Positions 1 to 64,000 of a stretch of DNA of 64,000 bases are shown here, in pieces. Location of the stretch: NCBI GenBank assembly GCA_903944345.1, contig CAJARJ010000021.1, positions 5,528-69,527 on the forward strand. Reading direction: 5' to 3'. Within the stretch, counting starts at the first letter, position 1. Each line of letters opens with the position of its first letter. The position numbers were made by a program, and so were the translations under genes. Origin of the DNA: Candidatus Omnitrophota bacterium. Lineage in GTDB: Bacteria; Omnitrophota; Gorgyraeia; Zapsychrales; Fredricksoniimonadaceae. The notes beneath the pieces are model-generated. The model worked only from the letters and a program-made list of their open reading frames with translations, made no database searches and had not been told where the DNA came from.

Positions 1-697
1 ACGCCGCTCCAAGCAGCACGGAAGCTGCCATGGTTAAATCAGGTAGAACACAAAAAGGCATTGCATTCGCCAGAATGGCGCGCAGGCCTTGCTGGTTCAT
101 GTATAAGAGTGTTTTGAGAAGTTTTTGAAAAGCGGGGATTTCAGATCGGGGATCAGTCAAGGGAAGAGCCATTGGCCGGAAGAGCTCCCAGCTGTTAGGA
201 CGGAGAGTTTTTATAAACAGGAAATAGGCCGGAAGTCTGTCCAGCAGAGGTTGGGAGATAACTGTACCAACTCGGAAAATAGGAATAATTGTACGCAGTT
301 GGAAAAGATGGCGAATTTTTTCTGTAAAGGAATGCTGTGCATCATTGGTCAGTTCTTTCTCCGAGTCGGCATCATGGCCTTGCAGAGACACCAGAATGTT
401 GTCGACAGTCCTGGCCAGAACCTGGCGGGTGGCATCCGGAAGAATGGTTGCGTTGGTGTTTAGCAGAACATAAAAGCCCATTTGCTTGGCCAGCGAGAGC
501 ATTTGGAGCAGTTCGGGATGAAGCAGGGGCTCTCCACCGGTAAAGCGAACTGCACGGATGCCGAGAGCGAGTGCTTCGTCAAGAACGGTGCGCACTTGGG
601 CAAAGGAAAGTTCGGTGTGGGCTTGTTTGATGCCGGTGCAATAACGACAGGAAAGGTTGCAGCGGGCGGTGATTTCAAAAACAATCTCGTTGGGCAT
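1..697 (-). CDS. Radical SAM domain protein, partial (C-terminus lies beyond the window start); not in the ORF track because the ORF is open at the window edge
   Basis: Reverse-strand translation from the ATG at ~695-697 reads MPNEIVFEITARCNLSCRYCTG...FTGGEPLLHPEL..., i.e. a CxxxCxxC rSAM cluster motif followed by a GGEP SAM-binding motif. The ORF runs off the window with no stop. Confidence 0.6.
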   Translation of the reverse strand, partial: MPNEIVFEITARCNLSCRYCTGIKQAHTELSFAQVRTVLDEALALGIRAVRFTGGEPLLHPELLQMLSLAKQMGFYVLLNTNATILPDATRQVLARTVDNILVSLQGHDADSEKELTNDAQHSFTEKIRHLFQLRTIIPIFRVGTVISQPLLDRLPAYFLFIKTLRPNSWELFRPMALPLTDPRSEIPAFQKLLKTLLYMNQQGLRAILANAMPFCVLPDLTMAASVLLGAA

Positions 698-1103
698 ATC
701 TATAACAGGCTGTATCCGGGACAATGGATAGGAAGATTTTGCCGGCCAGCCGGGGCACTTTCCCTGCAGACAACAACTGCCGCAGGCCTCAATGGTTCGG
801 GTTGTTTGTTTTCTGAGCCCTGGATAAAGGATGCGGTGTCGGGCATAAGGCAGGAAGCAGAAAGGGACGCCTCGCAATACAAGAAAATGGGTGTCCTTAA
901 CGCTGAGCCAGACAAGTTCCAGTATTTTGTATATGGTTGGAGTGAGTTGGCCGGCATCGACGTCAAGGCAAAGGAAAAGATTCTCGGAGGTGACAAGAAT
1001 ATTATGTCGCTTGAGCAGCTTGGCTAGACTTGGGTAAGAGTTTGGGTAGTTCATGGAAGGAACATTATAACATAGCCGGGGTCGTGTCAAAGGGGCGGGC
1101 ATA

Positions 1104-1856
1104 ATGCAGAGACCAAAAATTTTTATACGAGATGACGATGCGGGAGTTTTGTCGGAGGAGTTCTTGCTGTTTCATCAGATGGTTCGAGATCTTTCCGTCC
1201 CAGTGGTTTATGCCGTCGTTCCCTCTTGGGTTGACAAGAGGTCTGCGGCCTTTTTTCTGTCCGAGAAGAAAAGCGCAGGTTCGAGCTTTGATTTGGTGCA
1301 GCATGGCTGGGCGCACATTAACTATGCAGACAAGAATGACAACAAGTATGAGTTTGGCCCGCGCAGAACATATCAACAGCAAGAGGAAGATATCGGCAGG
1401 GGAAAGGATTTGTTACGGGAGCTGTTTGGGGAGCATTGTGTTCCGGCTTTTGTGCCGCCTTTTCACGGTTTCGACAGCAATACTGTCGGGGTGATCGAGG
1501 CGGCAGCTTTCAAGATATTCTCAGCCGGGCGGAATACCGGTTTTCGCTGGCAGGGGGTGATTGATTTGCCGGCTGGCGTTTATTTGAATGAATATGTATC
1601 GGATGGACGGTCGTTTTGTCTGGATGGTAAGCAGGCGCTTAGACGGTTGTCCTCCGCTCTTAAAACGGCCCCTTTAACCGGATGCCTGTTTCACCACGAA
1701 GCTTTTCAGCAAAAAGAGGGGATTGATCAGATTTATTTTTTTCTGCGGGCAGTTGCCAAGTTGCGCGAGCGCGGAGAGTTGGACATCATTCGGTTTTCCG
1801 ATCTTTGTCGGGAGGGGCGGCTGGCCGCAAGTCCGCAAGCAGTTGATACAAAATAA
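1104..1856 (+). CDS. Hypothetical protein, possibly a divergent polysaccharide-deacetylase-like (NodB/DUF2334-like) enzyme
   Basis: 250 aa. N-terminal FIRDDD and HGWAH motifs recall carbohydrate esterase 4-type deacetylases. I matched no other conserved blocks by eye. Confidence 0.3.
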   Translation: MQRPKIFIRDDDAGVLSEEFLLFHQMVRDLSVPVVYAVVPSWVDKRSAAFFLSEKKSAGSSFDLVQHGWAHINYADKNDNKYEFGPRRTYQQQEEDIGRGKDLLRELFGEHCVPAFVPPFHGFDSNTVGVIEAAAFKIFSAGRNTGFRWQGVIDLPAGVYLNEYVSDGRSFCLDGKQALRRLSSALKTAPLTGCLFHHEAFQQKEGIDQIYFFLRAVAKLRERGELDIIRFSDLCREGRLAASPQAVDTK

Positions 1857-3726
1857 GCTTGCAGCTGGTTTCTCTCCAAAAGAATCCCTGCCGTTTCTGA
1901 AAGTACATTTCCAGATCTGGGTTTCCTGGAAAGGCAATCAGTCTAAGGGGCATAAAATGCTTTAGCGGGTCAAGATAAGGATAGCGGACAGTAAGTCGCT
2001 GCTCTGCGAGTGTTTCGAGAGAGTAGCTTTGGCCTTCTTTGAGGGCGATTACGGATCCTTCGATGTTAAAAGAGTTATCTGCGTTAAGAAAATAGATTTT
2101 GGTGCTTAAGGGCGCATGCAGTAAAAGAGCAAAGAGACGATTAAGATTCGCATCGTACGCAGGATCCAACTCGAAAGAATAGAGAGCGTTGACCGGTAAG
2201 TCAAGCCGGTCGTTTTTATAAAGAGAGAATTGCAGGTCTTTCGAGAAGCGGTTGTTTGAAAGAAAAATCACCGGAGTTTCTGCTGATATTGAGCGAAGGT
2301 CATCAGCTAAAGTCTTCCCCAGTCCGCCGGTTAGCTGATTGATTTTAACAGACAGTTGCCGGACTGTTATAAGGTTTGACGCCTGATCCAACAGACCTAT
2401 AAAGAGTCCCGACAGGACAAATGCAAAGAGTCCGTGTGCGAGTTTGTTTCGGCGAAAAGATAGAGTGTTGTTAAGGAACACCCTGATGTTAAACAGAAGA
2501 ATAATGGTCAGGAACCCCAGGCTGTACATCAGATAGATTTCATTAAGAAATACAATCAGGCAGGGGAGCCAGGAAACAATAAATATAACGGGGAATATCC
2601 GGTGAATCCGGAAAGATGAATAGGCGATGGCCAGAATAAGAAGAGAAGAAATTGCGGCAGAGGCGAATGTTCCAAGTATGGGGGCGTCTGTCAGCAAAAA
2701 GAAAAAACTCCCGACAGCCAGAAGTGTGCCCGTGATTTTCCACGCAAGGGGTTGCCGGTAAAGATTAAAAATATTGGCAAAAACACTTAATATGCCCAAG
2801 AAGACAATAGTTGGAGGCAATGTAAACAGCAAGTGGCTGAAAAGATTGAATTTGAAATTCAGCGTGGCAACTCTTTCCCATATGCGCAGGCTCAGATAGG
2901 TTGAGGTGAATGTCAGGTTGTGATGAGCAATCAAATTAAGCCAGAAAGCCGGAGAAAGCGAGTAGCAGAAAAGTGCAGAAAAAAGAGTGATCAGTCGCCA
3001 GTCTTTTTTGTGGCCAAAACATTCGCAAAGCAGCAGCATAAGGCTGATGATTCCGGTGTATTCTTTATAAAGAGGGCCACATGCGCTAATCAGGAGAATT
3101 GGTGTTAGCCAGACCGGATGAAGTGTTTTTTTAAAGTAAAAATAAGAGATAACGGCAGAGTTGATGGCTAAAGGAACAACCGCGTGAATGCCGATAGTTT
3201 GCCAGGTTGCATTCAGTGAGGGTAAAGAGAACATCATAAAGAATGAGGATGCCAGAGAGAGCCAGAAATCCTTAAGAAAGATGTATGCCAAGGCGAATAA
3301 TGACGCTCCCGCCAGGCCCAGAAAGAACGAATTGATAAGAATCGGAAGCCAGGGCCAGTCATGAATAATGTGTGATGTCAGAACAATAAGTGAGCCAATA
3401 GTAATTTCCAGGGGGCGGTAGAAGTGGGCTTGAATGGGTCTGGAGTTGTGGGTTTCGGGGGTTTCTTTCCATATGGATAATGAATTCTGTGCATAGAATT
3501 CGGAAATACTTCGGATGTCCTGCCGTTTGACAAGGTCTCGGATTTGCAGGATAACACCGGTTTCATTGAAGATGGGTTCAATATTCTTGCGCAGGCCGAA
3601 CGTAATCAGGGTGACTGTAAAAATAATGGCTGAAAAGATGGCAAGAAATAGGGTGCGGGAAGAAGTCGGCATGCTATCCTTTACTGTAGGGCAAAAGCAT
3701 TGGAGCTTGGATTCAAGAGGGTTCAT
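1786..3726 (-). CDS. Large polytopic membrane protein (GT-C / O-antigen-polymerase-like topology); function unknown
   Basis: 646 aa, with one N-terminal TM helix, then a ~70-aa loop, then >=10 hydrophobic helices and a ~200-aa hydrophilic C-terminal domain. Its 3' end overlaps the convergent gene 1104..1856 by ~70 nt. Confidence 0.45.
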   Translation of the reverse strand: MNPLESKLQCFCPTVKDSMPTSSRTLFLAIFSAIIFTVTLITFGLRKNIEPIFNETGVILQIRDLVKRQDIRSISEFYAQNSLSIWKETPETHNSRPIQAHFYRPLEITIGSLIVLTSHIIHDWPWLPILINSFFLGLAGASLFALAYIFLKDFWLSLASSFFMMFSLPSLNATWQTIGIHAVVPLAINSAVISYFYFKKTLHPVWLTPILLISACGPLYKEYTGIISLMLLLCECFGHKKDWRLITLFSALFCYSLSPAFWLNLIAHHNLTFTSTYLSLRIWERVATLNFKFNLFSHLLFTLPPTIVFLGILSVFANIFNLYRQPLAWKITGTLLAVGSFFFLLTDAPILGTFASAAISSLLILAIAYSSFRIHRIFPVIFIVSWLPCLIVFLNEIYLMYSLGFLTIILLFNIRVFLNNTLSFRRNKLAHGLFAFVLSGLFIGLLDQASNLITVRQLSVKINQLTGGLGKTLADDLRSISAETPVIFLSNNRFSKDLQFSLYKNDRLDLPVNALYSFELDPAYDANLNRLFALLLHAPLSTKIYFLNADNSFNIEGSVIALKEGQSYSLETLAEQRLTVRYPYLDPLKHFMPLRLIAFPGNPDLEMYFQKRQGFFWRETSCKLILYQLLADLRPAAPPDKDRKTE

Positions 3727-3807
3727 TTGCCAGACATTCTACCGACGATTGTGTTTTATTCTAACAATCTCATGGATGCTTGACCAGACTAAATTGTTGT
3801 TTGATAA

Positions 3808-4827
3808 ATGCATCAAGATCGCGGGTTGAGTGGCGAATCGCGGCGTTTTAGAAAGTGGCTTAAAGATATGGGAAAACGGCTTCAAGCAGGGAAAGTTGAG
3901 CGGCCATCAATTCTGGTTGTCGGTTGCGGGGCTTTGGGCACGGCCTGCCTGTTTCATTTGCGAAAAATAGCACAAGTATTCGGGTATGATTGTGACCGAG
4001 CCAGGAGTGAGGAGCTTTCCCGTGCTGGCGCGGGATTTCTAGGTGCCGGACGGGTCAGGCCGGTTGTGTTTAATGTCGCAGCAACCATGGAATGTTATCG
4101 AGGCAAAGTATTTGACGGTGTAATTTTCGCGACCAAATGCCGGGGGCTCCGCCCTGCGGTCCGTGTTTTTTCAGCATCAGGACGTGCCACAAGGGTTTTG
4201 TTCTTGCAGAACGGAGGAGATGATCTGCTTTGGGCCAAGTCCCTTCTAAGAGGGAGCAGGATTTGCCGGGGAGTAACCACAATGGCGGTCAGCTTGCAAG
4301 AGAGAAGCCGGGTTCGTCTTTATACAGCCGGAGAAACATTTCTGGGATCAATTGACAGGCAGAGGGAGGGTGCGCAATGGTTTGCTCATGTTTTTGCTGC
4401 TGCCGGATTGAATGTGCACCTGGTTAAGAATATTGCAGGAGCGGTATGGGCGAAGCTGATATTTAATGCGGTTATGAATCCGCTGCCGGTTTTGTGTTCG
4501 CAGAGCTATGCGGTTCTTCATCGGGATCGTTTATTGTATGCTTTGGCCAGGGATGCGATTAGAGAAGGAGTTGCTGTTGCGCGCAAGGCGAAAATTTGTC
4601 TGGCGTTTGATCCGCTGGCAAAATTGCGCGCGGTTCGTGAAGGAAGATTGAACACGGATAATTATTTTGGATCTATGTACGCGGATGCGACCATGGGTCG
4701 GGCAACAGAAATTGAAGAACTCACCGGATTGTTGGTGCGTCAGGCAAAGAGGCTTGGGGTGCCGGTTCCCCGGCTGGATACAATCTATGCTTTGACTCGG
4801 GCCAGACTTGAGAAAAAAGATGGATGA
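3808..4827 (+). CDS. Ketopantoate reductase (PanE/ApbA) family NAD(P)-dependent oxidoreductase
   Basis: Rossmann motif ILVVGCGALG near the N-terminus; KLIFNAVMNPL and SMYADATMGRATEIEELTG blocks typical of the 2-dehydropantoate 2-reductase family. The true start may be the internal M at ~3868. Confidence 0.55.
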   Translation: MHQDRGLSGESRRFRKWLKDMGKRLQAGKVERPSILVVGCGALGTACLFHLRKIAQVFGYDCDRARSEELSRAGAGFLGAGRVRPVVFNVAATMECYRGKVFDGVIFATKCRGLRPAVRVFSASGRATRVLFLQNGGDDLLWAKSLLRGSRICRGVTTMAVSLQERSRVRLYTAGETFLGSIDRQREGAQWFAHVFAAAGLNVHLVKNIAGAVWAKLIFNAVMNPLPVLCSQSYAVLHRDRLLYALARDAIREGVAVARKAKICLAFDPLAKLRAVREGRLNTDNYFGSMYADATMGRATEIEELTGLLVRQAKRLGVPVPRLDTIYALTRARLEKKDG

Positions 4828-5998
4828 AAATATTCTTCGACAAATGACAGGTTTGCTGCGCGGGTTTGCAAAATATGACCAGCGTTGGCAGCTTGACGGA
4901 GCCCTGAGAAGTTATGAACAGATCCGGAAGCTTCCGGTCATGTCACGGGAAGATCTTTTTTCCCATGTTCTTAAGTATGGGCTGAAGAATGCCAGTAATA
5001 TTTCTGCGACATCGGGTTCTACGTCTTGCAGTGTGTTGATCGGACATAGTCTGGTGGCTTATCGTGCGCATTTAGAGCGGTTGGTGCGTCTTTATAAAAC
5101 TTTGCCTGTCGCGCGGGGCTCGTTGTGTCTGAATATGTGCTCGTATGCACTTAATGGCGGCGGAAGACTGATGGAGGCGGGATATAAGGGGGCAGGATAC
5201 AGGGTGGTTGCGCTTGGTCCGCTTGATATGGAGTTGAAGGCGGATGAATTGCGGAGGCTGGTGCGCTGCCTGCGTCCAGCAATGGTCAATGCTTATGCAA
5301 ATCAACTTTATGGATTATTTTCGGCCATTGGCCTGGACAATCACGGGATCAGGCTGTGCGTGGTTAATGGCGAACCCTTGCTGCGAAATTACAAGAAAAC
5401 AATTGAGCGTTCTGCCGGGGTTGAGGTCTTTAATCATTACGGGGCCATGGAAATCTCAGGATTGGCTCTAGCCCGACGTTCAGGTGATGTGTTTATGCGG
5501 GTTGAGCCGTACGGGCTTTTGCTGGAGGTTCTTAAGGATAACGGACAATCGGGGTTATCTGGAAGAGGGGCGCTGCTGGTTACAGATCTTTTTAATCGCA
5601 GTATGCCGGTCATTCGCTATCAAATTGGTGATCGGGTTGATCTGGTGCGAAGAGAAGATGGATTCTATATCAAGGTTCTTGGGCGTCAGAACGGGTCTTT
5701 TCTTTTTGACGGAGAGGTTTATGCCACGCAAGAGCTGGAAAGTGCGGTCGCAGAAGTTCTGGAGCATTGCGAGTATTATTTTGTGATCCGAAAGTCGGAG
5801 GACACGGGGAAAGACGCCATGGAGCTAAGGATAGTTGGAAGACAAGACAAAGGGCTTCTTGGCCGGCTGGAAAAGGTCATGATTGAGCGTTTTCGCTTTG
5901 GTCGGGCTGTGCGCGTGCTTGGTGTTTGTGCAGCCGTCCCGCGTACGATTACGGGGAAAATTCGCCGGATAATGGATTTACGGGAAAAAGATATATGA
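4808..5998 (+). CDS. PaaK/F390-synthetase-like adenylate-forming enzyme (ANL superfamily)
   Basis: AMP-binding P-loop-like motif ATSGSTS; C-terminal PRTITGKIRR block typical of phenylacetate-CoA ligase / CapK-like adenylating enzymes. Its stop overlaps the next start (ATGA). Confidence 0.55.
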   Translation: MRKKMDENILRQMTGLLRGFAKYDQRWQLDGALRSYEQIRKLPVMSREDLFSHVLKYGLKNASNISATSGSTSCSVLIGHSLVAYRAHLERLVRLYKTLPVARGSLCLNMCSYALNGGGRLMEAGYKGAGYRVVALGPLDMELKADELRRLVRCLRPAMVNAYANQLYGLFSAIGLDNHGIRLCVVNGEPLLRNYKKTIERSAGVEVFNHYGAMEISGLALARRSGDVFMRVEPYGLLLEVLKDNGQSGLSGRGALLVTDLFNRSMPVIRYQIGDRVDLVRREDGFYIKVLGRQNGSFLFDGEVYATQELESAVAEVLEHCEYYFVIRKSEDTGKDAMELRIVGRQDKGLLGRLEKVMIERFRFGRAVRVLGVCAAVPRTITGKIRRIMDLREKDI

Positions 5999-6996
5999 TC
6001 GCAGTGCATGCGCTCTTTATATATTTGACAGGACGTTGTCCGCTAAACTGTACCTATTGTTATTTGCGCAGACGTTCTGTGCGGGATTTATCCTGGCCGA
6101 CCGTTGTTCGAGTTCTGGATAGTATATCCAGAGATCTGGGGCTACCCCGGAAAATTGTTATCAGCGGCGGGGAGCCTTTTTTATGCTACCCAATGCTCAG
6201 AAAGCTTGCTCTGGAGGTGCGGCGGCGTTTTTCCTGGTTGCCTTTATCGGTGCAGAGCAACGGCTTGTTGCTGGACAAAAACAGGATCTCTTTCCTGAGG
6301 GCTGTGCAGGCCGGACTGGAAGTAGGGATAGATGGCAAAGAAGAGACTACGTTACGGCATCGTCGGGGACTTACCGGCAGTATTTATAACCGCCTTCTCG
6401 GAAATATTCGTGCTGCTGTCCGTTCAGGACTGTCGGTCAGTTGTACAATGACGGTTCATCCGGATCAGGTGGAGCATATGGAAGAGAATTTTATTTTTTT
6501 GAAATCCTTAGAATTGCGGTCAATTGACATCACCCCGGCCGCGTTTATGCTTTGGACGGACGCCTCGGTACGGGATTTCCGCAGGAATTACAGCCAGATT
6601 CTCCAGGGACAGTCAGGGCAAGGAAGGGTTCTGGTCGCGGAAGATAAGAATCTTTTTGGTGAAGCTTTCTTGGATCTTAGCGTCTACCCCGACGGAAGCG
6701 TGCTCTGTGGTGATGCCTATTCTTGTCTACCAGCCGGGGTCAAACGGGCCAGAAGCTTGGTTCTGCCATCGGGTCAGCTTGAAAAGAAACGGTTAAATTT
6801 TTTTGTCCGGCAGTATGCATCGCTTTGGAGGTCTGGGAGTTCTTGCAGTTACAGAGATTATGTCCGCAGGAGTTTCGAGATTGTGGATCGTTTGGCCGGA
6901 GGTGCTCTTGATGCGGGTCGGCTTAATGAAATGATGCGTTTTATAGGTGGGGCGAATTTGAGGTTGGTTTCAGCTGAAAGAATTTGTCCGGAATAA
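5995..6996 (+). CDS. Radical SAM protein; paralog of 22139..23152
   Basis: CPLNCTYC (CxxxCxxC) at the N-terminus when started at the internal ATG at 5995, which overlaps the upstream stop. GGEPFL SAM-binding motif; LSVQSNGL block shared with the 22139 gene. Confidence 0.8.
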   Translation: MIAVHALFIYLTGRCPLNCTYCYLRRRSVRDLSWPTVVRVLDSISRDLGLPRKIVISGGEPFLCYPMLRKLALEVRRRFSWLPLSVQSNGLLLDKNRISFLRAVQAGLEVGIDGKEETTLRHRRGLTGSIYNRLLGNIRAAVRSGLSVSCTMTVHPDQVEHMEENFIFLKSLELRSIDITPAAFMLWTDASVRDFRRNYSQILQGQSGQGRVLVAEDKNLFGEAFLDLSVYPDGSVLCGDAYSCLPAGVKRARSLVLPSGQLEKKRLNFFVRQYASLWRSGSSCSYRDYVRRSFEIVDRLAGGALDAGRLNEMMRFIGGANLRLVSAERICPE

Positions 6997-7687
6997 AAGA
7001 GTCTTGGTGTGGCCGCTTATCCATCAGCGTATAAACAGCGGTATTGGCACGCAGGATGTTGGACAGGGGTTGTTTGTGCCGACGTAGCTCAAAAGGTATG
7101 TCCAGGGTTGTGGCAATAAACGGCAGGGATATAAAGGGTGCGAGAAATCTCAGTTGATGGACAGCTGCTGCGCGGCGGTGCTGGATGAGGGAGATCGGTT
7201 CTTTGGCCAATAGAAGTTTCTTTAGGTATTTGTCGGAGGAGCATAGAACGTCATCGGCGCCCATACCGCTGAGAACCGTTTGGATGTCCTGTTGTTTCAT
7301 CAGGGTAAAAAGATGATCAGCGGCCGGCAGATATTGATCAAGGGAGTGTTGCCAGCGACGGCGTTGCAGAATTCTTAAATGTGCCTGGAAGATTTCCAGG
7401 CTAATGGGAACAGAATGGAAACGAAGAGACAGTCGACGGGCAAGATTACGACAGTGACGGATGGAGTGCTGGTTATAACTGGCGCAGGATGAGTCAAGAA
7501 TCTCGGCAAAATACAGTTCCGGGGACAGGTCTTGTGTGATGCAGGCAAGGGTGGTTGAGTCGATGCCGCCAGTAAAAAGAATTGCGATATGGCCTTTAGC
7601 GCAGCGGGGACGAATGGTTTGCTGCAGAACGGTTTCCAGTGATCGGCGTTCAGCGGGCGCAGATGAGGGTGAAGACTTGCTTATCAT
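6941..7687 (-). CDS. Asparagine-synthetase-like PP-loop (ATP pyrophosphatase) domain protein, short form
   Basis: AILFTGGIDSTTLA (SGGxDS PP-loop) and SGMGADDVL blocks as in the AsnB C-terminal synthetase domain. At 248 aa it has no N-terminal glutaminase domain. Confidence 0.5.
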   Translation of the reverse strand: MISKSSPSSAPAERRSLETVLQQTIRPRCAKGHIAILFTGGIDSTTLACITQDLSPELYFAEILDSSCASYNQHSIRHCRNLARRLSLRFHSVPISLEIFQAHLRILQRRRWQHSLDQYLPAADHLFTLMKQQDIQTVLSGMGADDVLCSSDKYLKKLLLAKEPISLIQHRRAAAVHQLRFLAPFISLPFIATTLDIPFELRRHKQPLSNILRANTAVYTLMDKRPHQDSFIPDKFFQLKPTSNSPHL

Positions 7688-7702
7688 GAAGGAAATTATA
7701 TC

Positions 7703-8416
7703 ATGCTTGCAGCGGTTGCCGCGCTGAAAAATGTGTTACAGGGTTGCATGCCTTGCGTAACGAGCAGACGCCGGATAGCCATCCTTTTTACGGGCGGACT
7801 GGATTCTACGGTACTAGCGGCTCTTGCTGCTCACCAGCGGCCTGTTTTGGTCTTTGGGGTCGTACTTGATCGGGATTGCCGGGTTTATAACGCCCGGTCT
7901 ATTCTGTATTCGCGGCGTATCGCCGCTATTCTGGGACTTACGTTTAAAACAATCGGGATAAGTCAGCGGGATTATCATGACGGAATAAGGGCGATGTTAT
8001 CAGCGGGCGTATATTCAAAAGACAGAGATTTGCCTGCGGCGGCTTTCCTTGTCAAAGCCCTACGAGCTCAGGGGGTGGGAGGGGTGGTGAGCGGTATGGG
8101 GAGTAATGAGCTTTTCTCTGCCAGTAAAAGAACGTTATCGATGATTCCAGAACTGCAGGCAGCTTACAGTGAACATCGCCTGCTGGGTCGCGCAGAAAAA
8201 ATTATCTTTCGAGCGCCTTTTCTTGAGGAGCCAGTCATAAAGGTTGTGCGTGGACTTGTGCGCTCGGGGCATGCGCGTACAGACGTTCTGGGAGCGCTTC
8301 TGGCCGGTTATCCGGATGTCTGCCGGCTGATGAAAAAGAGAGTGTCCGGACATTCTATGGTGCCTAAAAGATTCTTGCCGGTTCGGATGACAGTCGAACC
8401 AGAAAAGGGTGTATGA
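7703..8416 (+). CDS. Asparagine-synthetase-like PP-loop domain protein, short form
   Basis: AILFTGGLDSTVLA PP-loop and VSGMGSNELF block; 237 aa. It diverges from 6941..7687 with only ~15 nt between the annotated starts. Confidence 0.5.
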   Translation: MLAAVAALKNVLQGCMPCVTSRRRIAILFTGGLDSTVLAALAAHQRPVLVFGVVLDRDCRVYNARSILYSRRIAAILGLTFKTIGISQRDYHDGIRAMLSAGVYSKDRDLPAAAFLVKALRAQGVGGVVSGMGSNELFSASKRTLSMIPELQAAYSEHRLLGRAEKIIFRAPFLEEPVIKVVRGLVRSGHARTDVLGALLAGYPDVCRLMKKRVSGHSMVPKRFLPVRMTVEPEKGV

Positions 8417-9246
8417 GAAAATCTGTTATGCCTGGCATTCCTCCGCAGGAGGCTGTTACTGTTTACGGGGGGTATGTGCGATATTATCATTCAACCGAAT
8501 CATGTCGTGATTTGGCAAGGCTGGCCGAGGAACGCAAGCTAAAACAGGTTCTGGCCTGTTGTGGCGGAGGTGATCAGGCATTGACTCTTTTGGCCGGACT
8601 GGATAAAAAAGGAATCTTTTGGGCATTTGATCTTCAACCGGCTCAGTTGTTTGTGCTTGCGGCCAAAGCGCTTTATCTGCTGGAACGTAAAAGCCCTCCA
8701 TTTTATCCGTCCTTTTCTGTGATACAAAAGATGTATCCTGGCCGTATTTCTGCCCAGCCCCCGGATCGACGGAGAGTTGATCGATTATACGATGCCCGGC
8801 TTAAATGTTTTAGGGATCCGTTCAAAATGTTTCAGAAAAGATTTCTTTATGAATGCGACGGAGGATTGTTTGAGGACGGGCAGAGAACCCCATTCTGGTC
8901 CCGGGATCGGGATTACTGTCAGTGTATTTGCCGGAATATTGTCCGGCTCAGGCTTCTACGGGGAGATTTGTTCTATCTTGATCATTTTTTTAAACCGGCA
9001 ACAGTTGATTTGATATATGTGTCGGATATTTCTTTGGTTGCCGCCCAGGATTTCTTGTTGCAACGGATATCAGCGACTGTAGCCTTGTTGAGGCGAGGGG
9101 GGTGCCTGGCAGCTAATGCGGATTCCGGGGAGAGGTTTCTGGGAAATGGGATTTCGGTAGCTGATATGCTGGAGAGAAATTCTTCCCGACTGGGGCTAAT
9201 GGCTGGCGGGGTCAGCGGGGCGCTCAAAGTTTTTGAGAAGGCCTGA
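8413..9246 (+). CDS. DUF3419 / BtaA-like class-I SAM-dependent protein (homolog of 3-amino-3-carboxypropyl transferases); paralog of 18373..19296
   Basis: Blocks VLACCGGGDQALTLL, AFDLQPAQLFVL and DLIYVSDI resemble the BtaA/DUF3419 motifs VLSI(S/T)SAGCNxLxLL, AVDLNPxQ and LSNIxDW. GGYVRYY is conserved with the paralog. Confidence 0.45.
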   Translation: MRKSVMPGIPPQEAVTVYGGYVRYYHSTESCRDLARLAEERKLKQVLACCGGGDQALTLLAGLDKKGIFWAFDLQPAQLFVLAAKALYLLERKSPPFYPSFSVIQKMYPGRISAQPPDRRRVDRLYDARLKCFRDPFKMFQKRFLYECDGGLFEDGQRTPFWSRDRDYCQCICRNIVRLRLLRGDLFYLDHFFKPATVDLIYVSDISLVAAQDFLLQRISATVALLRRGGCLAANADSGERFLGNGISVADMLERNSSRLGLMAGGVSGALKVFEKA

Positions 9247-10660
9247 GCATGTGTCAGAGAAGGGCGCGTTAATGCGAGTAAGAAGAAAAAAGTTCGCTAT
9301 TCTGCAACTTATTCCCAAGCATCAGAACATGCTGCCGAATCAGTTGGTCAGAGCACTGTCTTTACTCAAATATCATCAGGTCGAATATGCTGTTTATGAT
9401 CTGGAGGCTTCGCTGGAGGCCGAGGCGGGGCAGGCGGTCGCTTCTCTTTTTGCAAAGATCAGGGAAGACGAGGTTGTTGTTTCCCTGGCTTGTCATTACA
9501 ATTATCCCAAATTGACCAGCCTAGTGCTTTTGTTTATGTACCAAGGCCTGTTGAAGGGCAAGCAGATTCATGTGTGTTCGCCGTATCTGTCTTTTTATCC
9601 GGTCAAACAGATTTGTTGCGAGAATATGTTTTTTCATTTTGTCGAGATCGATGAGTTTCTGGTTTCGTATTCAGGGTGGCCTTTTGTAGCTGAGGGCCTG
9701 TTGCTCAAGCCAATGGCTGAAGTTCTACGTGATCAGAATTACACGAATCGTGAATTCTGGACGCATCTGACCTGGGGGTGTCGTTCCTCCTGTTCTTTTT
9801 GTCATAATTGGGCGACAGCCAAGGGCAGAGAGCGGCTTGTCTATTCTGGGTACGATGAGGTGCTTTCCTTGATGCAGACGGCTCGTGCGCTTGGTGCGCG
9901 CAAATTTCAGTTTGCCGATCCTGACTTTCTGGGGGATGCTGCCTATGTTGGAGGGTTTCTTGAAAAGCTGACGGAGGCGGGTGGGTTCTTGCCCTGGCGA
10001 GCCAAGGCAAGGTTAGACAGGATCAATGAGTCAATGTATGAAAAAATGCTTGCTGCGGGGTGTGATCGTATATTCTTTGGTGTGGAGCATGTATCTTCTC
10101 GAATGTTAGACAGGGTCAATAAAGGTGAGAATACTCCGCGGCTGCTTTTGGACTTTATAAAATATTGGGGAACACGCGTGCAGCTCGATGTTTCTTTTCT
10201 CACAGGAATACGTGAAGAGACGGTGTCCGAGTTAAGAGAAAATATTCGTTATATATCCAGAATAGACAAGATTCGCGGGATAGAGGCTTATTTGGGGTAT
10301 GTGATTCTGTATTCCGGGTCTGCACGCAAAGTGGCTTTTAGCGATTATCTGGTGGCCTTTCTGCTGGTTTGCAATATGTTGCCCGAGGAATGGGAAATTG
10401 GGCAGGACTTTCTCAGAAGATTGTTGCAACTCTGTCAGCAAGAGCCCTTTTTTGGCTTTTTTATTCTTACCGAGAATGACCATAGTTTAGCGTTGTTCCA
10501 AGAACTGCTCCGGCAGAATAAGGCGGATATTGCGCCGGATTTTCTTTCAGATTTCGCCAGATTGTGGACATCGGTGGATGGGCGGCTCGCGAAGATTGTT
10601 GCGGGATCAAAGACGACAGGGGAGGTTAACCAAAAGATAGATCAATGGCTACTGAAGTAA
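9233..10660 (+). CDS. B12-binding-domain radical SAM protein (class B rSAM-like); paralog of 19289..20668
   Basis: WGCRSSCSFC cluster motif (CxxxCxFC) after a ~170-aa N-terminal domain consistent with a cobalamin-binding fold. FQFADPDFLGD block shared with the paralog (FKFRDPDFLGV). Confidence 0.65.
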   Translation: MRRPEHVSEKGALMRVRRKKFAILQLIPKHQNMLPNQLVRALSLLKYHQVEYAVYDLEASLEAEAGQAVASLFAKIREDEVVVSLACHYNYPKLTSLVLLFMYQGLLKGKQIHVCSPYLSFYPVKQICCENMFFHFVEIDEFLVSYSGWPFVAEGLLLKPMAEVLRDQNYTNREFWTHLTWGCRSSCSFCHNWATAKGRERLVYSGYDEVLSLMQTARALGARKFQFADPDFLGDAAYVGGFLEKLTEAGGFLPWRAKARLDRINESMYEKMLAAGCDRIFFGVEHVSSRMLDRVNKGENTPRLLLDFIKYWGTRVQLDVSFLTGIREETVSELRENIRYISRIDKIRGIEAYLGYVILYSGSARKVAFSDYLVAFLLVCNMLPEEWEIGQDFLRRLLQLCQQEPFFGFFILTENDHSLALFQELLRQNKADIAPDFLSDFARLWTSVDGRLAKIVAGSKTTGEVNQKIDQWLLK

Positions 10661-12237
10661 AACAAAACAATAAAAGTGGTTTTAGGGTTTCTACAGACGG
10701 CCTCTTTCTGCTGATGCAGCTTTGCGTTGCTTTGGGTGGCGGGCTGATCCTTGCCTGGGCATTAGCTGCCTGGGGAATCGGGATCAATAGTGATTCTGAG
10801 GCGTATCATGTTATGTCCCGGTGTTTGTCGGAGAAAGAGGGAGCTTTTAATGCTGTACCGGATTGTAAAACGCTGTCCCTGCATTTTCCTCCATTGTATC
10901 CGTTGCTAATTTCATTGATGCGTGGCTGGACCGAGAGTTTTATGGAGCGTTCGGCGGGATTGAATGTTTTTCTTTATTCGGGAAGCATTTTTGTTTCCGG
11001 AAGCTTGTTTAAAAGGCTTACCGGCTTGCCGTTTATGGGGCCCGCCGGAGCCCTGCTTGTTGCTGTTGCCCCGGTGGTTGTCAAGGCGCATACGGAAGCC
11101 ATGACTGAGGCCGTGTTTATATTCCTTACGTTGGCCGGCTTGTTCTTCTTTTTATGTTATTTGGAAAGAACCAGTTATTGGCGGTTGCTGGCAGCAGGGG
11201 TTCTCACCGGGTTATCGTTATTGTGCCGTTTTGCCGGACTGACTACCATTTTGGCGATGATGGTGACGATAGTTCTTTTTAAATCGCAACAAAGAAAGCC
11301 AGCGATTTTTGATTCTGTATTTTTTGTGCTGATAGCGTTGATGCCTATGGGGGGGTGGTGGATCAGGAATTTTTTTGATTACGGATTGTCGCTGGATCGG
11401 ATTGTTGTTTTTCATCCGCCAGGATGGTCTGGGTGGAGTGAGGCGTCCGGGGTTTTTTGTATGTGGCTCATGAGTCCGGTTTTCTGTTCTTTTATAAAAG
11501 AGATTGTTTTGTTGCTGGGATTCGTTGTTTTTTTTCTATTCTGCTGGCGGATTGGTAAGGCGCTGGCACTCAGGAACACAAAAGATACGGAAATTTTTCT
11601 TTTTTGGTCTTTTATGGCGGTTATGGCGATCTTGTTTTACCTGATTGGACTGGTGTTGACGATTTCCTGGCTGGACGGGTATATGACTTTGTCGCGAAGG
11701 TATTTGTTGCCGGTTTATGTTTTTGCAATGATCCTTTTTCCGGCATGGTTGCTCAGAAGAACGATCTGTTGCCAGGCGTCAGGCTCCTTGAGAGTGTTTC
11801 TGGGAAAGGTCTTACTTGTCTATTGGGTGTTTTTCAATTGTTCGGTTTCTGTTACCTGGTTGTGGCAGCAGCACTCACGCGGGAGTGGTTATGCGAGCCG
11901 TAACTGGCGGCAATCACCAACGATGCAGGAGCTCTGCCGACTGTCGCGTGAACATGTGATTTTCACCAACCTCAAGGCAGCAGCAGTAATTCATTCGGGT
12001 GCCCGCATATTTGAGATTCCGTGGTTGTCAGATCCGATGAACAGCCGCATGAATGCTCATTACCAGCAAGAACTAGAACAAATGGTGCGGCAGATAAAGG
12101 CGGGTAACGGCCTGCTGGTCTATTTCGATCAAGCTCCGAGTGACTTGCCGATTGAGTCTGCGCAGGTTCTGACGGAACGGTTGTCTTTGCGCATGGTGGC
12201 AAAGTTTGCTGACGGGGCGGTTTATTTGCCGGAATAA
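10645..12237 (+). CDS. GT-C-fold polytopic membrane glycosyltransferase-like protein (ArnT/PMT family-like)
   Basis: 530 aa with ~11-13 TM helices, an acidic first extracytoplasmic loop (INSDSEAYHV) and a ~110-aa hydrophilic C-terminal region, as in GT39/GT83 enzymes. It sits directly upstream of two Thr/Asn-rich secreted repeat proteins. Confidence 0.45.
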   Translation: MATEVKQNNKSGFRVSTDGLFLLMQLCVALGGGLILAWALAAWGIGINSDSEAYHVMSRCLSEKEGAFNAVPDCKTLSLHFPPLYPLLISLMRGWTESFMERSAGLNVFLYSGSIFVSGSLFKRLTGLPFMGPAGALLVAVAPVVVKAHTEAMTEAVFIFLTLAGLFFFLCYLERTSYWRLLAAGVLTGLSLLCRFAGLTTILAMMVTIVLFKSQQRKPAIFDSVFFVLIALMPMGGWWIRNFFDYGLSLDRIVVFHPPGWSGWSEASGVFCMWLMSPVFCSFIKEIVLLLGFVVFFLFCWRIGKALALRNTKDTEIFLFWSFMAVMAILFYLIGLVLTISWLDGYMTLSRRYLLPVYVFAMILFPAWLLRRTICCQASGSLRVFLGKVLLVYWVFFNCSVSVTWLWQQHSRGSGYASRNWRQSPTMQELCRLSREHVIFTNLKAAAVIHSGARIFEIPWLSDPMNSRMNAHYQQELEQMVRQIKAGNGLLVYFDQAPSDLPIESAQVLTERLSLRMVAKFADGAVYLPE

Positions 12238-12408
12238 AACCCGGCTAACTGGAGCATGAGAGGAATAGATATTCGTTATTGTCTGAAATGGTTATATTTA
12301 TAGCATTTCTTGCCTGGGAGCCAGCAAATGTATAGTATTCTTTCAGGAAAGGAGAATGGAAAGCCTTTTCTGTTTTGTCTCTGAGCAGCCAACATTGAGT
12401 GGTCTTGC

Positions 12409-12437
12409 TTGACAGCCTTTCTTGTTGAGTGTTAAAC
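12409..12437 (+). promoter_or_regulatory. Candidate sigma70-like promoter for the repeat-protein genes
   Basis: TTGACA (12409-12414), 17-nt spacer, TTAAAC (12432-12437); the Shine-Dalgarno AAGAGGGG sits ~5 nt upstream of the ATG at 12457. Confidence 0.3.
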
Positions 12438-12456
12438 TTAATCAGAAAGAGGGGTT

Positions 12457-13005
12457 ATGCTCAAACTATTGATTTCCATTGTTTTGTATTTTTTCTCGTG
12501 CGCAGCGGCTTGGTCGGAGGAAATTATTCTGACCACCTTTTATCCGCCCCCTAGCGGGCAGTTTTTGAATCTGACTGTGTTGGGCACTTTGGGTGTAGTG
12601 AACATCAATATTACGGGAACACTGACTATCGCCACTTTAAATGTCACGGGGAATGCTTCAGTTGGTGGAACTTTGAATGCTCGCAATACAACGCTTGGCG
12701 CAACGCTGAACGTGACCGGGGCCACAACTCTTGCCAGCACCCTGAGTGCCGGAGCCACCTCGATTAATGGGACATTGAACGTGAGTGGGCTAACAACGCT
12801 GGGTGCTCTGAGTGCTGCAGCCACCACGGTTAACGGGACTTTGAATGTGACCGGGGCCACCGTAATTACTGGCGCGTTAAATGCTCGGGCGACGACAGTT
12901 AACGGGACTCTGAATGTGAGCGGGGCCATGACCAGTGGTGGGATGTCCGCAGGAGGTTTTACGACAGCGGGGACAACCCAATGCGGTTCTTTGAATCTGT
13001 ATTGA
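12457..13005 (+). CDS. Secreted Thr/Asn/Gly-rich tandem-repeat protein (predicted beta-solenoid and/or glycoprotein)
   Basis: Signal peptide MLKLLISIVLYFFSCAAAWS, then conserved TTFYPPPSGQF, then repeats of the type (A/T)TT(I/V)NGTLNVTG(A/V)TTL. Most Asn lie in N-x-T sequons. Confidence 0.6.
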   Translation: MLKLLISIVLYFFSCAAAWSEEIILTTFYPPPSGQFLNLTVLGTLGVVNINITGTLTIATLNVTGNASVGGTLNARNTTLGATLNVTGATTLASTLSAGATSINGTLNVSGLTTLGALSAAATTVNGTLNVTGATVITGALNARATTVNGTLNVSGAMTSGGMSAGGFTTAGTTQCGSLNLY

Positions 13006-13089
13006 AGGTTGATCTTTTGGGATCTTCTTTTCGGAAACGCCTTGCGTGTGTTTTATGCAAATGTTAAGCTTTGTATTAGAAAGGGTCGC

Positions 13090-13644
13090 ATGGCAAAAAT
13101 CTGGGGTTTACTGCTTTTTATAGTTCTCTCCGCTAGCAGAGCCTGGTCGGATAACCTGGTTTTGACTACATTTTATCCGGCTCCAAACGGGCAGTATTTC
13201 AATATGAATGTAACGGGCACTCTGTCGGCCAATAATCTGACAGTTACCGGAACATTGACCGCTGCCACATTGAATGTGACCGGAAACATGACCGTTGGTG
13301 GTGCATTGAGTGTTACCGGGGCCACAACAATCAACGGGACGTTAAACGTAACGGGGGTCACAACGCTGAATGTTTTGAATGCCCGTAATACAACAATTAA
13401 TGGGACGTTAAACGTAACGGGGGTCACAACCCTTAGCACTCTGATTGCGGCCGCCACAACAATCAACGGGACGCTGAACGTGACCGGGGCCGCAACGCTT
13501 GCCAGCACTCTAAGTGCCGGTGCGACAACGGTGAACGGTGGGCTGGGTGTTACCGGAAATTCGACAGTAGGCGGCACGGTAACTGCCACCGGGTTTACAA
13601 CAGGGGGAACCCTGACGACCAATCGGCTGATTATTTGTCCCTGA
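13090..13644 (+). CDS. Secreted Thr/Asn/Gly-rich tandem-repeat protein, paralog of 12457..13005
   Basis: Start moved to the internal ATG at 13090, which has an AAGGG RBS (track ORF starts at 13009). Signal peptide MAKIWGLLLFIVLSASRAWS; conserved TTFYPAPNGQY; ~22-aa repeats VTGxTTLxxLxAxxTTINGTLN; 13 of ~21 Asn in N-x-T. Confidence 0.6.
   Translation: MAKIWGLLLFIVLSASRAWSDNLVLTTFYPAPNGQYFNMNVTGTLSANNLTVTGTLTAATLNVTGNMTVGGALSVTGATTINGTLNVTGVTTLNVLNARNTTINGTLNVTGVTTLSTLIAAATTINGTLNVTGAATLASTLSAGATTVNGGLGVTGNSTVGGTVTATGFTTGGTLTTNRLIICP
13230..13560. repeat. Intragenic near-identical tandem DNA repeats (~33 and ~66 nt units) encoding the NGTLNVTG repeats
   Basis: The units GGGACGTTAAACGTAACGGGGGTCACAAC and AACGGGACG(C/T)T(A/G)AACGT(A/G)AC(C/G)GGGG recur within 13.3-13.5 kb. 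A similar set lies at 12.6-12.93 kb in the upstream paralog. Confidence 0.55.
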
Positions 13645-13653
13645 TTCCATCAA

Positions 13654-14091
13654 ATGCGGGAGAACTTCATGAAGAAATTATTGCAAACGGCGGGCTGGGT
13701 CAGGCTGCCGGTTCAAACAGCTGTTTATCCTGTGCAGACAATTTATTCTGCCGGGTATGTTTTTCTAGATCGGGCCTATTTCTATCTGGAACCGGATGGC
13801 AAGAATGCTGTGTCCGTATGGATGAGTCCAAAAAAGAAAACAGATGATCTGGAATTGCTGGCCAAGGAGTTTTATCAGGAATTGCTTAATTACGCGCACT
13901 ATTTTATCAGCCTTAAGTCTAATGGAGATCACGTCAGGCTTTTGTTGCAGAGAGCGCTTTTTTCTGCCGCGCCTTCATTGGTCAAGGAGGCTGAAGAGCG
14001 CGAAATTCAGCAACTGATCAAGGAACTGGAGCAGGAGGATTTGTCGGCTTCGAAGAAGAAACAGAGCAAGAAGCCACCCGCTTCGACTTAG
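13654..14091 (+). CDS. Hypothetical protein (possible HxsD-like accessory protein of the maturase cassette)
   Basis: 145 aa, with a hydrophilic, Lys/Glu-rich C-terminus. It is first in the co-directional run 13654 > 14122 > 15092 > 16485 > 16933 with short gaps or overlaps. The functional call rests on position only. Confidence 0.35.
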   Translation: MRENFMKKLLQTAGWVRLPVQTAVYPVQTIYSAGYVFLDRAYFYLEPDGKNAVSVWMSPKKKTDDLELLAKEFYQELLNYAHYFISLKSNGDHVRLLLQRALFSAAPSLVKEAEEREIQQLIKELEQEDLSASKKKQSKKPPAST

Positions 14092-14121
14092 AATTGTACT
14101 TGTAGCAAGCGGGAACGGGAG

Positions 14122-15111
14122 TTGATTATGAGCGTTGCGATTGCCCCGGAGATGCAGAATCTTTTTAGCAGGCCGGCAGAAAAATTTGCCAAAAGAGTGG
14201 TTGTTTTTACAGGATTCAATTGTTCCAATAAATGCTGTTTTTGTGCGGTTGAGTCTAAGCGTCCGGCCGTAGATAAGACGACCGAAGAAGTTCTGCGGGA
14301 GATGGCGCGTGCTTACGAGCGGGGCGCCCGGCAACTGGTGCTTTCCGGAGGGGAATGCACTTTAAGAAAAGATATTGTTGATTTGGTGCGGGCCGCCCGT
14401 CAAAAAGGCTTTGTGGATGTGCATATTCAGAGCAATGGTCGAAGGTTTTCTGATATCGGGTTTTGCAAGGAAATGTTTGCGGCAGGCATGAGTTATCTAG
14501 GGACATCGATTCATGGCCCTAGCGGCGCGGTGCATGATGATTTGACCGCAAGGCCGGGCAGTCTGCGTGAAGTTGTTGAAGGCATTCATAATCTTAAAAG
14601 GCTTGCCCGGGGACGTATTGGCATTGCGATTAACTCGGTCATGGTCCGGCAGAATTTTGCTTTATTACCAGAGACAGCCAGTCTTTTAGTCAGATTACGG
14701 CCGGATTTGCTGCAGTTCGCGTTTGTGCATGCTTGCGGCTTTACAGAAGAGCGTTTCAGAAGATTTGTTCCCAGAAAGACGGACGTTGTTGCCTATGTCA
14801 AGCAGGGAGTAGATATAGCTGTTGGCGCAGGGATTCCGGTTATGGTGGAGGCAATTCCTTACTGTCTTTTGACCGGCTATGAGAAGCATTGTTCGGATCG
14901 GTTTATTCCCTCTACGGATGTGATTGAGCCGGGACGGGAAATTTTGAATTACGAGCAGGTTCGGCTTCGCAGCAGCAAACGCAAGTTTGCCCGTTGCCTG
15001 GACTGTCGTTTTGATGCGATTTGTGAAGGGCCGTGGCAGCAGTATCCTGAGCATTATGGAGATGAGGAATTCCAACCGGTAGAGGCAGAGTATGTCAACC
15101 AGAGAGCTTGA
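14122..15111 (+). CDS. Radical SAM protein (HxsC-like candidate)
   Basis: FNCSNKCCFC cluster motif; SGGECTL SAM-binding block; C-terminal Cys pairs (CLDCRFDAIC). Overlaps the next gene by 20 nt. Confidence 0.75.
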   Translation: MIMSVAIAPEMQNLFSRPAEKFAKRVVVFTGFNCSNKCCFCAVESKRPAVDKTTEEVLREMARAYERGARQLVLSGGECTLRKDIVDLVRAARQKGFVDVHIQSNGRRFSDIGFCKEMFAAGMSYLGTSIHGPSGAVHDDLTARPGSLREVVEGIHNLKRLARGRIGIAINSVMVRQNFALLPETASLLVRLRPDLLQFAFVHACGFTEERFRRFVPRKTDVVAYVKQGVDIAVGAGIPVMVEAIPYCLLTGYEKHCSDRFIPSTDVIEPGREILNYEQVRLRSSKRKFARCLDCRFDAICEGPWQQYPEHYGDEEFQPVEAEYVNQRA

Positions 15112-16501
15112 GTTTTTTGTTGTTCCCTACAACTCGAAGAAAATAGGCCAGCGGCATCTTGTGTCCAACAAGCTAGGCGGGTGGGCTTTTCTTGATCACA
15201 AGGACTTTGCGACGCTTTCTTCTCTGGATTGTCAGCCCGGCACGGAGCTTTTTGAGCGTTTGCGAAACGCCGGGGTGGTGGCGGATGTATCTAATATCGG
15301 GTCTTTGTTGAGCGGTTACCGCAAAATGAACCAGAATCTTTTTTCAGATACCAGTCTGCACATTGCAGTCGTGACGACTCGTTGCAATTTGGCCTGTCAA
15401 TATTGTCAGGCTCGGCCAGAGTCGGGCGAGGATATGTCCCCTGAGGTTGCCTCACGTGTCCTGAAATATCTTTTTGATGTCCGCAATCCTTCGGTCATGC
15501 TGGAATTTCAGGGCGGGGAGCCGCTAATGAATTGGCCGGTTGTTTCTCTTTTAACGGAGCATGCGCGCAAATTCAATACGTCCGGCAAGCAGTTGCAGAT
15601 TGCCATGGTCAGCAATTTCTTATTGTTGACCGAGGAGCAGATCAAGTTTCTTGTCGAGCACGAGGTTAATCTTTGTACGTCTCTGGATGGGCCGGAAGAT
15701 TTACATGATCAGAACCGGAAGGATTGGGCTGGCAAGGGGACTTACAAGGAATTAATGCGCAAAGTGGATCTTGTGCGCAAGAAATTCAACTGGCCGGTGC
15801 ACATGCTTCCGACGATTACCAGAGCTTCGCTCAAACACGCGCGCCGGATTATCGATGAGTATGTGCGTCAGGGGCAGCTGGAAATCTGCCTGCGTCCAGT
15901 GAATGATATGGGGGCGGCGCGTTGTTCCTGGAAGAGTCTGGGATATACGCCGGAAGAGTTTCTTGCTTTCTATCGGGAAGCCTGCGAATATATTTTTGAG
16001 TTGAATCGCAAGGGGATTGCCGTTCGGGAGCGAATGGCCAGAGTTCTTATGACCAAGGCTCTTTTTAAAGAAGATCCGCGCTATGTAGATGTGATGAATC
16101 CCTGTGGGGCCGGCAGAGTGGTTATGACGTATATGCCGGATGGTGGCTGCTTTCCTTGTGACGAAGCCCGGATGGTAGGCGGGGATCTTTTTAAACTGGG
16201 GAATATTTTAAAGGACGACTATAAAGATGTTATTTGTAGTGAGAACCTTTTGAATCTTTTGCAGTCTTCCTGTTCGGATCTTTGGCAAAGCGCTTCAGTT
16301 TACAGCCCTTGGACGGGATATTGTCCGGTCGTTAATTACGCGACTCAGCAGAATGTGATTGCAAAGTCAGCCTGTTCCCAGGCCCAGAGAATTTTGGAGG
16401 GGCAGTTTGATTATCTTTTCGAGAAACTGGAACAGGGTGGGGAAAACGAAATGTTTTTAAGGGAATGGGCGAAAGGAATGGCGCATGAAGAAAAAAAATA
16501 A
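15092..16501 (+). CDS. Radical SAM / SPASM-domain peptide-maturase-like protein (HxsB-like candidate)
   Basis: TTRCNLACQYCQ preceded by a ~90-aa N-terminal extension that may bind the precursor; GGEPLMN block. C-terminal auxiliary-cluster Cys pattern CGAGRVV...DGGCFPCDE...WTGYCPV...CS, typical of SPASM enzymes (anSME- and sactisynthase-like). Overlaps the start of the first precursor. Confidence 0.8.
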   Translation: MSTRELEFFVVPYNSKKIGQRHLVSNKLGGWAFLDHKDFATLSSLDCQPGTELFERLRNAGVVADVSNIGSLLSGYRKMNQNLFSDTSLHIAVVTTRCNLACQYCQARPESGEDMSPEVASRVLKYLFDVRNPSVMLEFQGGEPLMNWPVVSLLTEHARKFNTSGKQLQIAMVSNFLLLTEEQIKFLVEHEVNLCTSLDGPEDLHDQNRKDWAGKGTYKELMRKVDLVRKKFNWPVHMLPTITRASLKHARRIIDEYVRQGQLEICLRPVNDMGAARCSWKSLGYTPEEFLAFYREACEYIFELNRKGIAVRERMARVLMTKALFKEDPRYVDVMNPCGAGRVVMTYMPDGGCFPCDEARMVGGDLFKLGNILKDDYKDVICSENLLNLLQSSCSDLWQSASVYSPWTGYCPVVNYATQQNVIAKSACSQAQRILEGQFDYLFEKLEQGGENEMFLREWAKGMAHEEKK

Positions 16502-16916
16502 TCAGCAGCAAGCGCGCCCGAGAATTCCGCGTTCTCTGAGGCTATTTATCCGGGATGAAGAGGGGTTTGTCAGCAAAGAAACTATTTTGAATGTCGGATT
16601 GACGGCGATAGGTGTGGTCGGGCTGTTGGGAATTTCTTCTGATGTGGTCAATGCCGCGCACTCCAGTCACGCTTCACATTCCAGTTCCGGTGGCGAACAT
16701 GGCAGCACGACAATACCGGGGACAAGCTATGCCATGACCGCGCATATTAATGATGTTGTCTATCCCGCTACACCGGCCGGAGGATCCTGCATGGAGCTAA
16801 GTCCACCGACGCATTCCAATGTTGCGGCAACGCATTGCAACCGGGCGGCTGTGCATGGAAGCTCCATATCAACGCATACGAATGTTACGCCGCATGCAAA
16901 TCATGACTCGTATTAG
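16485..16916 (+). CDS. His-rich precursor-like protein A1 (His-Xaa-Ser/Asn triplets; HxsA-like)
   Basis: 143 aa. Basic N-region MKKKNNQQQARPRIPRSLRLFIRDEEGFVSKET, hydrophobic segment ILNVGLTAIGVVGLLGI, a VNA|AHS site, then a core AHSSHASHSSSGGEHG...GGSCMEL...THCN...HANHDSY with 11 His in 88 aa and 2 Cys. Confidence 0.65.
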   Translation: MKKKNNQQQARPRIPRSLRLFIRDEEGFVSKETILNVGLTAIGVVGLLGISSDVVNAAHSSHASHSSSGGEHGSTTIPGTSYAMTAHINDVVYPATPAGGSCMELSPPTHSNVAATHCNRAAVHGSSISTHTNVTPHANHDSY

Positions 16917-16932
16917 CAAAGCGAGAGGATAT

Positions 16933-17355
16933 ATGAAAATAGACAAGACCAAAAGCAGGATTTTCAAGGCCCCGCGGACGCTAAAAGGATTTCTTGACGG
17001 AGAAGATGGCTATGTCAGCAAGGAAGCTATTTTGAATGTCGGATTGGCCACGATTGGCGTTTTGGGGGTGATGGGATCTTTTTCCGACCCGGCTTATGCC
17101 GCGCACAGCAATCATGGTTCGCATAGCAATGGAGCCGGGACTTTTCATGCCAATGCCTCGGCAGGGCATGTCAATACGGCTGTGGCGCATAGTAATCTGC
17201 AGCATTATGATGATTTCCCATCCGGTGGGTGCCGCGAGTTGCTGCCGGATCACAACAATATTGCTGCGGCGCATTGCAATGTTGGGGCCACGCATTCCAA
17301 CATTCCGGGCACACATGGCAACACCAGCGGGCACGCCAATCATTCCTCGTATTGA
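16933..17355 (+). CDS. His-rich precursor-like protein A2, paralog of A1
   Basis: Start placed at the ATG at 16933, which has a GAGAGGA RBS (track ORF 16819 is a spurious 5' extension overlapping A1). N-region and hydrophobic segment ILNVGLATIGVLGVMG are near-identical to A1; AYA|AHS site; core AHSNHGSHSNGAG...GGCREL...AHCN...HANHSSY with 13 His in 87 aa and 2 Cys. Confidence 0.65.
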   Translation: MKIDKTKSRIFKAPRTLKGFLDGEDGYVSKEAILNVGLATIGVLGVMGSFSDPAYAAHSNHGSHSNGAGTFHANASAGHVNTAVAHSNLQHYDDFPSGGCRELLPDHNNIAAAHCNVGATHSNIPGTHGNTSGHANHSSY

Positions 17356-17426
17356 CAAGGCGAGAGAGATTGGAGTTTTGGTCAATAAACAGGCGTATTT
17401 TTTGACCATCAGCCAAAGGTTCTCGG

Positions 17427-18398
17427 ATGGATTTTCCATATCTTGATTCTGCTGATACCCCTCAGATTGCGGCATTATGGCTCAGGAACAATTATGCGCC
17501 CGCCGTTCCTCGAACCCAATTGATCGAGCATATTCGCTGGAAATATGATTCCCGACGAGCTGTGATTTACAGCCAAAGGGAAGAGGGCCGGATTTTTGCC
17601 ACAACAGGCTACTTAAAGGGATCTTTCTGCAATGGAAACAGCATTTTTAGTATTGGTTGGGGCATGGACTCTCTGATTGATGAGCCGTTAAGAGATGGTC
17701 GTGTGTTTGCCTTTATGCGTGTATTGCGCTCTACCATGCGTTCTGCCGAGCACGAAATTCTGGTTGCTTTTGCCAACAAGAACGTTCACGACACCTATTT
17801 ACGGATTGGTTTCCAGCCTTGGAATGGTTTTTTCTTTTATCAGGCAAAGCTGCAAGCCGGGATGGTGCTGCCAGTTCGACCCGACAGGGGGTTTGATCTT
17901 TTATGGAAAGATGAGCTGGATGTGTCGGGGGCTGAAGCTCTGTTCAGGCGAACGCAGGGGTTTTATCAGGGGATCAGTCCGAGAGACAAGGAATATCTGG
18001 ACTGGCGTTATGGTCAATGTCCTTTTCGTCGGCATGTGTTTCTGCATGTTTATCGGCAAAGGGTTTTGGTTGGATATTGTGCGGTACGCTTTGTTTTGCA
18101 ACCGGAATCGCGGACAGGCTATATTGTGGATCTTCTGGATTCTCCCGACGATGATGCCGTGCTGGAGGTTATGTTGCTGGAGCTTATGGCACGTTGCCGG
18201 CAGCGAGAAATTGCGCAGATCGAAACTGTTTTGACGAATGGGCGGATTTCACAGGGACTGTTGCGTTGTGGATTTTTTCGGCAGCAGCAGGAAACTGTGT
18301 TGGTGTGGCTGAAGAGTGACCGGGCACGCAGGTTTTTTGAACAGGGTTCGACAGGCATGCATTTGACGATGAGTGACGGCGATTATGATATGGAATAA
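17427..18398 (+). CDS. Hypothetical protein, possibly a GNAT-fold / FemAB-like acyltransferase
   Basis: 323 aa. The C-terminal half has a GNAT-like topology (VGYCAVRF...GYIVDLL...LELMARCRQREIAQIE); I recognised no diagnostic motif. Confidence 0.3.
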   Translation: MDFPYLDSADTPQIAALWLRNNYAPAVPRTQLIEHIRWKYDSRRAVIYSQREEGRIFATTGYLKGSFCNGNSIFSIGWGMDSLIDEPLRDGRVFAFMRVLRSTMRSAEHEILVAFANKNVHDTYLRIGFQPWNGFFFYQAKLQAGMVLPVRPDRGFDLLWKDELDVSGAEALFRRTQGFYQGISPRDKEYLDWRYGQCPFRRHVFLHVYRQRVLVGYCAVRFVLQPESRTGYIVDLLDSPDDDAVLEVMLLELMARCRQREIAQIETVLTNGRISQGLLRCGFFRQQQETVLVWLKSDRARRFFEQGSTGMHLTMSDGDYDME

Positions 18399-19296
18399 GT
18401 TAGGTAGTGGGCAAGGTTCGCAATGGCCCCGGAAGGAGAAGAGTATGGTTGGCGTTCACCGCAAGCCGCTGGATATAGAAGAAATGATGACAACGTGCGG
18501 CGGGTTTGTACGCTATTTTGGCACCAATGAACCGGTGTCGCATATTGCCAGTGTCCTGGAGAAAACAGTATTCCGTCGGGTTTTGGCTTGCTGTGGAGGA
18601 GGGGATCAGGCTTTGACATTGCTCGGGCTGGCGGGGCGCCCTTCAGAAATTTATGCGTTTGACATGAATCTGGCGCAGCTGTTTGTTCTGGCCTGCAAGG
18701 CCCAGCTCTTCAAGGATAAGAAAATGAAGACGTATGCTCCTTCTTTCGATCGGATCAGCCGGTTGAACATGGGAAGAATTCGCGCCCTTCCTAATGATGT
18801 TCGGCCCGTGGATACGCTGCTGACTATTCCAGGAGAAAGAAAGATTGCGCTGGAACATGTTTTTGCCGGCCGGTTTGGCTACGAGGTCGACACCGGGATG
18901 CACGATTTTCTCAAGAAGAATATTTACTGGGCAGATGATGCGCGTTTTATTTCCAGGATTCGTTCCGGATTGCCGGCGCTTAAAGGAATTCATTGTGATT
19001 TGCTTTCCTTGTCGGACTGGTTTGCGCCGGATTATCTCGATGTGATATATGTGTCGGATATCCCTTTGCACAATGCTATTCCTTATTATCTGGAAAGACT
19101 GCGTTGCCTGGTGGATTGTCTGGCGCCGGGTGGATTGTTTATTGGCAATCTGGAGGATCAGGCGGTTCTGGATCGCTGCCCGTCGGTGATTGAGGTGATG
19201 CGCAGTTATAAGGATTTGTTCGGGTTAGTGGAGTTCAGGAAAACAGGACAAATTCTGGCTTTACGCAAGGTGCGGCCTGTCAGAAGTATTGGATAA
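18373..19296 (+). CDS. DUF3419 / BtaA-like class-I SAM-dependent protein (paralog of 8413..9246)
   Basis: GGFVRYF, VLACCGGGDQALTLLGLAG, AFDMNLAQLFVL and LDVIYVSDIP blocks. Confidence 0.45.
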   Translation: MTAIMIWNKLGSGQGSQWPRKEKSMVGVHRKPLDIEEMMTTCGGFVRYFGTNEPVSHIASVLEKTVFRRVLACCGGGDQALTLLGLAGRPSEIYAFDMNLAQLFVLACKAQLFKDKKMKTYAPSFDRISRLNMGRIRALPNDVRPVDTLLTIPGERKIALEHVFAGRFGYEVDTGMHDFLKKNIYWADDARFISRIRSGLPALKGIHCDLLSLSDWFAPDYLDVIYVSDIPLHNAIPYYLERLRCLVDCLAPGGLFIGNLEDQAVLDRCPSVIEVMRSYKDLFGLVEFRKTGQILALRKVRPVRSIG

Positions 19297-20668
19297 AAGA
19301 ACGATGCCCCGAGAAATTGCTGTCATTTTTTTTGCGCAGGATGACCGTGTTGTGCCGGTGGATTTGGTTGAGGCCATTGCCTGGTTGGAACAGTCGGGAA
19401 TCAGGCACAAGCTTTACATGCCGGCACGCGGGAAAAGAGGCAGCTGGCGGCAAGCTGTTGCTGAAACTTTGAGCGGAGTCCAGGCGGATGAAGTGTTTGT
19501 ATGTTTTTTGAATGAAAATCATTATCTGGCAACAGCGTCTTTACTTCAGCTGGTCTTTTGTGCAGAGTTTCTCGGGGATAGAGATATTCATGTCTGCCTG
19601 CCGGCTTTAAGTTTGTTTAGGGGGCGGCCTGCGTTGCGGGGGCGTTTTGTCTGGCACGCAAAGAAACTGACGCAGGTTCTTGGTGAACGGCTGGACGGGT
19701 TGAAAAAAGAGCGGTTATTCTCACCGGAAGTCCTTGCCGATGTCACGGTTCGTCTCGGATACAGAAGACAGATCCTTTCGGCTCTCTGGTCGCCGGGGTG
19801 CGGGCACAGCTGTTCGTTTTGTTTTTCCCGTGACAACGGAGAAATGATTGAGCCTGATGCCGGCATTCGTCAGGAAAAACTAGTTTTTCTGCTTGAGCTG
19901 GCGCGTTTAACCGAAGCAAGTTGTTTTAAATTTCGTGATCCTGACTTTCTGGGAGTTCCCGCTAACGCCTGGGAGGCGTTGCGGATTCTTGGTTCTGTCG
20001 CTCCGGGTACAGCGTTTAGATGTAACGCACGACTGGAAGACCTCAATAGAGAGGCACTTGTGCGTCTTGCGGACGCCGGATGCTCCCAGGTATTTTCCGG
20101 TGTGGAGCATGTTTCGATGCGCCTGGTGGAGGCGACAGGAAAACAGGAGAAAGTTCTCGGTCTATTAGCGGGCGTGTTGGCCCATAAACCCCGCAAGATG
20201 GATCTTGCCTTGTCTTTTCTGGCCGGCCTTCCGGGAGAGACCTTGCCGGAGGCGAAGGATAATTTGTGTTTGATCAGGAAGTTAATGAAGTTGAAGGGGG
20301 TTAAACCATATCTTGGGTATTATGTTTTGTTTGCCCAAGAGGTCCGGTCAGGGGCTTTTTTCGATCCCTTGCTGGCTTGCCTGAATTTTTCGGCGATTGT
20401 TCCCGAGGGCATGTTTCTGGATTATCAGGATTATTGTGGCCTGCTAAAGACAGTTAGAGAAGATGCTTTTTTCAGTTTTTTTGCTGCTGCCCTTAATCGA
20501 AACAGCGCTGAGGTTATTCGAATGTTGCTGCGCGAATTTAGCGCGGACGCATGCTTGTCTGAGTGCATGCCGATGGCTAGAAAACTGCTTCTGTTGCGCC
20601 CGGAGCTGGCCAATAGAATAATGAGTGAGCTTGGTGCGCCAACGTTTTTGTGCAGGGGGGCTGTGTGA
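19289..20668 (+). CDS. B12-binding-domain radical SAM protein (paralog of 9233..10660)
   Basis: PGCGHSCSFC cluster motif after a ~165-aa N-terminal domain; FKFRDPDFLG and FSGVEHVSMRL blocks shared with the paralog. Confidence 0.65.
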   Translation: MDKRTMPREIAVIFFAQDDRVVPVDLVEAIAWLEQSGIRHKLYMPARGKRGSWRQAVAETLSGVQADEVFVCFLNENHYLATASLLQLVFCAEFLGDRDIHVCLPALSLFRGRPALRGRFVWHAKKLTQVLGERLDGLKKERLFSPEVLADVTVRLGYRRQILSALWSPGCGHSCSFCFSRDNGEMIEPDAGIRQEKLVFLLELARLTEASCFKFRDPDFLGVPANAWEALRILGSVAPGTAFRCNARLEDLNREALVRLADAGCSQVFSGVEHVSMRLVEATGKQEKVLGLLAGVLAHKPRKMDLALSFLAGLPGETLPEAKDNLCLIRKLMKLKGVKPYLGYYVLFAQEVRSGAFFDPLLACLNFSAIVPEGMFLDYQDYCGLLKTVREDAFFSFFAAALNRNSAEVIRMLLREFSADACLSECMPMARKLLLLRPELANRIMSELGAPTFLCRGAV

Positions 20669-22155
20669 TCAGATTGGCTGTTGACAAAAAAGTTTCATTG
20701 TCCTCTCTGTGCCCGAAACAGGATTTTTTCGAGGTTCTCAATGGAGCCGGTATCGCGGCTTTTGATGAGCGCGGTTTTTTTAATCGTGTTTATGCGCGGG
20801 AGGCCCTGGAGCTTTATCAGCGGCACGAATTGGGGGCTCTCAGGCAGATAGCCAGCCGGGGGGCAGTGCTTGTTTGTGATGAGGTTCGACAGAGACTGTT
20901 TCTTGTGGCAGACAGCGCCGGGCATTCGACTTTTTATTATCTGTTGCGGCAGGGAGAGCTGATTTTTTCCAGTCGGCTTCAGGAACTGGATGAGTATTTT
21001 CGTTTTGACTTGAGTGAACGCTCTACCGATGAATATCTGGCCTGTGGTTTCATAAGTTCTCCGTTGACCGTTTTTGATGGTGTAGGAAAACTTCCTCCCG
21101 GAGGATATTTATTGCTTGAAAATGGCCGGGTTCAGGTTTCTGTTTGTCGAAAGACAAAGATTCCTGCCAGCGATAAAGTATCGGATAACTATCAACGAGA
21201 GCTTGAGGCTGCTTTTGAGAGTTGCCTGGCTCGAACGGCGGATGCTCCGTCCGGGTTGATGCTCAGCGGTGGTTACGATTCTTCTCTTTTAGGGGAGCTT
21301 CTATTGCGCCGTTACGGTCGGCTGCGGACCTGGGTCGTTGATATGATGGGGTATAATGCGGCAACTGTCCGTCAAGCCCAGGAAATGTCGCGCATTCTGG
21401 GGACAGACCATTCTTGTATTCCGGTGAGTGCCCGTGATTATATGGGATATTTCAGAAAGGCGCTCGGATTGGTTGAGGAACCGCTGCTTGACCTGGATTT
21501 TCCGGTTATTCGTCAGGCGGTGCTGGCGATAGGGAACAAGGCCCAATATGTTTGGCATGGATTTGGCAGTGACGAGGTTTTGGGAGAAAGGGTTATTGAT
21601 TTCAAGGGGGCGCTTACTCTTTTTGCCGCACAAAAAGGGAGGTCATCCTGGAAAGGGAAGATATCTGTGCGTCAGATCGGGCAGGCTTTTCTTGCCACCA
21701 AAGTTCCCCAGGAATTGCGGGCGCATTATCGTTTATGCGAAGCAAGCGGAACTTGCCTGGTTTTTCCGTTTTTTGAACCGGAACTGATTAGTGTGGCAGC
21801 CCGGATGCCAATTAATCTGATGAAAAATAAACGGCTTCTACGAGGGATGTCTTCCCGTCTTCATCAGCTTCTGCCTGTGCAGCCAAGAGAGGAGCGGGGG
21901 CAGATGCCGGCGCTGATCAAGCATGTGCTGATTGAAGGGCACAAGGAGTCCTTGCTGGCGGACAGTTTTCTGGCAGTTTTTATAAAGAAGAACGGCGCTT
22001 CTGCAATTTTTGAGCGCAAGAGTGAAGATTTGCTTTTACGGATGATAGTTTTTCTTGTCTGGAAGCAGGAAAGAGATCGTCGCTTGTCGCTGGTTTTTTT
22101 TGACCCGCGGAGTTCGGGGGCCAGCAGGGGAGAAATAAGTGTTGCCCGCGATTGA
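20650..22155 (+). CDS. Asparagine synthetase (AsnB)-like amidotransferase homolog, full length
   Basis: 501 aa; PP-loop LMLSGGYDSSLLGELL at ~residue 205; HGFGSDEVLGE block. The N-terminus MQGGC is not a canonical Cys-2 Ntn glutaminase start, so it may be a non-glutaminase family member as in lasso-peptide-cyclase-type AsnB homologs. Confidence 0.6.
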   Translation: MQGGCVIRLAVDKKVSLSSLCPKQDFFEVLNGAGIAAFDERGFFNRVYAREALELYQRHELGALRQIASRGAVLVCDEVRQRLFLVADSAGHSTFYYLLRQGELIFSSRLQELDEYFRFDLSERSTDEYLACGFISSPLTVFDGVGKLPPGGYLLLENGRVQVSVCRKTKIPASDKVSDNYQRELEAAFESCLARTADAPSGLMLSGGYDSSLLGELLLRRYGRLRTWVVDMMGYNAATVRQAQEMSRILGTDHSCIPVSARDYMGYFRKALGLVEEPLLDLDFPVIRQAVLAIGNKAQYVWHGFGSDEVLGERVIDFKGALTLFAAQKGRSSWKGKISVRQIGQAFLATKVPQELRAHYRLCEASGTCLVFPFFEPELISVAARMPINLMKNKRLLRGMSSRLHQLLPVQPREERGQMPALIKHVLIEGHKESLLADSFLAVFIKKNGASAIFERKSEDLLLRMIVFLVWKQERDRRLSLVFFDPRSSGASRGEISVARD

Positions 22156-23152
22156 TCATGTCTGGATATTCATTACCGGCCGGTGTAATGTGCGTTGTGA
22201 GCATTGTTTTTTTGCACACAAATCGGAGCGCCTGCGTTTGTCAAGTCGTTCGCAGGACGCTCTGTTTCGCTTTCTGTCTGCTGCCGGCAAGAAACAATTC
22301 ATTATCTCGGGAGGTGAGCCGTTTATGGTATGGCCGGCCACACGCGCGCTGCTACTGCGGATCAGGCAGGCGTATCCGCAGGCGTATTTGTCTGTCCAGT
22401 CTAACGGGTTAATGATGAAGCCGGGACATTTGGTTACGCTTAAATCAATGCGGGCGAATCTGGAGCTTGGCATAGATGGTGATGAGGCGGCGGTGGCCGC
22501 CAGTCGGCGGGGGTTGCCGAGGGGCGGCTTTCAGAGGTTATGCGCATCTTTGTCAGCTGCGCGGACGGCAGGGGTTGGTCTGAGCACAACCATGACAGTC
22601 ACTCCGCAAAATGTGGCGAATTTATCGGATAATTTTATGGCGTTGCTTGGCTTGCGCGCGCGCGCGATTGAGATTCATCCGGCTTTTATGGCGCAGTGGC
22701 GGCGGGCAGAAAGCAGGCTTTTTTTGCAGGGATACCGTCGCGCCCTTGCCAGCGAACTACGAATGGGAGAGCGGGGACTGATTAGCAGGGAATACAGCCT
22801 GCCAGCCAAAGGGGTTTGGGATATGGTTATTCTTCCTGACGGGAAGGTGCTTGCGAACTGGACCTTTTTGTCATTCCCGGAGCATGTGCGTGAACAATTT
22901 GTGGTGATGGATTTATCAAAGAGGGATGGAGAATTCTTGCCGGCGGCGAAGAGCTATTTTTCCGCCTTGCGCAAGTTTCTCGGGCAAGGTTCTGCTCCGG
23001 TTTCGTATCGCCGTTTAAGTAATTTTAATGCCTCTCTGGCCATTTCTGCCTGGGGGAATCCGCAGTCCGGACGATGTTTTAAGGAGTATGTCCGCTTGTG
23101 CGATGAGATTGAGCAGATTGATCTTGCAACCATAAGGAGACGGCCCGCATGA
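22139..23152 (+). CDS. Radical SAM protein (paralog of 5995..6996)
   Basis: ITGRCNVRCEHC cluster motif; SGGEPFM and LSVQSNGL blocks. Confidence 0.8.
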   Translation: MLPAIDHVWIFITGRCNVRCEHCFFAHKSERLRLSSRSQDALFRFLSAAGKKQFIISGGEPFMVWPATRALLLRIRQAYPQAYLSVQSNGLMMKPGHLVTLKSMRANLELGIDGDEAAVAASRRGLPRGGFQRLCASLSAARTAGVGLSTTMTVTPQNVANLSDNFMALLGLRARAIEIHPAFMAQWRRAESRLFLQGYRRALASELRMGERGLISREYSLPAKGVWDMVILPDGKVLANWTFLSFPEHVREQFVVMDLSKRDGEFLPAAKSYFSALRKFLGQGSAPVSYRRLSNFNASLAISAWGNPQSGRCFKEYVRLCDEIEQIDLATIRRRPA

Positions 23153-24261
23153 TTCGCTATGAGAGTGTGTTTGTGGAGCAGGTTCTGGCTAAAGAGTACG
23201 CAGTGCTGATGCAGGCACTTCTTAAGAATATACAAGGGTTAAACGATATAAAACCTCTTATTCGGGATTTCGAGCAGGAGTTTGCGCAATATATCGGCGT
23301 CAGGCATGCTCTGGCCATCAATTCAGGAAGCGATGGTTTGCGTCTGGTTTTACGGGCGGCCGGAGTGCGTCCGGGTGACGAGGTGATTATTCCCGATCTG
23401 ACCTATCAGGCGGTGGCCCTGGCCGTGGTTTACAGTGGTGCCCGTCCGGTCATAGCGGATGCGTGCTCAGACGATCTAAATATTAGTGCCGCAGATGTGG
23501 AGAGACTTGTAACGCCTCGCACGCGGGCGATTATTGCAGCACATATGTTTGGCCGGGCCTGCAATCTGGACGCTTTACAGGACATTTGTCGCCGCCGGGG
23601 GATTGTTTTGATCGAGGATGTGTGTCAGGCGGAAAGTTCGACTTATAGAGGCAAGATGTTGGGGAGTTTTGGTGAGTTGGCAGTTTTTTCGTTCTCCTAT
23701 TACAAGCCGTTGTCCTCCTGTGGAGGCGGTGGCGGAATGGTGGCGTTTAACCGGGAGGAATTTGGTTCGATTGCAGACTGGCAGAATGACTGGCAGGACA
23801 AGCCGGAGTTGTTGACTAACGGGCAGCGTTTTGCGCCGCTGTCCTTTATGGATCTGGTGGTGCTCAAAGTCAAGTTTTCCCATCTGAAAAAGATTGTCGA
23901 TTCGCGCAAGAAAATCAAGGGGATTTACGAGCGAACCTTGAAAGATGTTCCAGGGCTGGAGCTGTATATTGATCCTCCCGCGACGGATTCGGTTCCGCAA
24001 AACTTTGTAATTGCTTGCGAATGCCGTGATGAGCTTATGCGTTATCTTTTTGCGAAGGATATTATGGTGCAAAAACCGTATATTCCTTTGCATCTTATGT
24101 CAGCCTACCGGACTTTTTCAGGCTCGGATTATCCGGTCAGTGACAGGTATTATCAGAGGGCGCTGCACCTTCCATTGTATTCGTTCATGAGCGAGGAGAA
24201 AGCGCTGCGGGTGGTGGCTGTCTGTCGGGCGTTTTTTGGCGCAAAGGCTGGTCAGAAATGA
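23149..24261 (+). CDS. DegT/DnrJ/EryC1/StrS-family PLP-dependent aminotransferase
   Basis: FSFSYYKPLSSCGGGGGMV block, the family's SFHxxKxxxxGEGG-like PLP-lysine region; N-terminal LAINSGSDGL; overall length and order of motifs match the family. Confidence 0.7.
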   Translation: MIRYESVFVEQVLAKEYAVLMQALLKNIQGLNDIKPLIRDFEQEFAQYIGVRHALAINSGSDGLRLVLRAAGVRPGDEVIIPDLTYQAVALAVVYSGARPVIADACSDDLNISAADVERLVTPRTRAIIAAHMFGRACNLDALQDICRRRGIVLIEDVCQAESSTYRGKMLGSFGELAVFSFSYYKPLSSCGGGGGMVAFNREEFGSIADWQNDWQDKPELLTNGQRFAPLSFMDLVVLKVKFSHLKKIVDSRKKIKGIYERTLKDVPGLELYIDPPATDSVPQNFVIACECRDELMRYLFAKDIMVQKPYIPLHLMSAYRTFSGSDYPVSDRYYQRALHLPLYSFMSEEKALRVVAVCRAFFGAKAGQK

Positions 24262-25376
24262 AGGATTTGCGGGGACGGGATCTGTTGCGGTTACGGGGGG
24301 TGGCGGCGGGACACCCCTTGATCGGTCCACGTTCGGTTAACATTCATTTGACCAATGTTTGCAATCTTGCCTGTCGTTTTTGCTGGTACCATTCTCCTTT
24401 GGTGACTTTTGAGGAGAAAAAGCAAGAGCTGGACATTGCGGTGTTCAAGCGGGTTATTGATGACTGTGCCGCCATGTCAGTAGACGCCGTTGATCTGGAG
24501 GGAGGGGAAGTGGTTTGCTATTCACACGCTGAGGAGGCTTTCCGCTATGCCTCCCGGTCAGGGGTAGCTTTGCATGCCTATACCAATCTCGCCTATGGAC
24601 GCAGGCCCTTGGCTTATATCGCGCTGGCGGATCGATTGAATGTTAATTTCTCAGCGGTGAATCGCGAGTCTTATCGGAAGATGCACGGCGCGGATCATTT
24701 TGATCAGGTGGTGGAGAATATTCGCATCTTGACAAGTCTGCATGCCAAAAAGAAGAAGCCGCGTATCTGGTTGACATTTATTATTAACGAAAATAATTTC
24801 CGGGATATCGAACTTTTTCTGGCTTTGGCGGACAGACTGGGTGTGGAGCATGTATTTTTTCGTCTGTTTGAGGCTACGCTTGAGATGAAATCCCTGGTGT
24901 TCAGCAAAGCATCGGCGCGGGAGTTGGGACCGCTGCTGCTTCGTCTTCTGGGGAGTTCATATAAAATTCCCAATAATCTGGCAGAAATCTCTGCAGTAGT
25001 CAACAATGGGCAGTTTCTGAAAAATATTGTCGATATTCCGCGAACGGCACATAATAACGACCGTTTCTTTTATTATCATAACCTGCGTTCTGCCACCACG
25101 CGCTGTTATACAGGCTGGTTTTTCTCTCTTATAGACGAAAAGGGTCGGGTGATTGCTCCCTGCGACAACATAGGCGTTTGTATTGCGGGTAATGTTTATA
25201 AGGATTCGTTTAGGGATATCTGGTATTCTTCTGAAAAATTCTGCCGTATTCGTCAGGAAGCCCTGCACTGTATTGATACCCGTAAGCGCAAATGGAAAGA
25301 ATGCCGTTATTGCGGTCACGCCGTGTTTAATCAGGAGATGGATGACTTTATTGCGCAAAGAAGGGGCACGTCATGA
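24258..25376 (+). CDS. Radical SAM / SPASM-domain protein
   Basis: HLTNVCNLACRFCWY; C-terminal CYTGWFF...APCDN...CIAGN...CRYCGH Cys pattern. Overlaps its neighbours by 4 nt. Confidence 0.8.
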   Translation: MKDLRGRDLLRLRGVAAGHPLIGPRSVNIHLTNVCNLACRFCWYHSPLVTFEEKKQELDIAVFKRVIDDCAAMSVDAVDLEGGEVVCYSHAEEAFRYASRSGVALHAYTNLAYGRRPLAYIALADRLNVNFSAVNRESYRKMHGADHFDQVVENIRILTSLHAKKKKPRIWLTFIINENNFRDIELFLALADRLGVEHVFFRLFEATLEMKSLVFSKASARELGPLLLRLLGSSYKIPNNLAEISAVVNNGQFLKNIVDIPRTAHNNDRFFYYHNLRSATTRCYTGWFFSLIDEKGRVIAPCDNIGVCIAGNVYKDSFRDIWYSSEKFCRIRQEALHCIDTRKRKWKECRYCGHAVFNQEMDDFIAQRRGTS

Positions 25377-26350
25377 TTCTTGACGCTGCCGAAACGAGAA
25401 AAAGATTTTTGCTGCGCATGGCAGGCGTGCGCGATGGCAAGGCCTATATCGGTCCGGAGATTGTGCATTTGCATATGACCACCCGCTGTAATCTTTCTTG
25501 CGCCTATTGTTCGTATCACCCGCCGGGATATAAAATCGGTCCGGATCGCCCGATGGATTTTTCGTTGCCGCTTTTTTTGCGCCTGATCGATGAAGCCGTC
25601 AAGTTGCGGTCGAACGCGGTGTATTTGTCCGGGGAGGGTGAGCCGACCATGCATCCACATTTTCGAGAGATGATTTCCGCGCTGGAGAAGGCACCGATCG
25701 AGACGACTTTGTTTACAAATGCGACTTATGATCCCCGCCTTTCAGAGGAGTTGGTCAAGGCGGATCGGCTGATTGTTAATTTAAGTGCTGCTAATGCGAA
25801 GAGTTATCTTGAGATGCAGGGTCGGGATTTCTTTGAACGGGTGCTGGAGAATTTACGGATTCTGGTGCATTTACGCGATACGCAAAAGCCCGGCTTGAGG
25901 GTGGAGATTTCATTTATTTCCAACCGCAAGAATGCAGGAGAGCTTCAAGAGCTCCAGAGCCTGGGAAAGCGGCTCGGGGTTTGCGCTGTTAATGATATTC
26001 GGATGCTCCCGACACCGTACAGCGGGGAGCTTGGCCTTGATGTTGACCAGGAGCAGGAGTCTGTCCGGCCCAGGACGGCGTTTCCTTTGTGTTTTAACGG
26101 GTGGTTCTATTTTGTAGTTTCGGTCGATGGCAAAGTCAGTCTGTGTTGTTCGATCGACCGGATGGTGAAAGCTGATTTTCGCAAATCGTCGCTGGTCGAG
26201 ATCTGGAATTCGAAAGAATTCCAGGCCATGCGGGCGGGGGGAACCAGAGGAGTCTTTCATCAGGTTTTTCCGGAATGTCGAAATTGTTTTGCGGATGGGC
26301 GCAATCGCTCGGTTGCCAGAAACCTCGGGATTTTACCTGTATATGGATAA
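25373..26350 (+). CDS. Radical SAM / SPASM-domain protein
   Basis: HMTTRCNLSCAYCSY; SGEGEPTM SAM-binding block; C-terminal CFNGWFY...SLCCS...CRNC Cys pattern. Confidence 0.8.
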   Translation: MILDAAETRKRFLLRMAGVRDGKAYIGPEIVHLHMTTRCNLSCAYCSYHPPGYKIGPDRPMDFSLPLFLRLIDEAVKLRSNAVYLSGEGEPTMHPHFREMISALEKAPIETTLFTNATYDPRLSEELVKADRLIVNLSAANAKSYLEMQGRDFFERVLENLRILVHLRDTQKPGLRVEISFISNRKNAGELQELQSLGKRLGVCAVNDIRMLPTPYSGELGLDVDQEQESVRPRTAFPLCFNGWFYFVVSVDGKVSLCCSIDRMVKADFRKSSLVEIWNSKEFQAMRAGGTRGVFHQVFPECRNCFADGRNRSVARNLGILPVYG

Positions 26351-27344
26351 ACTGCAGCTTGACGGCATAACGATCGAGATTACTAACCATTGTCAGCTCA
26401 AATGTGCGATATGCGGTATCGGGGGCGAGGTTTCGCGCCAGCAGATTGCGGCGGATGATTTTGTGTTGATGATGGATCGTTTGCAGGAGCGCTTTGACCT
26501 GCAGTGGGTTTCCGTTACGGGAGGCGAGCCCTTTCTGCATCCGCAGCTGCGGGAAATCCTGAGATATCTGGCGCGGTTAAAATTGCAAAGAAGGCTGGAG
26601 TCTTTCGGTCTTTATACCAACGGAGTGGCAACCCAAAAAATTCAGACTCTGTTGGCACAGGATCGCAAGTTTCTGTCCGGCATGAGGATTGGTGTCAGCC
26701 TGGATGGGTTGCAGCGGGCGCATGACCGCAGGCGGGGCCGGGGGAGTTATTGTAAAACGATGGCGACCTTAAACTGGTTGTCGCGAGAATGTGCCGGTGT
26801 TTATGATCTGGAAGTCAAGTTTACTGTCGGGACAGATAATGTTGGCGAAATGCTTCATGTTTATCGCCTGGCAAATGCTCTTGGGGCCAGGTTTTCTCCC
26901 AAACTTCTGGAGAGCGGCGTGGGTGCTTATTATCATCGCCATGAAGATGGCTCAGGTCCGCTCGTGCTTCCCTGGGGCGACGAAGAGTGTTTGACTCAAA
27001 TTCGTAGTGTTATGCGTGAGGACATCGAGTCGCGCCGCAAGGCGGTGGATCTTAAGGCACTCAAGGTTTTGTTGTGCTTGGTGCGTGATGGAGAGAGGAT
27101 TATACGTCGTTGCCGGACACCGGAACGCTGTCTGTTTGTGACTTCTTGCGGAAAGGTGTATCCATGTCTGTATATGGCACCGGCGGGGACGATTTATTCG
27201 TCAGATTTTCCCGGCGAAGATTTTTTTAAGGAACGTCAAAAGCAGATTGCGACAGGGAAGAATGGAAAGTGTTCGCGCTGTTTTGCCTATCATGGTTTTA
27301 TGAAAGATTTTAATTTTGATCCTGATTTGGGCAATCTGCTTTAG
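26343..27344 (+). CDS. Radical SAM / SPASM-domain protein
   Basis: Start at the internal ATG at 26343, which overlaps the upstream stop by 8 nt. EITNHCQLKCAICGI; TGGEPFLH; C-terminal CLFVTSCGKVYPC...CSRCFAYHG. Confidence 0.8.
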   Translation: MDKLQLDGITIEITNHCQLKCAICGIGGEVSRQQIAADDFVLMMDRLQERFDLQWVSVTGGEPFLHPQLREILRYLARLKLQRRLESFGLYTNGVATQKIQTLLAQDRKFLSGMRIGVSLDGLQRAHDRRRGRGSYCKTMATLNWLSRECAGVYDLEVKFTVGTDNVGEMLHVYRLANALGARFSPKLLESGVGAYYHRHEDGSGPLVLPWGDEECLTQIRSVMREDIESRRKAVDLKALKVLLCLVRDGERIIRRCRTPERCLFVTSCGKVYPCLYMAPAGTIYSSDFPGEDFFKERQKQIATGKNGKCSRCFAYHGFMKDFNFDPDLGNLL

Positions 27345-27381
27345 CCGGGATGCTATGTCCGATGCATTCTGAGCTGGGGAA

Positions 27382-28584
27382 TTAAGGTTTCAGGATTTCG
27401 ATGGTGCGGGCTGTTCCGGTAAACCATTCTTGCGGCGGCGCGGGAAAGTTTCCAGGTTTTTCGCATTTCTCTCGTATTGCTGCTGCCAGTGTTGCGGGTT
27501 CCAGTTCGTGATAGTTAAGGACAGTGCTGTTGATCCGTTCCTTGAGTAACAGGGCCCGGGATTGCTGGTCGTTGGCGGGTTCATTCTGGGTTTTATTAAT
27601 ATATGGAACGATTATGCTTTGCGTTCCCGAGGTCAATAGTTGTACGGAAGTGTTGTAGCCGCACATGCTGATTGACAGCTGGCAGGAGCGCATGAGTTGA
27701 GCCAGTCCGGGGACGTGGTCAAAGAGGCGGATGCGGCTGCGATCCGATAAAGACAGGCAGGCCTCGAAGAGTTTTTTTTCTTCAGGGGTTGTTGAGGGAC
27801 CGCAGGCGATGGTCATGCGATACTTTTCACCCAGATGCTTGTGCGCCCGGATGGCACAGGCAATTATATTAGGGTAAACCGCCCCGCCCCCCCGGCTGAT
27901 AACAATATGATATGGTGCCGGATGCGGCCAATTAATGATTTGTGGCGGGCAGGGATCTTCAGCTGGAAGGACATAGCCGGTATAAGTGATTTTATCCCGG
28001 ATACGTTCAAAGAACTGGTCGTAGCCTGTCTGCAATTCGGGTTTTGCCAGAACTGTTCGAAGATAAGGATTTTCCAGTTGAGGAGGGGTGTGGATCAGCA
28101 ACTGGTCATAGAGGCCGATCAGGCGTATGGTCAGATCCATATCGCCCGACTTGGCCAGATTATAGATTTGAATCAGAAAAGGATAGCCGATACTGGCATA
28201 GATTTTTTTTCCGCATTGGCGTAGATGGCGTAAGGCCGGCAGCAGTTCCGGCGTGTAGTCCGCCCGTCCGAAAGGAAAAAATTCGGTTACGAAGATGTCA
28301 GGATTAACACTGCGGACTGTTTTCATAACGAACTCGCAGCGCAGGGGCAGAGATGTTGCGCTGCGCCCGCCGTGGAAGCTGAGTCGGGAATCGAATGGAT
28401 AAGGAATTGGGTGCAGGCCAACATTCTTTGGAAAGCGGATTGCGGGTTGCTCGGTTCCGGCCTGCAGAAGATGCACGCGGACTCCTGCCCGGGAGAGTCC
28501 ATGGCAGAGGGCGTGAACCCGGGTGCTGTGTCCCAGAGTGCCTTTGTGGGTGTAGTGAATCAGTACCGAGGGTTTCTTTTGCAT
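27382..28584 (-). CDS. GT1-family glycosyltransferase (MurG/MGT-like fold)
   Basis: Start placed at the internal M (MQKKPSVLIHYTHKGTLGHSTR), which gives the Gly/His-rich N-terminal loop typical of GT-B GT1 enzymes. The 448-aa track ORF would otherwise overlap the divergent CorC gene. Confidence 0.5.
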   Translation of the reverse strand: MQKKPSVLIHYTHKGTLGHSTRVHALCHGLSRAGVRVHLLQAGTEQPAIRFPKNVGLHPIPYPFDSRLSFHGGRSATSLPLRCEFVMKTVRSVNPDIFVTEFFPFGRADYTPELLPALRHLRQCGKKIYASIGYPFLIQIYNLAKSGDMDLTIRLIGLYDQLLIHTPPQLENPYLRTVLAKPELQTGYDQFFERIRDKITYTGYVLPAEDPCPPQIINWPHPAPYHIVISRGGGAVYPNIIACAIRAHKHLGEKYRMTIACGPSTTPEEKKLFEACLSLSDRSRIRLFDHVPGLAQLMRSCQLSISMCGYNTSVQLLTSGTQSIIVPYINKTQNEPANDQQSRALLLKERINSTVLNYHELEPATLAAAIREKCEKPGNFPAPPQEWFTGTARTIEILKP

Positions 28585-28707
28585 GTTATCGGAATGTTGA
28601 TTACAATGATGCAACAGCTTGCTGTACGAACGGTTTGATCGGAGCCCCCCGATAATTATAGAGCTTGAGTTTAATTCTATATATTTAGAACAAGGAACAT
28701 TGGAATC

Positions 28708-30042
28708 ATGATAAACAGTTTTGCGCAAATTGTCATAATCTTTTTGATGTTGTTGTTAAATGCCGTATTTGCTGCGTATGAAATGGCTCTGGCCTCTGTT
28801 TCCCAGTCCCGGCTTAACGCTTTATCTGCTCGTCAGGTCAAGGGCGGAGCGGAGGCCGCATTTATGAAGTCCAGGATTGAGGCCAGCCTGGCAGTTATCC
28901 AGATGGGGATTACCCTGGTGGCCGCGATTGCAGCGGCAACCGGGGGGTTGAGTGCAGTGGATTCTTTTGCTCCGTGGCTGGTGAAAGAGCTTGGCTGGCA
29001 CAAGACCCTGGCCGGAATGGTGGCGGTGATTATTGTTGTAATTCCCCTGAGCAGCGTAACGATTATTTTTGCCGAGCTGGTTCCCAAAATGCTTGCGCTT
29101 AACTATCGTGAGCGAGTGTGTTTGCGGCTGTCACCATTGATGAAAAGGCTTTTTCTTTTCTTGCATCCGGTGGTCAATGTATTTGAGCGGATTGTCAAAT
29201 GGCTGGTGCAGGCAGGAAGCAGACATTTCCCCGGACGTTCGTCTGCAGAAGAGTCCCCTGGACTGCATGAACTTCAGGCTGCTGCGGCTTTGGCGCGAAC
29301 GGCACGCCTGATCGGAGCACATCAGGAGAAAATTCTTTTGTCCGCGGCCCAGCTGTCTGCCCGGCAGGTGCGGGAGATACTTATCCCTTTATCGGAAGTG
29401 TCAACTATTCCGTCGACATTTACGCTCAGTCAGGCTTTGGTTCGGGCGCATCTGGATATGCACACCCGGTTTCCTGTCTGTCGGCAGGAAGGCGATTCTC
29501 AGAGTATCGACGGGTATGTGAATTTCAAGGATATTATTTCGGCCTTGCGCCTGAATCCGGAAGATCCTTCGGTTTGCGGGATTGTCCGGCCGCTCAAGAG
29601 CGTTGAGGCAGAACGCACCATTTCTGCGGTTCTGGAAATCATGATTCAGGAAAAGATGCACATTATTCTGGTTTGTTCGCGAGGTGGCCGGTATCTGGGA
29701 ATTGTGACGCTTGAGGATATTATTGAGGAATTGGTCGGAGAGATCGAGGATGAGTTTGATCGTCTGCCGGCCTATATTCATGCCTTTGCCGGAGGCTGGA
29801 TTGTTGGCGGGGGAACTTTAATGGAAAATATTTCCGGCGCGGCGGGTTTGTCCGGGACATTTCTCCCGGGAGAGCGCCTGGCCGATTGGTGTCTGCGACA
29901 GATCCCCGGAGGCAATCTTGAGGGTGGGCAGACGATCGAGGCCGATGGGTTGCGTGTAAGCTTGCGCAAGTTTCGCCGGCATAAGGTTAGTGAAGCGGCG
30001 ATTGCGCGGACACGTGAGGGAATAAAGGATGCACGGATGTAG
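28708..30042 (+). CDS. CorC/HlyC (TlyC) family transporter-like protein: DUF21/CNNM TM domain + CBS pair + CorC_HlyC domain
   Basis: N-terminal 4-TM DUF21 (AAYEMALASVSQSRL), a CBS-pair region (GIVTLEDIIEELVGEIEDEFD), and a C-terminal transporter-associated domain. Confidence 0.8.
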   Translation: MINSFAQIVIIFLMLLLNAVFAAYEMALASVSQSRLNALSARQVKGGAEAAFMKSRIEASLAVIQMGITLVAAIAAATGGLSAVDSFAPWLVKELGWHKTLAGMVAVIIVVIPLSSVTIIFAELVPKMLALNYRERVCLRLSPLMKRLFLFLHPVVNVFERIVKWLVQAGSRHFPGRSSAEESPGLHELQAAAALARTARLIGAHQEKILLSAAQLSARQVREILIPLSEVSTIPSTFTLSQALVRAHLDMHTRFPVCRQEGDSQSIDGYVNFKDIISALRLNPEDPSVCGIVRPLKSVEAERTISAVLEIMIQEKMHIILVCSRGGRYLGIVTLEDIIEELVGEIEDEFDRLPAYIHAFAGGWIVGGGTLMENISGAAGLSGTFLPGERLADWCLRQIPGGNLEGGQTIEADGLRVSLRKFRRHKVSEAAIARTREGIKDARM

Positions 30043-30107
30043 TTTGTCGCCGATCAGGGGCGGCTTTTTGTCTTGCAACTTTCCGGGGCATAAACAATAA
30101 TAGGCAG

Positions 30108-30827
30108 TTGCCGGTTGCTCCAGGTGCTTTATTGAAAGAGGTTGTTATGTTGCCAGATAAAGATGTGGTCGATCGCCTTGTCGACTTGAGGGCGGAACAG
30201 GAGCGCACCCTGTCGGCGCCCCCGTTGCGGGCAAATTTCTTTTTGCGATGCATGTTTTTGTCAGTCGATCTTGTTTATGGCAGGCAGCGTACGCTGGCTC
30301 GCTTTCTGGTTCTGGAAACATTGGCCAGTTGCTTTTACCAGACATTGGGAAAACTTGAGAGAGTGGAAGCTTTTCTTCTTCGCCCGGATGGAAAAAATTC
30401 CCGGGGACTCAGTGCCCGGAATTTGGTCGGCTGTATCCAGCTGGGAAGATCGGGAAGAGATCTTTCCCGCTGGCACTTTTTGCTGCTGACAGATCTTGTC
30501 CGGCAGCAGAAGATCAAGTTGGACAAGTTTCGTTATTCATTTCTTCCGGCGGTCATGGCGTTTAAGTATCGGTTATTCCTGAGTATTGTTTTCTGGCTTC
30601 ATCCGGACTGGCTTTTGGGTATGACGGCGTCTTTTGGGTCCTATCTTGAGCATCAGTATATGTTGCTGGCGCGCGAAAATTCCGGCTGGGATACCCAGGC
30701 GGTGCAAAGCCGCTGGTTTGAGTGTTACCCTGCACAGAGGACCCTCGGAGATCTGATTCGCCGGATTGCTCTGGATCAGAGGGAATTAATGCAGTCTTTC
30801 CTGAGAAGAGATGCAGACAAAACGTAG
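30108..30827 (+). CDS. Hypothetical protein, possibly a diiron-carboxylate alternative-oxidase/PTOX-like protein
   Basis: LETLAS and LEHQ (E..H) segments loosely resemble the AOX iron-binding motifs LET(V/I)A and ExxH. I did not find the NERMHL and RADE..H motifs cleanly. Confidence 0.25.
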   Translation: MPVAPGALLKEVVMLPDKDVVDRLVDLRAEQERTLSAPPLRANFFLRCMFLSVDLVYGRQRTLARFLVLETLASCFYQTLGKLERVEAFLLRPDGKNSRGLSARNLVGCIQLGRSGRDLSRWHFLLLTDLVRQQKIKLDKFRYSFLPAVMAFKYRLFLSIVFWLHPDWLLGMTASFGSYLEHQYMLLARENSGWDTQAVQSRWFECYPAQRTLGDLIRRIALDQRELMQSFLRRDADKT

Positions 30828-30909
30828 GCGTTAAAATTAAAGGTTGGTTTGGATTCCGGATTTTGAAAAGGAGTCTGGCGTAATCAGAGGTTAACAAAGG
30901 AGAAGGTGT

Positions 30910-32562
30910 ATGTTGTCTGACCGGATTAAAAAAGGATTGGAGCGGATGCCCAACCGGGCTCTTTTGTATGCGACAGGTCTGCATCGTTCGCATATGGATC
31001 GCCCGTTCATCGGAATTGCCTCTTCCTATACAGACATTATTCCCGGACATGTTCACATGCGTTCGCTGGAGCGCTATATTGAGCGCGGCGTCGAGAATGG
31101 GGGAGGGACTCCTTTTATTTTTGGTGTTCCGGGCATTTGCGACGGGATTGCCATGGGGCATTCCGGCATGCGCAATTCTCTTCCTTCCCGTGAAATTATT
31201 GCGGATGTCATCGAGAATGTGGCAGGAGCCAATGCTTTTGACGGGTTGATTTTGCTGACTAATTGCGACAAGATTACCCCGGGCATGATCATGGGGGCCT
31301 TGCGTCTTAATATTCCGGTCATTGTAATGACTGCCGGAGCAATGATGACCGGGCATCACAAAAAGCGTCGTCTGAATCTTATTACCGATACATTTGAGGC
31401 GGTAGGCCAGGTTAAGGCGGGGACGTTGACAGAAGAGGATCGGCAGGTTCTGGAGAAAGAGGCTTGTCCGACTTGCGGTTCTTGTCAGGGAATGTATACG
31501 GCCAATACGATGGCATGTTTGTCCGAGGCAATGGGGCTTTCTCTGCCCTATTGTGCCACAACGATGGCGGTGTTGTCCGAGAAGAGCCGGATTGCTTACG
31601 AGAGTGGACAGCGTGTGGTTGATCTGGTGCGAAAAGGTGTTCGGGTGCGCGACATCGTAACGCCCAAAGCACTTGAAAATGCGATCCGGGTTGATATGGC
31701 TTTGGGCGGGTCATCAAACACTGTTTTACATTTGATGGCTATTGCGCATGAAGCGCGGGCAGATATCTCTTTACGTGATTTTGACCGCCTCAGCAAGACC
31801 ACGCCACATTTGTGCAGCATGAATCCGGCGGGCAAATGGTATATGGAAGACCTGCATTACGCCGGAGGCATTCCTGCGGTTATGCGGATGATTGGCAAGA
31901 GTTTGCATGATTTGCCAACTGTCAGCGGGCGCTCAGTCTACGAGATTCTTTCGGCCGTTAAGTATTGTGATGCCGAGGTTATTCGCACTCCAGAGGATCC
32001 CGAGCATCAGCAGGGCGGATTGGCGGTTCTTTACGGCAATCTTGCCGAGGAGGGATGTGTGGTCAAGCAGTCGGCTGTGGAAACATCCATGTTGGCGTTC
32101 AGTGGTCAGGCGGTTGTTTTTAATTCGGAAGAAGACGCCATGGAGGCGATTTTGTCCGGTAAGATTGTCAAGGGATCAGTTGTTGTTGTGCGTTATGAAG
32201 GCCCTGCTGGCGGTCCGGGAATGCGTGAAATGCTAGGGCCCACAGCTGCGATTGCAGGCATGGGGCTGCACAAGGATGTGGCTCTTATTACCGATGGACG
32301 TTTTTCGGGGGGGACGAGGGGGCCCTGTATCGGGCATATTTCTCCCGAAGCGGCGGCCGGAGGACTTATTGCTTATCTAAAAGACGGAGATACTATAGAT
32401 CTGGATATTCCTGGTAACAAGATCAATGTGCGCCTGACCGATAACGAGATTGAGAAGCGCAAGAAAGAAATGACTTTGCTTGCTCCAAGGGTGTGTGAAG
32501 GTTTTCTTGGGCGCTATGCGCGTGCAGTCACATCTGCTTCGACTGGGGCGGTTTTACGTTAG
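30910..32562 (+). CDS. ilvD: Dihydroxy-acid dehydratase
   Basis: 550 aa; conserved blocks across the whole length, including CDGIAMGH and the Fe-S ligand region [18 protein letters not shown]. Confidence 0.95.
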
Positions 32563-32618
32563 TGTCGGATGATTTTTAGTTGGTTATTACGTTTATATAA
32601 AAGTAATTCAATTTATTG

Positions 32619-32650
32619 GCGGACACCCCGTTTTGAAGGGGGGAGTCCGC
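32619..32650 (+). terminator. GC-rich hairpin ~55 nt downstream of ilvD (candidate weak intrinsic terminator or RNA structure)
   Basis: GCGGACaCCCC-gttttgaa-GGGGggaGTCCGC: a 6+4 bp stem with one mismatch. No U-tract follows, so terminator function is uncertain. Confidence 0.25.
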
Positions 32651-32820
32651 AATGACTTATAGATGCTTATCATTGTCGCGCAACAACTTACAATCCTGAT
32701 AAAATCCGGACTAAGGAAGAGCTGCCTTGTTGCGCATTTTTTCTTTTTGAGCGATTTTTGGACACAAGCAGGCAGATTGGTTCTTGGTCAGGACCTCTTC
32801 GAAATCCTCCGAAAAACATA

Positions 32821-32848
32821 TTGACGTATGTTTGGGGTGGAGTATAAT
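32821..32848 (+). promoter_or_regulatory. Near-consensus sigma70-type promoter upstream of glgP
   Basis: TTGACG (32821-32826), 16-nt spacer, TATAAT (32843-32848), ~65 nt upstream of the glgP ATG at 32912, which has a GAAGGAGGAAGG RBS. Confidence 0.45.
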
Positions 32849-32911
32849 TCTTGATCGAGACGTAACTTATTTTTATCCAGGCGCTTATCGCATTTTCTGT
32901 GATCGGGTTTT

Positions 32912-35374
32912 TTGGTGTTCCCGAAGGAGGAAGGCATGTCGAAGTCCGAGGAAAAGAGTGGCTTACCCGCCGATATGAGCAAAGAGGATATCAAGCGTTG
33001 TTTTCAGGATATTCGGGCTCATTATCTTGCAAAAAATCAAGACAGCGCAACAACTTTAGACAATTTTCATGCCTTGGCCTTGACGGTGCGTCATCGCATT
33101 GTTGATCGCTGGATGCGCACCCAGAAAAGCTATCATGAGCGTAATGCAAGGCGGGTCTACTATTTGTCCATGGAATTCCTGATCGGGCGCCTCATGGGCA
33201 ATTATATGTTCAATCTTGGCAAGGAGAAAGATATTGAGGCGGCCTTGCGCGAGATGGATATAAGCTTGGATGATGTGCGTAACGAAGAGCTGGATGCCGG
33301 GCTCGGCAATGGCGGTCTTGGGCGTTTGGCGGCTTGTTTTCTGGATTCTATGGCGACGTTGCGTGTTCCGGCGTATGGGTACGGCATTCGATACGATTAC
33401 GGGATTTTTAATCAGAAGATACAGGATGGTAATCAATTCGAGCTGCCGGACGAATGGATGCGCAATGGCAATCCCTGGGAAATTCCCCGGCCCGAATATA
33501 CGGTCAAGATTAACTTCTACGGACGCATTGATCACTCTTCGCAATTCACTTCTCCTTGGGTTGATACTGAAGCCGTTCTGGCGGTTCCCTACGATATTCC
33601 AATTCCTGGTTACAAGAATGATGTGGTCAATACCTTGCGATTGTGGTCGGCTCGGGCAACTGATGAGTTTGAGTTCGATTATTTCAACCACGGTAATTAC
33701 GATCGGGCTGTTCAAAAGAAAATTCTTTCTGAAAGCATTTCCAAGGTGCTTTATCCGAACGACAACGTTAATCAGGGCAAGGAGTTGCGGCTCAAGCAGG
33801 AGTATTTCTTTACAGCGGCCGCTATTGCAGACATTATTCGTCGCCATAAGGTAGGCAAAAATGATATCCGCTCCTTGCATAACAAGGCTTGCATCCAGTT
33901 AAACGATACGCATCCTACGCTGGCTATTCTCGAGCTTATGCGGGTCTTGCTTGACCAGGAGGGACTCTCTTGGGAGGATGCCTGGAGTATTACCAGCCAG
34001 ACTTTTGCTTACACCAATCACACGCTTTTGCCCGAAGCGCTGGAATGTTGGACAGTTCCTTTGATGCAAACGGTGTTGCCGCGCCATCTTGAGATCGCTT
34101 ATGAAGTTAATGCGCGTTTCTTGGCGGATGTTGCCAGAAAATTTCCCGGAGATAATGCCCGTTCTATCCGCATGTCCGTCATTCAGGAGGGGGATATCAA
34201 GCGGGTGCGCATGGGGTTTCTGGCCATTATTGGAAGTTTTTCTGTGAACGGGGTTTCTGCCCTGCATTCGACTTTGCTTAAAACAGATTTGTTCAAAGAT
34301 TTTTATGAAATGTTCCCGGAGCGGTTTAACAACAAGACCAACGGGATAACTCCCAGGCGTTGGTTGTTAAAAGCCAATCCCCGCCTGGCAGACCTGATTA
34401 CGGAAACTGTGGGCGACAGATGGGTAACCGAGCTCGAAGATTTGCGCGGGCTTGAGCGGCATAAGGATAGTCGGGAGTTTCGCCGCCGCTGGCAGGCAAT
34501 CAAGCAGGCAAATAAGGTTGCTCTTTCCGAGTATGTTTTTCGCGCTATGGATGTACCGGTTGACCCCAATTCTCTTTTTGATGTTCAGGTCAAGCGAATA
34601 CACGAATACAAGAGACAGTTCCTTTTCGGGCTTTATATTATTTCCCAGTATTTGAGCATCAAGAACAATCCCGCTGCGTTTGTCCAGCCGCGTACTTTTA
34701 TAATCGGCGGCAAAGCGGCACCCGGGTATTATTTGGCAAAGCTGATCATCAAGTTCTTGAACAATGTGGCTATGGTTATTAATCAGGACAAGCCTGTGCG
34801 CGAGAAAATCCGTTTGGTGTTTCTGGAAAACTATCGAGTGTCGCTTGCCGAAAAAATCATGCCTGCGGCGGATCTTTCCGAGCAGATTTCCACGGCTGGC
34901 ATGGAAGCGTCGGGTACTGGTAATATGAAATTCATGCTGAACGGGGCGTTGACGATCGGAACTTATGACGGGGCCAATGTGGAGATGTCCGAGCAGCTTA
35001 ATGGCGAAGACATTTTTATTTTTGGCCTGAGGGCCGGTGAAGTGGCGGATTTACGTGCCAAGGGGTATAATCCCAGAGACTATATCAAGGCGTCGGCATC
35101 GCTGCGTGAAACTTTTCGTTTGCTGGAGAATGATTTCTTTTCCCCTGGGCAGCCAGGGCTTTTTGATCCTTTGCTGGATACTATCTATCATGGTGACCAT
35201 TTTATGGTGTGCGCGGATTATGACGCTTATTTAAAGGCGCAGGATGCCGTTTCGCGTGCTTATAGCGACCGCGATTCCTGGACAGGAAAAACAGTTGTGA
35301 ATGTCGCCCGTAGCGGATTTTTTTCCAGTGACCGCACTATTCGCGAGTATGCCAGGGAGATATGGCGTGTCTAG
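32912..35374 (+). CDS. glgP: Glycogen/maltodextrin phosphorylase
   Basis: 820 aa; PLP-lysine signature EASGTGNMKFMLNGALTIGTYDGANVEM; colinear with GlgP/MalP throughout. Confidence 0.95.
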   Translation: MVFPKEEGMSKSEEKSGLPADMSKEDIKRCFQDIRAHYLAKNQDSATTLDNFHALALTVRHRIVDRWMRTQKSYHERNARRVYYLSMEFLIGRLMGNYMFNLGKEKDIEAALREMDISLDDVRNEELDAGLGNGGLGRLAACFLDSMATLRVPAYGYGIRYDYGIFNQKIQDGNQFELPDEWMRNGNPWEIPRPEYTVKINFYGRIDHSSQFTSPWVDTEAVLAVPYDIPIPGYKNDVVNTLRLWSARATDEFEFDYFNHGNYDRAVQKKILSESISKVLYPNDNVNQGKELRLKQEYFFTAAAIADIIRRHKVGKNDIRSLHNKACIQLNDTHPTLAILELMRVLLDQEGLSWEDAWSITSQTFAYTNHTLLPEALECWTVPLMQTVLPRHLEIAYEVNARFLADVARKFPGDNARSIRMSVIQEGDIKRVRMGFLAIIGSFSVNGVSALHSTLLKTDLFKDFYEMFPERFNNKTNGITPRRWLLKANPRLADLITETVGDRWVTELEDLRGLERHKDSREFRRRWQAIKQANKVALSEYVFRAMDVPVDPNSLFDVQVKRIHEYKRQFLFGLYIISQYLSIKNNPAAFVQPRTFIIGGKAAPGYYLAKLIIKFLNNVAMVINQDKPVREKIRLVFLENYRVSLAEKIMPAADLSEQISTAGMEASGTGNMKFMLNGALTIGTYDGANVEMSEQLNGEDIFIFGLRAGEVADLRAKGYNPRDYIKASASLRETFRLLENDFFSPGQPGLFDPLLDTIYHGDHFMVCADYDAYLKAQDAVSRAYSDRDSWTGKTVVNVARSGFFSSDRTIREYAREIWRV

Positions 35375-35446
35375 AAATATCCGGTTCGCCCGCGAAGTTG
35401 GGGTGGCCTGTTCGGAAATAAAAAAACAGATCGTTAGCGCGTTCTA

Positions 35447-37492
35447 ATGACAGGAGACATTATGCAAACGACTATAATCACCAGCCGGCGTAAAAGTGCA
35501 AAAACATATTATGCGGCCAAGGTTGCCCAGCCCGCAACGGCTGCGCCGGAAGAGTCGTTTGTTTGCAGTGAACCGGAAATGCGGGAGGACGAAAAGATGT
35601 CCTGTCAGATCACCGACTTTGATACCCACCTTTTACGGGAAGGGCATCATTATCGTTTGTATCGTAAGTTGGGAGCGCATATTGTTGTGCAGGACGGTCT
35701 CAAGGGTGTCAAATTTGCGCTTTGGGCACCCAACGCCAAGAAGGTTTCGGTTGTTGGTGATTTCAATGGCTGGAAGCGCGGGGCGAATGTGCTGCAGTCC
35801 CGTGGAGATGGCTCAGGAATATGGGAGGGGTTTATTCCCCGCCTAGGTCACGGAACTTTGTACAAATACGCTATTCTCAGTCCTCAGGGCTGGCAGTTGG
35901 AAAAAGCCGATCCGGTTGGATTTCATTCCGAAGTTCCGCCGAAATCTGCCTCGATTGTCTGGGATACAAGTTATTCCTGGCAGGACGGGGCATGGATGGC
36001 CAAGCGATCGCAGTACAATGCTCTTAACCGACCGATGTCAGTCTATGAAGTGCATTTGGGTTCCTGGATGCGTTCGGTTGATAATGGCGGGCGTGCTTTG
36101 ACATATGTCGAACTTGCGGACAAACTGGTGGATTATGTGCGCAAGATGGGTTACACGCATGTGGAGCTTATGCCGGTTATGGCACATCCTTTTCAGGGGT
36201 CATGGGGGTATCAAACTATCGGACATTTTGCTCCGGCATCTTTTTTTGGCAGTCCTCAGGACTTGATGTATCTCATTGATCGCTTTCACCAATATGATAT
36301 TGCTGTTATTCTGGATTGGGTTCCGTCGCATTTTCCAAATGACGGGCACGGACTCTGGCAGTTTGACGGCACGGCTCTTTACGAGCATGAAGATATGCGC
36401 AAAGGTTTTCATCCCGACTGGAAAAGCTCCATTTTCAATTATGGCCGGGTTGAGGTGCGCAGTTATCTTATTTCCAGCGCCATGTTCTGGCTTGACCTTT
36501 ATCATGCGGACGGTTTGCGCGTGGATGGAGTGGCGTCCATGCTTTATCTGGATTATTCACGTCAGGAAGGGGAGTGGATTCCCAACTGTTTCGGTGGACG
36601 TGAAAATCTGGAGGCTATTGATTTTATTCGCAAGCTCAATGAGGCGGTTTATTCCGCACATCCTGATATTCAGATGATTGCGGAAGAATCGACCGCTTGG
36701 AGCAAGGTGTCTCGTCCGGTTTTTGAGGGGGGTCTTGGTTTCGGGATGAAATGGAATATGGGTTGGATGCACGATACGTTGGTCTATTTCACCAAGGATC
36801 CGGTCTACCGCAAACATCATCATAATCAGCTGACGTTCGGGCTTTTGTATGCTTTCACTGAAAACTTTATGATGTCTTTATCGCATGATGAGGTTGTCCA
36901 TGGCAAAGGCTCTCTTCTGCGCAAGATGCCTGGAGATGACTGGCAGAAATTTGCCAATTTACGGTTGTTGTTTGGCTACATGTTTGGTCAGCCCGGGAAA
37001 AAGTTGCACTTTATGGGTGGGGAGTTTGGGCAGTGGGATGAATGGAACTATCAGGCCAGTCTGGACTGGCACTTGCTGCAGTGGGCACCGCATCAGGGAG
37101 CACAAAAGTGGATGCAGGATCTTAATGAAATGTATCGTCGCGAGCCGGCACTTTATCAGCGGGATTTCACGCATGACGGGTTTGAATGGGTGGACTGCGG
37201 GGCGTGGGAGGATAGCGTGCTAACCTGGCTGCGCAAGGGAGACGATCCTGCACAAGATGTTCTGGTGGTTTGTAATTTTACGCCTGTTTTGCGTGAGAAG
37301 TATCCTGTCGGGGTTCCTCGTGCGGGCTACTGGAGAGAACTGCTGAACTCTGATGGGAAAATGTATGGCGGCAGCGACCAGGGAAATGCTGGCGGGATAA
37401 TGTCTTCTCCCGTTGAGGTTCAGGGGCGTCCACATTCGCTTTTGATGAATCTGCCTCCTTTGTCGATTGTGTTTTTGAAAAAAGAAAGTTAA
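35447..37492 (+). CDS. glgB: 1,4-alpha-glucan branching enzyme
   Basis: GH13 blocks DWVPSHF, GLRVDGVASMLYLDY and GGEFGQWDEW; N-terminal CBM48-like region. The start could be the internal M at 35462. Confidence 0.9.
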   Translation: MTGDIMQTTIITSRRKSAKTYYAAKVAQPATAAPEESFVCSEPEMREDEKMSCQITDFDTHLLREGHHYRLYRKLGAHIVVQDGLKGVKFALWAPNAKKVSVVGDFNGWKRGANVLQSRGDGSGIWEGFIPRLGHGTLYKYAILSPQGWQLEKADPVGFHSEVPPKSASIVWDTSYSWQDGAWMAKRSQYNALNRPMSVYEVHLGSWMRSVDNGGRALTYVELADKLVDYVRKMGYTHVELMPVMAHPFQGSWGYQTIGHFAPASFFGSPQDLMYLIDRFHQYDIAVILDWVPSHFPNDGHGLWQFDGTALYEHEDMRKGFHPDWKSSIFNYGRVEVRSYLISSAMFWLDLYHADGLRVDGVASMLYLDYSRQEGEWIPNCFGGRENLEAIDFIRKLNEAVYSAHPDIQMIAEESTAWSKVSRPVFEGGLGFGMKWNMGWMHDTLVYFTKDPVYRKHHHNQLTFGLLYAFTENFMMSLSHDEVVHGKGSLLRKMPGDDWQKFANLRLLFGYMFGQPGKKLHFMGGEFGQWDEWNYQASLDWHLLQWAPHQGAQKWMQDLNEMYRREPALYQRDFTHDGFEWVDCGAWEDSVLTWLRKGDDPAQDVLVVCNFTPVLREKYPVGVPRAGYWRELLNSDGKMYGGSDQGNAGGIMSSPVEVQGRPHSLLMNLPPLSIVFLKKES

Positions 37493-37507
37493 CGAAAAGG
37501 GTTTTCT

Positions 37508-39202
37508 ATGCAAAGCTGGCGAATTGGTTTTATTTTCCTTTTCTTTCTTATGATGGCAGATGCTTTTGTCGCTGCAGACAATTTGCCGGTGGAATCCAAA
37601 ATCATTTCGGCAGTAGTTTATCCGCAAGGGGCGCGCATAACCCGCAGCACCAGAGTCCAGCTTAAAGAAGGAACGCAAACGATAACTCTGGAAGGTGTTC
37701 TGCCCGATTTTGATGAAAATTCGATGTCTGTTTCCGGGGCAGGGACGGCTCTGGCCAAAATTCTGGGGGCGGGTATTCGGACGGTTTATTTGCAGGAATC
37801 CTCGGATGTTCGTGTCCGGGAATTGCAGACGGCGCTTCAGCAGGCAGATGACCAGATTGAAGAAGCGAAGGCTGCGGCCTCTGTTCTGGCAGAAAAGAAA
37901 GCCTTTCTTGATTCTCTGCGGCTTTTTTCCCAGGGGCAATTGCCCAAAGACCTGGTCACCAAGTTGCCGACGGTTGACGAACTTAAGGGAACTTTGTCTT
38001 TTCTTGAACAGGAAAATAAACTTTACCAGGAAGGGCGAATTGCTTCCACTGTTCTATTACGCGAGCTTGCTTCAAAAAAAATGGTTCTTGCGCAAGAGTT
38101 AAATCAGTTGAATTCCGGAGTGCGCAAGGCGGAACGTGTTCTTGCGGTGGATGTGGAATGTGAACGGGCGGGCGAATTAAAGCTGGAGATTGCCTACACA
38201 GTTAATAATGTTAGCTGGCAGCCAATATATGATGCCCGGGTCAATTTTGAAAAAGCCAAGACTGTTCTTAGCGCTTTTGCAGTGGCCGCCCAGGCTACCG
38301 GCGAGGACTGGAATGACGTAGCTTTGACTCTTTCCACAGCGCGGCCTTCAGTCGGGGGGACCATGCCGGAGCTGTCAGCCTGGTATTTGAGTCCGGTTAT
38401 GCCAATGCCGTCTCGCCGTAAAATGGCCAAGGGAATGATGATGGACGCCGGAGAATCCACTTTTGCTTCGTCTGGGATTGCGCAGGAGATGGATTTCGAC
38501 AGCAACAAATCAGACAAGCTTGTAGAGCGGGAAGCTGCTCCGGTGTATGCCCAGTCCGAGTCCTCCGGTGTTTCGCTGGTCTATAAGGCGGCTCGTCCGG
38601 TAACAATCAAGTCGGACGGAAGTGAAACACGTGTTCCGCTTCTTTCCCAGAATTTTGATGCAGATTTCGAGTATGCCGCTACTCCCAAACTTTCTCCTTA
38701 TGCCTATCTGACAACCCGGGTGACCAATGGTTCCCAGGATCAGCTGATGTCCGGCCGGGTTAACATTTTTCTGGACGGGACATTCGTTGGTGCGTCGGCT
38801 ATCGATCGCACTGTGTCGGCAGGGGAGTCGTTTATGCTGCACCTGGGGATCGACGAGGGGGTCGAGGTCAAACGGGAATTGCTCGAGCAGAAAACTGATG
38901 ATACTTTGATCGGGAATATTCCTTCTCCGACAAAAAAGGTTTCATATGCATACAAGTTCAAGTTGGAGAACAAGAAAGCACGTCCGGTGCGGATCAAGGT
39001 TTTTGACCATGTTCCGGTTTCCCAGGATGACAAGATCAAGGTTTCGGGCATCCGTCTGGAGCTTAAGCCTGATACGGACCGTTATGAAGGACGCCCCGGC
39101 GTTTATTGCTGGACGCTGACGCTGCAGCCCGGAGAAAAGAAAGAATTTGCGCTGGCCTATGTTGTGGAGTACCCCAGGGATTTGATCGTGAGCGGTTTGT
39201 AA
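37508..39202 (+). CDS. DUF4139/DUF4140 domain protein (MuiA-like conserved hypothetical) with signal peptide
   Basis: Signal peptide FIFLFFLMMADAFVAA; a coiled-coil middle; C-terminal blocks resembling DUF4139 (VSWQPIYDARV, VNIFLDGTFVG). Confidence 0.5.
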   Translation: MQSWRIGFIFLFFLMMADAFVAADNLPVESKIISAVVYPQGARITRSTRVQLKEGTQTITLEGVLPDFDENSMSVSGAGTALAKILGAGIRTVYLQESSDVRVRELQTALQQADDQIEEAKAAASVLAEKKAFLDSLRLFSQGQLPKDLVTKLPTVDELKGTLSFLEQENKLYQEGRIASTVLLRELASKKMVLAQELNQLNSGVRKAERVLAVDVECERAGELKLEIAYTVNNVSWQPIYDARVNFEKAKTVLSAFAVAAQATGEDWNDVALTLSTARPSVGGTMPELSAWYLSPVMPMPSRRKMAKGMMMDAGESTFASSGIAQEMDFDSNKSDKLVEREAAPVYAQSESSGVSLVYKAARPVTIKSDGSETRVPLLSQNFDADFEYAATPKLSPYAYLTTRVTNGSQDQLMSGRVNIFLDGTFVGASAIDRTVSAGESFMLHLGIDEGVEVKRELLEQKTDDTLIGNIPSPTKKVSYAYKFKLENKKARPVRIKVFDHVPVSQDDKIKVSGIRLELKPDTDRYEGRPGVYCWTLTLQPGEKKEFALAYVVEYPRDLIVSGL

Positions 39203-39261
39203 GGGCTCTTTCGGAAAGTTGGGAAAGGTTTATCTTAATGGTTTGACAACACGCCTGTGGC

Positions 39262-41706
39262 GTGGAACAGGATAGAGAAGTGAACAAGTTCGTTTGTCTG
39301 CATGGTCATTTTTACCAGCCTCCTCGAGAAAATCCTTGGCTGGAAGAAGTTGAACTTCAGGAATCTGCCCATCCTTATCATGACTGGAATGAGCGGATTA
39401 CCGCCGAGTGTTATGCCCGCAACGGCGCCTCCCGTATTATGGATCATCAGGGGCGCATCATTGAAATTGTTAATAATTATTCCAAAATCAGTTTTAATAT
39501 GGGGCCGACGCTTTTGTCCTGGATGGAAAAATGCGACCCGGAAGCCTATCGCGCGGTTATTGAAGCAGACCGTTTGAGTCGCCAGCGTTTTTCCGGGCAT
39601 GGTTCGGCGATGGCGCAGGTTTATAATCATATGATTATGCCTCTGGCTAATGCCCGGGACAAGCGGACACAGGTGCTTTGGGGAATTCGTGATTTTGAAA
39701 GTCGCTTTAATCGCAAGCCGGAAGGGATGTGGCTGGCGGAAGCGGCTGTCGATCTGGAGAGCCTGGACATCATGGCGGAAGAGGGCATTCTTTTTACGGT
39801 TTTAGCGCCGCATCAGGCCCGGAGGGTGCGCAAACTGAAAGAAAAGCGTGCCTGGGAGCCGCAGGATGAGGAGCATATCGATCTGCGTCGGCCGTATTTA
39901 TGTCATTTGCCGTCGGGGCGTTCAATTGCAATATTTTTTTATGATGGTCCGATTTCTCTTTCAGTGGCCTTCGAGGGGCTTTTGCATAACGGTGAGTCGT
40001 TGGCCCGTCGAGTATTGGGTGCGCTTGATCAGAATGCCCGGGAGCCTCAGCTGGTGCATATTGCCACTGACGGAGAGTCCTACGGACATCACCACAAGTT
40101 TGGAGATATGGCGCTGGCTTATGCGCTGCGTTATATCGAATCCCACAGTCATGCGCGCTTGACGGTTTATGGAGAGTATCTTGAAAAGTATCCTCCGGAA
40201 TACGAGGTTGAGATAGTTGAGAACAGCTCTTGGAGTTGTATTCATGGTATCGAGCGTTGGAGAGACAACTGTGGCTGCAACAGCGGCACCAAGGCCGGAT
40301 GGCATCAGGAATGGAGAGCCCCGTTGCGTCAGGCGCTGGACTGGCTGCGCGATCGTGCGGCTAAGGTATTCGTCGAGCAGACGGCATCCTATGTCAAGGA
40401 TCCATGGGCGCTGCGCGATGCGTATATTGATGTGATTCTTGATCGTAACCGGTATAATGTCGAGCGTTTTCTTGCCCAGCATATCCAGCATCCTTTGCAT
40501 GCGGACGACAAGAATCGTTTTTTGCGTGCGCTCGAAGTCCAGCGTAACGCCTTGCTCATGTATACCAGTTGCGGATGGTTTTTTGATGATATCTCCGGGA
40601 TTGAAACTGTTCAGATCATCAAGTATGCTGCTCGAGTTATACAGCTTGTCCGTCGCTTGACCGGTGAAGATTTTGAGCCGGGCTTTGTCGAACTTTTGTC
40701 CAAGGCCCGCAGTAATGTTGCCGAAGCCAATAACGGGGCACGCATTTATAAGTCGTATGTTGAGCCTTCGGTAGTGGATATTTTACGGGTTGGTGCGCAT
40801 TATGCGATGAGCTCCTTGTACCAGGAGTACCCCAAAGAAGCCCGTCTGTATTGTTTTACTGTGCGTCAGCAGGCCTATGAGAAACAGGTGGTCGGCAAGC
40901 TGGAACTGGCGGTCGGCCGTGCCGAGATTGTTTCCGAGGTGACTTGGACGAGTATCCCGGTGCAGTTTTGTGTGATGCATCTGGGAGACCATAACTTTAT
41001 TTGCGGAGTGGATTATTTCCGGGAGGAGCCGGATTTCGAGAAAAGGCTTGTCGAGATGAAGGCTCTTTTTGCCGAAGGAGATATCCCTCGGGCTATTCAG
41101 GCGATTAATGCTTCCTTTGGCCTTAAAAGTTATTCGCTGTGGCATTTGTTCAAACAGGAACAGAAAATTATTCTCGATCAGATTTTTGAGAGCACTCTGC
41201 GGGAAATGGAGTCTTCGTTCCGTCGTCTTTATGACGACCATTTCTCTCTTATCAGGATGATCAATGAGCACAGCATTCCTTTACCCAAAGCTCTGGCGAA
41301 TGTAGTGGAGTTTGTGCTTAATCGCGACCTGACGCAGGTTCTCGAAATGGAAGAGGTTCCGCTGGATCGGCTGGATCGGCTGGTTAAGGAGATTCGCCGC
41401 TGGGAGTTTAAACGGGACAAGGCCAGTCTGGATATGCTGGCTTCAGAGAAGATTCGCAGCATTATGGCCATCTTCGGACGGGATCCGTCGGATACGCGTT
41501 TTCTTGAATATGCTCTGGCTGTAATTGAGCGTTTAAGTGAGTTGCAGCTGGATATTGATTTATGGCATCCGCAGAATGTATTCTTCAGGGTTGGCAAGGA
41601 ACTTTATCCGAACAGAAAACGACTGGCGGAAAGTGATGATCTTTCCCGCCGGTGGGTTGCCGCATTCGACCGTCTGGGCGAGATCCTGAAAGTGCGCGTT
41701 ATTTAG
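39262..41706 (+). CDS. Glycoside hydrolase family 57 protein (alpha-glucan-active; GH57 catalytic domain + C-terminal helical domain)
   Basis: The N-terminal CLHGHFYQPPRENPW is the GH57 signature region; IATDGESYGHHHKFGDMALAY is the catalytic nucleophile region. Confidence 0.8.
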   Translation: MEQDREVNKFVCLHGHFYQPPRENPWLEEVELQESAHPYHDWNERITAECYARNGASRIMDHQGRIIEIVNNYSKISFNMGPTLLSWMEKCDPEAYRAVIEADRLSRQRFSGHGSAMAQVYNHMIMPLANARDKRTQVLWGIRDFESRFNRKPEGMWLAEAAVDLESLDIMAEEGILFTVLAPHQARRVRKLKEKRAWEPQDEEHIDLRRPYLCHLPSGRSIAIFFYDGPISLSVAFEGLLHNGESLARRVLGALDQNAREPQLVHIATDGESYGHHHKFGDMALAYALRYIESHSHARLTVYGEYLEKYPPEYEVEIVENSSWSCIHGIERWRDNCGCNSGTKAGWHQEWRAPLRQALDWLRDRAAKVFVEQTASYVKDPWALRDAYIDVILDRNRYNVERFLAQHIQHPLHADDKNRFLRALEVQRNALLMYTSCGWFFDDISGIETVQIIKYAARVIQLVRRLTGEDFEPGFVELLSKARSNVAEANNGARIYKSYVEPSVVDILRVGAHYAMSSLYQEYPKEARLYCFTVRQQAYEKQVVGKLELAVGRAEIVSEVTWTSIPVQFCVMHLGDHNFICGVDYFREEPDFEKRLVEMKALFAEGDIPRAIQAINASFGLKSYSLWHLFKQEQKIILDQIFESTLREMESSFRRLYDDHFSLIRMINEHSIPLPKALANVVEFVLNRDLTQVLEMEEVPLDRLDRLVKEIRRWEFKRDKASLDMLASEKIRSIMAIFGRDPSDTRFLEYALAVIERLSELQLDIDLWHPQNVFFRVGKELYPNRKRLAESDDLSRRWVAAFDRLGEILKVRVI

Positions 41707-41724
41707 GCGCAGGAAGGAGGGCCT

Positions 41725-43257
41725 ATGGCCGCCGGAGTAATTGATATCGGTTCCAATTCGGTCAAGCTTCTTATCGGGGAACCCGGGGACGGCGATGTCA
41801 TGGTTCTGGAGTCGCTGAGGAATATATCTCCCATCGGGCGCTCGACGTTCCTGAAAGGTTATATTGCCCAGGAACCGATTAATCTGACCATCGAGATTCT
41901 GCACAAATATCGCAAGGCCCTTCGGGAATACCAGATCGACAAGGTTTTTGTTATTGCCACCACCGCGGTGCGTGAGGCTTCCAATCGTAATATATTCGTG
42001 GATACTGTCCGTCGCAAAACCGGCTTTGAGATCGAAGTGCTCAATGTCGGTGATATTGTTTATTATATTGATGCTTATATTGCCTTCAAGCTCAAGGAGC
42101 GCTACCCGGTTCATAACCGGAACCTGTTGATTTGCGAGATGGGGGCGGGCAGCGTGGATGTTTCGTTTTTGAAAAAAGGGTTTACGGTCATGAACACCGG
42201 CCTGGCTTTGGGCTCCCTGCGCTTTCGTCAGCTGGTTAGCCGTCTTGGTGGCAGCATGGAAGAAACGACCGAAGCCCTGCAGGAATATATCGAGAACGAG
42301 TTTGCTTTTCTGCGCCAGAGATTGCCCTCTGGTGCGATCGATGATATTTTTTTGATCGATGAGAATCAGGAATATTTGCGGGCGATCTTGCCTAATCGCA
42401 AGATTGCCAGCAATTTCTTCCAGTTCGGAATCAGTGATGTCGAGCAAATTATCGCCGCACTTACGGGCAAAACCAATGAGGAGATTTCCGAGGTCTATGA
42501 TATGCCTCCGGAAGGGGCGGACGCGTTGTTGCCCTATATGATCATTCTGAAAATGTTTTTTGAGTTGACCCGTAATCCGCATGTTTATATTCTGGAAACG
42601 TCCCTGGCCGAGGCGGTTTTGGCCAATAAACTGCTGGGTCTGGAATTAAGCCGGCGTTACAGTAAAACCAATCAGTTGCTTTCAGTGGCGCACTCCATTT
42701 GCGAGAAATATCATATGGATCTGGATCACGCCAAGCATACTTCGCATGCCGCCCGGATTCTTTTTGAGGGCCTTGCGGAGCAACTGGGTCTTGAGCCCAG
42801 TCATCAGCTTTATCTGGTGCTGGCGGCCTATTTGCATGATATAGGAAAGTTTATCTCGAATCGTTCGCACCACAAGCATTCAGAGTACATCATCAACTCG
42901 TTAAATCTTTCGCGCTTGACCGAGGAAGAAGTCCGGATTATCGCTTGCGTGGCGCGTTATCATCGTCGGGGAGATCCTTCCAAGTCGCACCTTCTTTACA
43001 ATAGTTTGGCAGAAGACAAGCAGATTCTGGTACAGAAACTGTCGGCACTCCTGCGTCTGGCCAATGCGCTGGATCATTCGCATCGGCAGAAGGTTAAGGG
43101 GATGCGGGTGCTGGGGGCGGACAGTGATGATATAACGGTGCAGGTCGATACACGTTCGAATTTTTTGCTGGAAAAGAACGATTTTAATGACAAAAAAGAT
43201 CTGCTGGAAAAGATCACCGGCAGCCGTATCAAACTGGCGGTTAACGAGAATTTTTAG
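41725..43257 (+). CDS. ppx: Exopolyphosphatase / guanosine pentaphosphate phosphohydrolase family protein (Ppx/GppA)
   Basis: N-terminal actin-like ATPase motifs (IDIGSNSVKLLIGE; CEMGAGSVDVSF) and a C-terminal HD-like domain (LAAYLHDIGKFISNRSHHKHSEYII). Confidence 0.85.
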   Translation: MAAGVIDIGSNSVKLLIGEPGDGDVMVLESLRNISPIGRSTFLKGYIAQEPINLTIEILHKYRKALREYQIDKVFVIATTAVREASNRNIFVDTVRRKTGFEIEVLNVGDIVYYIDAYIAFKLKERYPVHNRNLLICEMGAGSVDVSFLKKGFTVMNTGLALGSLRFRQLVSRLGGSMEETTEALQEYIENEFAFLRQRLPSGAIDDIFLIDENQEYLRAILPNRKIASNFFQFGISDVEQIIAALTGKTNEEISEVYDMPPEGADALLPYMIILKMFFELTRNPHVYILETSLAEAVLANKLLGLELSRRYSKTNQLLSVAHSICEKYHMDLDHAKHTSHAARILFEGLAEQLGLEPSHQLYLVLAAYLHDIGKFISNRSHHKHSEYIINSLNLSRLTEEEVRIIACVARYHRRGDPSKSHLLYNSLAEDKQILVQKLSALLRLANALDHSHRQKVKGMRVLGADSDDITVQVDTRSNFLLEKNDFNDKKDLLEKITGSRIKLAVNENF

Positions 43258-43259
43258 TT

Positions 43260-45284
43260 ATGGCTGATATTGAAAATCGCGATAAGTACATTCACCGGGA
43301 TCTGAGCTGGCTGGCTTTTAACAGCCGGGTGCTGGAAGAGGCGTTGGAACCAGAGAATCCGCTGCTGGAGCAGGCTCGTTTTCTGGCGATCTGCGCCAGC
43401 AACCTCGACGAATTTCTTATGGTGCGCTATGCCGGCATCCGCAGCCTGCAGGATGCCCGGCATAATCATAAGGATGCTTATGGTTATTACCCGCAGGATA
43501 TTTTTCGTCAGCTGAGAACCGAGGTAGACGGATTTATTCGCCGGTTGTATGGAGTCTTTGAAGGCAAGATCAAGCCCGGGCTGGTAGCAGAAAGAATTTA
43601 TCTTCGTCGCTGCAGCGAGCTTAACGGTGAGCAGCAGAAATTTGTTAAAAGATTTTTTGACGGCACTCTGTACCCGGTGGTCACCCCGATGGCCATTGAT
43701 CAGGGGCATCCGTTTCCGGTTCTGATTTCGCGGACTATGGCTTTTGCTGTGCATCTGGAGCGTAAAGGCGAACCTCGTCTGGCGCTGGTGCCTGTTCCGG
43801 CTAATCTGCCCCGGCTGGTCAAATTACCCTCGCAGGCGGACACTCACGAGTTTATTTTGCTGGACGAGATTTTACGAGAACATCTGAGTATTTTTTTCCG
43901 AGGGTTTGAGTTGTCTGCTTGCGCTTTGTTCCGGATTATTCGCGACGGTGATCTGGCCGTGGACGAGGAGTTCTCTCCGAATTTGCTTAAATCCATCGAA
44001 GAAGAGGTCAAGAAACGTCCCCAGGCGCGGGTGGTGCACTTATGTGTGGAGGAAGGCTGCTCTCCCGGTTTGCTGGAAGTTTTGACCGACGCGCTCAATT
44101 TCCCGCTGGAAGAGGTGGCTTTTCTCCGCGGCGAGTTTGACCTGACTTTTCTTTTTACTCTTGCAGGCGTCGTGCCGCGTCCGGAATTGATTTATCCGGC
44201 GCTCATGCCGGCCAAACTGGCATACGATAATATTTTTAACCGCATTCGTGAGGGAGATTTTTTGCTGCATATGCCGTACCAGTCGTTTCAGCCGACGGTT
44301 GATTTGCTCAAGACGGCAGCGATTGATCCGGATGTGCTGGCGGTGAAGATGACCCTTTATCGTGCGAGTGAGGATTCCGAGATTGTTGCCGCGCTCAAAG
44401 AGGCAGCCCGGCGCAAGAAGCAGGTGACGGTCCTGGTCGAGATCAAGGCTCGCTTTGACGAGGAACGCAATATTGTTTGGGCACGGCAACTGGAAGAAGC
44501 AGGTTGTCACGTGATTTATGGTATTCCCGGGGTCAAGATTCATTCCAAGATCTGTCTTGTGGTCCGACGGGAGGAGGGGCGAACGCGTCGTTATGTGCAT
44601 TTGTCCACCGGCAATTATAATGAAAAGACGGCCCGGGTTTACACTGATCTTGGATATTTCACGGCCAATGATGATTTTGCCCGGGATATTTCGGATCTGT
44701 TTAATGTTATTACCGGGTATTCCCGTCCGGCGCGCTGGAAAAGGGTTATTTCTTCGCCGAATGATCTGCGGGAATATTTCTTCGAGTTGATTGACCGCGA
44801 GATAGCTTTTCAGAAAGAGCACCGTAACGGGTTTATTATTGCCAAGATGAACTCTCTGGAGGATACCCGTATTGTTGACAAGCTGTATGAGGCATCCAAG
44901 GCAGGGGTGCGCATTCATTTGATTGTGCGCGGTATCTGTATTCTGGTCGCCGGAGTTCCTGGTTTGAGTGACACTATTACTGTCAAGAGCGTAGTTGGAC
45001 GTTTTCTCGAACATTCCCGGATATTTCTTTTTAACAATAACTCCGACCACCGGATTTTTTTATCTTCTGCGGACTGGATGTCGAGAAACTTTGATCGTCG
45101 CATCGAACTGTTATTTGAAATTCTTCAGCCGGAACTCAAGGAGCATTTGCGTACCATTCTTGAGATGACCTGGAAAGACAATCAGAAAGCCCGGCTGCTC
45201 TTGCCGCAAAGGACGTATTCTTTTCTCAAGGCGCATGAAGACAGGCATAGCGTGCAGGGGTTTTTTCTTGGATATTATGCATGA
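43260..45284 (+). CDS. ppk: Polyphosphate kinase 1
   Basis: 674 aa; PPK1 blocks including HSKICLVVRRE, RYVHLSTGNYN and the PLD-like SADWMSRNFDRRIEL. Confidence 0.95.
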   Translation: MADIENRDKYIHRDLSWLAFNSRVLEEALEPENPLLEQARFLAICASNLDEFLMVRYAGIRSLQDARHNHKDAYGYYPQDIFRQLRTEVDGFIRRLYGVFEGKIKPGLVAERIYLRRCSELNGEQQKFVKRFFDGTLYPVVTPMAIDQGHPFPVLISRTMAFAVHLERKGEPRLALVPVPANLPRLVKLPSQADTHEFILLDEILREHLSIFFRGFELSACALFRIIRDGDLAVDEEFSPNLLKSIEEEVKKRPQARVVHLCVEEGCSPGLLEVLTDALNFPLEEVAFLRGEFDLTFLFTLAGVVPRPELIYPALMPAKLAYDNIFNRIREGDFLLHMPYQSFQPTVDLLKTAAIDPDVLAVKMTLYRASEDSEIVAALKEAARRKKQVTVLVEIKARFDEERNIVWARQLEEAGCHVIYGIPGVKIHSKICLVVRREEGRTRRYVHLSTGNYNEKTARVYTDLGYFTANDDFARDISDLFNVITGYSRPARWKRVISSPNDLREYFFELIDREIAFQKEHRNGFIIAKMNSLEDTRIVDKLYEASKAGVRIHLIVRGICILVAGVPGLSDTITVKSVVGRFLEHSRIFLFNNNSDHRIFLSSADWMSRNFDRRIELLFEILQPELKEHLRTILEMTWKDNQKARLLLPQRTYSFLKAHEDRHSVQGFFLGYYA

Positions 45285-46180
45285 CCGCTAAAGGATCCAT
45301 GGACGAAAAAGAGTTGTATTTTGTATTGGCCGGGGAGCATGTCAGGGCTGTGGAAGCCGAGGTCGCCGGGGTGCGTTCGGCCCGGGACATTGAATGTCTG
45401 CACCGGATGCGAGTAGCGTTAAGACGCCTTAAAGCCACACTTTCGGATTTTCGAGAACTGCTGCCGGCGCGTGAATATGTTTCTCTTCTGGGTAATGTGG
45501 ACAAGTTGCTCAGAGCCCTGGGACAGGCGAGGGATATTGACACCAAAATAGCTTTTCTGAATGCTCTTCTTTCCGGCGGGCAGGCAGAATCTGTTCGTGC
45601 GGGCATTCTTGAAATTATTGATGAACTGGCGGAAGATCGCAGCGAGATACAACCTAAAATACTTAAATGGATTTCGCGCTTGCGGCAGAAACAGGTCTTT
45701 CGCGCCGCGGTCAAACTCAGGCCCGCGCTTGAGAATACGGGAATGACTTTGGATGAGTGGGCCAGGAACCGTATTCTTGCCCGTTTGGAGAAGTTTTTTT
45801 CGCTCGAAGCGTATGTTCGCCGCCCGGGTTGTATCAGGGAACTGCACGGAATGCGGATTGCCGCCAAGAATCTGCGCTATACGCTGGAGAATTTCTCCCG
45901 TCTTTATGGAAAAGAAGCTCTGGATTTCGCCGGTTCCGCCATGCTCGTCCAGCGGGCGCTTGGAGAGGTTCACAGTTTTGATATCTGGCTGGGATTACTC
46001 GATATCCTGGCGGACAGTTCCGGGCGTGAGCCGTCTTTTCGCCGGGCTGTTGTTTTTCTTCGCAAGGAGTGCCAGAGTCGCCGGTCAGCAGCGTATCAAT
46101 CTTTTCTCGAGCTCTGGTCGGATCTCAAGCACAAAAAGACCTGGGCGCGGCTGGGTTTCTTCGCTTTGGATCGTTCATGA
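45281..46180 (+). CDS. CHAD domain-containing protein
   Basis: Helical repeat blocks RMRVALRRLKATL and MRIAAKNLRYTLE typical of CHAD. Translationally coupled to ppk upstream and the MPP gene downstream. Confidence 0.7.
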   Translation: MTAKGSMDEKELYFVLAGEHVRAVEAEVAGVRSARDIECLHRMRVALRRLKATLSDFRELLPAREYVSLLGNVDKLLRALGQARDIDTKIAFLNALLSGGQAESVRAGILEIIDELAEDRSEIQPKILKWISRLRQKQVFRAAVKLRPALENTGMTLDEWARNRILARLEKFFSLEAYVRRPGCIRELHGMRIAAKNLRYTLENFSRLYGKEALDFAGSAMLVQRALGEVHSFDIWLGLLDILADSSGREPSFRRAVVFLRKECQSRRSAAYQSFLELWSDLKHKKTWARLGFFALDRS

Positions 46181-47466
46181 AAATTGCCCTGGTTTCCGAT
46201 GTGCATGCCAACCTCCCGGCGCTTGAGGCGGTCATAGCGCATGCGCGTGCGCGCGGGGCGGAAGAGTTCTGGAGCCTCGGAGATATTGTCGGCTGCGGCC
46301 CTTTTCCTGATGAATGTGCCCGTTTGCTTTCAGATGCTTTTCGTTATAGTGTGCAGGGCAATCACGATGTGCGGGCGCTACCTTTCTGGCGGGATCGGCG
46401 TAAGGAGAAAGAGGCCAGAGATCCGGACAAGGCCACGCTTGTCGAATGGACCAGGACGAATTGTTCCCGCAAAACACGGGCCTATCTGCAGGGCCTTCCT
46501 CCAGTCATGACGGTTGTTGTGCGAGGGCACAAAATTCAGCTGACGCATTCTCTGCCAGAAGAGCCGTGGGGTCAGCTTTTGCAGGGCACCGAGCTTGTCC
46601 TTTCTGGGCATACCCACGGTGCCAGTGACCGGAGGATGAGGGGTATTCGTTGCATTAATCCTGGGACAGCGGGATCTGCTTTCGACGGGGACCCGCGTGC
46701 TGCTTATGCACTGCTGGAAATTGACGATCAGAGGGTGGATGTTGTTTTTGAACGGGTCGCTTACGACTGTGCGCGAGTGGAGCGGGCAATGAAAGAACAC
46801 GGTTTTCCGGTCCGCAGTATTCGGGCGTTTTCTGCTGCCCGCAGCCTTGACGGGCTGGATCGTCAGGAGATGTCTGTTCTGGTCTGCGAACTTCCGGACC
46901 GGGCCGAGCAGATCGGTCTGCGCGAGTCCTTTGACCGGGGCCATGCGCTTAAGGTTTGTCAGTTGGCCCTGAAGCTTTTCGATGGGCTTTCCGCTTACCA
47001 TGGCTTTGGTGTTCGGGAACGTCTTTTGTTGCAAAGCGCGGCGATCTTACATGATTCGGGTTTTAACCGGAACCCTCGTGCTCATCATAAAATCGCGCGG
47101 GATATAATTCTTTGTGACCGGACTTTGCCTTTAACCTGGAAAGAGCGGGTTGTTGCGGCTCTGGTAGCTCGATATCATCGACGCGCCTTGCCGGATCTTC
47201 GGCACCGTTATTACGGGGTTATCGGGCCTGCCCGCAGGCGCGTGGTTGATGTTCTGGGAGGGATTCTGCGGATGGCTGACGGAATGGATCGCCTGCATCT
47301 TGGAGAAGTTCACGATATTGCTCTGGATGTTTTTGCGCGTCGACTTGAAGTGACCCTGCTGAGCGAGATGCCGGTACCTGAATCAGAGCGCGGTGCCGGG
47401 CAGAAATCTGATCTATTGTCTCGTGCCTTGAACCGGATAATCCGTGTCAGGCACAAATTCCTTTAG
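46177..47466 (+). CDS. Metallophosphoesterase (calcineurin-like) fused to a Ppx/GppA-C-terminal-like HD domain
   Basis: Start at the internal ATG at 46177, which overlaps the CHAD stop (ATGA). MPP motifs MKIALVSDVHAN, SLGDIVG, GNHD and SGHTHG; C-terminal ~170 aa (HALKVCQLALKLFD...AAILHDSGFNRNPRAHHKIARDII) resembles the helical HD-type domain of Ppx/GppA. Confidence 0.65.
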   Translation: MKIALVSDVHANLPALEAVIAHARARGAEEFWSLGDIVGCGPFPDECARLLSDAFRYSVQGNHDVRALPFWRDRRKEKEARDPDKATLVEWTRTNCSRKTRAYLQGLPPVMTVVVRGHKIQLTHSLPEEPWGQLLQGTELVLSGHTHGASDRRMRGIRCINPGTAGSAFDGDPRAAYALLEIDDQRVDVVFERVAYDCARVERAMKEHGFPVRSIRAFSAARSLDGLDRQEMSVLVCELPDRAEQIGLRESFDRGHALKVCQLALKLFDGLSAYHGFGVRERLLLQSAAILHDSGFNRNPRAHHKIARDIILCDRTLPLTWKERVVAALVARYHRRALPDLRHRYYGVIGPARRRVVDVLGGILRMADGMDRLHLGEVHDIALDVFARRLEVTLLSEMPVPESERGAGQKSDLLSRALNRIIRVRHKFL

Positions 47467-47502
47467 CCGCAGTGTCCGGGATTCCTGCAACAACAGAAAC
47501 TT

Positions 47503-48825
47503 CTAGAGAACAAAAACAATTGTTTTGCGGTCAGAGTTTTTGTTGTACGCCGCCAGGGCCCGGCGCAGGGGCAGAATGCAGAAAGAAATTTTTTTCTTTC
47601 TAAGCAGGCGCAGCCCTTTGGGAGAAAACGCGGTACGAACACCCGGGGCACAGGCAATATAAAGACTGTCCGGGCCTTTTTTGCAGAGCCAGGCCAGATT
47701 TTTGTCATTAATAATCTGCCGCAGGCATTCTTGCGGCTGTTTGATTTTTCCGTCAGCCCGGACGAGGGTTGTACTGGCAAAAGGTTTGCCGTCAATCCGG
47801 ATAGAGCCCTCTGTTGAAATTTTTATCTGGGGATAGCTTAGAGTAGCCAGACGAGTATGTCCGGCATTCTGCAGGGCGATAGCGACCGCACCCAGCATGA
47901 CAGCGTCGTCTCCCAGGCGTGCCGAGATGACGCGGGGAGGGGGCAGTTTTTTGAAGAAAGGGTCGGCTTTAAGAGCTTTTTCAACGCGCGCAAGAATAAA
48001 GTCTCCGCAGGCCTCGATCAGGCCTCCGCCAAACAGAAATATATCAGGATTAAAAAGATGGTTGAGAGATACACAGCTGTAAGCCAGAGACTGTGCGGCG
48101 GCGTCCATGATCCTGGTGACCAAAGGATCTTTTAACTGCAGGGCGCGGGCCAAGGCGCTGCTTTTGATGCGTTCAAGATTGCGGTCGGCCAGTTCAGTAA
48201 TGAGGGAGTGTTCGCCTTTTTTGATGGCCGCACGTATATCGCGTTCTATGGCCCAGCGGCCAGCCAGAGCTTCCAGGCAGCCGCGATTGCCGCAGGAACA
48301 TTCCGGACCCAGCGGGTCTACGGTCATATGCCCGAGTTCTGCAGCGGCGCCCTGGCTGCCGGTCATCAGTTTTCCGTTAATGACAATACCGCCACCAATT
48401 CCTGTTCCAGGGAAGATGCCGACGATTGAGGAAGCTTTGCGTCCGGCACCCAGCCATTGTTCACCCAGGACACCGAGGTTCACGTCGTTGCCGATCGAAA
48501 CCCGGAGGTGCAGGCGTTTTTCAAGGATATTTTTAAGATCGGATTTTTCCAGATTAAGATTGGGTGTGGCCAGTACTCGTCCGGCATTATCGACAATACC
48601 GGGTATAGCCAGACCGATGCCGGCGAGTTCCGAAGTTTTTTGGCCAGATTCCAGTAAAAGGGTTTTGACGATTTTGTCTATTAGGGCACAAATTTCTTTG
48701 GCTCCGGCTTTGGGCGGTGTCGCCAGTTTGTGCTGGCAGAGAATAACTCCTGCGGGAGTCACCAGCCCGCCAAGAATTTTTGTGCCGCCGACATCGATAC
48801 CTATGAAGTTTTTTTCATTTAGCAT
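47503..48825 (-). CDS. ROK-family glucokinase with a ~120-aa C-terminal extension
   Basis: FIGIDVGGTKI ATP-binding start; ROK zinc motif CSCGNRGCLEA; GIGGGIVING block. Residues ~325-440 fall outside the normal ROK length. Confidence 0.8.
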   Translation of the reverse strand: MLNEKNFIGIDVGGTKILGGLVTPAGVILCQHKLATPPKAGAKEICALIDKIVKTLLLESGQKTSELAGIGLAIPGIVDNAGRVLATPNLNLEKSDLKNILEKRLHLRVSIGNDVNLGVLGEQWLGAGRKASSIVGIFPGTGIGGGIVINGKLMTGSQGAAAELGHMTVDPLGPECSCGNRGCLEALAGRWAIERDIRAAIKKGEHSLITELADRNLERIKSSALARALQLKDPLVTRIMDAAAQSLAYSCVSLNHLFNPDIFLFGGGLIEACGDFILARVEKALKADPFFKKLPPPRVISARLGDDAVMLGAVAIALQNAGHTRLATLSYPQIKISTEGSIRIDGKPFASTTLVRADGKIKQPQECLRQIINDKNLAWLCKKGPDSLYIACAPGVRTAFSPKGLRLLRKKKISFCILPLRRALAAYNKNSDRKTIVFVL

Positions 48826-49293
48826 GGAGGTATTGTGTCATAAAAAGATTCGGGAGTCAAAACGACAGATATACTTTTTTGCTGGATATTCTGGAAGGTG
48901 GGCGTTCGGGGCAGGATTCCTGCAGTGTTCCACTGTCTGGTTTTCATTTGTTTTATGTTCTATACTTCAATCCAGCAGGAGGATGTGGGCACAACGTATT
49001 TGGGATTTGTTATTTTATTCCAGGCGGATTTTTAGTGGGCTGTCAGAGCCCTCCCAAAGACGAATCCACCAAGTTGATAAAAATCCTCCTTGCATCTCTG
49101 GCGGCCCTTTTCTAATTGCGATTGTGCATTAGCTGGTCAATCTTTAAGCGGCCTTAAGCACGCAAGAGTTCAGACGGAGTCAACTCAGCCTTCCTGAATA
49201 TTCAACTTAGTGGTCAGATCTGGATTTTCATTTTTTATGAAAGGTCCGGATTAAATTGTATTTAAGGGCTTTATTTCTATTTATTTCGCTTAT

Positions 49294-49322
49294 TTGACAT
49301 ACAACGCAATAGGTGTTATTTT
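49294..49322 (+). promoter_or_regulatory. Candidate sigma70-like promoter in the 570-nt AT-rich divergent intergenic region
   Basis: TTGACA (49294-49299), 17-nt spacer, TATTTT (49317-49322). The -10 is weak. Confidence 0.2.
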
Positions 49323-49394
49323 TTACAGTGTTGTTTTGGGTTCGGGTTTCATGTTAAATCAAAACTTATAAACAGTTCTGAAAGGTTTGCTGAT

Positions 49395-52300
49395 ATGGCT
49401 AAGCGTTTTCTTTTATTCCGCAGGGTCACGGCAGTTGTGGTTCTAGGATCTTTTTTACTTTCCAGTCTTTTCCCTTCCGATCTGGTGGCTCAGCAGCTTG
49501 CGGCAGGCCTGCCGGGGGTATCAGATCTCCCCGCTCCTGGCGCGATGGTTGCGCTCAGTGGTCCGGGGCAGGATGTTCTGTTAAACGGGTTACATGTCGA
49601 TTCTTTTGACCCTTTCAAATTCCAGTTTATTGCCGACCGTCGACCCGCTTCTATGGGCGATCGTTCTTATGAAGCGGAGATAAACAAAAGTATCCGATAT
49701 TTTCTTGCCACTCTGGTTTTTCCGGAAACGTCTATTTGGGTAAACTTGTCTCCTTATGAAAAAGACAGGATGCTGGATCCTGGTGTTAGCGAAACTGTGC
49801 TTGGGGAAGGGCTTGTTCGTCAGGATTATTTGTTGAAACAGATGGTGTCCAGCCTGTTGCACCCCGACATGGACCTTGGTCGGAGTTTCTGGAGCCAGGT
49901 GTATTCGCAAATGGGGGAGAAATACGGAACAACGGAAGTTCCAGTGGAAACTTTTAATAAAGTCTGGATCGTGGCGGACTATGCGACGGTATATGAAGAC
50001 CAGGGCACAGCCTATATCAAGAATTCCAGGCTGAAGGTTCTGACTGATGTTGATTACCAGGCATACAAAGCTGGATCTACGGAGTTGCACCAGCAAGATG
50101 CGTCTTTGCCCAGTCTGGTGGCAACGGATGCAATTCGGGAGGTGATTATCCCGATTTTGGAAAAGGAAGTTAATACCGGGGCGAATTTTGCTAATTTACG
50201 TCAAATTTTCCATGGGTTTATTCTGGCGTCCTGGTACAAGAAATCTTTGAAGAATTCATTGCTCGGTCAGCATTATGCCGATCATGGATTAACCGGGGGT
50301 GTAGAGGCTGCCGATGCCCGGATTGCAGAGAAAGTTTATGCCCGTTATCTGGAGGCTTTTCGTACTGGCGTGTTTAACCTGATCCGGGAAGACCGGGTGG
50401 CAGATGAAATCGTTCCGAGAAAGTATTTCTCGGGTGGAGTCGGGTTCGTTGATGCGGCTCGGTATGAAAGAATGCCGGAGCAATTTGTACCGGCAGCGCA
50501 GGCTGTTATTGATACGGAGGTTTTGCCTATAAACGCAGAAAAGGTTCCTTCTGATGAAATTGTAGGGACTGATTCCGACATTACCCGGGAGGACGCGGCC
50601 CAGATAACGGCTGTTGCAAATACAGGTTCAGTCCAGGAGTTGTCTTCTTTTAATTTCCTGAAGGTTTCCGAAGCTTTTGGGGCTAAAGCATCTGCAGTCG
50701 ATTCAAAGGTTATGCAGGAGCTAGTTAGCGATCAAGACCGGGAAGTTCTTCCGGGTATTGGTCAGGTGTCAGTCATGGTTGTTGCAGATGAGAATAAAGG
50801 AGACTTGCCGCTGGGATTTGCCCTTGATTCGCAAACAAAGACAATTTATGTGTCTGCGGATTACCTGTCCAGGGTTCGCTCAGGTGGCGATTTGTCAGAC
50901 AATAAATTTGTTTTGAGAAAAGCGTATGCAGTGTTGCACGGTGGGTCAAGAGAGGGAATCGGTTCTATTTATGCTGATGTCCGTTCCGGGCTTGCTCACG
51001 AGCAAGAGATCGTTCAAACCACGTTTGATGAGTTCTCCCGGGACATGGTGGTTAGTGATGATCCCGCCCGTACCGAGGAGTATTACCGGGCCTTGGCCGG
51101 ACAGGTATCCGGTTTGGAGAAAGAGAAGCTGGATGTTGTTTTGCCGTCCATGGAAATGGTCAGGGGTATGGGGAGGTTGCGAACGGATTTTAAGCGCATG
51201 CTTTATGATATTACAGAAAACAGGCTGGATGGCATTACCCGGGCGACGACAGAACAATTTGAAATTGCCCCGGAAGAGCTTGGACAATACTCTTCGGTGG
51301 CATTTATTGCTACAAAGTTGGCGCCGCCAACGGTCGTTCACAAGCTTTTGCAGACGGCATTGTCAGCTTATTTTGGCACGGACATTTCAGTTATTGATGT
51401 GACGGCTCTTGATTCGCGAAAGCCATCTGTTCAATGGACGCATGCGACGAGAAAACGCCTGGCAGCCCTTACCCTGGAACCGTTAAAAGCATTTGTCAAG
51501 ATGATCAGAGTGCAGGAACCTGAACTGCAAGGTTTCAATGGGGAGCCGATGTCGTTCAAGTTGCTGGCGCGTTTGCGCACGGCGGGACAACAAACGGGCA
51601 AGATGATCAAAAAATATGTCTATCAGGCCGGCTCGGATCACGCCGGAGTTGCTGGCATAAAGGGTGTCCGGGATCTTATTGGGATGGTGACTTATGAGAG
51701 TGCGGCCCAATTTCGGGACGGGATTGCGCCGATTGAGGAAAATCCGGCAGCTTATCAGGATTTGATTGCATCTATCCTGGTGCTCGCAGGACCTTCGATA
51801 AATATAGATAGTGAGACGGGGTTGTTGAAGGAAGGGCAGGCGCTGCCGCCACTTGTTCAGTACCTGGCAGCACATCCTGACAGCATGGCGGCCAGGATTG
51901 ATAAGGAACGGAATCGTCTTCTGGAGCAAGTTGGCGTTACATCATATTATCTGGAGCCTGGTGAGCTTTTAGATATCTTACGTCAGTTGGCGGCAGATTC
52001 CGGACTGGCCAGACAGGTGCTCAGCGAGATTGCCTCAGAGTTGCAGGTGGTTTATACAGACGCCAAGGAAGCAATAATTCAGATATCGGCGATGATAAAC
52101 ACGAAGAATGAAAAGCGTGTGCGTACAGCTTTGGAGAATGCCTTGACGCACCAGTTGGATAACAAGGAATTACTGCAGTCTATCGGTGATTTCGATATTG
52201 ATCAATTGCTGGACGAGAGGACAAGAGTGATTGCGCGCAATATTGTTGCCGGGACAGTGGATGTTTCCGGCTTGGATTATCGCAGATTGAACCGGAACCT

Positions 52301-53663
52301 ATTACGGGTCTATTTTGGGCAGGCGGGAAGAAATCTGACATATAGCTATATTGGGCGTCCAAAGATGTTCTGGACGGAAGGCGAGATCAGGAATCATGCC
52401 AGAAAAATAGGTAATGAGTCCGGTATGAACGCGACAGTACAACAGCATAAAAGAAGACGGGATATTGTTGGCCTTATTCTGGAAACGCCCGCAGAGAAGC
52501 TGTCCGCAGCTTTGGCGGGAAAAAGAGAGCAAGGCAATATTATTGATCTTCCTTACATCGATACGGTGGGGCTTCTGTATATGCTGCAACGCAGCAATCC
52601 GGACACACAGATTGTTTTTGCTCACACGGTTCGTCCGGATGCTATGCGAGTCGATATTTTACGGGATTATATTATTAATGAAAGACTGCTTAGTGTTGCC
52701 AATGTTCCTCTGGCCGAGGTGCCTGTTGCCGCAACCTGGACCCGGCATGCCATGTTAAGGCGACTGTTGGAGCATACCGGAATAGTTGAGGCTGAGCAGC
52801 TGGCCGGTTTCAGATCAGGATCCGAGTGGGATCCGGAGAATATCCGGGGTGTCTGGGAGCGTGTAGGAAACGGTTTCGTGCGATTAAAAGATGCCTATCT
52901 GACGGCCACGAAAGAAGAAGTGTCGTCGTATTTCGATGGGGATGTTGAGAGTGTCTGGCCGGTTATTGCTGAAGCCCGGTTGCGAGGGAAAACAACAATT
53001 GATCTGGGATTGCTGGCCTCAGCGGGAGATATTCATACAGCTACGGCTGTTTTGTCGGAACCCGAAACGATGAGGACAATATTGGCCGGGGCTGAACAGG
53101 GCCTGCCTGCGTTCTTTCCTTCTTTGTGGGATTCCCGGTTGAAAGAAATAGCTGATGTGATAAGCCGGAAAGTTTCTGAAACATACTCTATCGGGCTGGA
53201 AGTAATTCTAACGCCTCCTGTTGTAAGTGGCGAGAAGTTTGATGCGGGAAAAACCAGGCTGGTTTTTTATGATGATGGTAAACCGGTTGGACGGATGAGT
53301 TTTGATGTGAGGTTTTCTTTTAGTCGGGATGGACAAATAGAGACCGTGCCTGAAGTAAGTACTTTTGAGTTAGATGAGTCCGCTCGAGCAAAGATCCGGG
53401 ATGTGGATGCGTTTAAACAGAGAATTGCCAGTGTTTTTGCGGGAAAAGAATGGGCCGATGCCAGTATGGCGGCCCCGGGTGGTGTGGATCTTGGAAATCG
53501 TGATTTCCAAATGAATATCGAGGCCGGCAGACAGTCGCCTGAGATTACGGATACTGCGATGGAAGCTGTTCTTGTCCGCGATGATTTCGCCGGGTTGAGT
53601 TTCCGGGTTCTGGGTATTTCAACTCTTGCAGAGACCCCTTTGTCTATGGCTATAGGTAGATAA
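49395..53663 (+). CDS. Giant signal-peptide protein (1422 aa), function unknown; paralog of the downstream gene
   Basis: Signal peptide VTAVVVLGSFLLSSLFPSDLVAQQ. The N-terminal ~350 aa are colinear with the downstream paralog (VNLSP..., K/RVWIV, ILA(S/D)WYKK, GVFN(L/F)(I/V)RE(D/E), PRKYFSGG). Confidence 0.7.
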   Translation: MAKRFLLFRRVTAVVVLGSFLLSSLFPSDLVAQQLAAGLPGVSDLPAPGAMVALSGPGQDVLLNGLHVDSFDPFKFQFIADRRPASMGDRSYEAEINKSIRYFLATLVFPETSIWVNLSPYEKDRMLDPGVSETVLGEGLVRQDYLLKQMVSSLLHPDMDLGRSFWSQVYSQMGEKYGTTEVPVETFNKVWIVADYATVYEDQGTAYIKNSRLKVLTDVDYQAYKAGSTELHQQDASLPSLVATDAIREVIIPILEKEVNTGANFANLRQIFHGFILASWYKKSLKNSLLGQHYADHGLTGGVEAADARIAEKVYARYLEAFRTGVFNLIREDRVADEIVPRKYFSGGVGFVDAARYERMPEQFVPAAQAVIDTEVLPINAEKVPSDEIVGTDSDITREDAAQITAVANTGSVQELSSFNFLKVSEAFGAKASAVDSKVMQELVSDQDREVLPGIGQVSVMVVADENKGDLPLGFALDSQTKTIYVSADYLSRVRSGGDLSDNKFVLRKAYAVLHGGSREGIGSIYADVRSGLAHEQEIVQTTFDEFSRDMVVSDDPARTEEYYRALAGQVSGLEKEKLDVVLPSMEMVRGMGRLRTDFKRMLYDITENRLDGITRATTEQFEIAPEELGQYSSVAFIATKLAPPTVVHKLLQTALSAYFGTDISVIDVTALDSRKPSVQWTHATRKRLAALTLEPLKAFVKMIRVQEPELQGFNGEPMSFKLLARLRTAGQQTGKMIKKYVYQAGSDHAGVAGIKGVRDLIGMVTYESAAQFRDGIAPIEENPAAYQDLIASILVLAGPSINIDSETGLLKEGQALPPLVQYLAAHPDSMAARIDKERNRLLEQVGVTSYYLEPGELLDILRQLAADSGLARQVLSEIASELQVVYTDAKEAIIQISAMINTKNEKRVRTALENALTHQLDNKELLQSIGDFDIDQLLDERTRVIARNIVAGTVDVSGLDYRRLNRNLLRVYFGQAGRNLTYSYIGRPKMFWTEGEIRNHARKIGNESGMNATVQQHKRRRDIVGLILETPAEKLSAALAGKREQGNIIDLPYIDTVGLLYMLQRSNPDTQIVFAHTVRPDAMRVDILRDYIINERLLSVANVPLAEVPVAATWTRHAMLRRLLEHTGIVEAEQLAGFRSGSEWDPENIRGVWERVGNGFVRLKDAYLTATKEEVSSYFDGDVESVWPVIAEARLRGKTTIDLGLLASAGDIHTATAVLSEPETMRTILAGAEQGLPAFFPSLWDSRLKEIADVISRKVSETYSIGLEVILTPPVVSGEKFDAGKTRLVFYDDGKPVGRMSFDVRFSFSRDGQIETVPEVSTFELDESARAKIRDVDAFKQRIASVFAGKEWADASMAAPGGVDLGNRDFQMNIEAGRQSPEITDTAMEAVLVRDDFAGLSFRVLGISTLAETPLSMAIGR

Positions 53664-53738
53664 TCCTAAAGCAGGACCCCATGGGGGGCTTTGTTTCGTG
53701 GGGCAGAGATCCGGGCTAACACACAGTCGGGAATATGT

Positions 53739-56700
53739 ATGGGGCGTAGACTAGCGGCATCGTTGCTGGTATTAGTTCTTCTTTTCGAGAACGGGTTGAC
53801 CCAGGCTCAGGGTTTGTATTGGCTTCCCGCTCCGAACAGAATGATCCTTCCAGGAGCTCCTTTTGCCCCCTCTCTTTTTCAGGGCCTGCGGCTAGAGGCT
53901 TCCGATCCGCTTAATTTTCAGTTTTTGCTGGAGGATGGAGAATCTTCAGCGGATCATTCCGAGATTGAGCGTATGCTGCGGTATTTTATGGCTGCTTTGG
54001 CTCTGCCGCAGAAAGATGTCTGGGTGAATCTCTCTCCCGGAGAGAGTCGACGTGTGGCTCCTCAGGCACTGGCTCTTACCGAAATTGGCCGTGAGTTGCT
54101 GGGGCAGGATTATGTGCTCAAGCAGCTGGCAGCATCATTGCTCTTTCCCGAAAGTGAGGGGGGTCGGGCTTTCTGGGAGAATGTTTACCGGCAAGCCTGG
54201 ATCCGGTTTGGCACGGTGGATATACCACTAGAAACTCAAAGCCGTGTTTGGATCGTCCCAGGCGAGATTTCACTTTATCAACAAAAAGGTGTTGTGCTTG
54301 TTGCTTCAGCGCGTTTACAGGTTTTAGCGGAGGATGATTACCTGCGCTTTAAAGATGGAAAGCCAGAAGGTTCGGGGCAGTCGGATATTCGACGGCTTGT
54401 TAGCGATGTTTTTCGCCAAATGATTTTGCCCGAGTTAGAGCGGGAGGTGAATTCAGGCCCTGCTTTCTCTCGTTTACGGCAGGTTTATTATGCCTTGATT
54501 CTGGCGGACTGGTACAAGAAAAATTTCCAGATGATTTCGGGCTTATCTTCTTATGTAGATCAGGGGCGATTGGCGGGGTTGGCCACGGAGAGTCCGCATT
54601 TGCGTGAGCAGGTCTGGGGTCAGTATATGCAGGCGTATCAGATCGGTGTTTTTAATTTTGTGCGTGAAGAGTCCTCTCCGGATGGCGGGCAGATTCCTCG
54701 TAAATATTTTTCGGGAGGGATTTCTCTGGATGTTGCGGCTAATGCCGAAGTAACAGATTCCAGAGAGCTTCCCCGTTACGCGCGCCCACTTCGGTTGGTT
54801 AATGTGCAGGCTGTTGACCGGGCCCAGGTCCCGGAAGAGTATTTGTCAGCCGATCCGCGCAGTGCCGGCAACAAGGGGAGAAATCTACAGGCTTTGGATT
54901 CGCTTCTGCCGGATATCGTACCGCCTTTTCTGGTGATTTCCGGTCATCTTTACAGTGCGGCCACAGGAGATCCGCAAATGGTTGCGCTGGTGTGTGCGAA
55001 AGTTCTTGAAAGGCTGGAAAGAGTGTTGCGCTCTGGAGCCACTCTGGCGGTTCGACCGGCGGGTTATATTAATATGCCCGGGATTTTGCCTACTATAAAG
55101 CAGGTCAGGACCCATCAGGAGCTTGTGCAGGCAGTATGGGACATATACAAGGCATGGGAAATGCCGGAGGTTCGCGCCTATCTTTCTACCGAGACCGCCC
55201 GGCTTGAGGCCGCACTTGCGATAGACAAGAAATTCCCGGTTGACATTGGGCCGGCGATTGTAGTTCAGCAGGAAGTTTTCTCGGATCGGGGCGCGTATAG
55301 CGGTAGCGGTGTTTTTGTATCCAGAAATATCAAGAGCGGGGATTTTCATGTTTCGGGTTCATTAGGGATCAATGTAGTTCCGGAGGATATTCGTAACGGC
55401 AGCGTGCGGTCCCTCTTGAATCTGGGCCCTTCTGTGGATGAGCAATTCCCTTCATTTTCTCAAGATGGGGGAGCAGGTTTTTATGCGACACTTGAGAGTG
55501 CGGCCCGTAAATTGGAGAAGGCTTATCATTTTCCGGTGGAGGTGGAGTTTGTTGTGGAGCGTGGTAAGCTTTGGGTTCTTCAGGTTAATCATCAGGACAT
55601 CCCTGCGACAGTTGGAAGTCAGATATTGACCCGAATGGTTTCCGAGGGCATTCTAAGCCGTGCGGGTACGGTGCGGGAACGTGTGCGCATGATTCGCCAG
55701 CGTGTTGGCAAGATAAGATCAGGGGTCAATCTTGAGCCTTTGCTGGAAAATGTCAGAGGACTTTCTGTTGGTGCCGTCGATGGCGTGTTGTCTTTCAGCG
55801 TGCCGGAAGCCAAACAGATGCGCGCCCTCGGACAAAAGGTTATTCTGCTTTCTCTTGAGCCTGATCTACCCGGTGTGACTCAAGCCTTGATTGACGCGCA
55901 GATAGATGGTTTTGTGACGATGTATGGCGATTATCATATGCATAATGCCCGGTTGGCCCGTAATCGGCTTATTCCCGGACTTTCTCTTGTGGGGACATCG
56001 GCACGCATTGTTGCCGGAGTGTCGGCCCCCCGATTGCAGATCGGATCCCGGACGTATTCAGCCGGGGATCGGCTGGTAGTCAATGCAGAAGATTTTAATC
56101 GTGATGGAGAGGTTTTTCATTCCGGAGGGCTTTTTGTCAACGACCAGGAAGAGAGTGTTATTGACTATCATGAGGAAGCGGTAAATTATCTGGATTTTGA
56201 TGAACAGCAGGTGCGACAACAGGTGCGTCAACGTTTTGTGGGTCAAGACTATCAGGTTCTGACTGCTTTACACGCATTGCTGAAAGCCTATCTTTTTCTT
56301 AAGGTTGATCCGCAGGATTTTACGGTGGATCAGCTTGAGATCGCCACCAATGAACTGCATCAGATACTTGATGAAGCTTACAGAGAGGGAGAGCAGGTGG
56401 CGGAATCAGCCGATTATAATGGTGCGCGCGAGGCGGTCTTTGTGCCGATTGTGGAGGGGTTTGGAGATTCCTTTCCTTTTCCGGAGATGCGTACGCTCGG
56501 GGATCTTGAAAAAGGTTGGGAGCTTATGGCGTATTTTGTTGAGCGATATCGCGCGATGCCGCCGGCACGGATCGATTATTTTAATTATTCATCCGAGCGC
56601 CCCAATCTGGTTGCTGAAAGCTTATCTATTCCACTAAGTTTTTCTGTTTTGTTCAACGACCCTGAGCATATTAACTGGACGTATGAGAATGCGCAATTGT

Positions 56701-57818
56701 GGGCGCTTGTGCGCCATTTCAAGCCGGAGATTTCTTATAACAAGGACACTCTGGCCGGAAACTTTTTGTCAGCGCCCGCTATTGAGGGTCTGCGTTTTGT
56801 GGCGGATCCGCTTAATTCTTCGCAGATTCGGGTGAGCGGCCGAGCCGATGTTCTTTCGGGATCTCCCAGCCGGACATTCTCCCTGATGGCCAGAGACCCT
56901 TTGGCCGATGCCTGGGATCGTAAGGTTTTATTCTTTGCGCATCGGGAGGTTCTTGTTGATGTAGCCGATTTCAGGGATTATATACGACACAGGTCTGAAG
57001 AAGCGCTGAGCCGGTATCCTCCTTTGCGCAGAGGGAAGTCGCCGTCTTTTGTTTCAGAAGAATCTGTTGCGGAAATGTTGCAAGAGTTTTTTCTTCCCCG
57101 AACGTATCAAACGGCGGCACTAAGATCCCTTAAAGGAGGGGATTTTGTTGCAGAAGATGAGCCGGGTGAAACTAAAGACGACGGATACGATATATTAGAC
57201 GGGGATTTGTTGTGGCGACTTTCCCAGCAGACGCTGGGCTCATATTTTGTCGGGGAAGAATTGCGGCCCGGGATTGTTCGCCCCCCGGATCCGCACAGGA
57301 CCAGGGAGTCAAGGTTATTGCTTAATCTTTTACGTGAAGTTTTTCCCTCGGGTCGCCTGATTCATCGGGCAGGCCGTCGCAGGGAACAGGGGTTTATGAA
57401 TCATAATCTGGCAACCGTTGAGACAGTCCATTATTATTCGTGGATCATTCTTGGCGAAGAGGTGGTGGGCGAGTTAGCCAGAGAGTTGTCCGGATTGGCT
57501 TTGCGGTATGACCTTTCCCGAGCGGTTAGCGTAGAGGAGCAGGCCCGTGTACTGGATCTTGAAGGACTGTTGTTCCTTTTGTATCTCGACAAGAACAAAC
57601 AGCTCGAAGATCTGCAGGCTCTGGATCCGGTATCTCCGGTAGGAGGGATTGATCTGAGTCTTTCCTGGGGGACGGGGAGAGACTCTTTGTCTGCAGTTGA
57701 GTCTGCGCAAGATGCCCTCGTTCCTGATTTGGACAACGGGTTACTGATTAAAATGATGAAGGTGTGTTTTCTGCCGGATGTGGCCGCTTTTATTCCCGAT
57801 TTTTCTTTGAAGAAATAA
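53739..57818 (+). CDS. Giant signal-peptide protein (1360 aa from the internal start) with an internal PPDK-N/PEP-utilising ATP-grasp-like domain
   Basis: Start at the ATG at 53739 (MGRRLAASLLVLVLLF signal peptide). Residues ~395-640 carry GNKGRNLQALDSLLPDIVPPFLVISGHLY, AVRPAGYINMPG and FPVEVEFVVERGKLWVLQVN, which resemble the GGKxxNLxEL..VPpGFvIt and DIE(F/W)..E.GKL(W/Y).LQ blocks of the pyruvate,phosphate dikinase N-terminal nucleotide-binding domain. Confidence 0.65.
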   Translation: MGRRLAASLLVLVLLFENGLTQAQGLYWLPAPNRMILPGAPFAPSLFQGLRLEASDPLNFQFLLEDGESSADHSEIERMLRYFMAALALPQKDVWVNLSPGESRRVAPQALALTEIGRELLGQDYVLKQLAASLLFPESEGGRAFWENVYRQAWIRFGTVDIPLETQSRVWIVPGEISLYQQKGVVLVASARLQVLAEDDYLRFKDGKPEGSGQSDIRRLVSDVFRQMILPELEREVNSGPAFSRLRQVYYALILADWYKKNFQMISGLSSYVDQGRLAGLATESPHLREQVWGQYMQAYQIGVFNFVREESSPDGGQIPRKYFSGGISLDVAANAEVTDSRELPRYARPLRLVNVQAVDRAQVPEEYLSADPRSAGNKGRNLQALDSLLPDIVPPFLVISGHLYSAATGDPQMVALVCAKVLERLERVLRSGATLAVRPAGYINMPGILPTIKQVRTHQELVQAVWDIYKAWEMPEVRAYLSTETARLEAALAIDKKFPVDIGPAIVVQQEVFSDRGAYSGSGVFVSRNIKSGDFHVSGSLGINVVPEDIRNGSVRSLLNLGPSVDEQFPSFSQDGGAGFYATLESAARKLEKAYHFPVEVEFVVERGKLWVLQVNHQDIPATVGSQILTRMVSEGILSRAGTVRERVRMIRQRVGKIRSGVNLEPLLENVRGLSVGAVDGVLSFSVPEAKQMRALGQKVILLSLEPDLPGVTQALIDAQIDGFVTMYGDYHMHNARLARNRLIPGLSLVGTSARIVAGVSAPRLQIGSRTYSAGDRLVVNAEDFNRDGEVFHSGGLFVNDQEESVIDYHEEAVNYLDFDEQQVRQQVRQRFVGQDYQVLTALHALLKAYLFLKVDPQDFTVDQLEIATNELHQILDEAYREGEQVAESADYNGAREAVFVPIVEGFGDSFPFPEMRTLGDLEKGWELMAYFVERYRAMPPARIDYFNYSSERPNLVAESLSIPLSFSVLFNDPEHINWTYENAQLWALVRHFKPEISYNKDTLAGNFLSAPAIEGLRFVADPLNSSQIRVSGRADVLSGSPSRTFSLMARDPLADAWDRKVLFFAHREVLVDVADFRDYIRHRSEEALSRYPPLRRGKSPSFVSEESVAEMLQEFFLPRTYQTAALRSLKGGDFVAEDEPGETKDDGYDILDGDLLWRLSQQTLGSYFVGEELRPGIVRPPDPHRTRESRLLLNLLREVFPSGRLIHRAGRRREQGFMNHNLATVETVHYYSWIILGEEVVGELARELSGLALRYDLSRAVSVEEQARVLDLEGLLFLLYLDKNKQLEDLQALDPVSPVGGIDLSLSWGTGRDSLSAVESAQDALVPDLDNGLLIKMMKVCFLPDVAAFIPDFSLKK

Positions 57819-57968
57819 GATCCCCACTTTGTGTAGACCCTTCTTTCGGGCGGGTTTCTATGCGAAAATGCTGTGGATTTACCGGGAATTATTTGAACAG
57901 ATATGCTATTTTATCCCTGCGCACGCTTTGTTCCGGATTTTTTGTTAGCGATACGGGGTAAATGGTTT

Positions 57969-58505
57969 ATGCTTCTGAATCGATGGGGTATTCTTTTGGT
58001 TGTGTTGGCGTTGTCGGGGGCTGCCTCCGGTTGTGATCGTATTTACGGCTTATTGCATAAACCGGGCGGAGAAGAACGCAGCGTCCTGGGGGAAGTTGTT
58101 TTTAATGAGTATAATCCCAAAGTCGAAGAGTTGCAGCAGATTCTGAAAACTCTGGGTTACAATATTGGTCGAGCTGACGGCAAGTTTGGCGCGGCGACGC
58201 GTGAGGCTGTGGCAAAATTTCAGGCCGAGGAAAAACTTGAGGTGACCCGGTTTGTTGACAAACTCACCTGGGAGCGGTTGCGCAGTTATGCGGACGGGCC
58301 ATTTATCAGTCAGGGACAGGTTAAGGCCCTTAATGTTCAGCGGGCACTTCTCGCCGCGGGCTATGATCCTGGCAGGATAGACGGGCAGATGGGGACGCGC
58401 ACGCGCGAGGCAGTCAAGTCCTTTCAGCGTGACCGCGGATTGTCTCCCGACGGACAGGTCGGACTAAGGACGATCAAGCTTCTTGCAGAGTACCATCGCG
58501 AATGA
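57969..58505 (+). CDS. Lipoprotein with two peptidoglycan-binding (PG_binding_1-like) domains
   Basis: Start at the internal M: MLLNRWGILLVVLALSGAASGC is an SPase II lipobox. Two repeats LGYNIGRADGKFGAATREAVAKFQ and AGYDPGRIDGQMGTRTREAVKSFQRDRGLSPDGQVG. Confidence 0.65.
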   Translation: MLLNRWGILLVVLALSGAASGCDRIYGLLHKPGGEERSVLGEVVFNEYNPKVEELQQILKTLGYNIGRADGKFGAATREAVAKFQAEEKLEVTRFVDKLTWERLRSYADGPFISQGQVKALNVQRALLAAGYDPGRIDGQMGTRTREAVKSFQRDRGLSPDGQVGLRTIKLLAEYHRE

Positions 58506-58549
58506 CAGTTCCGGAGGGGCCTCTGCAGACTGCCGGGGGCGCTTAATTC

Positions 58550-59908
58550 ATGGCAAGATGTATCCGCATAAGAAAAGGCCGCAATCTTCCGTTGACAGGG
58601 GAGGCGGGCAGACAATGGCGTGATTGCCGGATTCCTTCTGTTGTCAGAGTTCCTTTCTACGAATTTACCGCGCAGGATTTCCGTTTTCTTGTTCAGCCGC
58701 ACGACCGGGTTCTTCTGGGGTCACCTCTTCTGCAGAAAAGAAATAATCCAGCGCTGGTTATTGTTTCTCCGGTTAGTGGTCGGGTGACAGGTATTGTGCG
58801 CGGTGAGCGCAGGATTCCGGAATATCTTGAGATTAAGACCGATATTCGGCAGGAAACGGTGACGCCTCGTCCGTTTTCTCCGGAACGGTTGCCGCACCTG
58901 GACAGAGACGAGATTATCGCCCGGATGCTTGAGGGGGGCGTGTGGCCTTTTGTTTGTCAGCGTCCATTTGGCCGCATGGCGGATCCTTCGGTTTTGCCGC
59001 AGGCTGTTTTTGTTCGTGCCATGGACACCTCTCCTCTGGCGCCGGATATCAACATGATTCTTCAGGGACAAGAAGACGATTTTCTGCTAGGACTTTCCCT
59101 TGTGCGCCGGCTGACAACCGGATCGACATATTTATGTCATGGTCCCGAGGCAGCTTCCCGGGCCATTGGGGATTTCCCCGGCATCGAGCGGGCTGTTTTC
59201 AGGGGCCCCCATCCAGCGGGAAATACGGGAACACATGTGCATCATCTTTTTTCTTTATCCAGAGGAAAGGTGGTCTGGACTTTTGATGTCCAGGACGTTA
59301 TAGCGGTTGCGCGGCTTTTTCGGGAAGGAGTTTTTTGTCCCTGGCGGGTGGTGGCACTTACTGGTGAAGGACTTCCCCCTGACCGCAGGGGGTACGTGCG
59401 GGTTATGGCAGGAACTCCGCTGGAATCTTTAACCGGAGCGATTAATCCTCAGGCCAAGGTTGTTGCCGGCAATGCACTTTGGGGCGTGTTGCGCGAGAAA
59501 AGCTCCGGATTGGGTTTTATGACGAACCAGCTGACGATCTTGCCCGGAGGAAGTGGTCGGAAATTTCTGGGTTGGCTTGCCCCGGGAGAAAATCTCTTTA
59601 GTTTCCGGCGGTTATTCTTGTCGTCTTTCTTGCCGGGAACGTTCTTTAAAATGGAAATTTGTTTAAACGGCAGCCCGCGGGCCATTGTTCTCAATGATGT
59701 TTACGATGATCTGGTGGCGCTGGATGTGCTGACTTTTTTTCTGATCAAGGCGATCCTGGCCGGAGAGATTGAGGAAATGGAGCGCCTGGGAATCCTTGAA
59801 TGCTCACCGGAAGACTTTGCCCTGGCTGCGTTCGCCTGTCCTTCAAAGACAGATATTCCTGCTCTGATTGCTCGCGGACTGGAGTTGATGGAGAAAGAGG
59901 GGATATGA
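58550..59908 (+). CDS. nqrA: Na+-translocating NADH:quinone oxidoreductase subunit A
   Basis: IRIRKGRNLPLTGEA start; VFVRAMDTSPLAPD and GPHPAGNTGTHVHHL blocks match NqrA. Confidence 0.9.
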   Translation: MARCIRIRKGRNLPLTGEAGRQWRDCRIPSVVRVPFYEFTAQDFRFLVQPHDRVLLGSPLLQKRNNPALVIVSPVSGRVTGIVRGERRIPEYLEIKTDIRQETVTPRPFSPERLPHLDRDEIIARMLEGGVWPFVCQRPFGRMADPSVLPQAVFVRAMDTSPLAPDINMILQGQEDDFLLGLSLVRRLTTGSTYLCHGPEAASRAIGDFPGIERAVFRGPHPAGNTGTHVHHLFSLSRGKVVWTFDVQDVIAVARLFREGVFCPWRVVALTGEGLPPDRRGYVRVMAGTPLESLTGAINPQAKVVAGNALWGVLREKSSGLGFMTNQLTILPGGSGRKFLGWLAPGENLFSFRRLFLSSFLPGTFFKMEICLNGSPRAIVLNDVYDDLVALDVLTFFLIKAILAGEIEEMERLGILECSPEDFALAAFACPSKTDIPALIARGLELMEKEGI

Positions 59909-61086
59909 GGTTTTTAAGAAAGATCTTTGATTGTGCCGGGGAGGTGTTTCGTCCGGGCCGTCCTCTGGAACGGCTGTTTCCCCTGTTTGAAGCGGTCGAC
60001 ACGTTTCTTTTTACGCCCGGGGAAACGCCTCGATGCGCTCCCTTTGTTCGTGATGCCGCAGATCTCAAACGGGTCATGGTTACCGTTATTGCCGCACTCT
60101 TGCCGTCGGCATTGTTTGGTATTTACAATACCGGTTACCAGGCTATTCTTGCGTCGGGCAAGGAGCCGGCATTGATGGAGGCCATGATGCTGGGCGCACA
60201 CATTGTCCTTCCGATTATTTTGGTCAGTTATTTGGCTGGCGGATTCTGGGAAGTTCTTTTTGCCTGTGTTCGCAAACGGACGATTAGTGAAGGGTTTCTG
60301 GTGACGGGACTGCTTTTTGCTCTCACCCTTCCGGCGACGATCCCTTTGTGGCAGGTGGCTGTTGGCGTTTCTTTTGGCGTGGTGATCGGTAAGGAAGTGT
60401 TTGGCGGAACAGGCATGAATCTGGTTAATCCGGCCCTGGCGGGTCGGGCGTTTTTGTTTTTTGCCTATCCCGCTTCCATCTCGGGGGATACGGTCTGGGT
60501 TGCGGTTGACGGGGTAACCCGGGCCACGCCTTTGTCGGTGGTGGCCTCGGCTCCTGCCGGAACAAATCCTGTCGAACTTTTGGTGTCCCGCGGGTATGAC
60601 TGGAGCGCCTTGTTCTTTGGCTTTTGTCCGGGGTCAATAGGCGAAACCTCCCGCCTGGCTTGTTGCGTTGGACTGGGAGTTCTTTTAATCGCCGGGGTAG
60701 CCAGCTGGCGGATTGTGGTCGGGTGTGTACTGGGGCTTTTGGCTGTCAGCGGATTGCTTTTGTTTTTTGCCGGGCCGCAGGCATCAGCTTTTATGCGCCT
60801 TCCTCCTTATTGGCACATGGTTCTTGGCAGTTTTGCCTTTGGCGCGGTTTTTATGGCAACTGATCCGGTTTCCTCGGCGGCGACATCTTTCGGACGTTGG
60901 GTTTATGGTTTTTGTATTGGAGCGCTTGTTGTGGTCATTCGGGTGTTTAATCCGGCTTATCCGGAAGGAACCATGCTGGCTATTCTGCTTATGAATATTT
61001 TTGCGCCTTTGCTGGATTTTGTTGCGGTTGAGTGGCACGTGACGCGCCGGAATCACCGTTTGCAAGGCGCAAAGGGGGGGCGATGA
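59905..61086 (+). CDS. nqrB: Na+-translocating NADH:quinone oxidoreductase subunit B
   Basis: Start at the ATG at 59905, which overlaps the nqrA stop (ATGA). Polytopic membrane protein with a GKEVFGGTGMNLVNPALAGRAF block and an FMN-attachment-type region (FMATDPVSS). Confidence 0.9.
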   Translation: MRFLRKIFDCAGEVFRPGRPLERLFPLFEAVDTFLFTPGETPRCAPFVRDAADLKRVMVTVIAALLPSALFGIYNTGYQAILASGKEPALMEAMMLGAHIVLPIILVSYLAGGFWEVLFACVRKRTISEGFLVTGLLFALTLPATIPLWQVAVGVSFGVVIGKEVFGGTGMNLVNPALAGRAFLFFAYPASISGDTVWVAVDGVTRATPLSVVASAPAGTNPVELLVSRGYDWSALFFGFCPGSIGETSRLACCVGLGVLLIAGVASWRIVVGCVLGLLAVSGLLLFFAGPQASAFMRLPPYWHMVLGSFAFGAVFMATDPVSSAATSFGRWVYGFCIGALVVVIRVFNPAYPEGTMLAILLMNIFAPLLDFVAVEWHVTRRNHRLQGAKGGR

Positions 61087-61814
61087 GACCGGATCGGGAG
61101 AGCGCGGGCTATACATTTGTATTTGCTTTCGTGGTGTGCGTGGCCTGCGGGCTGGTTCTTTCTTTTGTGGCGCAGAGCCTGCGCGCGCGCCAGGAGTTTA
61201 ACGCGGCGCTGGAAGTGCGAAAAAGTATTTTGCAGGCGGCGCGAGTTGTACCCGGGGCGCTGCAGAAGGTTCCTTTACAGGAGATCAACAGCCTGTTCGA
61301 GCGGAACATCCGTTCGGTCCGGGTTGACAGCCAGGGAGGTGTCCAGGCTTTTTCCGGGGCGAAAGATCAAAACCCCTCACAGGAGGGGAATCCTTTGTAT
61401 ATTTACCATGAACAGGATCGACCCGTGGCCTATATTTTTCCGGTGGAAGGCAGCGGATTGTGGGGACAGATACACGGTTTTCTTGCGCTGGAGGCAGACG
61501 GGATAACGGTGCGCGGACTGGCGTTTAGTTCCCATTCGGAAACTCCAGGGCTTGGCGGAGAAATAGACAAAGAATCGTTTCTTAAAGGGTTTTATGGAAA
61601 AAAGATCTGGGATGAAAAGAGCCGGCAGCTGGTGAGTGTCACGATTGCCAAAGGCCGGGCCGCCGACCGGGTGGGTTCTGAACGCTTGCCGTATTATGTT
61701 GATGGCATAAGCGGAGCCACCTTGACGGGAGACGGCATCAATGTTTTTCTGAAGGACACTCTGCTCCGGTATAAGCCGTTTCTTGCCCGGATCCGGGTGG
61801 GAGAAAGGCCATGA
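61083..61814 (+). CDS. nqrC: Na+-translocating NADH:quinone oxidoreductase subunit C
   Basis: Start at the ATG at 61083 (ATGA overlap with nqrB). A single N-terminal TM helix, then the FMN-binding motif ISGATLTG. Confidence 0.9.
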   Translation: MRPDRESAGYTFVFAFVVCVACGLVLSFVAQSLRARQEFNAALEVRKSILQAARVVPGALQKVPLQEINSLFERNIRSVRVDSQGGVQAFSGAKDQNPSQEGNPLYIYHEQDRPVAYIFPVEGSGLWGQIHGFLALEADGITVRGLAFSSHSETPGLGGEIDKESFLKGFYGKKIWDEKSRQLVSVTIAKGRAADRVGSERLPYYVDGISGATLTGDGINVFLKDTLLRYKPFLARIRVGERP

Positions 61815-62437
61815 TCCGGTTAACCCGCAAAGAGATGACCGTTTTGAAGGAAGGCCTCTGGTCGGGCAATCCGGTGACTTTCCAGGTTTTGGGGGTTTGC
61901 TCTGCCCTGGCGGTCACAGTCAAAGTGGAAACCGCTCTTCTTATGGGGATCGGGCTGACGTTTGTTGCCGCCAGTTCTTCTTTGCTTGTTTCGTTGCTGC
62001 GGGCGTTTATTCCGTCGAGGATCAGAATCATTGTTCAGCTTCTGGTCGTTTCCGTTCTGGTGATTACGGTCGATCAGTTGCTGCGGGCATTTTTTTATGC
62101 GGTTTCAAAACAGATGAGTGTGTTTGTTGGTCTTATTATTACAAACTGTATTGTGATGGGGCGGGTGGAAGGGTATGCCATGATCAATCCGCCGAGGCGG
62201 GCATTTCTGGACGGACTGGCCAACGGGCTGGGTTATGCGGCGGTGCTGGTATTGATCGCGGTGGTGCGCGAGCTCGCAGGCAGCGGAACAATTTTGGGTG
62301 GAGCCGTTTTGCCCCGGGAGTTGTATGAGCACGGGTATGTCAATAACGGCCTCATGGTTCTGGCGCCGGGAGCATTCTTTTTGCTGGGTCTTGTGGTCTG
62401 GCTGCAGCGGGCCTTGAGCGGTTACCGGGAAAAATAA
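61811..62437 (+). CDS. nqrD: Na+-translocating NADH:quinone oxidoreductase subunit D
   Basis: NPVTFQVLGVCSALAVT start region typical of NqrD/RnfE-like subunits; ATGA overlap with nqrC. Confidence 0.9.
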   Translation: MIRLTRKEMTVLKEGLWSGNPVTFQVLGVCSALAVTVKVETALLMGIGLTFVAASSSLLVSLLRAFIPSRIRIIVQLLVVSVLVITVDQLLRAFFYAVSKQMSVFVGLIITNCIVMGRVEGYAMINPPRRAFLDGLANGLGYAAVLVLIAVVRELAGSGTILGGAVLPRELYEHGYVNNGLMVLAPGAFFLLGLVVWLQRALSGYREK

Positions 62438-62451
62438 AAAAGGGAAGAACC

Positions 62452-63060
62452 GTGGCGGATTATTGGGGGCTTTTTTTCAGTACAGTTTTTGTTAACAATA
62501 TCCTTTTCTCCGGGTTTCTGGGCATGTGCTCGTTTTTGGCCTGTTCCCGGCGAATGTCCACCGCGCTTGGTTTGGGGGCGGCGGTTGTTTTTGTTCTGAC
62601 GGTAACAGTTCCTCTTAATTGGTTGCTCAAGGAGTTCCTGCTGCGCAAGGGGGCGCTGGCCTGGGCCGGCCTTCCGGAAACAGATTTGAGTTTTTTGGTG
62701 CTCATTGTTTTTGTTTCCAGTATTGCGGCGTTGACGCAGATAGTTGAAATTGTGATTGAACGTTATAGTCCGGCGCTGCATGAATCTTTGGGTGTTTTTC
62801 TTCCTCTTATTGCGGTGAATTGTGCCATTCTTGGCACGTCCCTTTTTATGGATCAGCGCGGATACACGTTTGTGCAGGCGGCTGTTTACGGTGCGGCGTC
62901 CGGAACCGGATGGGGTTTGGCTATTGTTCTGATGGCGGCGATCAGAAAAAAGTTGTGGTATTCGGATGTTCCCGGACCGCTTAAAGGCTTGGGAATTTCC
63001 CTTCTGATCACGGGATTAATGGCTATGGCTTTTATGGCTTTTTCCGGAATTAGACTGTAG
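62452..63060 (+). CDS. nqrE: Na+-translocating NADH:quinone oxidoreductase subunit E
   Basis: FSTVFVNNILFSGFLGMCSFLACS is typical of NqrE/RnfA-like subunits. Confidence 0.9.
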   Translation: MADYWGLFFSTVFVNNILFSGFLGMCSFLACSRRMSTALGLGAAVVFVLTVTVPLNWLLKEFLLRKGALAWAGLPETDLSFLVLIVFVSSIAALTQIVEIVIERYSPALHESLGVFLPLIAVNCAILGTSLFMDQRGYTFVQAAVYGAASGTGWGLAIVLMAAIRKKLWYSDVPGPLKGLGISLLITGLMAMAFMAFSGIRL

Positions 63061-63094
63061 ATTTCAGGCGTAAAAAGGTTGGAGGAAGACGGCA

Positions 63095-64000
63095 GTGTTT
63101 GTTGTTGTTTTGAGTGTGCTGGTATTTTCCGGGATTATCATGTTCCTGGTGGCGGCTCTTTTTGTGATCACTCGCAAGCTGACCTCTGCCCGGACTTGCC
63201 GTATTGGTGTGAACGGTTTTGCGCGATCCATCGAGGTTTCCGCTGGAGGCAAGCTTCTGCCGGTTCTGGCGCAGCACGGAATTTTTTTGTCTTCGGCTTG
63301 TGGCGGCGGGGGGGTGTGCGGTCATTGCAAATGTCAGGTGCTCCAAGGCGGCAGCGGGGCGTTGGCCACTGAAAAGGGGCTTTTGTCGCGGGAAGAGTTG
63401 CGTCAGCATTATCGGCTGGCTTGTCAGGTCAGGGTTCGCGAAGATATGAATATTCGCGTTTCCGAGCGGGCGTTTCATTCCGGGCCGTTTGTGTGCGAGG
63501 TTGTTTCCAATAACAATGTCGCGACATTTATAAAGGAACTGGTATTGGTGCCGTTGGCGTCAGCATCGCCGGCGTTTCGGGCGGGAGAGTATTTGCAGAT
63601 TTCCGTGCCCGAGTATGATCTTAATTTCCGTGACTTTGTGATTGAGCAAGATTATTATTCGCAGTGGCAGCAACAGGGTTGGCTGGAAGTTCGTGCCGTT
63701 AATGATGAGCCTGTGATCAGGGCGTATTCCATCGCCAGTTATCCCGGGGAGAGAGGGGGACTTCGCCTGAATGTGCGCATGGCCCTTCCGCCGGCTGGAA
63801 CAAAGAAGGGTATCCCGGGGAGGGCTTCTTCTTTTTTGTTTTCGCTGAAGCCCGGCGACCGGGTTATGGTCAGCGGCCCGTACGGGGAGTTTCTTATCCG
63901 GGACAGCGACCGCGAAATGGTGTATATCGGAGGCGGCGCGGGAATGGCACCGTTGCGCAGTCATTTGGGCGATTTGTTTTATAACCGGAAAACGCAGCGG
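63095..64000 (+). CDS. nqrF: Na+-translocating NADH:quinone oxidoreductase subunit F, 5' partial (C-terminus beyond the window end); not in the ORF track
   Basis: GTG start at 63095 after a GGAGGA RBS. Translation reads TM helix, then the 2Fe-2S ferredoxin motif SACGGGGVCGHCKCQV...RLACQV, then FAD-binding RAYSIASYP and GGGAGMAPLRSH. The ORF is open to position 64000. The track's 63079..63372 ORF is in a different frame. Confidence 0.9.
   Translation, partial: MFVVVLSVLVFSGIIMFLVAALFVITRKLTSARTCRIGVNGFARSIEVSAGGKLLPVLAQHGIFLSSACGGGGVCGHCKCQVLQGGSGALATEKGLLSREELRQHYRLACQVRVREDMNIRVSERAFHSGPFVCEVVSNNNVATFIKELVLVPLASASPAFRAGEYLQISVPEYDLNFRDFVIEQDYYSQWQQQGWLEVRAVNDEPVIRAYSIASYPGERGGLRLNVRMALPPAGTKKGIPGRASSFLFSLKPGDRVMVSGPYGEFLIRDSDREMVYIGGGAGMAPLRSHLGDLFYNRKTQR

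Follow-up and report, generated by a model that had tools for sequence, protein, structure and literature searches.

The N-terminal region of the two small, His-rich precursor proteins pA1 and pA2 is not only long but also conserved as a module, as read from the sequences of their family, and this module matches the leaders of Flp-type prepilins, to which it would be either homologous or convergent. The proteins are encoded in a cassette (HxsD, HxsC, HxsB, pA1 and pA2) that is, when judged by its family matches, a divergent His-Xaa-Ser (Hxs) radical-SAM (rSAM) system with HxsA3-type precursors. The conservation of the n-region across 93 protein clusters and its in-register match with the Flp leaders are the new results of this analysis. 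The prepilin-like leader, when considered together with the A24 peptidases linked to the cassette in related loci, points to a route for the processing and export of modified proteins that has not been described before, and there is an even chance that an A24 peptidase cuts the leader of pA1 and pA2 at its glycine once the protein is inserted in the membrane. The window is the whole 64,000-nt stretch of DNA that was analysed, from contig CAJARJ010000021.1 (GCA_903944345.1) of a Candidatus Omnitrophota bacterium, in which the cassette is laid out as follows.

13654..14091, plus strand: HxsD-like small protein, 145 aa (TIGR03976, 35.2 bits, cutoff 50)
14122..15111, plus strand: HxsC-like radical SAM protein, 329 aa (best NCBIfam matches; PF04055 Radical_SAM)
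15092..16501, plus strand: HxsB radical SAM/SPASM maturase, 469 aa (TIGR03978, 368.9 bits, cutoff 370)
16485..16916, plus strand: pA1, HxsA3-type precursor, 143 aa (NF038309 HxsA3, 39.9 bits, cutoff 65)
16933..17355, plus strand: pA2, paralogous HxsA3-type precursor, 140 aa (NF038309, 33.2 bits; alignment; homolog P0007)

All NCBIfam scores of the Hxs proteins of the window are below the curated cutoffs, including that of HxsB, which aligns with TIGR03978 over its full length (11-460) and also matches TIGR03942 and TIGR03906. A protein identical to this HxsB bears the HxsB name in a public source, and the HxsD gene of the related loci L001-L004, identical to that of the window, carries a PF27806 (HxsD) annotation, by which the small protein counts as HxsD. 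The 329-aa protein can be called HxsC-like by its best NCBIfam matches (HxsC4, 131.4 bits, cutoff 500; TIGR03977 HxsC, 95.5 bits, cutoff 267.9) and its position only, the curated HxsC cutoffs being missed. The NF038309 profile covers just the conserved N-terminal module of the precursors (residues 12-70 of pA1) and is matched by 86 of the 90 family members, with a best E of 2.8e-33. When considering the 31 tabulated related loci, both HxsD and HxsB directly adjoin the precursor in 24, at least one of them does so in all except L032, which is a cut locus, and the order HxsD-HxsB-precursor is seen with the exception of L012. The original prediction had discussed pA1 and pA2 in comparison with RiPPs; by the NCBIfam matches they are not orphan RiPP precursors but HxsA3-type proteins of a His-Xaa-Ser system. 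Pfam gives no match for the precursors, even at E<=10, and PADLOC gives none either, so that no sequence model backs their assignment to a pilin family, to a catalogued defence system or to the proteins with an extended signal peptide region.

In the E. coli HXS antiphage system (HxsA/B/C/D), rSAM maturation takes place in the cytoplasm and is followed by export to the periplasm, and the N-terminal processing of the precursor is described as "non-canonical" (Li et al., Nat Commun 2026, PMC13128918). The rSAM modification of the E. coli counterpart amounts to +8 Da on SHRSS. Modification before export, which the original prediction deduced for pA1 and pA2 and regarded as unusual for RiPPs, is therefore the norm for the Hxs family. 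The E. coli system and the window have a four-part cassette in common: an HxsB rSAM/SPASM protein, a second rSAM protein, HxsD, and a precursor of the His-x-Ser type that bears an export signal at its N-terminus. The window precursors differ in having a composite signal of 56-57 residues with a Flp-like leader, in lacking a peptidoglycan-binding domain, in H-x-S/T/N motifs that are mostly not in tandem and in occurring as two to three paralogs; the gene order is D-C-B-A in the window and D-B-C-A in E. coli. The E. coli system is antiphage; PADLOC has no match for the system of the window. When compared with the HxsA3 proteins of NF038309, pA1 and pA2 share the conserved N-terminal module, but have longer C-terminal halves with few true HxS repeats.

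The ATG of pA1 lies inside the 3' end of the HxsB gene, with an overlap of 17 nt. The true start of pA2 is ATG 16933, with GAGAGGA 6-12 nt upstream; the ORF lister placed it at 16819, which is in frame but further upstream and overlaps pA1, and the 140-aa homolog P0007 favours 16933. The two proteins are 46% identical and have 11 (pA1) and 12 (pA2) H-x-[S/T/N] motifs, of which only two to three are tandem HxS (AHSSHASHSS; AHSNHGSHSN), and a C-terminal HTNVT.H..SY block is conserved in the alignment. The His-rich core of pA1 (residues 58-143) is predicted by AF2 to be disordered, and pA1 as a whole has two Cys residues. The first 56-57 residues would form a composite signal, in which a basic leader is followed by a conserved, mostly polar segment of nine residues ([F/Y]VSKE.ILN) and by a hydrophobic helix of 15-17 residues, and the precursors are divided accordingly (a slash marks a candidate cleavage site).

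16485..16565, plus strand: pA1 residues 1-27, basic Flp-like leader to the invariant Gly27 (LRLFIRDEEG at its end)
16566..16640, plus strand: pA1 residues 28-52, polar conserved FVSKETILN, then the hydrophobic helix VGLTAIGVVGLLGISS
16641..16655, plus strand: pA1 residues 53-57, DVVNA, c-region with the candidate signal peptidase I site VNA57/A58, by reading of the sequence
16656..16913, plus strand: pA1 residues 58-143, His-rich core (from AHSSHASHSS to HTNVTPHANHDSY), presumed rSAM substrate
16933..17010, plus strand: pA2 residues 1-26, Flp-like leader to Gly26 (LKGFLDGEDG at its end)
17011..17100, plus strand: pA2 residues 27-56, YVSKEAILN, hydrophobic helix and c-region SFSDPAYA56/A57

The leader of pA1 has eight K/R within residues 1-27, followed by EEG27/F28VSKE32, and that of pA2 ends in EDG26/Y27VSKE31. 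The glycine at -1, the aromatic residue at +1 and the glutamate at +5 that had been read from these two proteins are thus present, and the glycine is invariant in 90 of 90 aligned members, being the sole invariant column of the alignment. The motif centred on it is the best conserved part of the family of 93 clusters, far above chance. The leader has 6-8 K/R, and F at -7 (74/90), D at -4 (70/90) and E at -3 (83/90) recur in the family; a scan of the genome collection with a seven-member alignment took in the G[FY]VSKE subfamily only. In the AF2 prediction of pA1 a helix at 18-26 is followed by a break at G27-S30. The family consensus, KSLKDFLKDEDG/FVSKENILK, is in register with the Flp prepilin leaders, KFVTRFLKDESG/ATAIEYGLI, when the two are compared with hhalign. 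An unanchored hhalign run against 113 Flp pilins brings FlkDE.G/....E into register with a score of 26.4 (P 4.8e-5), compared with 9.6±2.3 and a maximum of 17 for column shuffles, and when limited to -11..+9 the score is 23.7 (P 3.7e-7, probability 93%), which is reached by none of 60 shuffles. The n-region, earlier described as atypically long, is indeed long (about 33 residues ahead of the helix), but it is its conservation as a module matching Flp leaders, not its length alone, that characterizes it. With the Flp/Tad (type IVc) prepilins and the archaeal FlaK/PibD substrates the precursors share a leader whose length is about 20-30 residues and whose end reads F-[LIM]-K-D-E-x-G, with Gly at -1 and a hydrophobic helix beyond the site; pA1 and pA2 themselves also have Glu at +5.

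In every pilin class known to us the hydrophobic helix begins at +1, and this defining feature, about 20 hydrophobic residues from +1, fails in pA1 and pA2, as nine polar residues (FVSKETILN or YVSKEAILN) are inserted between the candidate cleavage site and the helix, with a mean hydropathy over +1..+9 of 0.14-0.32, versus 1.17 in Flp. Positions +3 to +9 are polar or charged family-wide (S/T in 71/90; K/R at +4 in 84/90 and at +9 in 76/90). The other defining feature, a conserved Glu+5, is seen in part of the family: it is present in pA1, pA2 and a third paralog, and in 48 of 90 members overall (K in 16, D in 13). Conserved Lys/Arg at +4 and +9 and a variable Glu+5 set this family apart from Flp prepilins. 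The precursors also differ from Flp prepilins by a signal peptidase I-like site after the helix and by the lack of a Pfam pilin match: the models Flp_Fap, TadE and N_methyl do not match pA1 or pA2 at E<=10, and the Pfam listings of the 90 members (E<=10) do not include them. Proteins other than pilins can also bear class III signals, as the archaeal sugar-binding proteins do.

These features make it quite improbable that pA1 and pA2 are true subunits of a type IV filament, which after A24 cleavage would be built or extruded by PilB/PilC-like machinery into a pilus-like fibre with the modified His-rich tail on its surface, because the conserved Lys/Arg at +4 and +9 and the polar residues +3 to +6 would fall in the buried core helix, and Glu+5 is not conserved. 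Such an assembly would agree with the genes found in some relatives. In 6 of 17 well-covered loci the gene for HxsD is immediately preceded by genes for two PilB-type ATPases (T2SSE + MshEN), for a platform protein of the PilC type and for a membrane protein with a coiled coil. In L027 the PilB/PilC-type genes have a copy of the precursor gene right after them, and no canonical pilin gene is found in the 10-kb flanks of the PilB/PilC-bearing loci; the flanks having been searched over 10 kb only, pilin genes could lie further off. The Pfam scans of the 64-kb window find no PilB/PilC-type ATPase or platform gene, which also argues against a filament subunit.

The case for cleavage at the glycine comes in part from the gene neighbourhood in the relatives, where a protein of about 295 aa beside the cassette matches PF01478 (34.9 and 31.1, gathering score 26.5). 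It is a putative A24 peptidase of the FlaK/TadV type, which retains both Asp motifs (T-D and GGDAKL). Like TadV, CpaA and FlaK it is small and without a methyltransferase domain, with the Asp residues at about 20 and 80 as in FlaK, and it differs from them by an extra insertion of roughly 130 residues; NCBIfam has no model for it. Of the 20 loci that are covered for 5 kb or more downstream, 11 carry the gene, as do three shorter loci (14 in total); in 9 of the 20 well-covered relatives there is no A24 gene within 10 kb. Four of the A24-bearing loci have no PilB-like gene within 7-8 kb, and other class III-like N-termini are absent from the A24/Hxs loci except in L036. The linked peptidases are only 26-34% identical to one another, which indicates that the linkage with the cassette is old, and since the relatives are all from one phylum the shared synteny is not fully independent evidence. 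A literature search found no link of HxsA3, radical SAM or Omnitrophota to prepilin peptidase.

Other genes of the window also have counterparts close to the cassette of the relatives, as listed below.

1..1102, minus strand: rSAM356-family radical SAM gene, 466 aa, 5' part only (phmmer E 1.9e-39 against the rSAM356 protein of L018)
17427..20668, plus strand: genes of 323, 307 and 459 aa, immediately 3' of pA2 (homologs in L018, L019, L035 and L038)
27382..28728, minus strand: glycosyltransferase with a GT28 C-terminal domain (PF04101; phmmer E 6.3e-52 against a 425-aa protein of L018)

The rSAM356 gene, which adjoins the A24 peptidase in relatives, extends past the left end of the window, its full ORF being seen in L040 at 12625-14025. 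Homologs of the 323/307/459-aa genes, for which NCBIfam and Pfam give no informative family, recur close to the Hxs/A24 cassette in relatives, the neighbours in L044 resembling them by gene size and Pfam content only. The glycosyltransferase is homologous to the 425-aa gene that comes after the precursor in most relatives. The counts from a scan for promoters and terminators at 12-18 kb of the window are at shuffle level.

A search for a prepilin peptidase, proposed earlier as a check, returned none for this genome region: the best A24-HMM match on any ORF of the 64-kb window has an E of 0.31, none is present in the 8 kb to its left, and among 24 A24 hits checked by contig none is on the 311,881-nt contig of the window. 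The earlier statement that the cluster contains neither a peptidase nor an ABC-transporter gene holds for the window and the 8 kb to its left. The prepilin reading is strengthened by the peptidase beside the cassette in relatives and weakened by the polar segment from +1 and the variable Glu+5.

After the polar segment follows a hydrophobic helix of 15-17 residues; AF2 predicts a helix at residues 31-55 of pA1 (pLDDT 88-89). The hydrophobic maximum is at 34-48 in pA1 (ILNVGLTAIGVVGLL), followed by SSDVVNA57/A58HS, and at 33-47 in pA2, followed by SFSDPAYA56/A57HS, such that the basic n-region, the hydrophobic helix and the AxA-type site originally read from both ORFs (VNA/AHS; AYA/AHS) are all present, the last as candidate signal peptidase I sites VNA/A and AYA/A. 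The sequences PRSLRLF, PRTLKGF and VKSLGEL have, by eye, no RR pair of a twin-arginine signal, and a lipoprotein signal is rejected by the lack of a Cys after the helix in pA1 or pA2.

The ambiguity between a Sec and a prepilin signal, as first noted from the two proteins, is real, and both readings are legitimate. The main alternative, conceivable if somewhat unlikely, is that these N-termini are long Sec class I signals only, with the motif of the n-region being a RiPP-style docking site for HxsB and/or HxsD that delays export until modification, signal peptidase I removing all 56-57 residues at once to give a soluble, modified His-rich peptide in the periplasm, and the A24 peptidase serving other substrates. 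The n/h/c anatomy is canonical save for the long n-region, as it comprises an h-region of 15-17 residues, an SSD or SFSDP breaker and small residues at -3/-1, in many members a small-x-small site is present 1-3 residues ahead of the first His, and no A24 gene is in the window. The closest solved structure to HxsB is CteB (5wgg), which aligns from residue 94 on, and the 93-aa N-terminal extension of HxsB ahead of the rSAM core sits where CteB carries its peptide-recognition domain. Long, conserved n-regions also have precedents, in the extended signal peptide region of autotransporters and in the KxYKxGKxW signals of glycosylated serine-rich adhesins. It is also in agreement with this reading that E. 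coli HxsA needs its signal peptide for periplasmic localisation (PMC13128918). The small-x-small site just ahead of the first His is, however, at shuffle level family-wide (61 of 89, versus a shuffled c-region mean of 54.5; not significant); selection on the site therefore cannot be shown, and the test is counted for neither reading. A Sec signal alone also leaves unexplained the single invariant Gly, the in-register Flp match and a divergent A24 peptidase that is linked even without pilus genes nearby.

The same helix would serve as an uncleaved signal-anchor if the precursors were single-pass type II membrane proteins, in which the cytoplasmic motif is kept for maturase recognition only. The strong positive-inside bias with a single hydrophobic helix, the one continuous, confident helix 31-55 of the AF2 prediction and the action of the E. 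coli effector near the inner membrane and cell wall (PMC13128918) fit with such a topology. It is nevertheless quite improbable, as a stable anchor would call for a longer helix than this one, in which Gly, Ala, Ser and Thr abound, and the invariant Gly and linked protease argue for cleavage.

Cleavage by an A24 peptidase is favoured by the invariant Gly, the in-register Flp leader match and the cassette-linked peptidase with both Asp motifs. It is weakened by the absence of an A24 gene from the window, the polar +3 to +9 residues, the presence of Glu+5 in just 48 of 90 members and the lack of a pilin Pfam match, as well as by the short helix and textbook c-region, as in cleavable Sec signals. 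The proposed route has four steps, the last three of which are inferred. By analogy with the E. coli system, HxsB, HxsC and HxsD would modify the His-x-Ser/Thr/Asn-rich C-terminal tail in the cytoplasm. The helix would then insert N-in/C-out via the general Sec/YidC route, as suggested by the eight K/R on its N-terminal side. A FlaK/TadV-type A24 aspartic peptidase, whose gene would have to lie outside the window, elsewhere in the genome, could next cut Gly27/Phe28 of pA1 and Gly26/Tyr27 of pA2, in line with the motif and the gene neighbourhood of the relatives. Finally, the helix would hold the modified tail at the outer surface of the cytoplasmic membrane, from which signal peptidase I may release it at VNA/A or AYA/A.

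A wider proposal, which is rather doubtful, is that the HxsA3-type proteins form a new class of class III-signal substrates, being rSAM-modified, His-rich and pilin-like. A dedicated FlaK/TadV-type peptidase would serve them as "RiPP leader protease", some Omnitrophota would use a motor of the PilB/PilC type to assemble or extrude the product into a surface fibre or a membrane-anchored array, and pA1 and pA2 would depend on a peptidase encoded elsewhere in the genome. When compared with other exported rSAM substrates, the anaerobic sulfatase maturases AtsB/anSME and QhpD, acting on QhpC, are SPASM-type rSAM enzymes related to HxsB, as its TIGR03942 and TIGR03906 matches show, and modify in the cytoplasm a protein that is exported later. 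Their substrates are enzymes or enzyme subunits that carry an ordinary signal or are served by a protease and an ABC exporter of their own, whereas pA1 and pA2 are small His-rich proteins with a prepilin-like leader.

Usually, rSAM-modified peptides are released by a dedicated leader protease and exported by an ABC transporter; export of an rSAM-matured protein by an Hxs system was first shown in 2026. If the HxsA3 branch does pair a leader of the prepilin type with an aspartic peptidase of the GxGD kind, this would provide a concrete processing route for these proteins, with a possible bearing on the "non-canonical" cleavage in E. coli, and it would link radical-SAM modification to the world of type IV filaments and prepilin peptidases, a link that is to our knowledge previously undescribed. 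Two other conserved genes of the cassette, as well as those of the precursors and the peptidase, at present go unnamed by annotation pipelines. For the Omnitrophota, bacteria of very small size that probably depend on hosts and about whose cell surface next to nothing is known, such a route would add a widespread, conserved surface feature.

The two paralogous precursor proteins, pA1 and pA2 (46% identity when aligned), are encoded behind three Hxs-like genes:

13654..14091, HxsD-like, first of the three genes upstream of pA1/pA2; best match an Hxs model, below cutoff
14122..15111, HxsC-like, upstream of pA1/pA2; best match an Hxs model, below cutoff
15092..16501, HxsB, upstream of pA1/pA2; TIGR03978, 368.9 bits against a cutoff of 370
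16485..16916, plus strand, pA1, 143 aa; ATG 17 nt within the end of the upstream gene
16933..17355, plus strand, pA2, 140 aa; GAGAGGA ribosome-binding site ahead of ATG 16933

The start of pA2 is placed at 16933 because of this ribosome-binding site and a 140-aa homolog (cluster P0007); the start at 16819 (178 aa) given by the ORF lister is an in-frame extension overlapping pA1 in another frame and was rejected. The same over-extension (window 16819-16932) occurs in some metagenome gene calls, with 166 aa in the related loci L002-L004. Given the Hxs model matches, the PF27806 HxsD record carried by an identical HxsD gene elsewhere and the name HxsB given to the maturase by one public source, the pA1/pA2 locus is, as judged from its sequence, a divergent His-Xaa-Ser system. 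The sole NCBIfam match of pA1 and pA2 is NF038309, 'His-Xaa-Ser repeat protein HxsA3', with 39.9 bits for pA1 and 33.2 bits for pA2 (cutoff 65), and it covers their N-terminal 60-70 residues.

The N-terminal features described in the original prediction are all present in pA1 and pA2: a basic N-terminus (8 K/R ahead of Gly27 in pA1), a Gly motif (EEG27↓FVSKE32 and EDG26↓YVSKE31, respectively, the arrow marking a candidate cleavage site), a hydrophobic stretch with its maximum at residues 34-48 and 33-47, and an AxA-type candidate signal peptidase I site (SSDVVNA57↓AHS and SFSDPAYA56↓AHS). In the family, small-x-small sites directly ahead of the first His number 61 of 89, near the mean of 54.5 obtained with shuffled c-regions. 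Six relatives were found by a word-based search and 93 clusters by an exhaustive profile search; among 90 full-length members, HxsA3 is matched by 86/90, HxsA4 by 13 and HxsA by 3. The only invariant column in the alignment of these 90 sequences is the Gly that had been marked as position -1.

Residues conserved around the invariant Gly (position -1) in the 90 full-length members
-7: F, 74/90
-6: L/M/I/V, 84/90
-5: K/R, 56/90
-4: D, 70/90
-3: E, 83/90
-2: D/S/E, 78/90
+2: V/I/M, 86/90
+3: S/T, 71/90
+4: K/R, 84/90
+5: E, 48/90 (K 16, D 13)
+8: L, 70/90
+9: K/R, 76/90
+11: G, 78/90

Beyond +11, the family has 15-16 uncharged residues followed by a stretch in which small residues abound. C-terminally the members differ widely, some having true HRSHSSHSS repeats and others Thr-rich or Cys-rich sequences, and the N-terminal module therefore behaves as a portable signal. 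In the AF2 model calculated with the family alignment, residues 18-26 form a helix that is followed by a break at G27-S30; a second helix, predicted with confidence, covers 31-55, and the tail is disordered. It is conceivable, if improbable, that the N-terminus is an uncleaved signal-anchor.

No Pfam pilin model matches the precursors at E<=10, nor is there one among the matches listed for the 90 family members. The family was compared with 113 Flp (type IVc) pilins gathered with Caulobacter PilA, all having PF04964, a narrow, Caulobacter-like set with an effective number of sequences of 2.4. The unanchored profile-profile comparison gives a score of 26.4 (P 4.8e-5) in the register proposed originally, aligning 'ikK.Lk.FlkDE.G.VSKe.ILKvGl' of the family with 'MsKFvtRFlkDESGATAIEYGLIVAL' of Flp, as compared with 9.6±2.3 (maximum 17) for 100 column shuffles and 14.5 for the reversed alignment. 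When the comparison is limited to -11 to +9, which removes any contribution of the hydrophobic helix, the consensus sequences are KSLKDFLKDEDG↓FVSKENILK (family) and KFVTRFLKDESG↓ATAIEYGLI (Flp), and the score is 23.7 (P 3.7e-7, probability 93%), all of 60 shuffles being at or below 13.1. By these scores against column shuffles, the leader is Flp-like well beyond chance. The segment after the Gly, as read from its residues, is not pilin-like: unlike in Flp pilins, +3 to +9 is polar with two conserved basic residues, the mean hydropathy of +1 to +9 is 0.14-0.32 in the window precursors and 1.17 in Flp pilins, and the Glu+5 of pilin signals is retained in just about half of the family. That the precursors are true filament subunits therefore seems a long shot, and it would be a special case of the Flp-like leader being cleaved, not an independent alternative.

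A scan of species-representative genomes provided 29 related loci, 22 titled Candidatus Omnitrophota and 7 titled Planctomycetales MAGs; these loci represent one phylum, were seen for 10 kb per side and do not include the window's genome. The gene order HxsD, HxsB, precursor, 245-aa protein, 425-aa protein is near-universal, and convergent to it are a radical SAM gene and the gene of a ~295-aa membrane protein. The latter is a predicted A24 prepilin-type peptidase because it scores 34.9 and 31.1 bits against PF01478 Peptidase_A24 (gathering score 26.5), retains the two catalytic motifs (T-D near residue 20, GGDAKL near residue 80) and has relatives named CpaA or FlaK by JGI. Of 20 distinct loci with 5 kb or more downstream, 11 have the A24 gene, as do 3 shorter loci; in four loci (L010, L011, L015 and L036) it occurs without a pilus ATPase within 7-8 kb upstream, and the cassette peptidases are mutually 26-34% identical. 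On these grounds the linkage of the A24 gene to the Hxs cassette is frequent and old. Of 17 loci with 7 kb or more of upstream sequence, 6 have, ahead of HxsD, two ATPases of the PilB type (T2SSE plus MshEN) and a PilC-type platform, together with small MshEN-like proteins and a coiled-coil membrane protein, and in locus L027 a second precursor copy lies directly 3' of PilB/PilC-like genes. Canonical pilins (KG↓FSLTELIIV…) occur in L036 only, illustrating how ordinary class III signals of this phylum look; the other cassette loci have no obvious peptidase substrate.

The unannotated 245-aa and 425-aa genes are almost always 3' of the precursor (10298-12248 in locus L018, with equivalents in 28-29 loci). 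The ~245-aa protein is Cys-rich and secreted, being internally duplicated in L031 and L038, and the 425-aa protein is glycosyltransferase-like; NCBIfam has no model for either or for the A24 peptidase. Of this pair, the window holds just the 425-aa homolog, displaced to 27382-28728.

The absence of a peptidase or ABC-transporter gene from the cluster, as originally described, is borne out: Pfam/NCBIfam scans of essentially all window genes and precomputed annotations turn up neither a peptidase nor an ABC-transporter gene in the window, nor any that is PilB/PilC-like or encodes a pilin, and none of the window ORFs is matched by an HMM derived from 13 of the cassette peptidases (best E 0.31), the covered portion of this genome being about 72 kb. 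Homologs of cassette neighbours are present:

1-1102, minus strand, homolog of the convergent radical SAM neighbour, cut by the left window edge
27382-28728, minus strand, homolog of the 425-aa glycosyltransferase neighbour
after pA2, genes of 323, 307 and 459 aa with homologs near the cassette in relatives

Locally, then, the peptidase gene is lacking in an otherwise recognisable neighbourhood. In locus L044, an A24 gene adjoins a cluster (several rSAM genes plus a DegT aminotransferase) that is like that of the window by gene sizes and Pfam content alone. A second Hxs cassette lies about 0.4-2.8 kb left of window position 1 (L040 14124-16479, minus strand), convergent with the radical SAM gene at the window edge; it comprises HxsD (138 aa), an ORF of 78 aa, a paralog of HxsB (476 aa) and a third precursor (99 aa; …LQEFLQDEDG↓FVSRESILKAGAVVVASVGAIGAV…, with the motif QDEDG↓FVSRES and the C-terminus HSNTHCSY). 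The lack of an A24 gene in the window, like the textbook h- and c-regions, would suit a long Sec signal cut by signal peptidase I only, in which the conserved n-region would serve to dock the maturase; we regard this as rather unlikely, as it does not account for the invariant Gly, the match to Flp or the linked peptidase.

The Hxs genes are within an unusually dense cluster (window 1-28728) with at least eight radical SAM genes beyond the Hxs pair (among them 5926-6996, 9233-10660, 19289-20668, 22139-23152, 24258-25376, 25373-26350 and 26289-27344), three asparagine-synthase-like genes, a DegT aminotransferase, a GT28-like transferase and a PMT_2-type membrane glycosyltransferase (10645-12237). 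Directly upstream of HxsD, 12457-13005 and 13009-13644 (plus strand) encode tandem paralogous secreted proteins of 182 and 211 aa. Their signal peptides are short and ordinary, and they have a TTFYP.P.GQ motif plus numerous 'GTLNVTG'-type repeats; neither matches a Pfam, NCBIfam or PADLOC family or has a homolog among the related loci. Further along, 32912-47466 holds ordinary glycogen/polyphosphate housekeeping genes (glycogen phosphorylase, branching-enzyme-like, GH57, Ppx/GppA, polyphosphate kinase and CHAD). Two adjacent very large plus-strand ORFs, 49395-53663 (1422 aa) and 53691-57818 (1375 aa), are almost devoid of Pfam matches, the sole one being a 34-residue PPDK_N-like stretch in the second.

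The E. coli Hxs prototype was characterised in 2026: its HxsA has a 22-residue signal peptide, is modified at an SHRSS motif (+8 Da) by HxsB, HxsC and HxsD, undergoes a non-canonical, rSAM-dependent N-terminal cleavage driven by the same proteins, and then counteracts the entry of phage DNA from the periplasm, using a peptidoglycan-binding domain (PMC13128918). The cytoplasmic site of maturation is the authors' inference, as HxsB/HxsC/HxsD were undetectable for localisation (PMC13128918). Cytoplasmic rSAM chemistry before export, as originally proposed for pA1/pA2, thus stands, but not as an anomaly, since it is established family behaviour (PMC13128918). In view of the peptidoglycan-binding domain of E. 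coli HxsA, a 200-aa protein with two PG_binding_1 domains just 5' of an nqr/rnf-type operon (57903-58505, plus strand), unrelated to the cassette, is also of note.

Both the Hxs system and the HxsA3 sequence family have been catalogued before. A literature search found nothing linking Hxs precursors, prepilin peptidase and these cassette genes, and no description was found anywhere of the HxsA3 N-terminus as a Flp-type prepilin leader, of its conserved linkage to a GxGD peptidase or, in some genomes, PilB/PilC-like genes, or of the two further conserved cassette genes (245 and 425 aa). We give about even chances to the following order of events, the likelihoods of the four readings discussed here not being strictly additive. 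By homology, the His-rich tail would be modified in the cytoplasm by HxsB, HxsC and HxsD, and the helix would then be inserted N-in/C-out, as its charge suggests. Cleavage of the Flp-like leader at Gly27 (pA1) and Gly26 (pA2) by a FlaK/TadV-type A24 peptidase, which would be encoded elsewhere in the genome, would come next, as suggested by the invariant Gly, the resemblance of the leaders and the linkage seen in relatives. The modified tail would finally be displayed on the outer face of the cytoplasmic membrane or set free at the site resembling that of signal peptidase I. If this is true, the 'missing' leader protease of the RiPP-like Hxs system would be a prepilin-type peptidase.

Follow-up and report, generated by a model that had tools for sequence, protein, structure and literature searches.

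The gene block and its setting

The window analysed here (the whole stretch of 64,000 nucleotides from the genome of a Candidatus Omnitrophota bacterium) contains a compact block of six genes, the last of which is convergent with the others:

22139-23152, plus strand: rSAM0, radical-SAM enzyme (PF04055, E-value 4.1e-13)
23149-24261, plus strand: DegT, a DegT/DnrJ/EryC1/StrS-family PLP aminotransferase (open reading frame and Pfam DegT_DnrJ_EryC1)
24258-25376, plus strand: rSAM-A, radical-SAM enzyme, predicted to be Twitch-type (Pfam Radical_SAM)
25373-26350, plus strand: rSAM-B, radical-SAM enzyme, predicted to be Twitch-type (Pfam Radical_SAM)
26343-27344, plus strand: rSAM-C, radical-SAM enzyme, predicted to be Twitch-type (Pfam Radical_SAM)
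27382-28584, minus strand: GT, convergent GT-B glycosyltransferase with a GT1-like fold (Pfam Glyco_tran_28_C)

The junctions at 23149 (where rSAM0 overlaps the start of DegT), 24258 and 25373 are ATGA overlaps of 4 nt, the one at 26343 is an 8-nt overlap (ATGGATAA), and 37 nt separate the stop of rSAM-C from that of the convergent GT; ortholog alignments back the ATG starts at 26343 (rSAM-C) and 28584 (GT). The preliminary description of this locus had reported an aminotransferase, three radical-SAM genes overlapping by 4 to 8 nt and a convergent glycosyltransferase, and the open reading frames and Pfam matches give the same genes in the same order, with overlaps of 4, 4 and 8 nt at 24258, 25373 and 26343. 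A fourth radical-SAM gene, rSAM0, was absent from that list and is a core member of the block.

The block makes up the core of a large Omnitrophota cluster, uncharacterised so far and at least 25 kb in size (about 1104-28584), which is interrupted at 12457-17355. Its surroundings are as follows:

1104-12237, mixed strands: left half of the conserved cluster, comprising the next ten entries
1104: DUF2334
1786-3726, minus strand: 9-TM membrane protein
3808: ApbA-like reductase
4808: PaaK-like ligase
5926: rSAM0 paralog
6941, minus strand: PP-loop ATPase
7703: second PP-loop ATPase
8413: DUF3419-like protein of the left half
9233: 475-aa rSAM
10645: PMT_2 GT-C transferase
12457-13644: Thr/Asn-repeat proteins
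13654-17355: His-Xaa-Ser (HXS) system (NCBIfam models)
15092-16501: HxsB (368.9 bits against a cut-off of 370)
16485-17355: two HxsA genes
17427, plus strand: 323-aa protein of unknown family, which recurs in locus L097; start of an overlapping gene string (17427-22155) upstream of the block
18373, plus strand: DUF3419-like protein, in this string
19289, plus strand: 459-aa rSAM, in this string
20650, plus strand: full-length AsnB-like amidotransferase, in this string

Several of these neighbours accompany the block in other genomes: the DUF3419-like protein and the rSAM460 paired with it recur with the module in 6 and 9 loci, AsnB500 stands directly before rSAM0-DegT in 4 loci, and the PaaK-like ligase, the rSAM0 paralog, rSAM0 and DegT are contiguous in other loci.

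Membership of the His-Xaa-Ser system, a known antiphage system, is found for 13654-17355 only. HxsB has an N-terminal extension of 97 residues, the HxsC/HxsC4, HxsD and HxsA3 models are matched under their cut-offs, and the six genes of the block give no meaningful match to the HXS models. The His-Xaa-Ser genes are a system separate from the sugar-type block, and since they mature a protein, the sugar hypothesis of the preliminary description, which had been offered for the whole cluster, does not extend that far.

The block lies in one unbroken plus-strand gene string directly after the two HxsA genes, and the only strong promoter-like site is at 12409, so that it may be co-transcribed with the peptide systems. 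Such a position, on the same strand and with no notable terminator-like break, would suit a role in peptide or protein maturation, in which rSAM0 and the three other rSAMs would modify HxsA or the Thr/Asn-repeat proteins, DegT and GT serving to decorate them. We consider this very unlikely: the genes from 17427 to 27344 leave no gap that could hold a precursor gene, and Hxs or repeat-protein homologues turned up in none of the other module-carrying loci that were fetched.

The enzymes and their nearest relatives

rSAM-A, rSAM-B and rSAM-C belong to the radical-SAM superfamily. Each has one CX3CX2C motif (at residues 35, 39 and 17, respectively) and matches PF04055 (E-values of 5.5e-14, 4e-14 and 1.9e-12), and the cysteines of the motif are invariant across the ortholog alignments, save in one N-terminally truncated sequence of the rSAM-C set. 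In its alignment, rSAM-A conserves C35/C39/C42, then C283, C302, C349 and C352 (in addition, C308 is present in 10 of 11 sequences, and C70, in the N-terminal or core half, is invariant). The corresponding residues are C39/C43/C46, then C240, C258, C302 and C305, plus C259, in rSAM-B, and C17/C21/C24, then C257, C275, C310 and C313, in rSAM-C. The C-terminal pattern common to all three families is C-x17-18-C-x34-46-C-x2-C.

This is not the full SPASM-type pattern that had been attributed to each enzyme. A SPASM domain, with its two auxiliary clusters, is defined by seven or eight conserved cysteines including CX2CX5CX3C; a motif scan finds no CX2CX5CX3C in rSAM-A, rSAM-B or rSAM-C, and each family conserves just four C-terminal cysteines. 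Pfam SPASM matches are obtained for rSAM-A and rSAM-B only, with a model that extends to the Twitch half too. A Twitch domain is a shortened version of the SPASM domain with Cys ligands for one auxiliary cluster (PMC9012708), and, judged by their cysteine pattern, the three proteins are predicted single-cluster Twitch enzymes like BtrN, MoaA and SkfB, not two-cluster SPASM enzymes. rSAM-A is a paralog of rSAM-B (hhalign E-value 4.4e-52 against the rSAM-B family, full-length, 31% identity), and some 50 aa are inserted in rSAM-A ahead of the Twitch domain; rSAM-C is more distant from both, aligning with the rSAM-B family over the core alone (hhalign 9e-17). In rSAM0, the motif is C16/C20/C23, the single other conserved cysteine is C321, and the ortholog alignment shows no conserved auxiliary-cluster cysteines.

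Searched against the PDB, the rSAM-B family profile finds BtrN first (9.3e-12, 48 bits, in two stretches), and the four auxiliary-cluster cysteines of BtrN align residue by residue with invariant cysteines of the rSAM-B family. The AF2 model of rSAM-B (pLDDT 80) has BlsE (3.6e-12) and DesII (9e-12) as its top Foldseek matches, with E-values for sugar and peptide enzymes just about tenfold apart. By these alignments rSAM-B is the most BtrN-like of the three. BtrN is itself a Twitch enzyme that performs a two-electron alcohol oxidation with a four-Cys-ligated auxiliary cluster (PMC9012708). The resemblance is one of mechanism, not of family membership, which we rejected because the match is of modest size and no DOI-synthase-like gene was seen in the window or, as far as Pfam annotates their genes, in related loci. 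Membership of the DesII family (TIGR04426) was also rejected, at 33.7 bits where 450 are required.

The other two enzymes bring back peptide maturation. The profile of rSAM-A matches PqqE (2e-8), SkfB (8.5e-8) and the Twitch region of BtrN (8e-4), that of rSAM-C matches the SkfB core (7e-19) and CteB (4e-8), so that the best solved relative of rSAM-C is a sactisynthase; there are also weak NCBIfam matches to WgkB, MftC and PapB. These peptide-maturase models are matched at 40-60 bits, however, against cut-offs of 265-850, and the alignments to SkfB start at residue 108-111 or so, beyond its RRE region (at residue 111 for rSAM-C, which joins CteB at residue 93), that is, past the N-terminal, peptide-binding parts of these proteins. 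With only 34, 38 and 16 residues ahead of CX3CX2C in rSAM-A, rSAM-B and rSAM-C, an RRE would not fit, and no PqqD/RRE Pfam match is found in any of them. Assignment to the RiPP-maturing rSAM class was therefore rejected, given the lack of an RRE/PqqD-like domain here and of Hxs and repeat-protein genes in the related loci.

DegT is a clear member of its family (262 bits and 9.6e-78 against PF01041, with a gathering score of 19.8), and its K186 (SFSYYK) does not vary among 7 orthologs of 57-61% identity. Its best PDB match is DesV (2oga, 3.4e-53), followed among the top matches by QdtB, perosamine synthase and Gln:scyllo-inositol transaminase. It passes none of the NCBIfam equivalog cut-offs: PseC scores highest (168 against 423 bits), and DegT stays far under the cut-offs of PseC, WecE, ArnB, DesI and LegC alike.

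The sole Pfam match of GT is PF04101 (Glyco_tran_28_C, 5.2e-9), and a PDB sequence search returned no match. Its AF2 model (pLDDT 87) has a GT-B fold, for which the top Foldseek matches (CalG1, OleI/OleD, CalG4, YjiC and plant UGTs, from 2.8e-15 onward) are all GT1 enzymes, at 16% identity or less; MurG (GT28) comes at rank 31. The family has 214 matches, and all the named ones among the 120 listed are from Omnitrophica/Omnitrophota.

The rSAMs stay far from every curated NCBIfam model, with best scores of 59-93 bits where the best-hit models require 380-650. For rSAM-A and rSAM-B alike, the model that scores best is that of the tungsten-cofactor oxidoreductase rSAM maturase (67 and 93 bits), which raises the idea of a cofactor or membrane-lipid pathway, that is, metallocofactor maturation or modification of a lipid head group or core, as in tungsten-cofactor maturases, HpnJ-type hopanoid cyclitol ether synthesis or the tetraether lipid rSAMs. 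The 460-aa rSAMs weakly match HpnJ, AprD4 and PhpK-type models, GT28/MurG-like enzymes use lipid acceptors and MurG is among the fold matches of GT, and a structural or core function would fit phylum-wide conservation. We nevertheless find this quite unlikely. The scores are far under cut-off (93 against 380), the module is devoid of oxidoreductase, lipid-synthesis and isoprenoid genes, and DegT-family substrates are almost exclusively keto-sugars and keto-cyclitols; a glycolipid head group, for its part, would be a sub-case of sugar tailoring.

Conservation across Omnitrophota and the nature of the substrate

At least 13 other loci also contain rSAM0, DegT, the putative Twitch rSAMs and the convergent GT, and the named relatives are all from Omnitrophota. 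The order rSAM0, DegT, rSAM-A/B/C and opposite-strand GT is seen in L006, L008, L091-L093, L109, L111, L112, L114, L116 and others; chance could not account for the arrangement, which is repeated in 13 or more independent loci whose proteins are 36-62% identical. Over 18 loci, DegT is found in 15, rSAM-B in 14, and rSAM-A, rSAM-C and GT in 13 each (GT being convergent with rSAM-C in most of its 13); the rSAM0 family, counted with the paralog at 5926, occurs in 16 of 18 and is located directly upstream of DegT, and rSAM0 is conserved with DegT equally to rSAM-A/B/C. The IlvD of the window is 79-81% identical to that of Omnitrophica MAGs.

The partner families in these loci are of carbohydrate and small-molecule tailoring types: DUF2334/polysaccharide-deacetylase-like proteins, PaaK-like ligase, ApbA reductase, PP-loop/AsnB amidotransferases, APS kinase and sulfotransferases, APH-like kinases, carbamoyltransferase, GT9, MBOAT and PMT_2 GT-C, with the sulfo-, carbamoyl- and phospho-transferases or GT-C membrane transferases being partners in some loci. 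No precursor genes were seen in the related loci, and no Hxs or Thr/Asn-repeat homologues in the fetched loci that carry the module. Distant relatives of rSAM-B lie beside a 4,6-dehydratase, a nucleotidyltransferase, DegT and GT4 (L057), in a NeuB cluster with a GT, a GT4 and a DegT that the rSAM overlaps (L058), and in a NeuB/cytidylyltransferase cluster (L031); one further relative (P0324) is fused to a GT2 domain.

Because the block is kept without Hxs, repeat-protein or RRE components, and because relatives of rSAM-B occur in NDP-sugar and NeuB clusters (with DegT) or fused to GT2, we favour sugar or cyclitol chemistry over peptide chemistry, and think that the small molecule tailored by the cluster is probably of carbohydrate type, either a cyclitol or a sugar linked to a nucleotide or lipid. 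The core of the preliminary description, BtrN-type sugar chemistry, is also supported by the N-termini too short for an RRE, the alignment of the BtrN cysteines and the BlsE and DesII folds; firm clustering of the three enzymes with RRE-bearing peptide clades was not found. The sugar-nucleotide genes that it had suggested looking for just outside the window did not appear: nucleotidyltransferase, 4,6-dehydratase, DOI synthase and inositol-phosphate synthase were not seen in the window or in the 10 kb upstream, nor in the related loci among genes with a Pfam annotation, which some ORFs there do not have.

It had further proposed that the glycan is attached to the Thr/Asn-rich proteins, a link that is not conserved. 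In its fullest form, this would be a protein-glycan pathway in which an unusual amino sugar, carried on a lipid, is attached by PMT_2 (10645) to sequon-rich secreted repeat proteins. The repeat proteins have 12 N-x-S/T sequons each, against 4.3±1.7 and 5.3±1.9 in shuffles, and the PMT_2 gene is immediately upstream of them; a simple scan detects an N-terminal hydrophobic segment in NGT1 and none in NGT2; L114 and L116 have PMT_2-type GT-C proteins within the module, and the window has a second 9-TM protein at 1786-3726. We consider this pathway unlikely all the same, as repeat-protein homologues were not found in the module loci, GT-C genes occur in just 3 of about 15 loci, no PglB/AglB-type oligosaccharyltransferase was detected, and lipid A, LPS or another envelope polymer is an equally possible acceptor (compare ArnT).

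A possible radical route and its known counterparts

How could such a block work? BtrN performs a carbinol-to-keto step on 2-deoxy-scyllo-inosamine, and DesII on TDP-sugars. In the same way, a Twitch rSAM (rSAM-B being the best candidate) may take a hydrogen from a secondary carbinol carbon, with its one four-Cys auxiliary [4Fe-4S] cluster accepting the second electron. The ketone of the resulting keto intermediate would then be converted to an amine by the translationally coupled DegT (PLP, Lys186). rSAM-A, rSAM-C and the two cluster-less rSAMs could add oxidation, epimerisation or deoxygenation steps, standing in for enzymes that depend on NAD or O2. The GT1-like GT-B enzyme would couple the product to an NDP-sugar, or receive it from one, and accessory enzymes would acylate, amidate, deacetylate, sulfate, carbamoylate or phosphorylate it; in some genomes, including the source genome, GT-C membrane transferases might export it onto an envelope acceptor.

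An oxygen-free radical route to an aminated sugar or cyclitol would be the most likely function of the rSAMs, aminotransferase and GT of the block. Going further, and here we would sooner bet against than for, this could be a near phylum-wide Omnitrophota pathway to an aminated, glycosylated pseudo-sugar or aminoglycoside-like compound, made almost entirely by radical-SAM enzymes (5-10 rSAMs per cluster). If so, the three Twitch paralogs would do the work that classical sugar pathways leave to dehydrogenases, epimerases and dehydratases dependent on NAD and O2, and the product, variably sulfated, carbamoylated or phosphorylated, would be an envelope glycoconjugate defining the surface of the ultra-small Omnitrophota cells or, alternatively, a bioactive metabolite in their proposed host-dependent lifestyle.

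The closest parallel is BtrN/BtrS of butirosin (2-deoxystreptamine) biosynthesis, where a four-Cys Twitch rSAM likewise accompanies a DegT-family aminotransferase, the former turning a secondary alcohol into a ketone and the latter the ketone into an amine. However, the structure-based identity of BtrN to rSAM-B is 14% (Foldseek), BtrN has about 250-270 aa compared with 325-372 aa for rSAM-A/B/C, and DOI synthase and the other 2-DOS genes are not present with the block. Butirosin also has one rSAM, whereas we see three putative Twitch paralogs and two further rSAMs, and its hosts are Bacillus or actinomycetes, not a phylum of uncultured anaerobes.

In desosamine biosynthesis (DesI/DesII/DesV), DegT-type aminotransferases flank a radical-SAM step on a TDP-sugar, DesII supplying the keto-sugar that DesV aminates. 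DesV is the best solved relative of DegT, and DesII is the second-best fold match of rSAM-B and one of its top sequence matches, but DesII has about 490 aa and is not known to have a four-Cys Twitch cluster, and TDP-glucose synthase and 4,6-dehydratase are not encoded in the module. SkfB, PqqE, CteB and HxsB resemble rSAM-A/B/C in their radical-SAM core and in ending in an Fe-S domain, but rSAM-A/B/C differ from these SPASM/Twitch RiPP maturases in having just four conserved auxiliary cysteines, no N-terminal RRE or peptide-binding domain and no precursor gene seen to be kept with the module. Finally, a DegT and a PMT_2-family GT-C in one cluster (10645 in the window; L114 and L116) recall ArnB/ArnT, although the ArnB model gives 146 bits against a cut-off of 631, equivalents of ArnA, ArnC and ArnD are not present, the GT-C is found in a minority of loci, and the keto group here would presumably come from a radical-SAM enzyme instead of NAD chemistry.

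Gene block and surroundings

A DegT-family aminotransferase, three coupled radical-SAM (rSAM) enzymes and a convergent glycosyltransferase were named in the preliminary description, and all five are found where it placed them; its rSAM inventory, correct for the three genes that it listed, missed a fourth (rSAM0). The six genes, which together form a conserved module, are as follows.

22139-23152, + strand: rSAM0, fourth rSAM gene, its stop overlapping the DegT start
23149-24261, + strand: DegT aminotransferase
24258-25376, + strand: rSAM-A, radical-SAM gene
25373-26350, + strand: rSAM-B, radical-SAM gene
26343-27344, + strand: rSAM-C, radical-SAM gene
27382-28584, - strand: GT, convergent glycosyltransferase

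ATGA overlaps join the genes at 23149, 24258 and 25373, and rSAM-B and rSAM-C share 8 nt, ATGGATAA, at 26343; the convergent stop codons of rSAM-C and GT are 37 nt apart. Longer ORFs with TTG starts at 26289 (rSAM-C) and 28728 (GT) were dropped, because the N-termini of orthologs fit the ATG codons at 26343 and 28584, respectively.

The + strand ORFs of 17427-27344 form a single string, overlapping or abutting, in the order unknown 323-aa protein, DUF3419-like protein, 459-aa rSAM, AsnB-like amidotransferase, rSAM0, DegT and rSAM-A/B/C. Further to the left, 1104-12237 holds a DUF2334 protein, a 9-TM protein, an ApbA-type reductase, a PaaK-like ligase, a paralog of rSAM0, two PP-loop ATPases, a second DUF3419-like plus rSAM pair and a PMT_2 GT-C transferase. 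The two DUF3419-like pairs (8413-10660 and 18373-20668) are divergent paralogs, whose rSAMs of ~460 aa carry an unassigned N-terminal domain of ~180 aa, and the pair recurs with the module in other loci. The 9-TM protein (646 aa, 1786-3726, - strand, between the DUF2334 and ApbA-like genes) has about nine predicted TM segments and a large soluble C-terminal part, a predicted shape that is GT-C-like, and matches no Pfam or NCBIfam model.

To the right of GT in the window the genes are unrelated to the cluster (CNNM/CBS, IlvD, glycogen and polyphosphate metabolism), and a housekeeping block at 32912-48825 (glycogen phosphorylase, branching enzyme, DUF4139/4140, GH57/DUF3536, Ppx/GppA, PPK1, a CHAD protein, a metallophosphoesterase-Ppx fusion and a ROK kinase) marks its right-hand limit. 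Two adjacent large ORFs lie beyond (49395-53663 and 53691-57818, 1422 and 1375 aa), the first being a "hypothetical protein" in public sources. All 2-kb bins of the window have positive GC skew (+0.09 to +0.26), the + strand carries nearly all long ORFs, and cumulative skew rises monotonically, so that the window contains no replication origin or terminus. Sugar-nucleotide genes, which the preliminary description proposed to look for just outside the window, are absent from the 10 kb upstream of it; these carry tRNA synthetases, a second small HxsD plus rSAM set and one more rSAM.

Conservation of the module and the genes that interrupt the cluster

Sequence matches place the window DNA in Omnitrophota: its IlvD shares 79-81% identity with proteins of Omnitrophica MAGs, with nearly all named top matches in the same phylum, and for the GT family (214 matches) every named one among the 120 listed is from Omnitrophica/Omnitrophota. 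Given these results, the "Clostridia bacterium" label of one 135-aa rSAM-B fragment likely reflects mis-binning. Loci were fetched by three routes, through rSAM-B homologues, through GT homologues and by a metagenome scan with the DegT alignment (28 loci at 54-64% identity), and all ORFs of 18 loci were clustered into families.

Table. Occurrence of protein families in the 18 clustered loci
rSAM0 and its paralog: 16/18
DegT: 15/18
rSAM-B: 14/18
rSAM-A: 13/18
rSAM-C: 13/18
GT: 13/18
DUF2334: 11/18
PaaK-like ligase: 11/18
460-aa rSAM: 9/18
ApbA-like reductase: 7/18
325-aa PP-loop protein: 7/18
A further rSAM: 7/18

Across these loci rSAM0 is conserved with DegT as tightly as are rSAM-A/B/C. The variable extras of the module include APS kinase, sulfotransferases (also of the arylsulfotransferase type), APH-like kinases, a carbamoyltransferase, a halogenase-like flavoprotein, GT9, MBOAT, B12-rSAMs and PMT_2 GT-C proteins, the last being inside the module in loci L114 and L116. 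The rSAM-B family is sizeable (1472 representative clusters at E<=1e-30 in an exhaustive HMMER search), as the GT search and the DegT metagenome scan agree; its apparent rarity in a first word-index search (~9 homologues) was a sensitivity artefact. A genome-contig scan with the rSAM-B alignment captured the generic CNLxCxYC pattern only, with 21-32% identical relatives among the matches listed; it has no bearing on orthologs in GTDB genomes and was reused as a sample of distant relatives.

The genes for the PaaK-like ligase, the rSAM0 paralog, rSAM0 and DegT are contiguous in most loci, whereas in the window the first two are ~15 kb from the last two, with a pair of Thr/Asn-rich repeat proteins and a His-Xaa-Ser (Hxs) system in between. 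The block therefore forms the right-hand core of a conserved cluster, which this genome has in two parts.

The Hxs system (13654-17355) is complete: HxsD is followed by an HxsC-like protein, HxsB (368.9 bits, with the cut-off at 370) and two tandem HxsA3-like repeat proteins, each with one TM segment, His-x-Ser/His-x-Asn runs and a common "HANH(D/S)SY" C-terminus. HXS has been shown to act against phages, with HxsB and HxsC maturing the periplasmic protein HxsA (PMC13128918); the peptidoglycan-binding domain described there for the E. coli effector is not seen in the HxsA proteins of the window. The small upstream set (L148, 6154-8500) is a second Hxs-like unit on the same contig, ~2.5-5 kb before the window start at the left edge of the cluster, with an HxsD-domain gene (PF27806), a 78-aa ORF, a 476-aa rSAM and a 90-aa ORF; two Hxs-like units thus flank or interrupt the rSAM-rich cluster here. 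No Hxs or repeat-protein homologue occurs in any other module locus fetched. The Hxs genes are a unit separate from the conserved cluster, and the single hypothesis first offered for everything in this region does not extend to them.

The repeat proteins (12457-13005 and 13009-13644) are built of "NGTLNVTG(A/V)TT" repeats with weak bactofilin-like matches; both have an N-terminal "LTTFYPxPxGQ(F/Y)" motif and at least one (the first) a signal-like N-terminal segment. A promoter-like site, TTGACA-18-TAAACT with TG, is at 12409-12438, and the antisense ORF 13173-13622 is probably a repeat artefact. It had been proposed that the rSAMs may tailor a glycan, possibly one attached to these proteins; a glycan made specifically for them is possible locally, with 12 N-x-S/T sequons in each protein against ~4-5 in shuffles and a PMT_2 gene adjoining theirs. 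However, the link is not conserved across the module loci, and we consider this proposal unlikely.

The radical-SAM enzymes and their partners

None of the six proteins approaches an NCBIfam model: the best rSAM matches reach 59-93 bits where the cut-offs of the models matched are 380-650, and the best DegT match, PseC, reaches 168 bits (cut-off 423). A reading of the block as a defence system was dropped, PADLOC giving only generic viperin-core matches (25-44 bits) and no family-level assignment.

A full SPASM-type Cys pattern had been attributed to each of rSAM-A, rSAM-B and rSAM-C. A motif scan finds CX2CX5CX3C in none of the three, and alignment of each with 9-11 orthologs gives four conserved C-terminal Cys: C283, C302, C349 and C352 in rSAM-A (plus C308 in 10/11, and an invariant C70 in the N-terminal half), C240, C258, C302 and C305 in rSAM-B (plus C259), and C257, C275, C310 and C313 in rSAM-C. 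The spacing, C-x17-18-C-x34-46-C-x2-C, is in all three that of a predicted single-cluster Twitch arrangement and not SPASM, and the attribution does not hold.

BtrN is the best PDB match of the rSAM-B family profile (9.3e-12), before PqqE and DesII, and its four Cys align with the invariant rSAM-B family Cys in the Twitch stretch; the AF2 model of rSAM-B (pLDDT 80) retrieves BlsE (3.6e-12) and DesII (9e-12) ahead of SuiB, viperins and BtrN. The best solved matches of rSAM-A are PqqE and SkfB, with the BtrN Twitch region at 8e-4, and rSAM-C matches the SkfB core (7e-19) and CteB. The alignments to peptide-modifying enzymes start past their N-terminal peptide-binding domains (SkfB residue ~108-111, CteB residue 93), and the first cluster Cys of rSAM-A, rSAM-B and rSAM-C is preceded by only 34, 38 and 16 residues, respectively, too few for an RRE. 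Peptide maturation by these rSAMs is, we think, very improbable, since RRE and conserved precursors are both lacking and the partner enzymes speak against peptide chemistry.

In DegT the Schiff-base lysine K186 is invariant, and among solved structures the enzyme comes closest to DesV, QdtB, perosamine synthases and a glutamine:scyllo-inositol transaminase. The GT sequence matches nothing in PDB; the GT model (pLDDT 87) has a GT-B fold whose best matches are GT1 natural-product/small-molecule glycosyltransferases, with MurG slightly behind, so that the GT1 label of the preliminary description is reasonable for the predicted structure, if not proven.

Distant rSAM-B relatives (21-32% identical) have a DegT gene within 10 kb in 8 of 79 loci. 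In L057, L058 and L020 (8882-13350), from Pyrinomonadaceae, Deltaproteobacteria and Clostridia MAGs, respectively, a distant Twitch/SPASM relative adjoins or overlaps DegT, and in the first two the pair is inside a classical NDP-sugar or NeuB cluster: NDP-sugar 4,6-dehydratase, nucleotidyltransferase, DegT, rSAM, further genes and GT4 in L057 (6936-14058), and NeuB, GT, rSAM overlapping DegT, and GT4 in L058 (3425-10458). In L031 the relative is among NeuB-like, cytidylyltransferase-like and dehydratase-like genes (assigned by reading translations only), and the Twitch-like Cys pattern is clearest in the aligned L057 and L031 relatives. The pairs of L057, L058 and L020 suggest a wider, undescribed DegT-rSAM pairing in sugar pathways. 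Many of the 1472 HMMER representatives are rSAM fusions of 800-1950 aa; such rSAM-A/rSAM-B relatives (P0303-P0305, P0317, P0324, P0327) have three or four radical-SAM domains, some with a B12-binding domain and P0324 with an N-terminal GT2 glycosyltransferase domain, and they recall the "multi-enzyme" long proteins reportedly present in Omnitrophota. The sugar-type role first proposed for the block thus gains independent support, from the distant relatives near DegT or, as in L031, among sugar-type genes, and from the GT2 fusion.

A putative sugar or cyclitol pathway and its precedents

What we say of the function of the cluster we infer from sequence, structural models and gene context. A carbohydrate or cyclitol is in our view the probable class of substrate; a specific dehydrogenase-then-transaminase step we propose somewhat less firmly. 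A Twitch rSAM, most likely rSAM-B, would supply the keto group for the coupled DegT, which is the simplest reading of a module that lacks NAD-dependent dehydratases and dehydrogenases. The remaining rSAMs may add redox, epimerisation or deoxygenation steps; GT would attach the product to an aglycone or a second sugar, and its decoration would fall to the PaaK-like/ApbA pair, the PP-loop/AsnB enzymes, DUF2334 and the variable transferases. A minority of loci, the window among them, have GT-C proteins, which suggests that at least in those genomes the product ends on an envelope acceptor. That the cluster serves a cofactor or lipid pathway we find rather improbable, and a glycolipid head-group is in any case a sub-case of the sugar or cyclitol explanation.

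Literature searches (Omnitrophota and radical SAM; DUF2334 and radical SAM; BtrN/twitch/DegT) returned no account of this cluster. The superfamilies of its parts are already known, and the DegT-plus-rSAM logic has precedents; what is new is that three Twitch paralogs occur with two other rSAMs, one DegT and a GT1-like GT, that this set is conserved across Omnitrophota, and that its members fall outside any curated family. A large, phylum-typical, unannotated cluster is thereby identified in a phylum that, to our knowledge, has no cultured representatives. Genome-mining tools that equate SPASM/Twitch rSAM clusters with RiPP clusters would probably misfile it, a risk that is raised in this genome by the embedded His-Xaa-Ser system, which does mature a protein.

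If our reading is correct, this is a compact, conserved trio of related Twitch rSAMs with a single sugar aminotransferase, so that they probably act one after another on the intermediates of a single pathway. The trio would then help to show what makes a Twitch enzyme dehydrogenate, epimerise or eliminate when it acts on a carbohydrate; examples known so far are only a handful, BtrN and DesII among them. In desosamine biosynthesis DesV aminates the 3-keto sugar that DesII makes, and in butirosin biosynthesis the DegT-type BtrS aminates the ketone made by BtrN. BtrN itself converts a cyclitol alcohol to that ketone (PMC9012708). In both pairs an rSAM enzyme provides a ketone for subsequent DegT-type amination, and both are precedents that fit the order proposed here for rSAM-B and DegT.

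Follow-up and report, generated by a model that had tools for sequence, protein, structure and literature searches.

Two tandem genes with a common N-terminal module

Within the window, the whole 64,000-nucleotide stretch of Omnitrophota DNA that we analysed, two large genes lie in tandem on the + strand, as do all of their features given below. Gene A (49395–53663), defined from the ORF list and its translation, encodes 1,422 amino acids and has GAAAGG 9 nt 5′ of its ATG. A promoter-like site, TTGACA-17 nt-TATTTT with a TG, precedes it at 49294–49322; this is the top sigma-70-like match of the region (10/12), as a consensus match only. Because the upstream ROK gene is on the opposite strand, gene A starts its own transcription unit. 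The ORF list begins gene B at a TTG (53691; 1,375 amino acids), but a start at the ATG at 53739 is plausible (MGRRLAAS..., GGGAA 6 nt upstream), which gives 53739–57818 and 1,359 amino acids. The JGI call of the same gene (P0001, 1,325 amino acids) takes an internal Met as its start and thereby lacks the signal peptide. Immediately 5′ of the pair lie glycogen and polyphosphate genes, and a gene for a peptidoglycan-binding protein lies 3′ of B.

A sequence-only reading had described A and B as tandem paralogues with signal-peptide-like N termini, and we agree. By inspection, both N termini have basic residues, a hydrophobic core of 12–16 residues and small residues at −3/−1. The predicted signal peptide of A spans residues 1–32 (49395–49490), with n-, h- and c-regions MAKRFLLFRR, VTAVVVLGSFLLSSLF and PSDLVA, followed by QQ; that of B spans residues 1–23 (53739–53807) and reads MGRR, LAASLLVLVLLF and ENGLTQA, followed by QG, a layout common to all five full-length orthologues. 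The canonical cytoplasmic enzymes of the window (GlgP, GlgB, GH57, Ppx, PPK1 and CHAD) carry no signal-type segment.

BLASTP aligned the two proteins in a single colinear match of about 320 amino acids (A 41–358 with B 25–337, 39% identity, E = 3e-67), and tblastn found copies of this domain, which we call the N-module, only in A and B within the window. It occupies residues 41–358 in A (49515–50468; 380.7 bits and E = 7.5e-115 against the family HMM; motifs WVNLSP at 115–120 and PRKYFSGG at 341–348) and residues 24–337 in B (53808–54749; 360.6 bits). Its description as a shared domain of unknown function stands, with no relative in Pfam, NCBIfam or the PDB. An AlphaFold2 model of the B N-module (pLDDT 81.6, pTM 0.81) has two long β-hairpins and long helices, a fold for which the PDB and BFVD gave no match.

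The proteins had also been said to diverge after this domain. This is correct in that BLASTP found no other significant match between them, but both end in a C-module of about 60 amino acids. In A this covers residues 1354–1415 (53454–53639), with APGGVDLGNRDFQMNIEAG and DFAGLSFRVLGISTL among its letters. It scores 23.7 bits with the C-module HMM and, at the expected position, 12.6–14 bits (E = 0.006) with a leave-out HMM, a marginal match; P0122, a homologue of A, matches at E = 8.5e-4. In B, residues 1300–1359 (57636–57815) include VGGIDLSLSW and NGLLIKMMKVCFLPDVAAF, and GGIDL lies 58 residues before the end, a position typical of the family. The HMM score of 15.9 bits is weak and in-sample, and B falls below threshold in the leave-out test, which matches its orthologues P0004, P0002 and P0006 at E = 1e-6 to 7e-5. 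The C-module of B itself is diverged. Between its modules, A carries a cargo (residues ~366–1353; 50490–53453) without recognizable domains: searches of Pfam, NCBIfam, PADLOC, PHROGs and the PDB gave no match, and its only homologues are A itself and P0122 (59% identity). By sequence, the A cargo is an orphan.

A dikinase-type phosphotransfer unit in gene B

The cargo of B begins with a nucleotide-binding, ATP-grasp part at residues ~377–625 (54867–55613), where Pfam PF01326 (PPDK_N), the sole Pfam match in B, scores 36.2 bits against a gathering score of 27 (E = 5.4e-9). The sequence-only reading had placed such a segment at 54.87–55.62 kb, and the peptides it quoted lie at residues 377–383 (54867–54887) and 599–617 (55533–55589). 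Motifs of pyruvate,phosphate dikinase (PPDK; Clostridium symbiosum, 1DIK/1KBL) are conserved here: GNKG has the equivalent of Lys22, VRPAG..MPG that of Arg92, and PVEVEF..LQVN those of Glu323 and Gln335. Unlike in PPDK, the equivalent of Arg337 is Asn across the B orthogroup. Arg337 is, we assume, important for the phosphate step of PPDK, so the chemistry of B may differ or be impaired.

The same reading had seen no phosphohistidine domain, which proved wrong. Alignments with 1DIK, 2FM4 and TIGR01828 place a swivel domain of this type at residues ~655–790 (55701–56108). TIGR01828 positions 199–495 align with B 459–783, at 77 bits against an equivalog score of 843; 1DIK residues 228–499 also align, with the swivel part at 1DIK ~390–499, as does 2FM4, a structure of the isolated central domain. 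The PPDK motif GGMTSH455 corresponds to GDYHMH735, the putative catalytic His735 (codon at 55941–55943) is invariant in six of six orthologues, and YGDYHMH(N/L)AR is conserved. The reported absence of a PEP-binding TIM barrel was borne out. Its place is taken by a tail domain of about 490 amino acids (residues ~800–1290; 56136–57608) that is kept in six orthologues, where numerous polar and aromatic positions are invariant. Searches of Pfam and the PDB with this domain, profile searches included, gave no relative.

Sequence comparison thus shows the B cargo to be a phosphotransfer unit of the PPDK/PEP-synthase type, made of ATP-grasp, swivel and a novel domain of about 490 amino acids. Residues ~377–790 resemble PPDK in the order of the ATP-grasp and swivel domains. 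B differs in that the novel domain stands where PPDK has its PEP/pyruvate TIM barrel, and in that the unit follows a signal peptide and an N-module. By this likeness, B probably shares with PPDK an ATP-driven phosphorylation of histidine followed by transfer to an acceptor: His735 would be autophosphorylated from ATP and the phosphoryl group would then pass to an acceptor bound by the tail domain. An α-glucan is a weak guess for that acceptor, made because glycogen genes lie upstream. The wider group of PEP-utilizing histidine dikinases includes PEP synthase, glucan water dikinase and rifampin phosphotransferase; compared by description only, B presumably lacks the CBM of glucan water dikinase and the rifampin-binding insert.

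A large Omnitrophota family with variable cargo

An exhaustive phmmer search with the B N-module returned 7,636 cluster representatives (clusters at 50% identity) at E ≤ 1e-3, 5,954 of them at E ≤ 1e-30, nearly all from Omnitrophota. This family is very large and so far undescribed. Its size bears on the idea that A and B are a one-off pair of paralogues, one copy of which captured an isolated ATP-grasp without the remaining dikinase machinery. PF01326 as the only Pfam match in B would suit this idea, but the conserved swivel domain, full-length B orthologues from no fewer than five further Omnitrophota genomes and an N-module common to about 7,600 clusters refute it, and we give it practically no weight.

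The N-module match was single and started within residues 1–74 in all 150 matches listed. Among 120 matches examined together with A and B (122 sequences), WVNLSP lies near residue 100, KYFSGG near 335 and, in about 100 sequences, GGIDL some 50–75 residues from the C terminus; further TM-like segments are nearly absent from the 120 matches. Across 80 independent metagenome loci, every N-module ORF with upstream sequence (107/107) had a leader made of K/R and a hydrophobic stretch, and the C-module lay at most 41 residues from the stop in 72 of the 80 ORFs whose stop lay inside the locus; a lone C-module occurred only at cut or frameshifted ORFs. These alignments show the family layout: a predicted signal peptide, an N-module of about 320 amino acids, variable cargo and a 'GGIDL' C-module of about 60 amino acids. 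Of the 88 sources (87 loci and the window), 19 contained tandem arrays, and such arrays also adjoin B orthologues.

Sequence comparison also shows that any two members hardly ever carry related cargo, whereas their N- and C-modules are alike and co-vary. Of 2,077 pairs whose N-module identity was 60% or higher, 2,053 had unrelated cargo, a count that chimeric metagenome assemblies, possible because N-modules can be near-identical, could inflate; in some pairs N-module identity was 93–100% and the cargo was still unrelated. Identities of the two modules correlated (r = 0.60), with mean C-module identity of 65% at N-module identities of at least 75% and about 30% below 45%. Precomputed Pfam annotations list metabolic cargo (transketolase, FBA+GAPDH+TPI, PEPCK, GDH, EPSP synthase and UDPGP+NDK), glycan cargo (glycogen synthase and GT1, with glucan phosphorylase also recurring) and helicase, HTH, receiver, HATPase, methyltransferase, HAD and metallophosphatase domains; P0056 carries the GAPDH motif SCTT and the TPI motif YEPVWAIG. 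A signal peptide on an ATP-grasp protein, which the earlier reading had called unexpected, is a real combination but no peculiarity of this pair: it is the rule across the roughly 7,600 clusters of the family, with their varied cytoplasm-type cargo between constant modules.

Proposed export of the cargo and comparison with known systems

Our leading and still tentative reading, to which we give a probability of roughly 0.45, is that A and B are exported cargo cassettes, with N- and C-modules as shared handling modules and effector-like delivery to a host or prey. Judging from the signal-peptide features, Sec would thread A, B and the other family proteins out of the cytoplasm. The N- and C-modules would either recognize each other or be recognized by a single common machinery, leading to export, anchoring or delivery of the cargo; because the N-module fold has no relative, we argue its role from architecture alone. 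The likeliest destination would be a host or prey cell, at its interface or in its interior, since the cargo makes sense only in surroundings that contain ATP, DNA and metabolites. If so, the family proteins would be effector-like. Weighing against this reading are the faint C-module scores of A and B, the lack of a linked secretion-system gene and the finding of no known secretion, anchoring or sorting motif in either module. Molecules of the predator were reported to pass into prey cells in the sole cultured member (PMC13153191).

The same signal peptides and architecture would equally serve proteins that Sec exports and the cell keeps in its periplasm or on its surface for its own extracytoplasmic metabolism, for example of α-glucans or polyphosphate, with the N-module anchoring them to the wall, membrane or surface layer and the C-module serving as a retention or sorting tag. 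The upstream glycogen and polyphosphate genes, the recurrence of glucan phosphorylase, glycogen synthase and GT1 as cargo, the peptidoglycan-binding protein after B and LysM/YkuD close to the B orthologue in L007 point this way, as does a literature on giant proteins that takes similar proteins as secreted or membrane-anchored. However, helicases, HTH regulators, receiver domains, NDK and ATP-dependent kinases have no obvious periplasmic substrate, the glycogen/polyphosphate neighbourhood is not conserved around B orthologues, and Pfam and NCBIfam searches for lipobox, LPXTG, PEP-CTERM, SLH and OmpA-like anchors detected none. We consider retention in the envelope possible, though on balance unlikely.

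Overwhelmingly cytoplasm-type cargo that looks catalytically intact, and the lack of any secretion-system gene linked to family loci, could instead mean that nothing is exported: the hydrophobic helix would stay uncleaved as a tether, or belong to the fold, and hold the enzymes at the inner membrane face, with the N-module as a membrane-proximal scaffold. Against this, essentially all members have positive charges ahead of a short core (12–16 residues), then Pro/Gly and an A-x-A-like site; this is the Sec/SPase I pattern, which predicts N-in, C-out, and the genuine cytoplasmic enzymes of the window have no such segment. We regard this as improbable.

The constant pairing of the two modules admits a further proposal, compatible with either export scenario, in which the C-module docks on an N-module in cis or trans, like cohesin and dockerin, and builds non-covalent enzyme arrays, a split version of giant multi-enzyme polypeptides. 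Co-varying identities (r = 0.60), common tandem arrays and a Pfam repertoire that is that of the giant 'multi-enzyme clusters' are in keeping with it, and a full-length AlphaFold2 model of P0064 suggests a 12-residue strand in the C-module that would need a partner strand. Yet that model is of low confidence (mean pLDDT 53.6, C-module 55–67), co-variation is equally expected from one genome-specific machinery or from shared ancestry, and Pfam gave no dockerin or cohesin signature; such docking seems doubtful to us.

The nearest described proteins from the phylum are the Omnitrophota giants, 'multi-enzyme metabolic clusters' with a signal peptide or TM segments (West-Roberts et al. 2023 preprint, 10.1101/2023.11.21.568195; Nielsen & Lui 2026 preprint, 10.64898/2026.06.07.730766), and neither preprint mentions the N-module/GGIDL bracket. 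The giants share with the family the phylum, the N-terminal signal peptide and a cytoplasm-type Pfam repertoire (PPDK_N, HATPase_c, methyltransferase, GNAT, HAD, starch synthase, GT1, receiver and ROK). They have at least 10,000 amino acids and frequently carry numerous TM helices as well as C39/S8 peptidase domains, whereas A and B have about 1,400, no further TM segment and, as is usual in the family, one cargo unit.

Constant trafficking parts with a variable payload are familiar from the polymorphic toxins Rhs and CdiA, from MARTX toxins and from T9SS cargo with its C-terminal domain, and anthrax LF and EF have a common N-terminal translocon-binding domain. In architecture only, the family resembles these modular secreted proteins in its constant modules, variable payload, tandem arrays and near-identical brackets around unrelated cargo, and T9SS and T5SS cargo in its N-terminal Sec signal; constancy at both ends is only MARTX-like. 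Unlike in those systems, the family modules have no sequence or fold similarity to the trafficking domains: Pfam, NCBIfam, the PDB and BFVD hold no relative of either, and no secretion signal, anchor or sorting motif of known type was detected in them. The payloads also differ from toxins in being housekeeping-type enzymes and regulators, and a comparison of flanking ORFs, limited to those of 120 amino acids or more, gave no conserved neighbour, immunity-like or partner; this size limit leaves room for small immunity genes.

Ordinary carbohydrate enzymes working outside their own cytoplasm have a parallel in the host-dependent, PVC-related Chlamydiae, whose glycogen-metabolism enzymes are, as Gehre et al. 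are said to have found in 2016, secreted into the inclusion. There, normal enzymes carry type III secretion signals, and the host compartment is the inclusion; the Omnitrophota family has a Sec signal and dedicated N- and C-modules, and its host compartment is suggested only by the cargo, in which glycogen enzymes likewise recur.

Genes A and B and their leaders

Genes A and B lie next to each other, as the sequence-only reading had proposed, and the ORF list places both on the + strand. Gene A occupies 49395-53663 and encodes 1422 aa. Gene B, listed as an ORF from a TTG at 53691, is read here from the ATG at 53739 (MGRRLAAS...), which has GGGAA 6 nt upstream and agrees with the start in all orthologs; it runs to 57818 and encodes 1359 aa. 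The two genes are separated by 75 bases containing a small GC hairpin and a T-run. A is divergent from the preceding ROK gene, and a promoter-like pair of hexamers (TTGACA, 17 nt, TATTTT) lies 70 nt upstream of it. The public JGI call for B (protein P0001; 1081-5058 of the fetched locus L003) starts at an internal Met, which shortens the product to 1325 aa and removes the signal peptide; gene calls of this kind would conceal the export signal in automated surveys of the protein family described below.

Both N termini had been described as signal-peptide-like, and by inspection both have the pattern of a Sec-type (SPase I) leader, for which we looked for a basic n-region, an h-region of 7-16 residues, small residues at -3/-1, no lipobox and no consistent twin-arginine motif. 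In A and B, basic residues lead into a hydrophobic core of 12-16 residues followed by small residues at -3/-1, with predicted cleavage between DLVA and QQ in A and between LTQA and QG in B. Neither leader has a lipobox. Tat export was rejected as a family rule: A and B carry RR, but most members have KK, RK or KR at this position, and the twin-arginine is not consistent in the family. A comparable segment is absent from the cytoplasmic enzymes encoded in the same window (GlgP, GlgB, GH57, Ppx, PPK1 and CHAD). The leaders of A and B are presumably cleaved. Were they instead cytoplasmic tethers, holding the enzymes at the membrane without export, this would conflict with what we see, because both the charge distribution and the short, cleavable-looking leader speak against it.

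BLASTP aligns residues 41-358 of A with 25-337 of B in a single colinear match (39% identity, E 3e-67), confirming the shared N-terminal domain that had been noted; we call it the N-module, and tblastn located copies only in A and B within the 64 kb. The two proteins had also been said to diverge after this domain. That stands in so far as BLASTP returned no further A/B match, but we tentatively count both proteins as carrying a weak version of a second family element at the C terminus. The part of A between the two elements (residues ~366-1353) has no detectable domain in Pfam, NCBIfam, PADLOC, PHROGs or PDB, and the homolog search returned for it only A itself and one 59%-identical relative.

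Directly upstream of the pair, at 32912-48825, is an island of glycogen and polyphosphate genes. Its glycogen part encodes glycogen phosphorylase (GlgP), branching enzyme (GlgB; CBM48/alpha-amylase) and a GH57+DUF3536 protein, and its polyphosphate part Ppx/GppA, PPK1, a CHAD protein and a metallophosphatase with a Ppx domain III; a signal-peptide-bearing DUF4140/DUF4139 protein and the ROK kinase, on the - strand, complete it. The gene after B (57903-58505) encodes 200 aa with a lipobox-like leader (...LSGAASGC, then D) and two PG_binding_1 domains, and is followed by nqrA-E. Farther upstream, at 14122-27344, genes for an asparagine-synthase-like protein and a DegT/DnrJ aminotransferase are scattered among seven radical-SAM ORFs (two with SPASM, one a weak match below the Pfam cut-off). 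All are on the + strand, and the run has the look of a cluster for sugar or peptide modification. Over 1-64000 every 2-kb bin has a positive GC skew (0.09-0.26) and nearly every gene is on the + strand; the window probably lies on the leading strand of one replichore.

The bracket family and its cargo

The homologs of B number in the hundreds, their match being confined to its first ~24%, and 15 of the 16 named sources were Candidatus Omnitrophica or Omnitrophota; two GTDB loci with the family are also from Omnitrophota. The distribution of the N-terminal domain in other genomes, which had been marked for checking, turned out to be very wide: with the B N-module as query, an exhaustive phmmer search of 1.84 billion cluster representatives reached 7,636 proteins at a cut-off of E<=1e-3, of which 5,954 pass E<=1e-30. 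By comparison, 2.9 million viral contigs yielded three matches. In each of the 150 matches listed the N-module was single and started within the first 74 residues, in proteins ranging from 341 to 3731 aa. Among 120 homologs the Sec-type leader pattern is seen, the motifs WVNLSP (~residue 100) and (R/K)KYFSGG (~335) recur at similar positions, TM-like segments after the leader are almost absent, and there is no terminal TM segment. As a rough extrapolation, a genome would probably hold tens of copies.

Reading these sequences revealed a second constant element, a C-terminal module of ~60 aa with the consensus GGIDLnp..m.L.....G.gi.F..DPA.l.qlqna.Gf.PVIinI.Pl.dL..FLGl. Its GGIDL lies within ~50-75 residues of the C terminus in ~100 of 122 sequences (the 120 homologs plus A and B). 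We refer to the two modules together as the bracket and to the part between them as the cargo. With an N-module HMM, A scored 380.7 bits and B 360.6 bits, and both contain all family-invariant motifs. For the C-module, which in the family was required to end within ~40 residues of the C terminus, we used an HMM built without A, B and their relatives. It matched A at residues 1354-1415 (12.6-14 bits, E 0.006), the A relative P0122 (E 8.5e-4) and the C termini of the B orthologs P0004, P0002 and P0006 (E 1e-6 to 7e-5); B itself fell below threshold and keeps GGIDL 58 residues from its end. On these scores and the GGIDL of B we tentatively count the C-module as present but weak, and apparently diverged, in both genes. 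Minimal members consisting of the two modules only were sought, and the short matches (340-470 aa) have no C-module and look truncated.

Cargo recognized by Pfam includes metabolic enzymes (transketolase; aldolase with GAPDH and TPI; PEPCK; glutamate dehydrogenase; EPSP synthase; class V aminotransferase), sugar and nucleotide enzymes (UDP-glucose pyrophosphorylase with NDK; glycogen synthase and GT1) and regulatory or nucleic-acid domains (SF2 helicase, XRE-type HTH, receiver domains, HATPase_c), as well as methyltransferases, GNAT, HAD, metallophosphatase and protein kinases. A family of ~7,600 clusters puts an export signal on enzymes normally confined to the cytoplasm.

An independent metagenome scan gave at least 558 confirmed loci, of which 80 were analysed, along with the loci fetched earlier, by means of HMMs built here. 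Among 111 ORFs with an N-module, all 107 with enough upstream sequence began with a leader of K/R, a hydrophobic stretch and A-x-A. The C-module lay within 41 residues of the stop in 72 of the 80 ORFs whose stop fell inside the locus; most of the other eight were visibly split by frameshifts, and a C-module occurred without an N-module only where a locus edge or frameshift cuts the ORF. Tandem arrays of two or three members were present in 19 of 88 sources (87 loci and the window). B orthologs also end arrays of other family members, and their other neighbours vary; in locus L007 (1173-14110) and in L006 the B ortholog closes an array of three to four members, and the gene just upstream of it in L007 (1566 aa; frameshift-split in L006) has a faint PPDK_N match. 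A search for genes that recur beside family members, for instance a secretion system or a partner, found no gene family in more than eight of ~80 loci. By sequence reading, a tyrosine-recombinase (phage-integrase-like) gene adjoins members in seven of ~80 loci (for example L042 7873-8931), which may be linked to the hypervariable loci described for Omnitrophota genomes.

To compare bracket and cargo, 167 complete members were divided into N-module, cargo and C-module. Of 2,077 pairs with N-modules at least 60% identical, 2,053 had cargo without similarity. Identities of the N- and C-modules were correlated (r = 0.60), mean C-module identity being 65% where N-modules were at least 75% identical and ~30% where they were below 45%. 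The two modules are nearly constant while the cargo is swapped freely, and this co-variation around unrelated cargo argues that the two ends form a matched bracket whose middle is exchanged. Some pairs have N-modules 93-100% identical around completely unrelated cargo (P0083/P0088, P0220/P0225 and P0064/P0080, with C-modules 61-100% identical); here cassettes may have been exchanged very recently or have evolved in concert, or else the repeated modules gave rise to assembly chimeras. Near-identical brackets could in general produce chimeric metagenome contigs, which would inflate the count of pairs with unrelated cargo. The B orthogroup behaves in the opposite way: it is an old lineage in which bracket and cargo were kept together across genomes, and its N-module (47-49% identity) is better conserved than the whole protein (36-40%).

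A matched bracket is what handling modules would leave behind if they co-evolve, either with one another or with a partner common to both. Head-to-tail docking of the two modules is compatible with either delivery or retention in the envelope. The B N-module, modelled by AlphaFold2 from 73 sequences (pLDDT 81.6, pTM 0.81), combines long helices with two long beta-hairpins, at mature residues 23-42 and 147-174. Foldseek found no relative of this model in BFVD or in PDB, where the best match had E 0.17 and TM did not exceed 0.13; alpha-pore-forming toxins (NheA, ClyA, SmhA) appeared only in the noise and were rejected. A full-length AlphaFold2 model of the short member P0064 was poorer (pLDDT 53.6 overall, 60-89 in the N-module, 55-67 in the C-module), with the C-module predicted at low confidence as a helix and a 12-residue strand. 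Polar residues invariant in N-modules of the family (B mature numbering) are N74 and S76 in WVNLSP, D101, K105 and Q106 in DYxLKQ, N215 in EVN, and R224 and Q225 in LRQ; a ligand pocket or a Ser/Lys dyad might be built from them.

The phosphotransfer unit of B

The cargo of B had been proposed to contain the nucleotide-binding domain of pyruvate, phosphate dikinase (PPDK) or PEP synthase. PF01326 (PPDK_N) indeed matched B (36.2 bits, E 5.4e-9) and cleared its gathering score of 27, so that the outcome named beforehand as refuting, no PF01326 match above threshold, did not occur. Positions 199-495 of the NCBIfam model TIGR01828 align with B 459-783. In contrast to the earlier impression that a phosphohistidine domain is missing, phmmer against PDB aligned Clostridium symbiosum PPDK residues 228-499 (1DIK) with B ~498-782 (E 5e-17) and also matched the isolated central phosphohistidine domain 2FM4, although PF00391 itself was not reported for B at E<=1. 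In this swivel domain RGGMTSH455AAVVAR of PPDK pairs with YGDYHMH735NARLAR of B, keeping the catalytic His as His735. In the preceding domain QDMEF...LQTR pairs with PVEVEF...LQVN, which keeps Glu323 and Gln335 and replaces Arg337 by Asn.

We aligned B with five full-length orthologs (P0002-P0006; 36-40% identical; annotated as Omnitrophota or without a name). Lys379 (GNKG), Arg439 (VRP), Glu601, Glu603, Gln615 and His735 are invariant in all six proteins, and the Arg337 equivalent is Asn in six of six. In C. symbiosum PPDK we take Lys22, Arg92, Glu323, Gln335 and Arg337 to be the nucleotide and Mg ligands, Glu323 and Gln335 being those for Mg; the Lys (GNKG), Arg (VRPAG), Glu and Gln counterparts are the ones kept in all six proteins. 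Apart from the Arg337 position, the catalytic motifs of the dikinase unit appear intact by this alignment, and the invariance within the orthogroup suggests that the module is under purifying selection as an enzyme.

The PEP/pyruvate TIM barrel is indeed lacking, as had been noted: PF02896 gave no match at E<=1. In its place, B has at residues ~800-1290 a domain that is conserved among the orthologs and contains numerous invariant positions (His, Arg, Trp, Asn and Glu); neither Pfam nor PDB holds a relative, even by profile search. B also misses the TIGR01828 equivalog cut-off (77 bits against 843.45), and the missing barrel and failed score together exclude PPDK (EC 2.7.9.1) itself. We instead read B as a PPDK-type His-phosphotransfer unit, resembling the first two-thirds of PPDK joined to a new acceptor-side domain, which would bring a new third domain to the His-dikinase group. 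ATP would phosphorylate His735, and the phosphoryl group would then pass to an acceptor bound by the tail. Alpha-glucan is a weak candidate for this acceptor, on the grounds that glycogen and polyphosphate genes lie directly upstream and that glucan enzymes recur as cargo; that neighbourhood is not conserved around the B orthologs, which counts against it.

Possible destinations of the cargo and comparison with known systems

The cassette architecture, its regularity and scale, and the different behaviour of bracket and cargo are direct observations; for the function of the two modules we infer the following. The Omnitrophota, a widespread group of ultra-small, uncultured bacteria, are thought to live on other cells. 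If the leader is a Sec/SPase I signal, everything behind it would leave the cytoplasm, and since there is no second TM segment the cargo would not be returned inside. The N- and C-modules would then serve all members in export, anchoring or delivery. In the main rival reading the proteins stay within the envelope, where they would take part in extracytoplasmic metabolism for the cell itself. Because ATP, nucleic acids and central metabolites are required by the cargo, action in a host or prey cell, or in a contact zone with one, seems likeliest. The host-dependent lifestyle proposed for Omnitrophota fits such action, as do the reported appearance of predator RNA in prey cells of the one cultured member (PMC13153191) and the giant signal-peptide-bearing 'multi-enzyme' proteins, which share the cargo domain repertoire (10.1101/2023.11.21.568195; 10.64898/2026.06.07.730766). 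We give a chance of about three in ten to the full reading, that the N-module and the GGIDL C-module are address labels of a new phylum-wide Omnitrophota export or delivery route, which sends hundreds of kinds of cytoplasmic enzymes and regulators, including the His-dikinase B, into or onto host or prey cells and rewires their metabolism. Under it the family would amount to an effector superfamily not seen before, and its two modules to a new pair for trafficking or assembly. As tags of this kind, the modules would offer a direct handle on host interaction in Omnitrophota, a signature by which the exported proteome can be searched, a defined domain pair to test for binding partners, and a link to the puzzling giant multi-enzyme proteins.

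We compared the bracket with known systems. At E<=1 in Pfam and NCBIfam, A and B had no match to the T9SS CTD, autotransporter barrel, PEP-CTERM, LPXTG, GlyGly-CTERM or dockerin, Pfam gave nothing for eight short family members at E<=0.01, and neither models nor motif context supported GGIDL as a dockerin, T9SS CTD, PEP-CTERM or double-glycine leader. For the N-module, A cargo and B tail, sequence and profile searches of PDB found nothing; nor did Pfam, NCBIfam, PADLOC or PHROGs searches of A and B for these parts and the C-module. PADLOC gave no anti-phage defence match in either protein, and the one PHROGs match was an unspecific 'kinase' over the dikinase part of B. By these searches the bracket is unlike any known signal for sorting or secretion, any trafficking domain of toxins, any dockerin and any family of defence or phage proteins. 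It is unmentioned in three Omnitrophota papers (PMC10066038; 10.1101/2023.11.21.568195; 10.64898/2026.06.07.730766), and a full-text literature search returned nothing on the GGIDL motif and no description of the architecture. Omnitrophota giant proteins reach at least 10,000 aa with many tiled Pfam domains, whereas A (1422 aa) and B (1359 aa) are below that length. Polymorphic toxins, MARTX, T9SS cargo and anthrax LF/EF are known examples of constant trafficking parts combined with a variable payload. Polymorphic toxin systems have a variable C-terminal toxin tip and an adjacent immunity gene; around bracket proteins no immunity-like partner recurred among flanking ORFs of at least 120 aa. 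In the bracket family, by contrast, the C terminus is conserved, the variable part is internal and the payloads are metabolic or regulatory.
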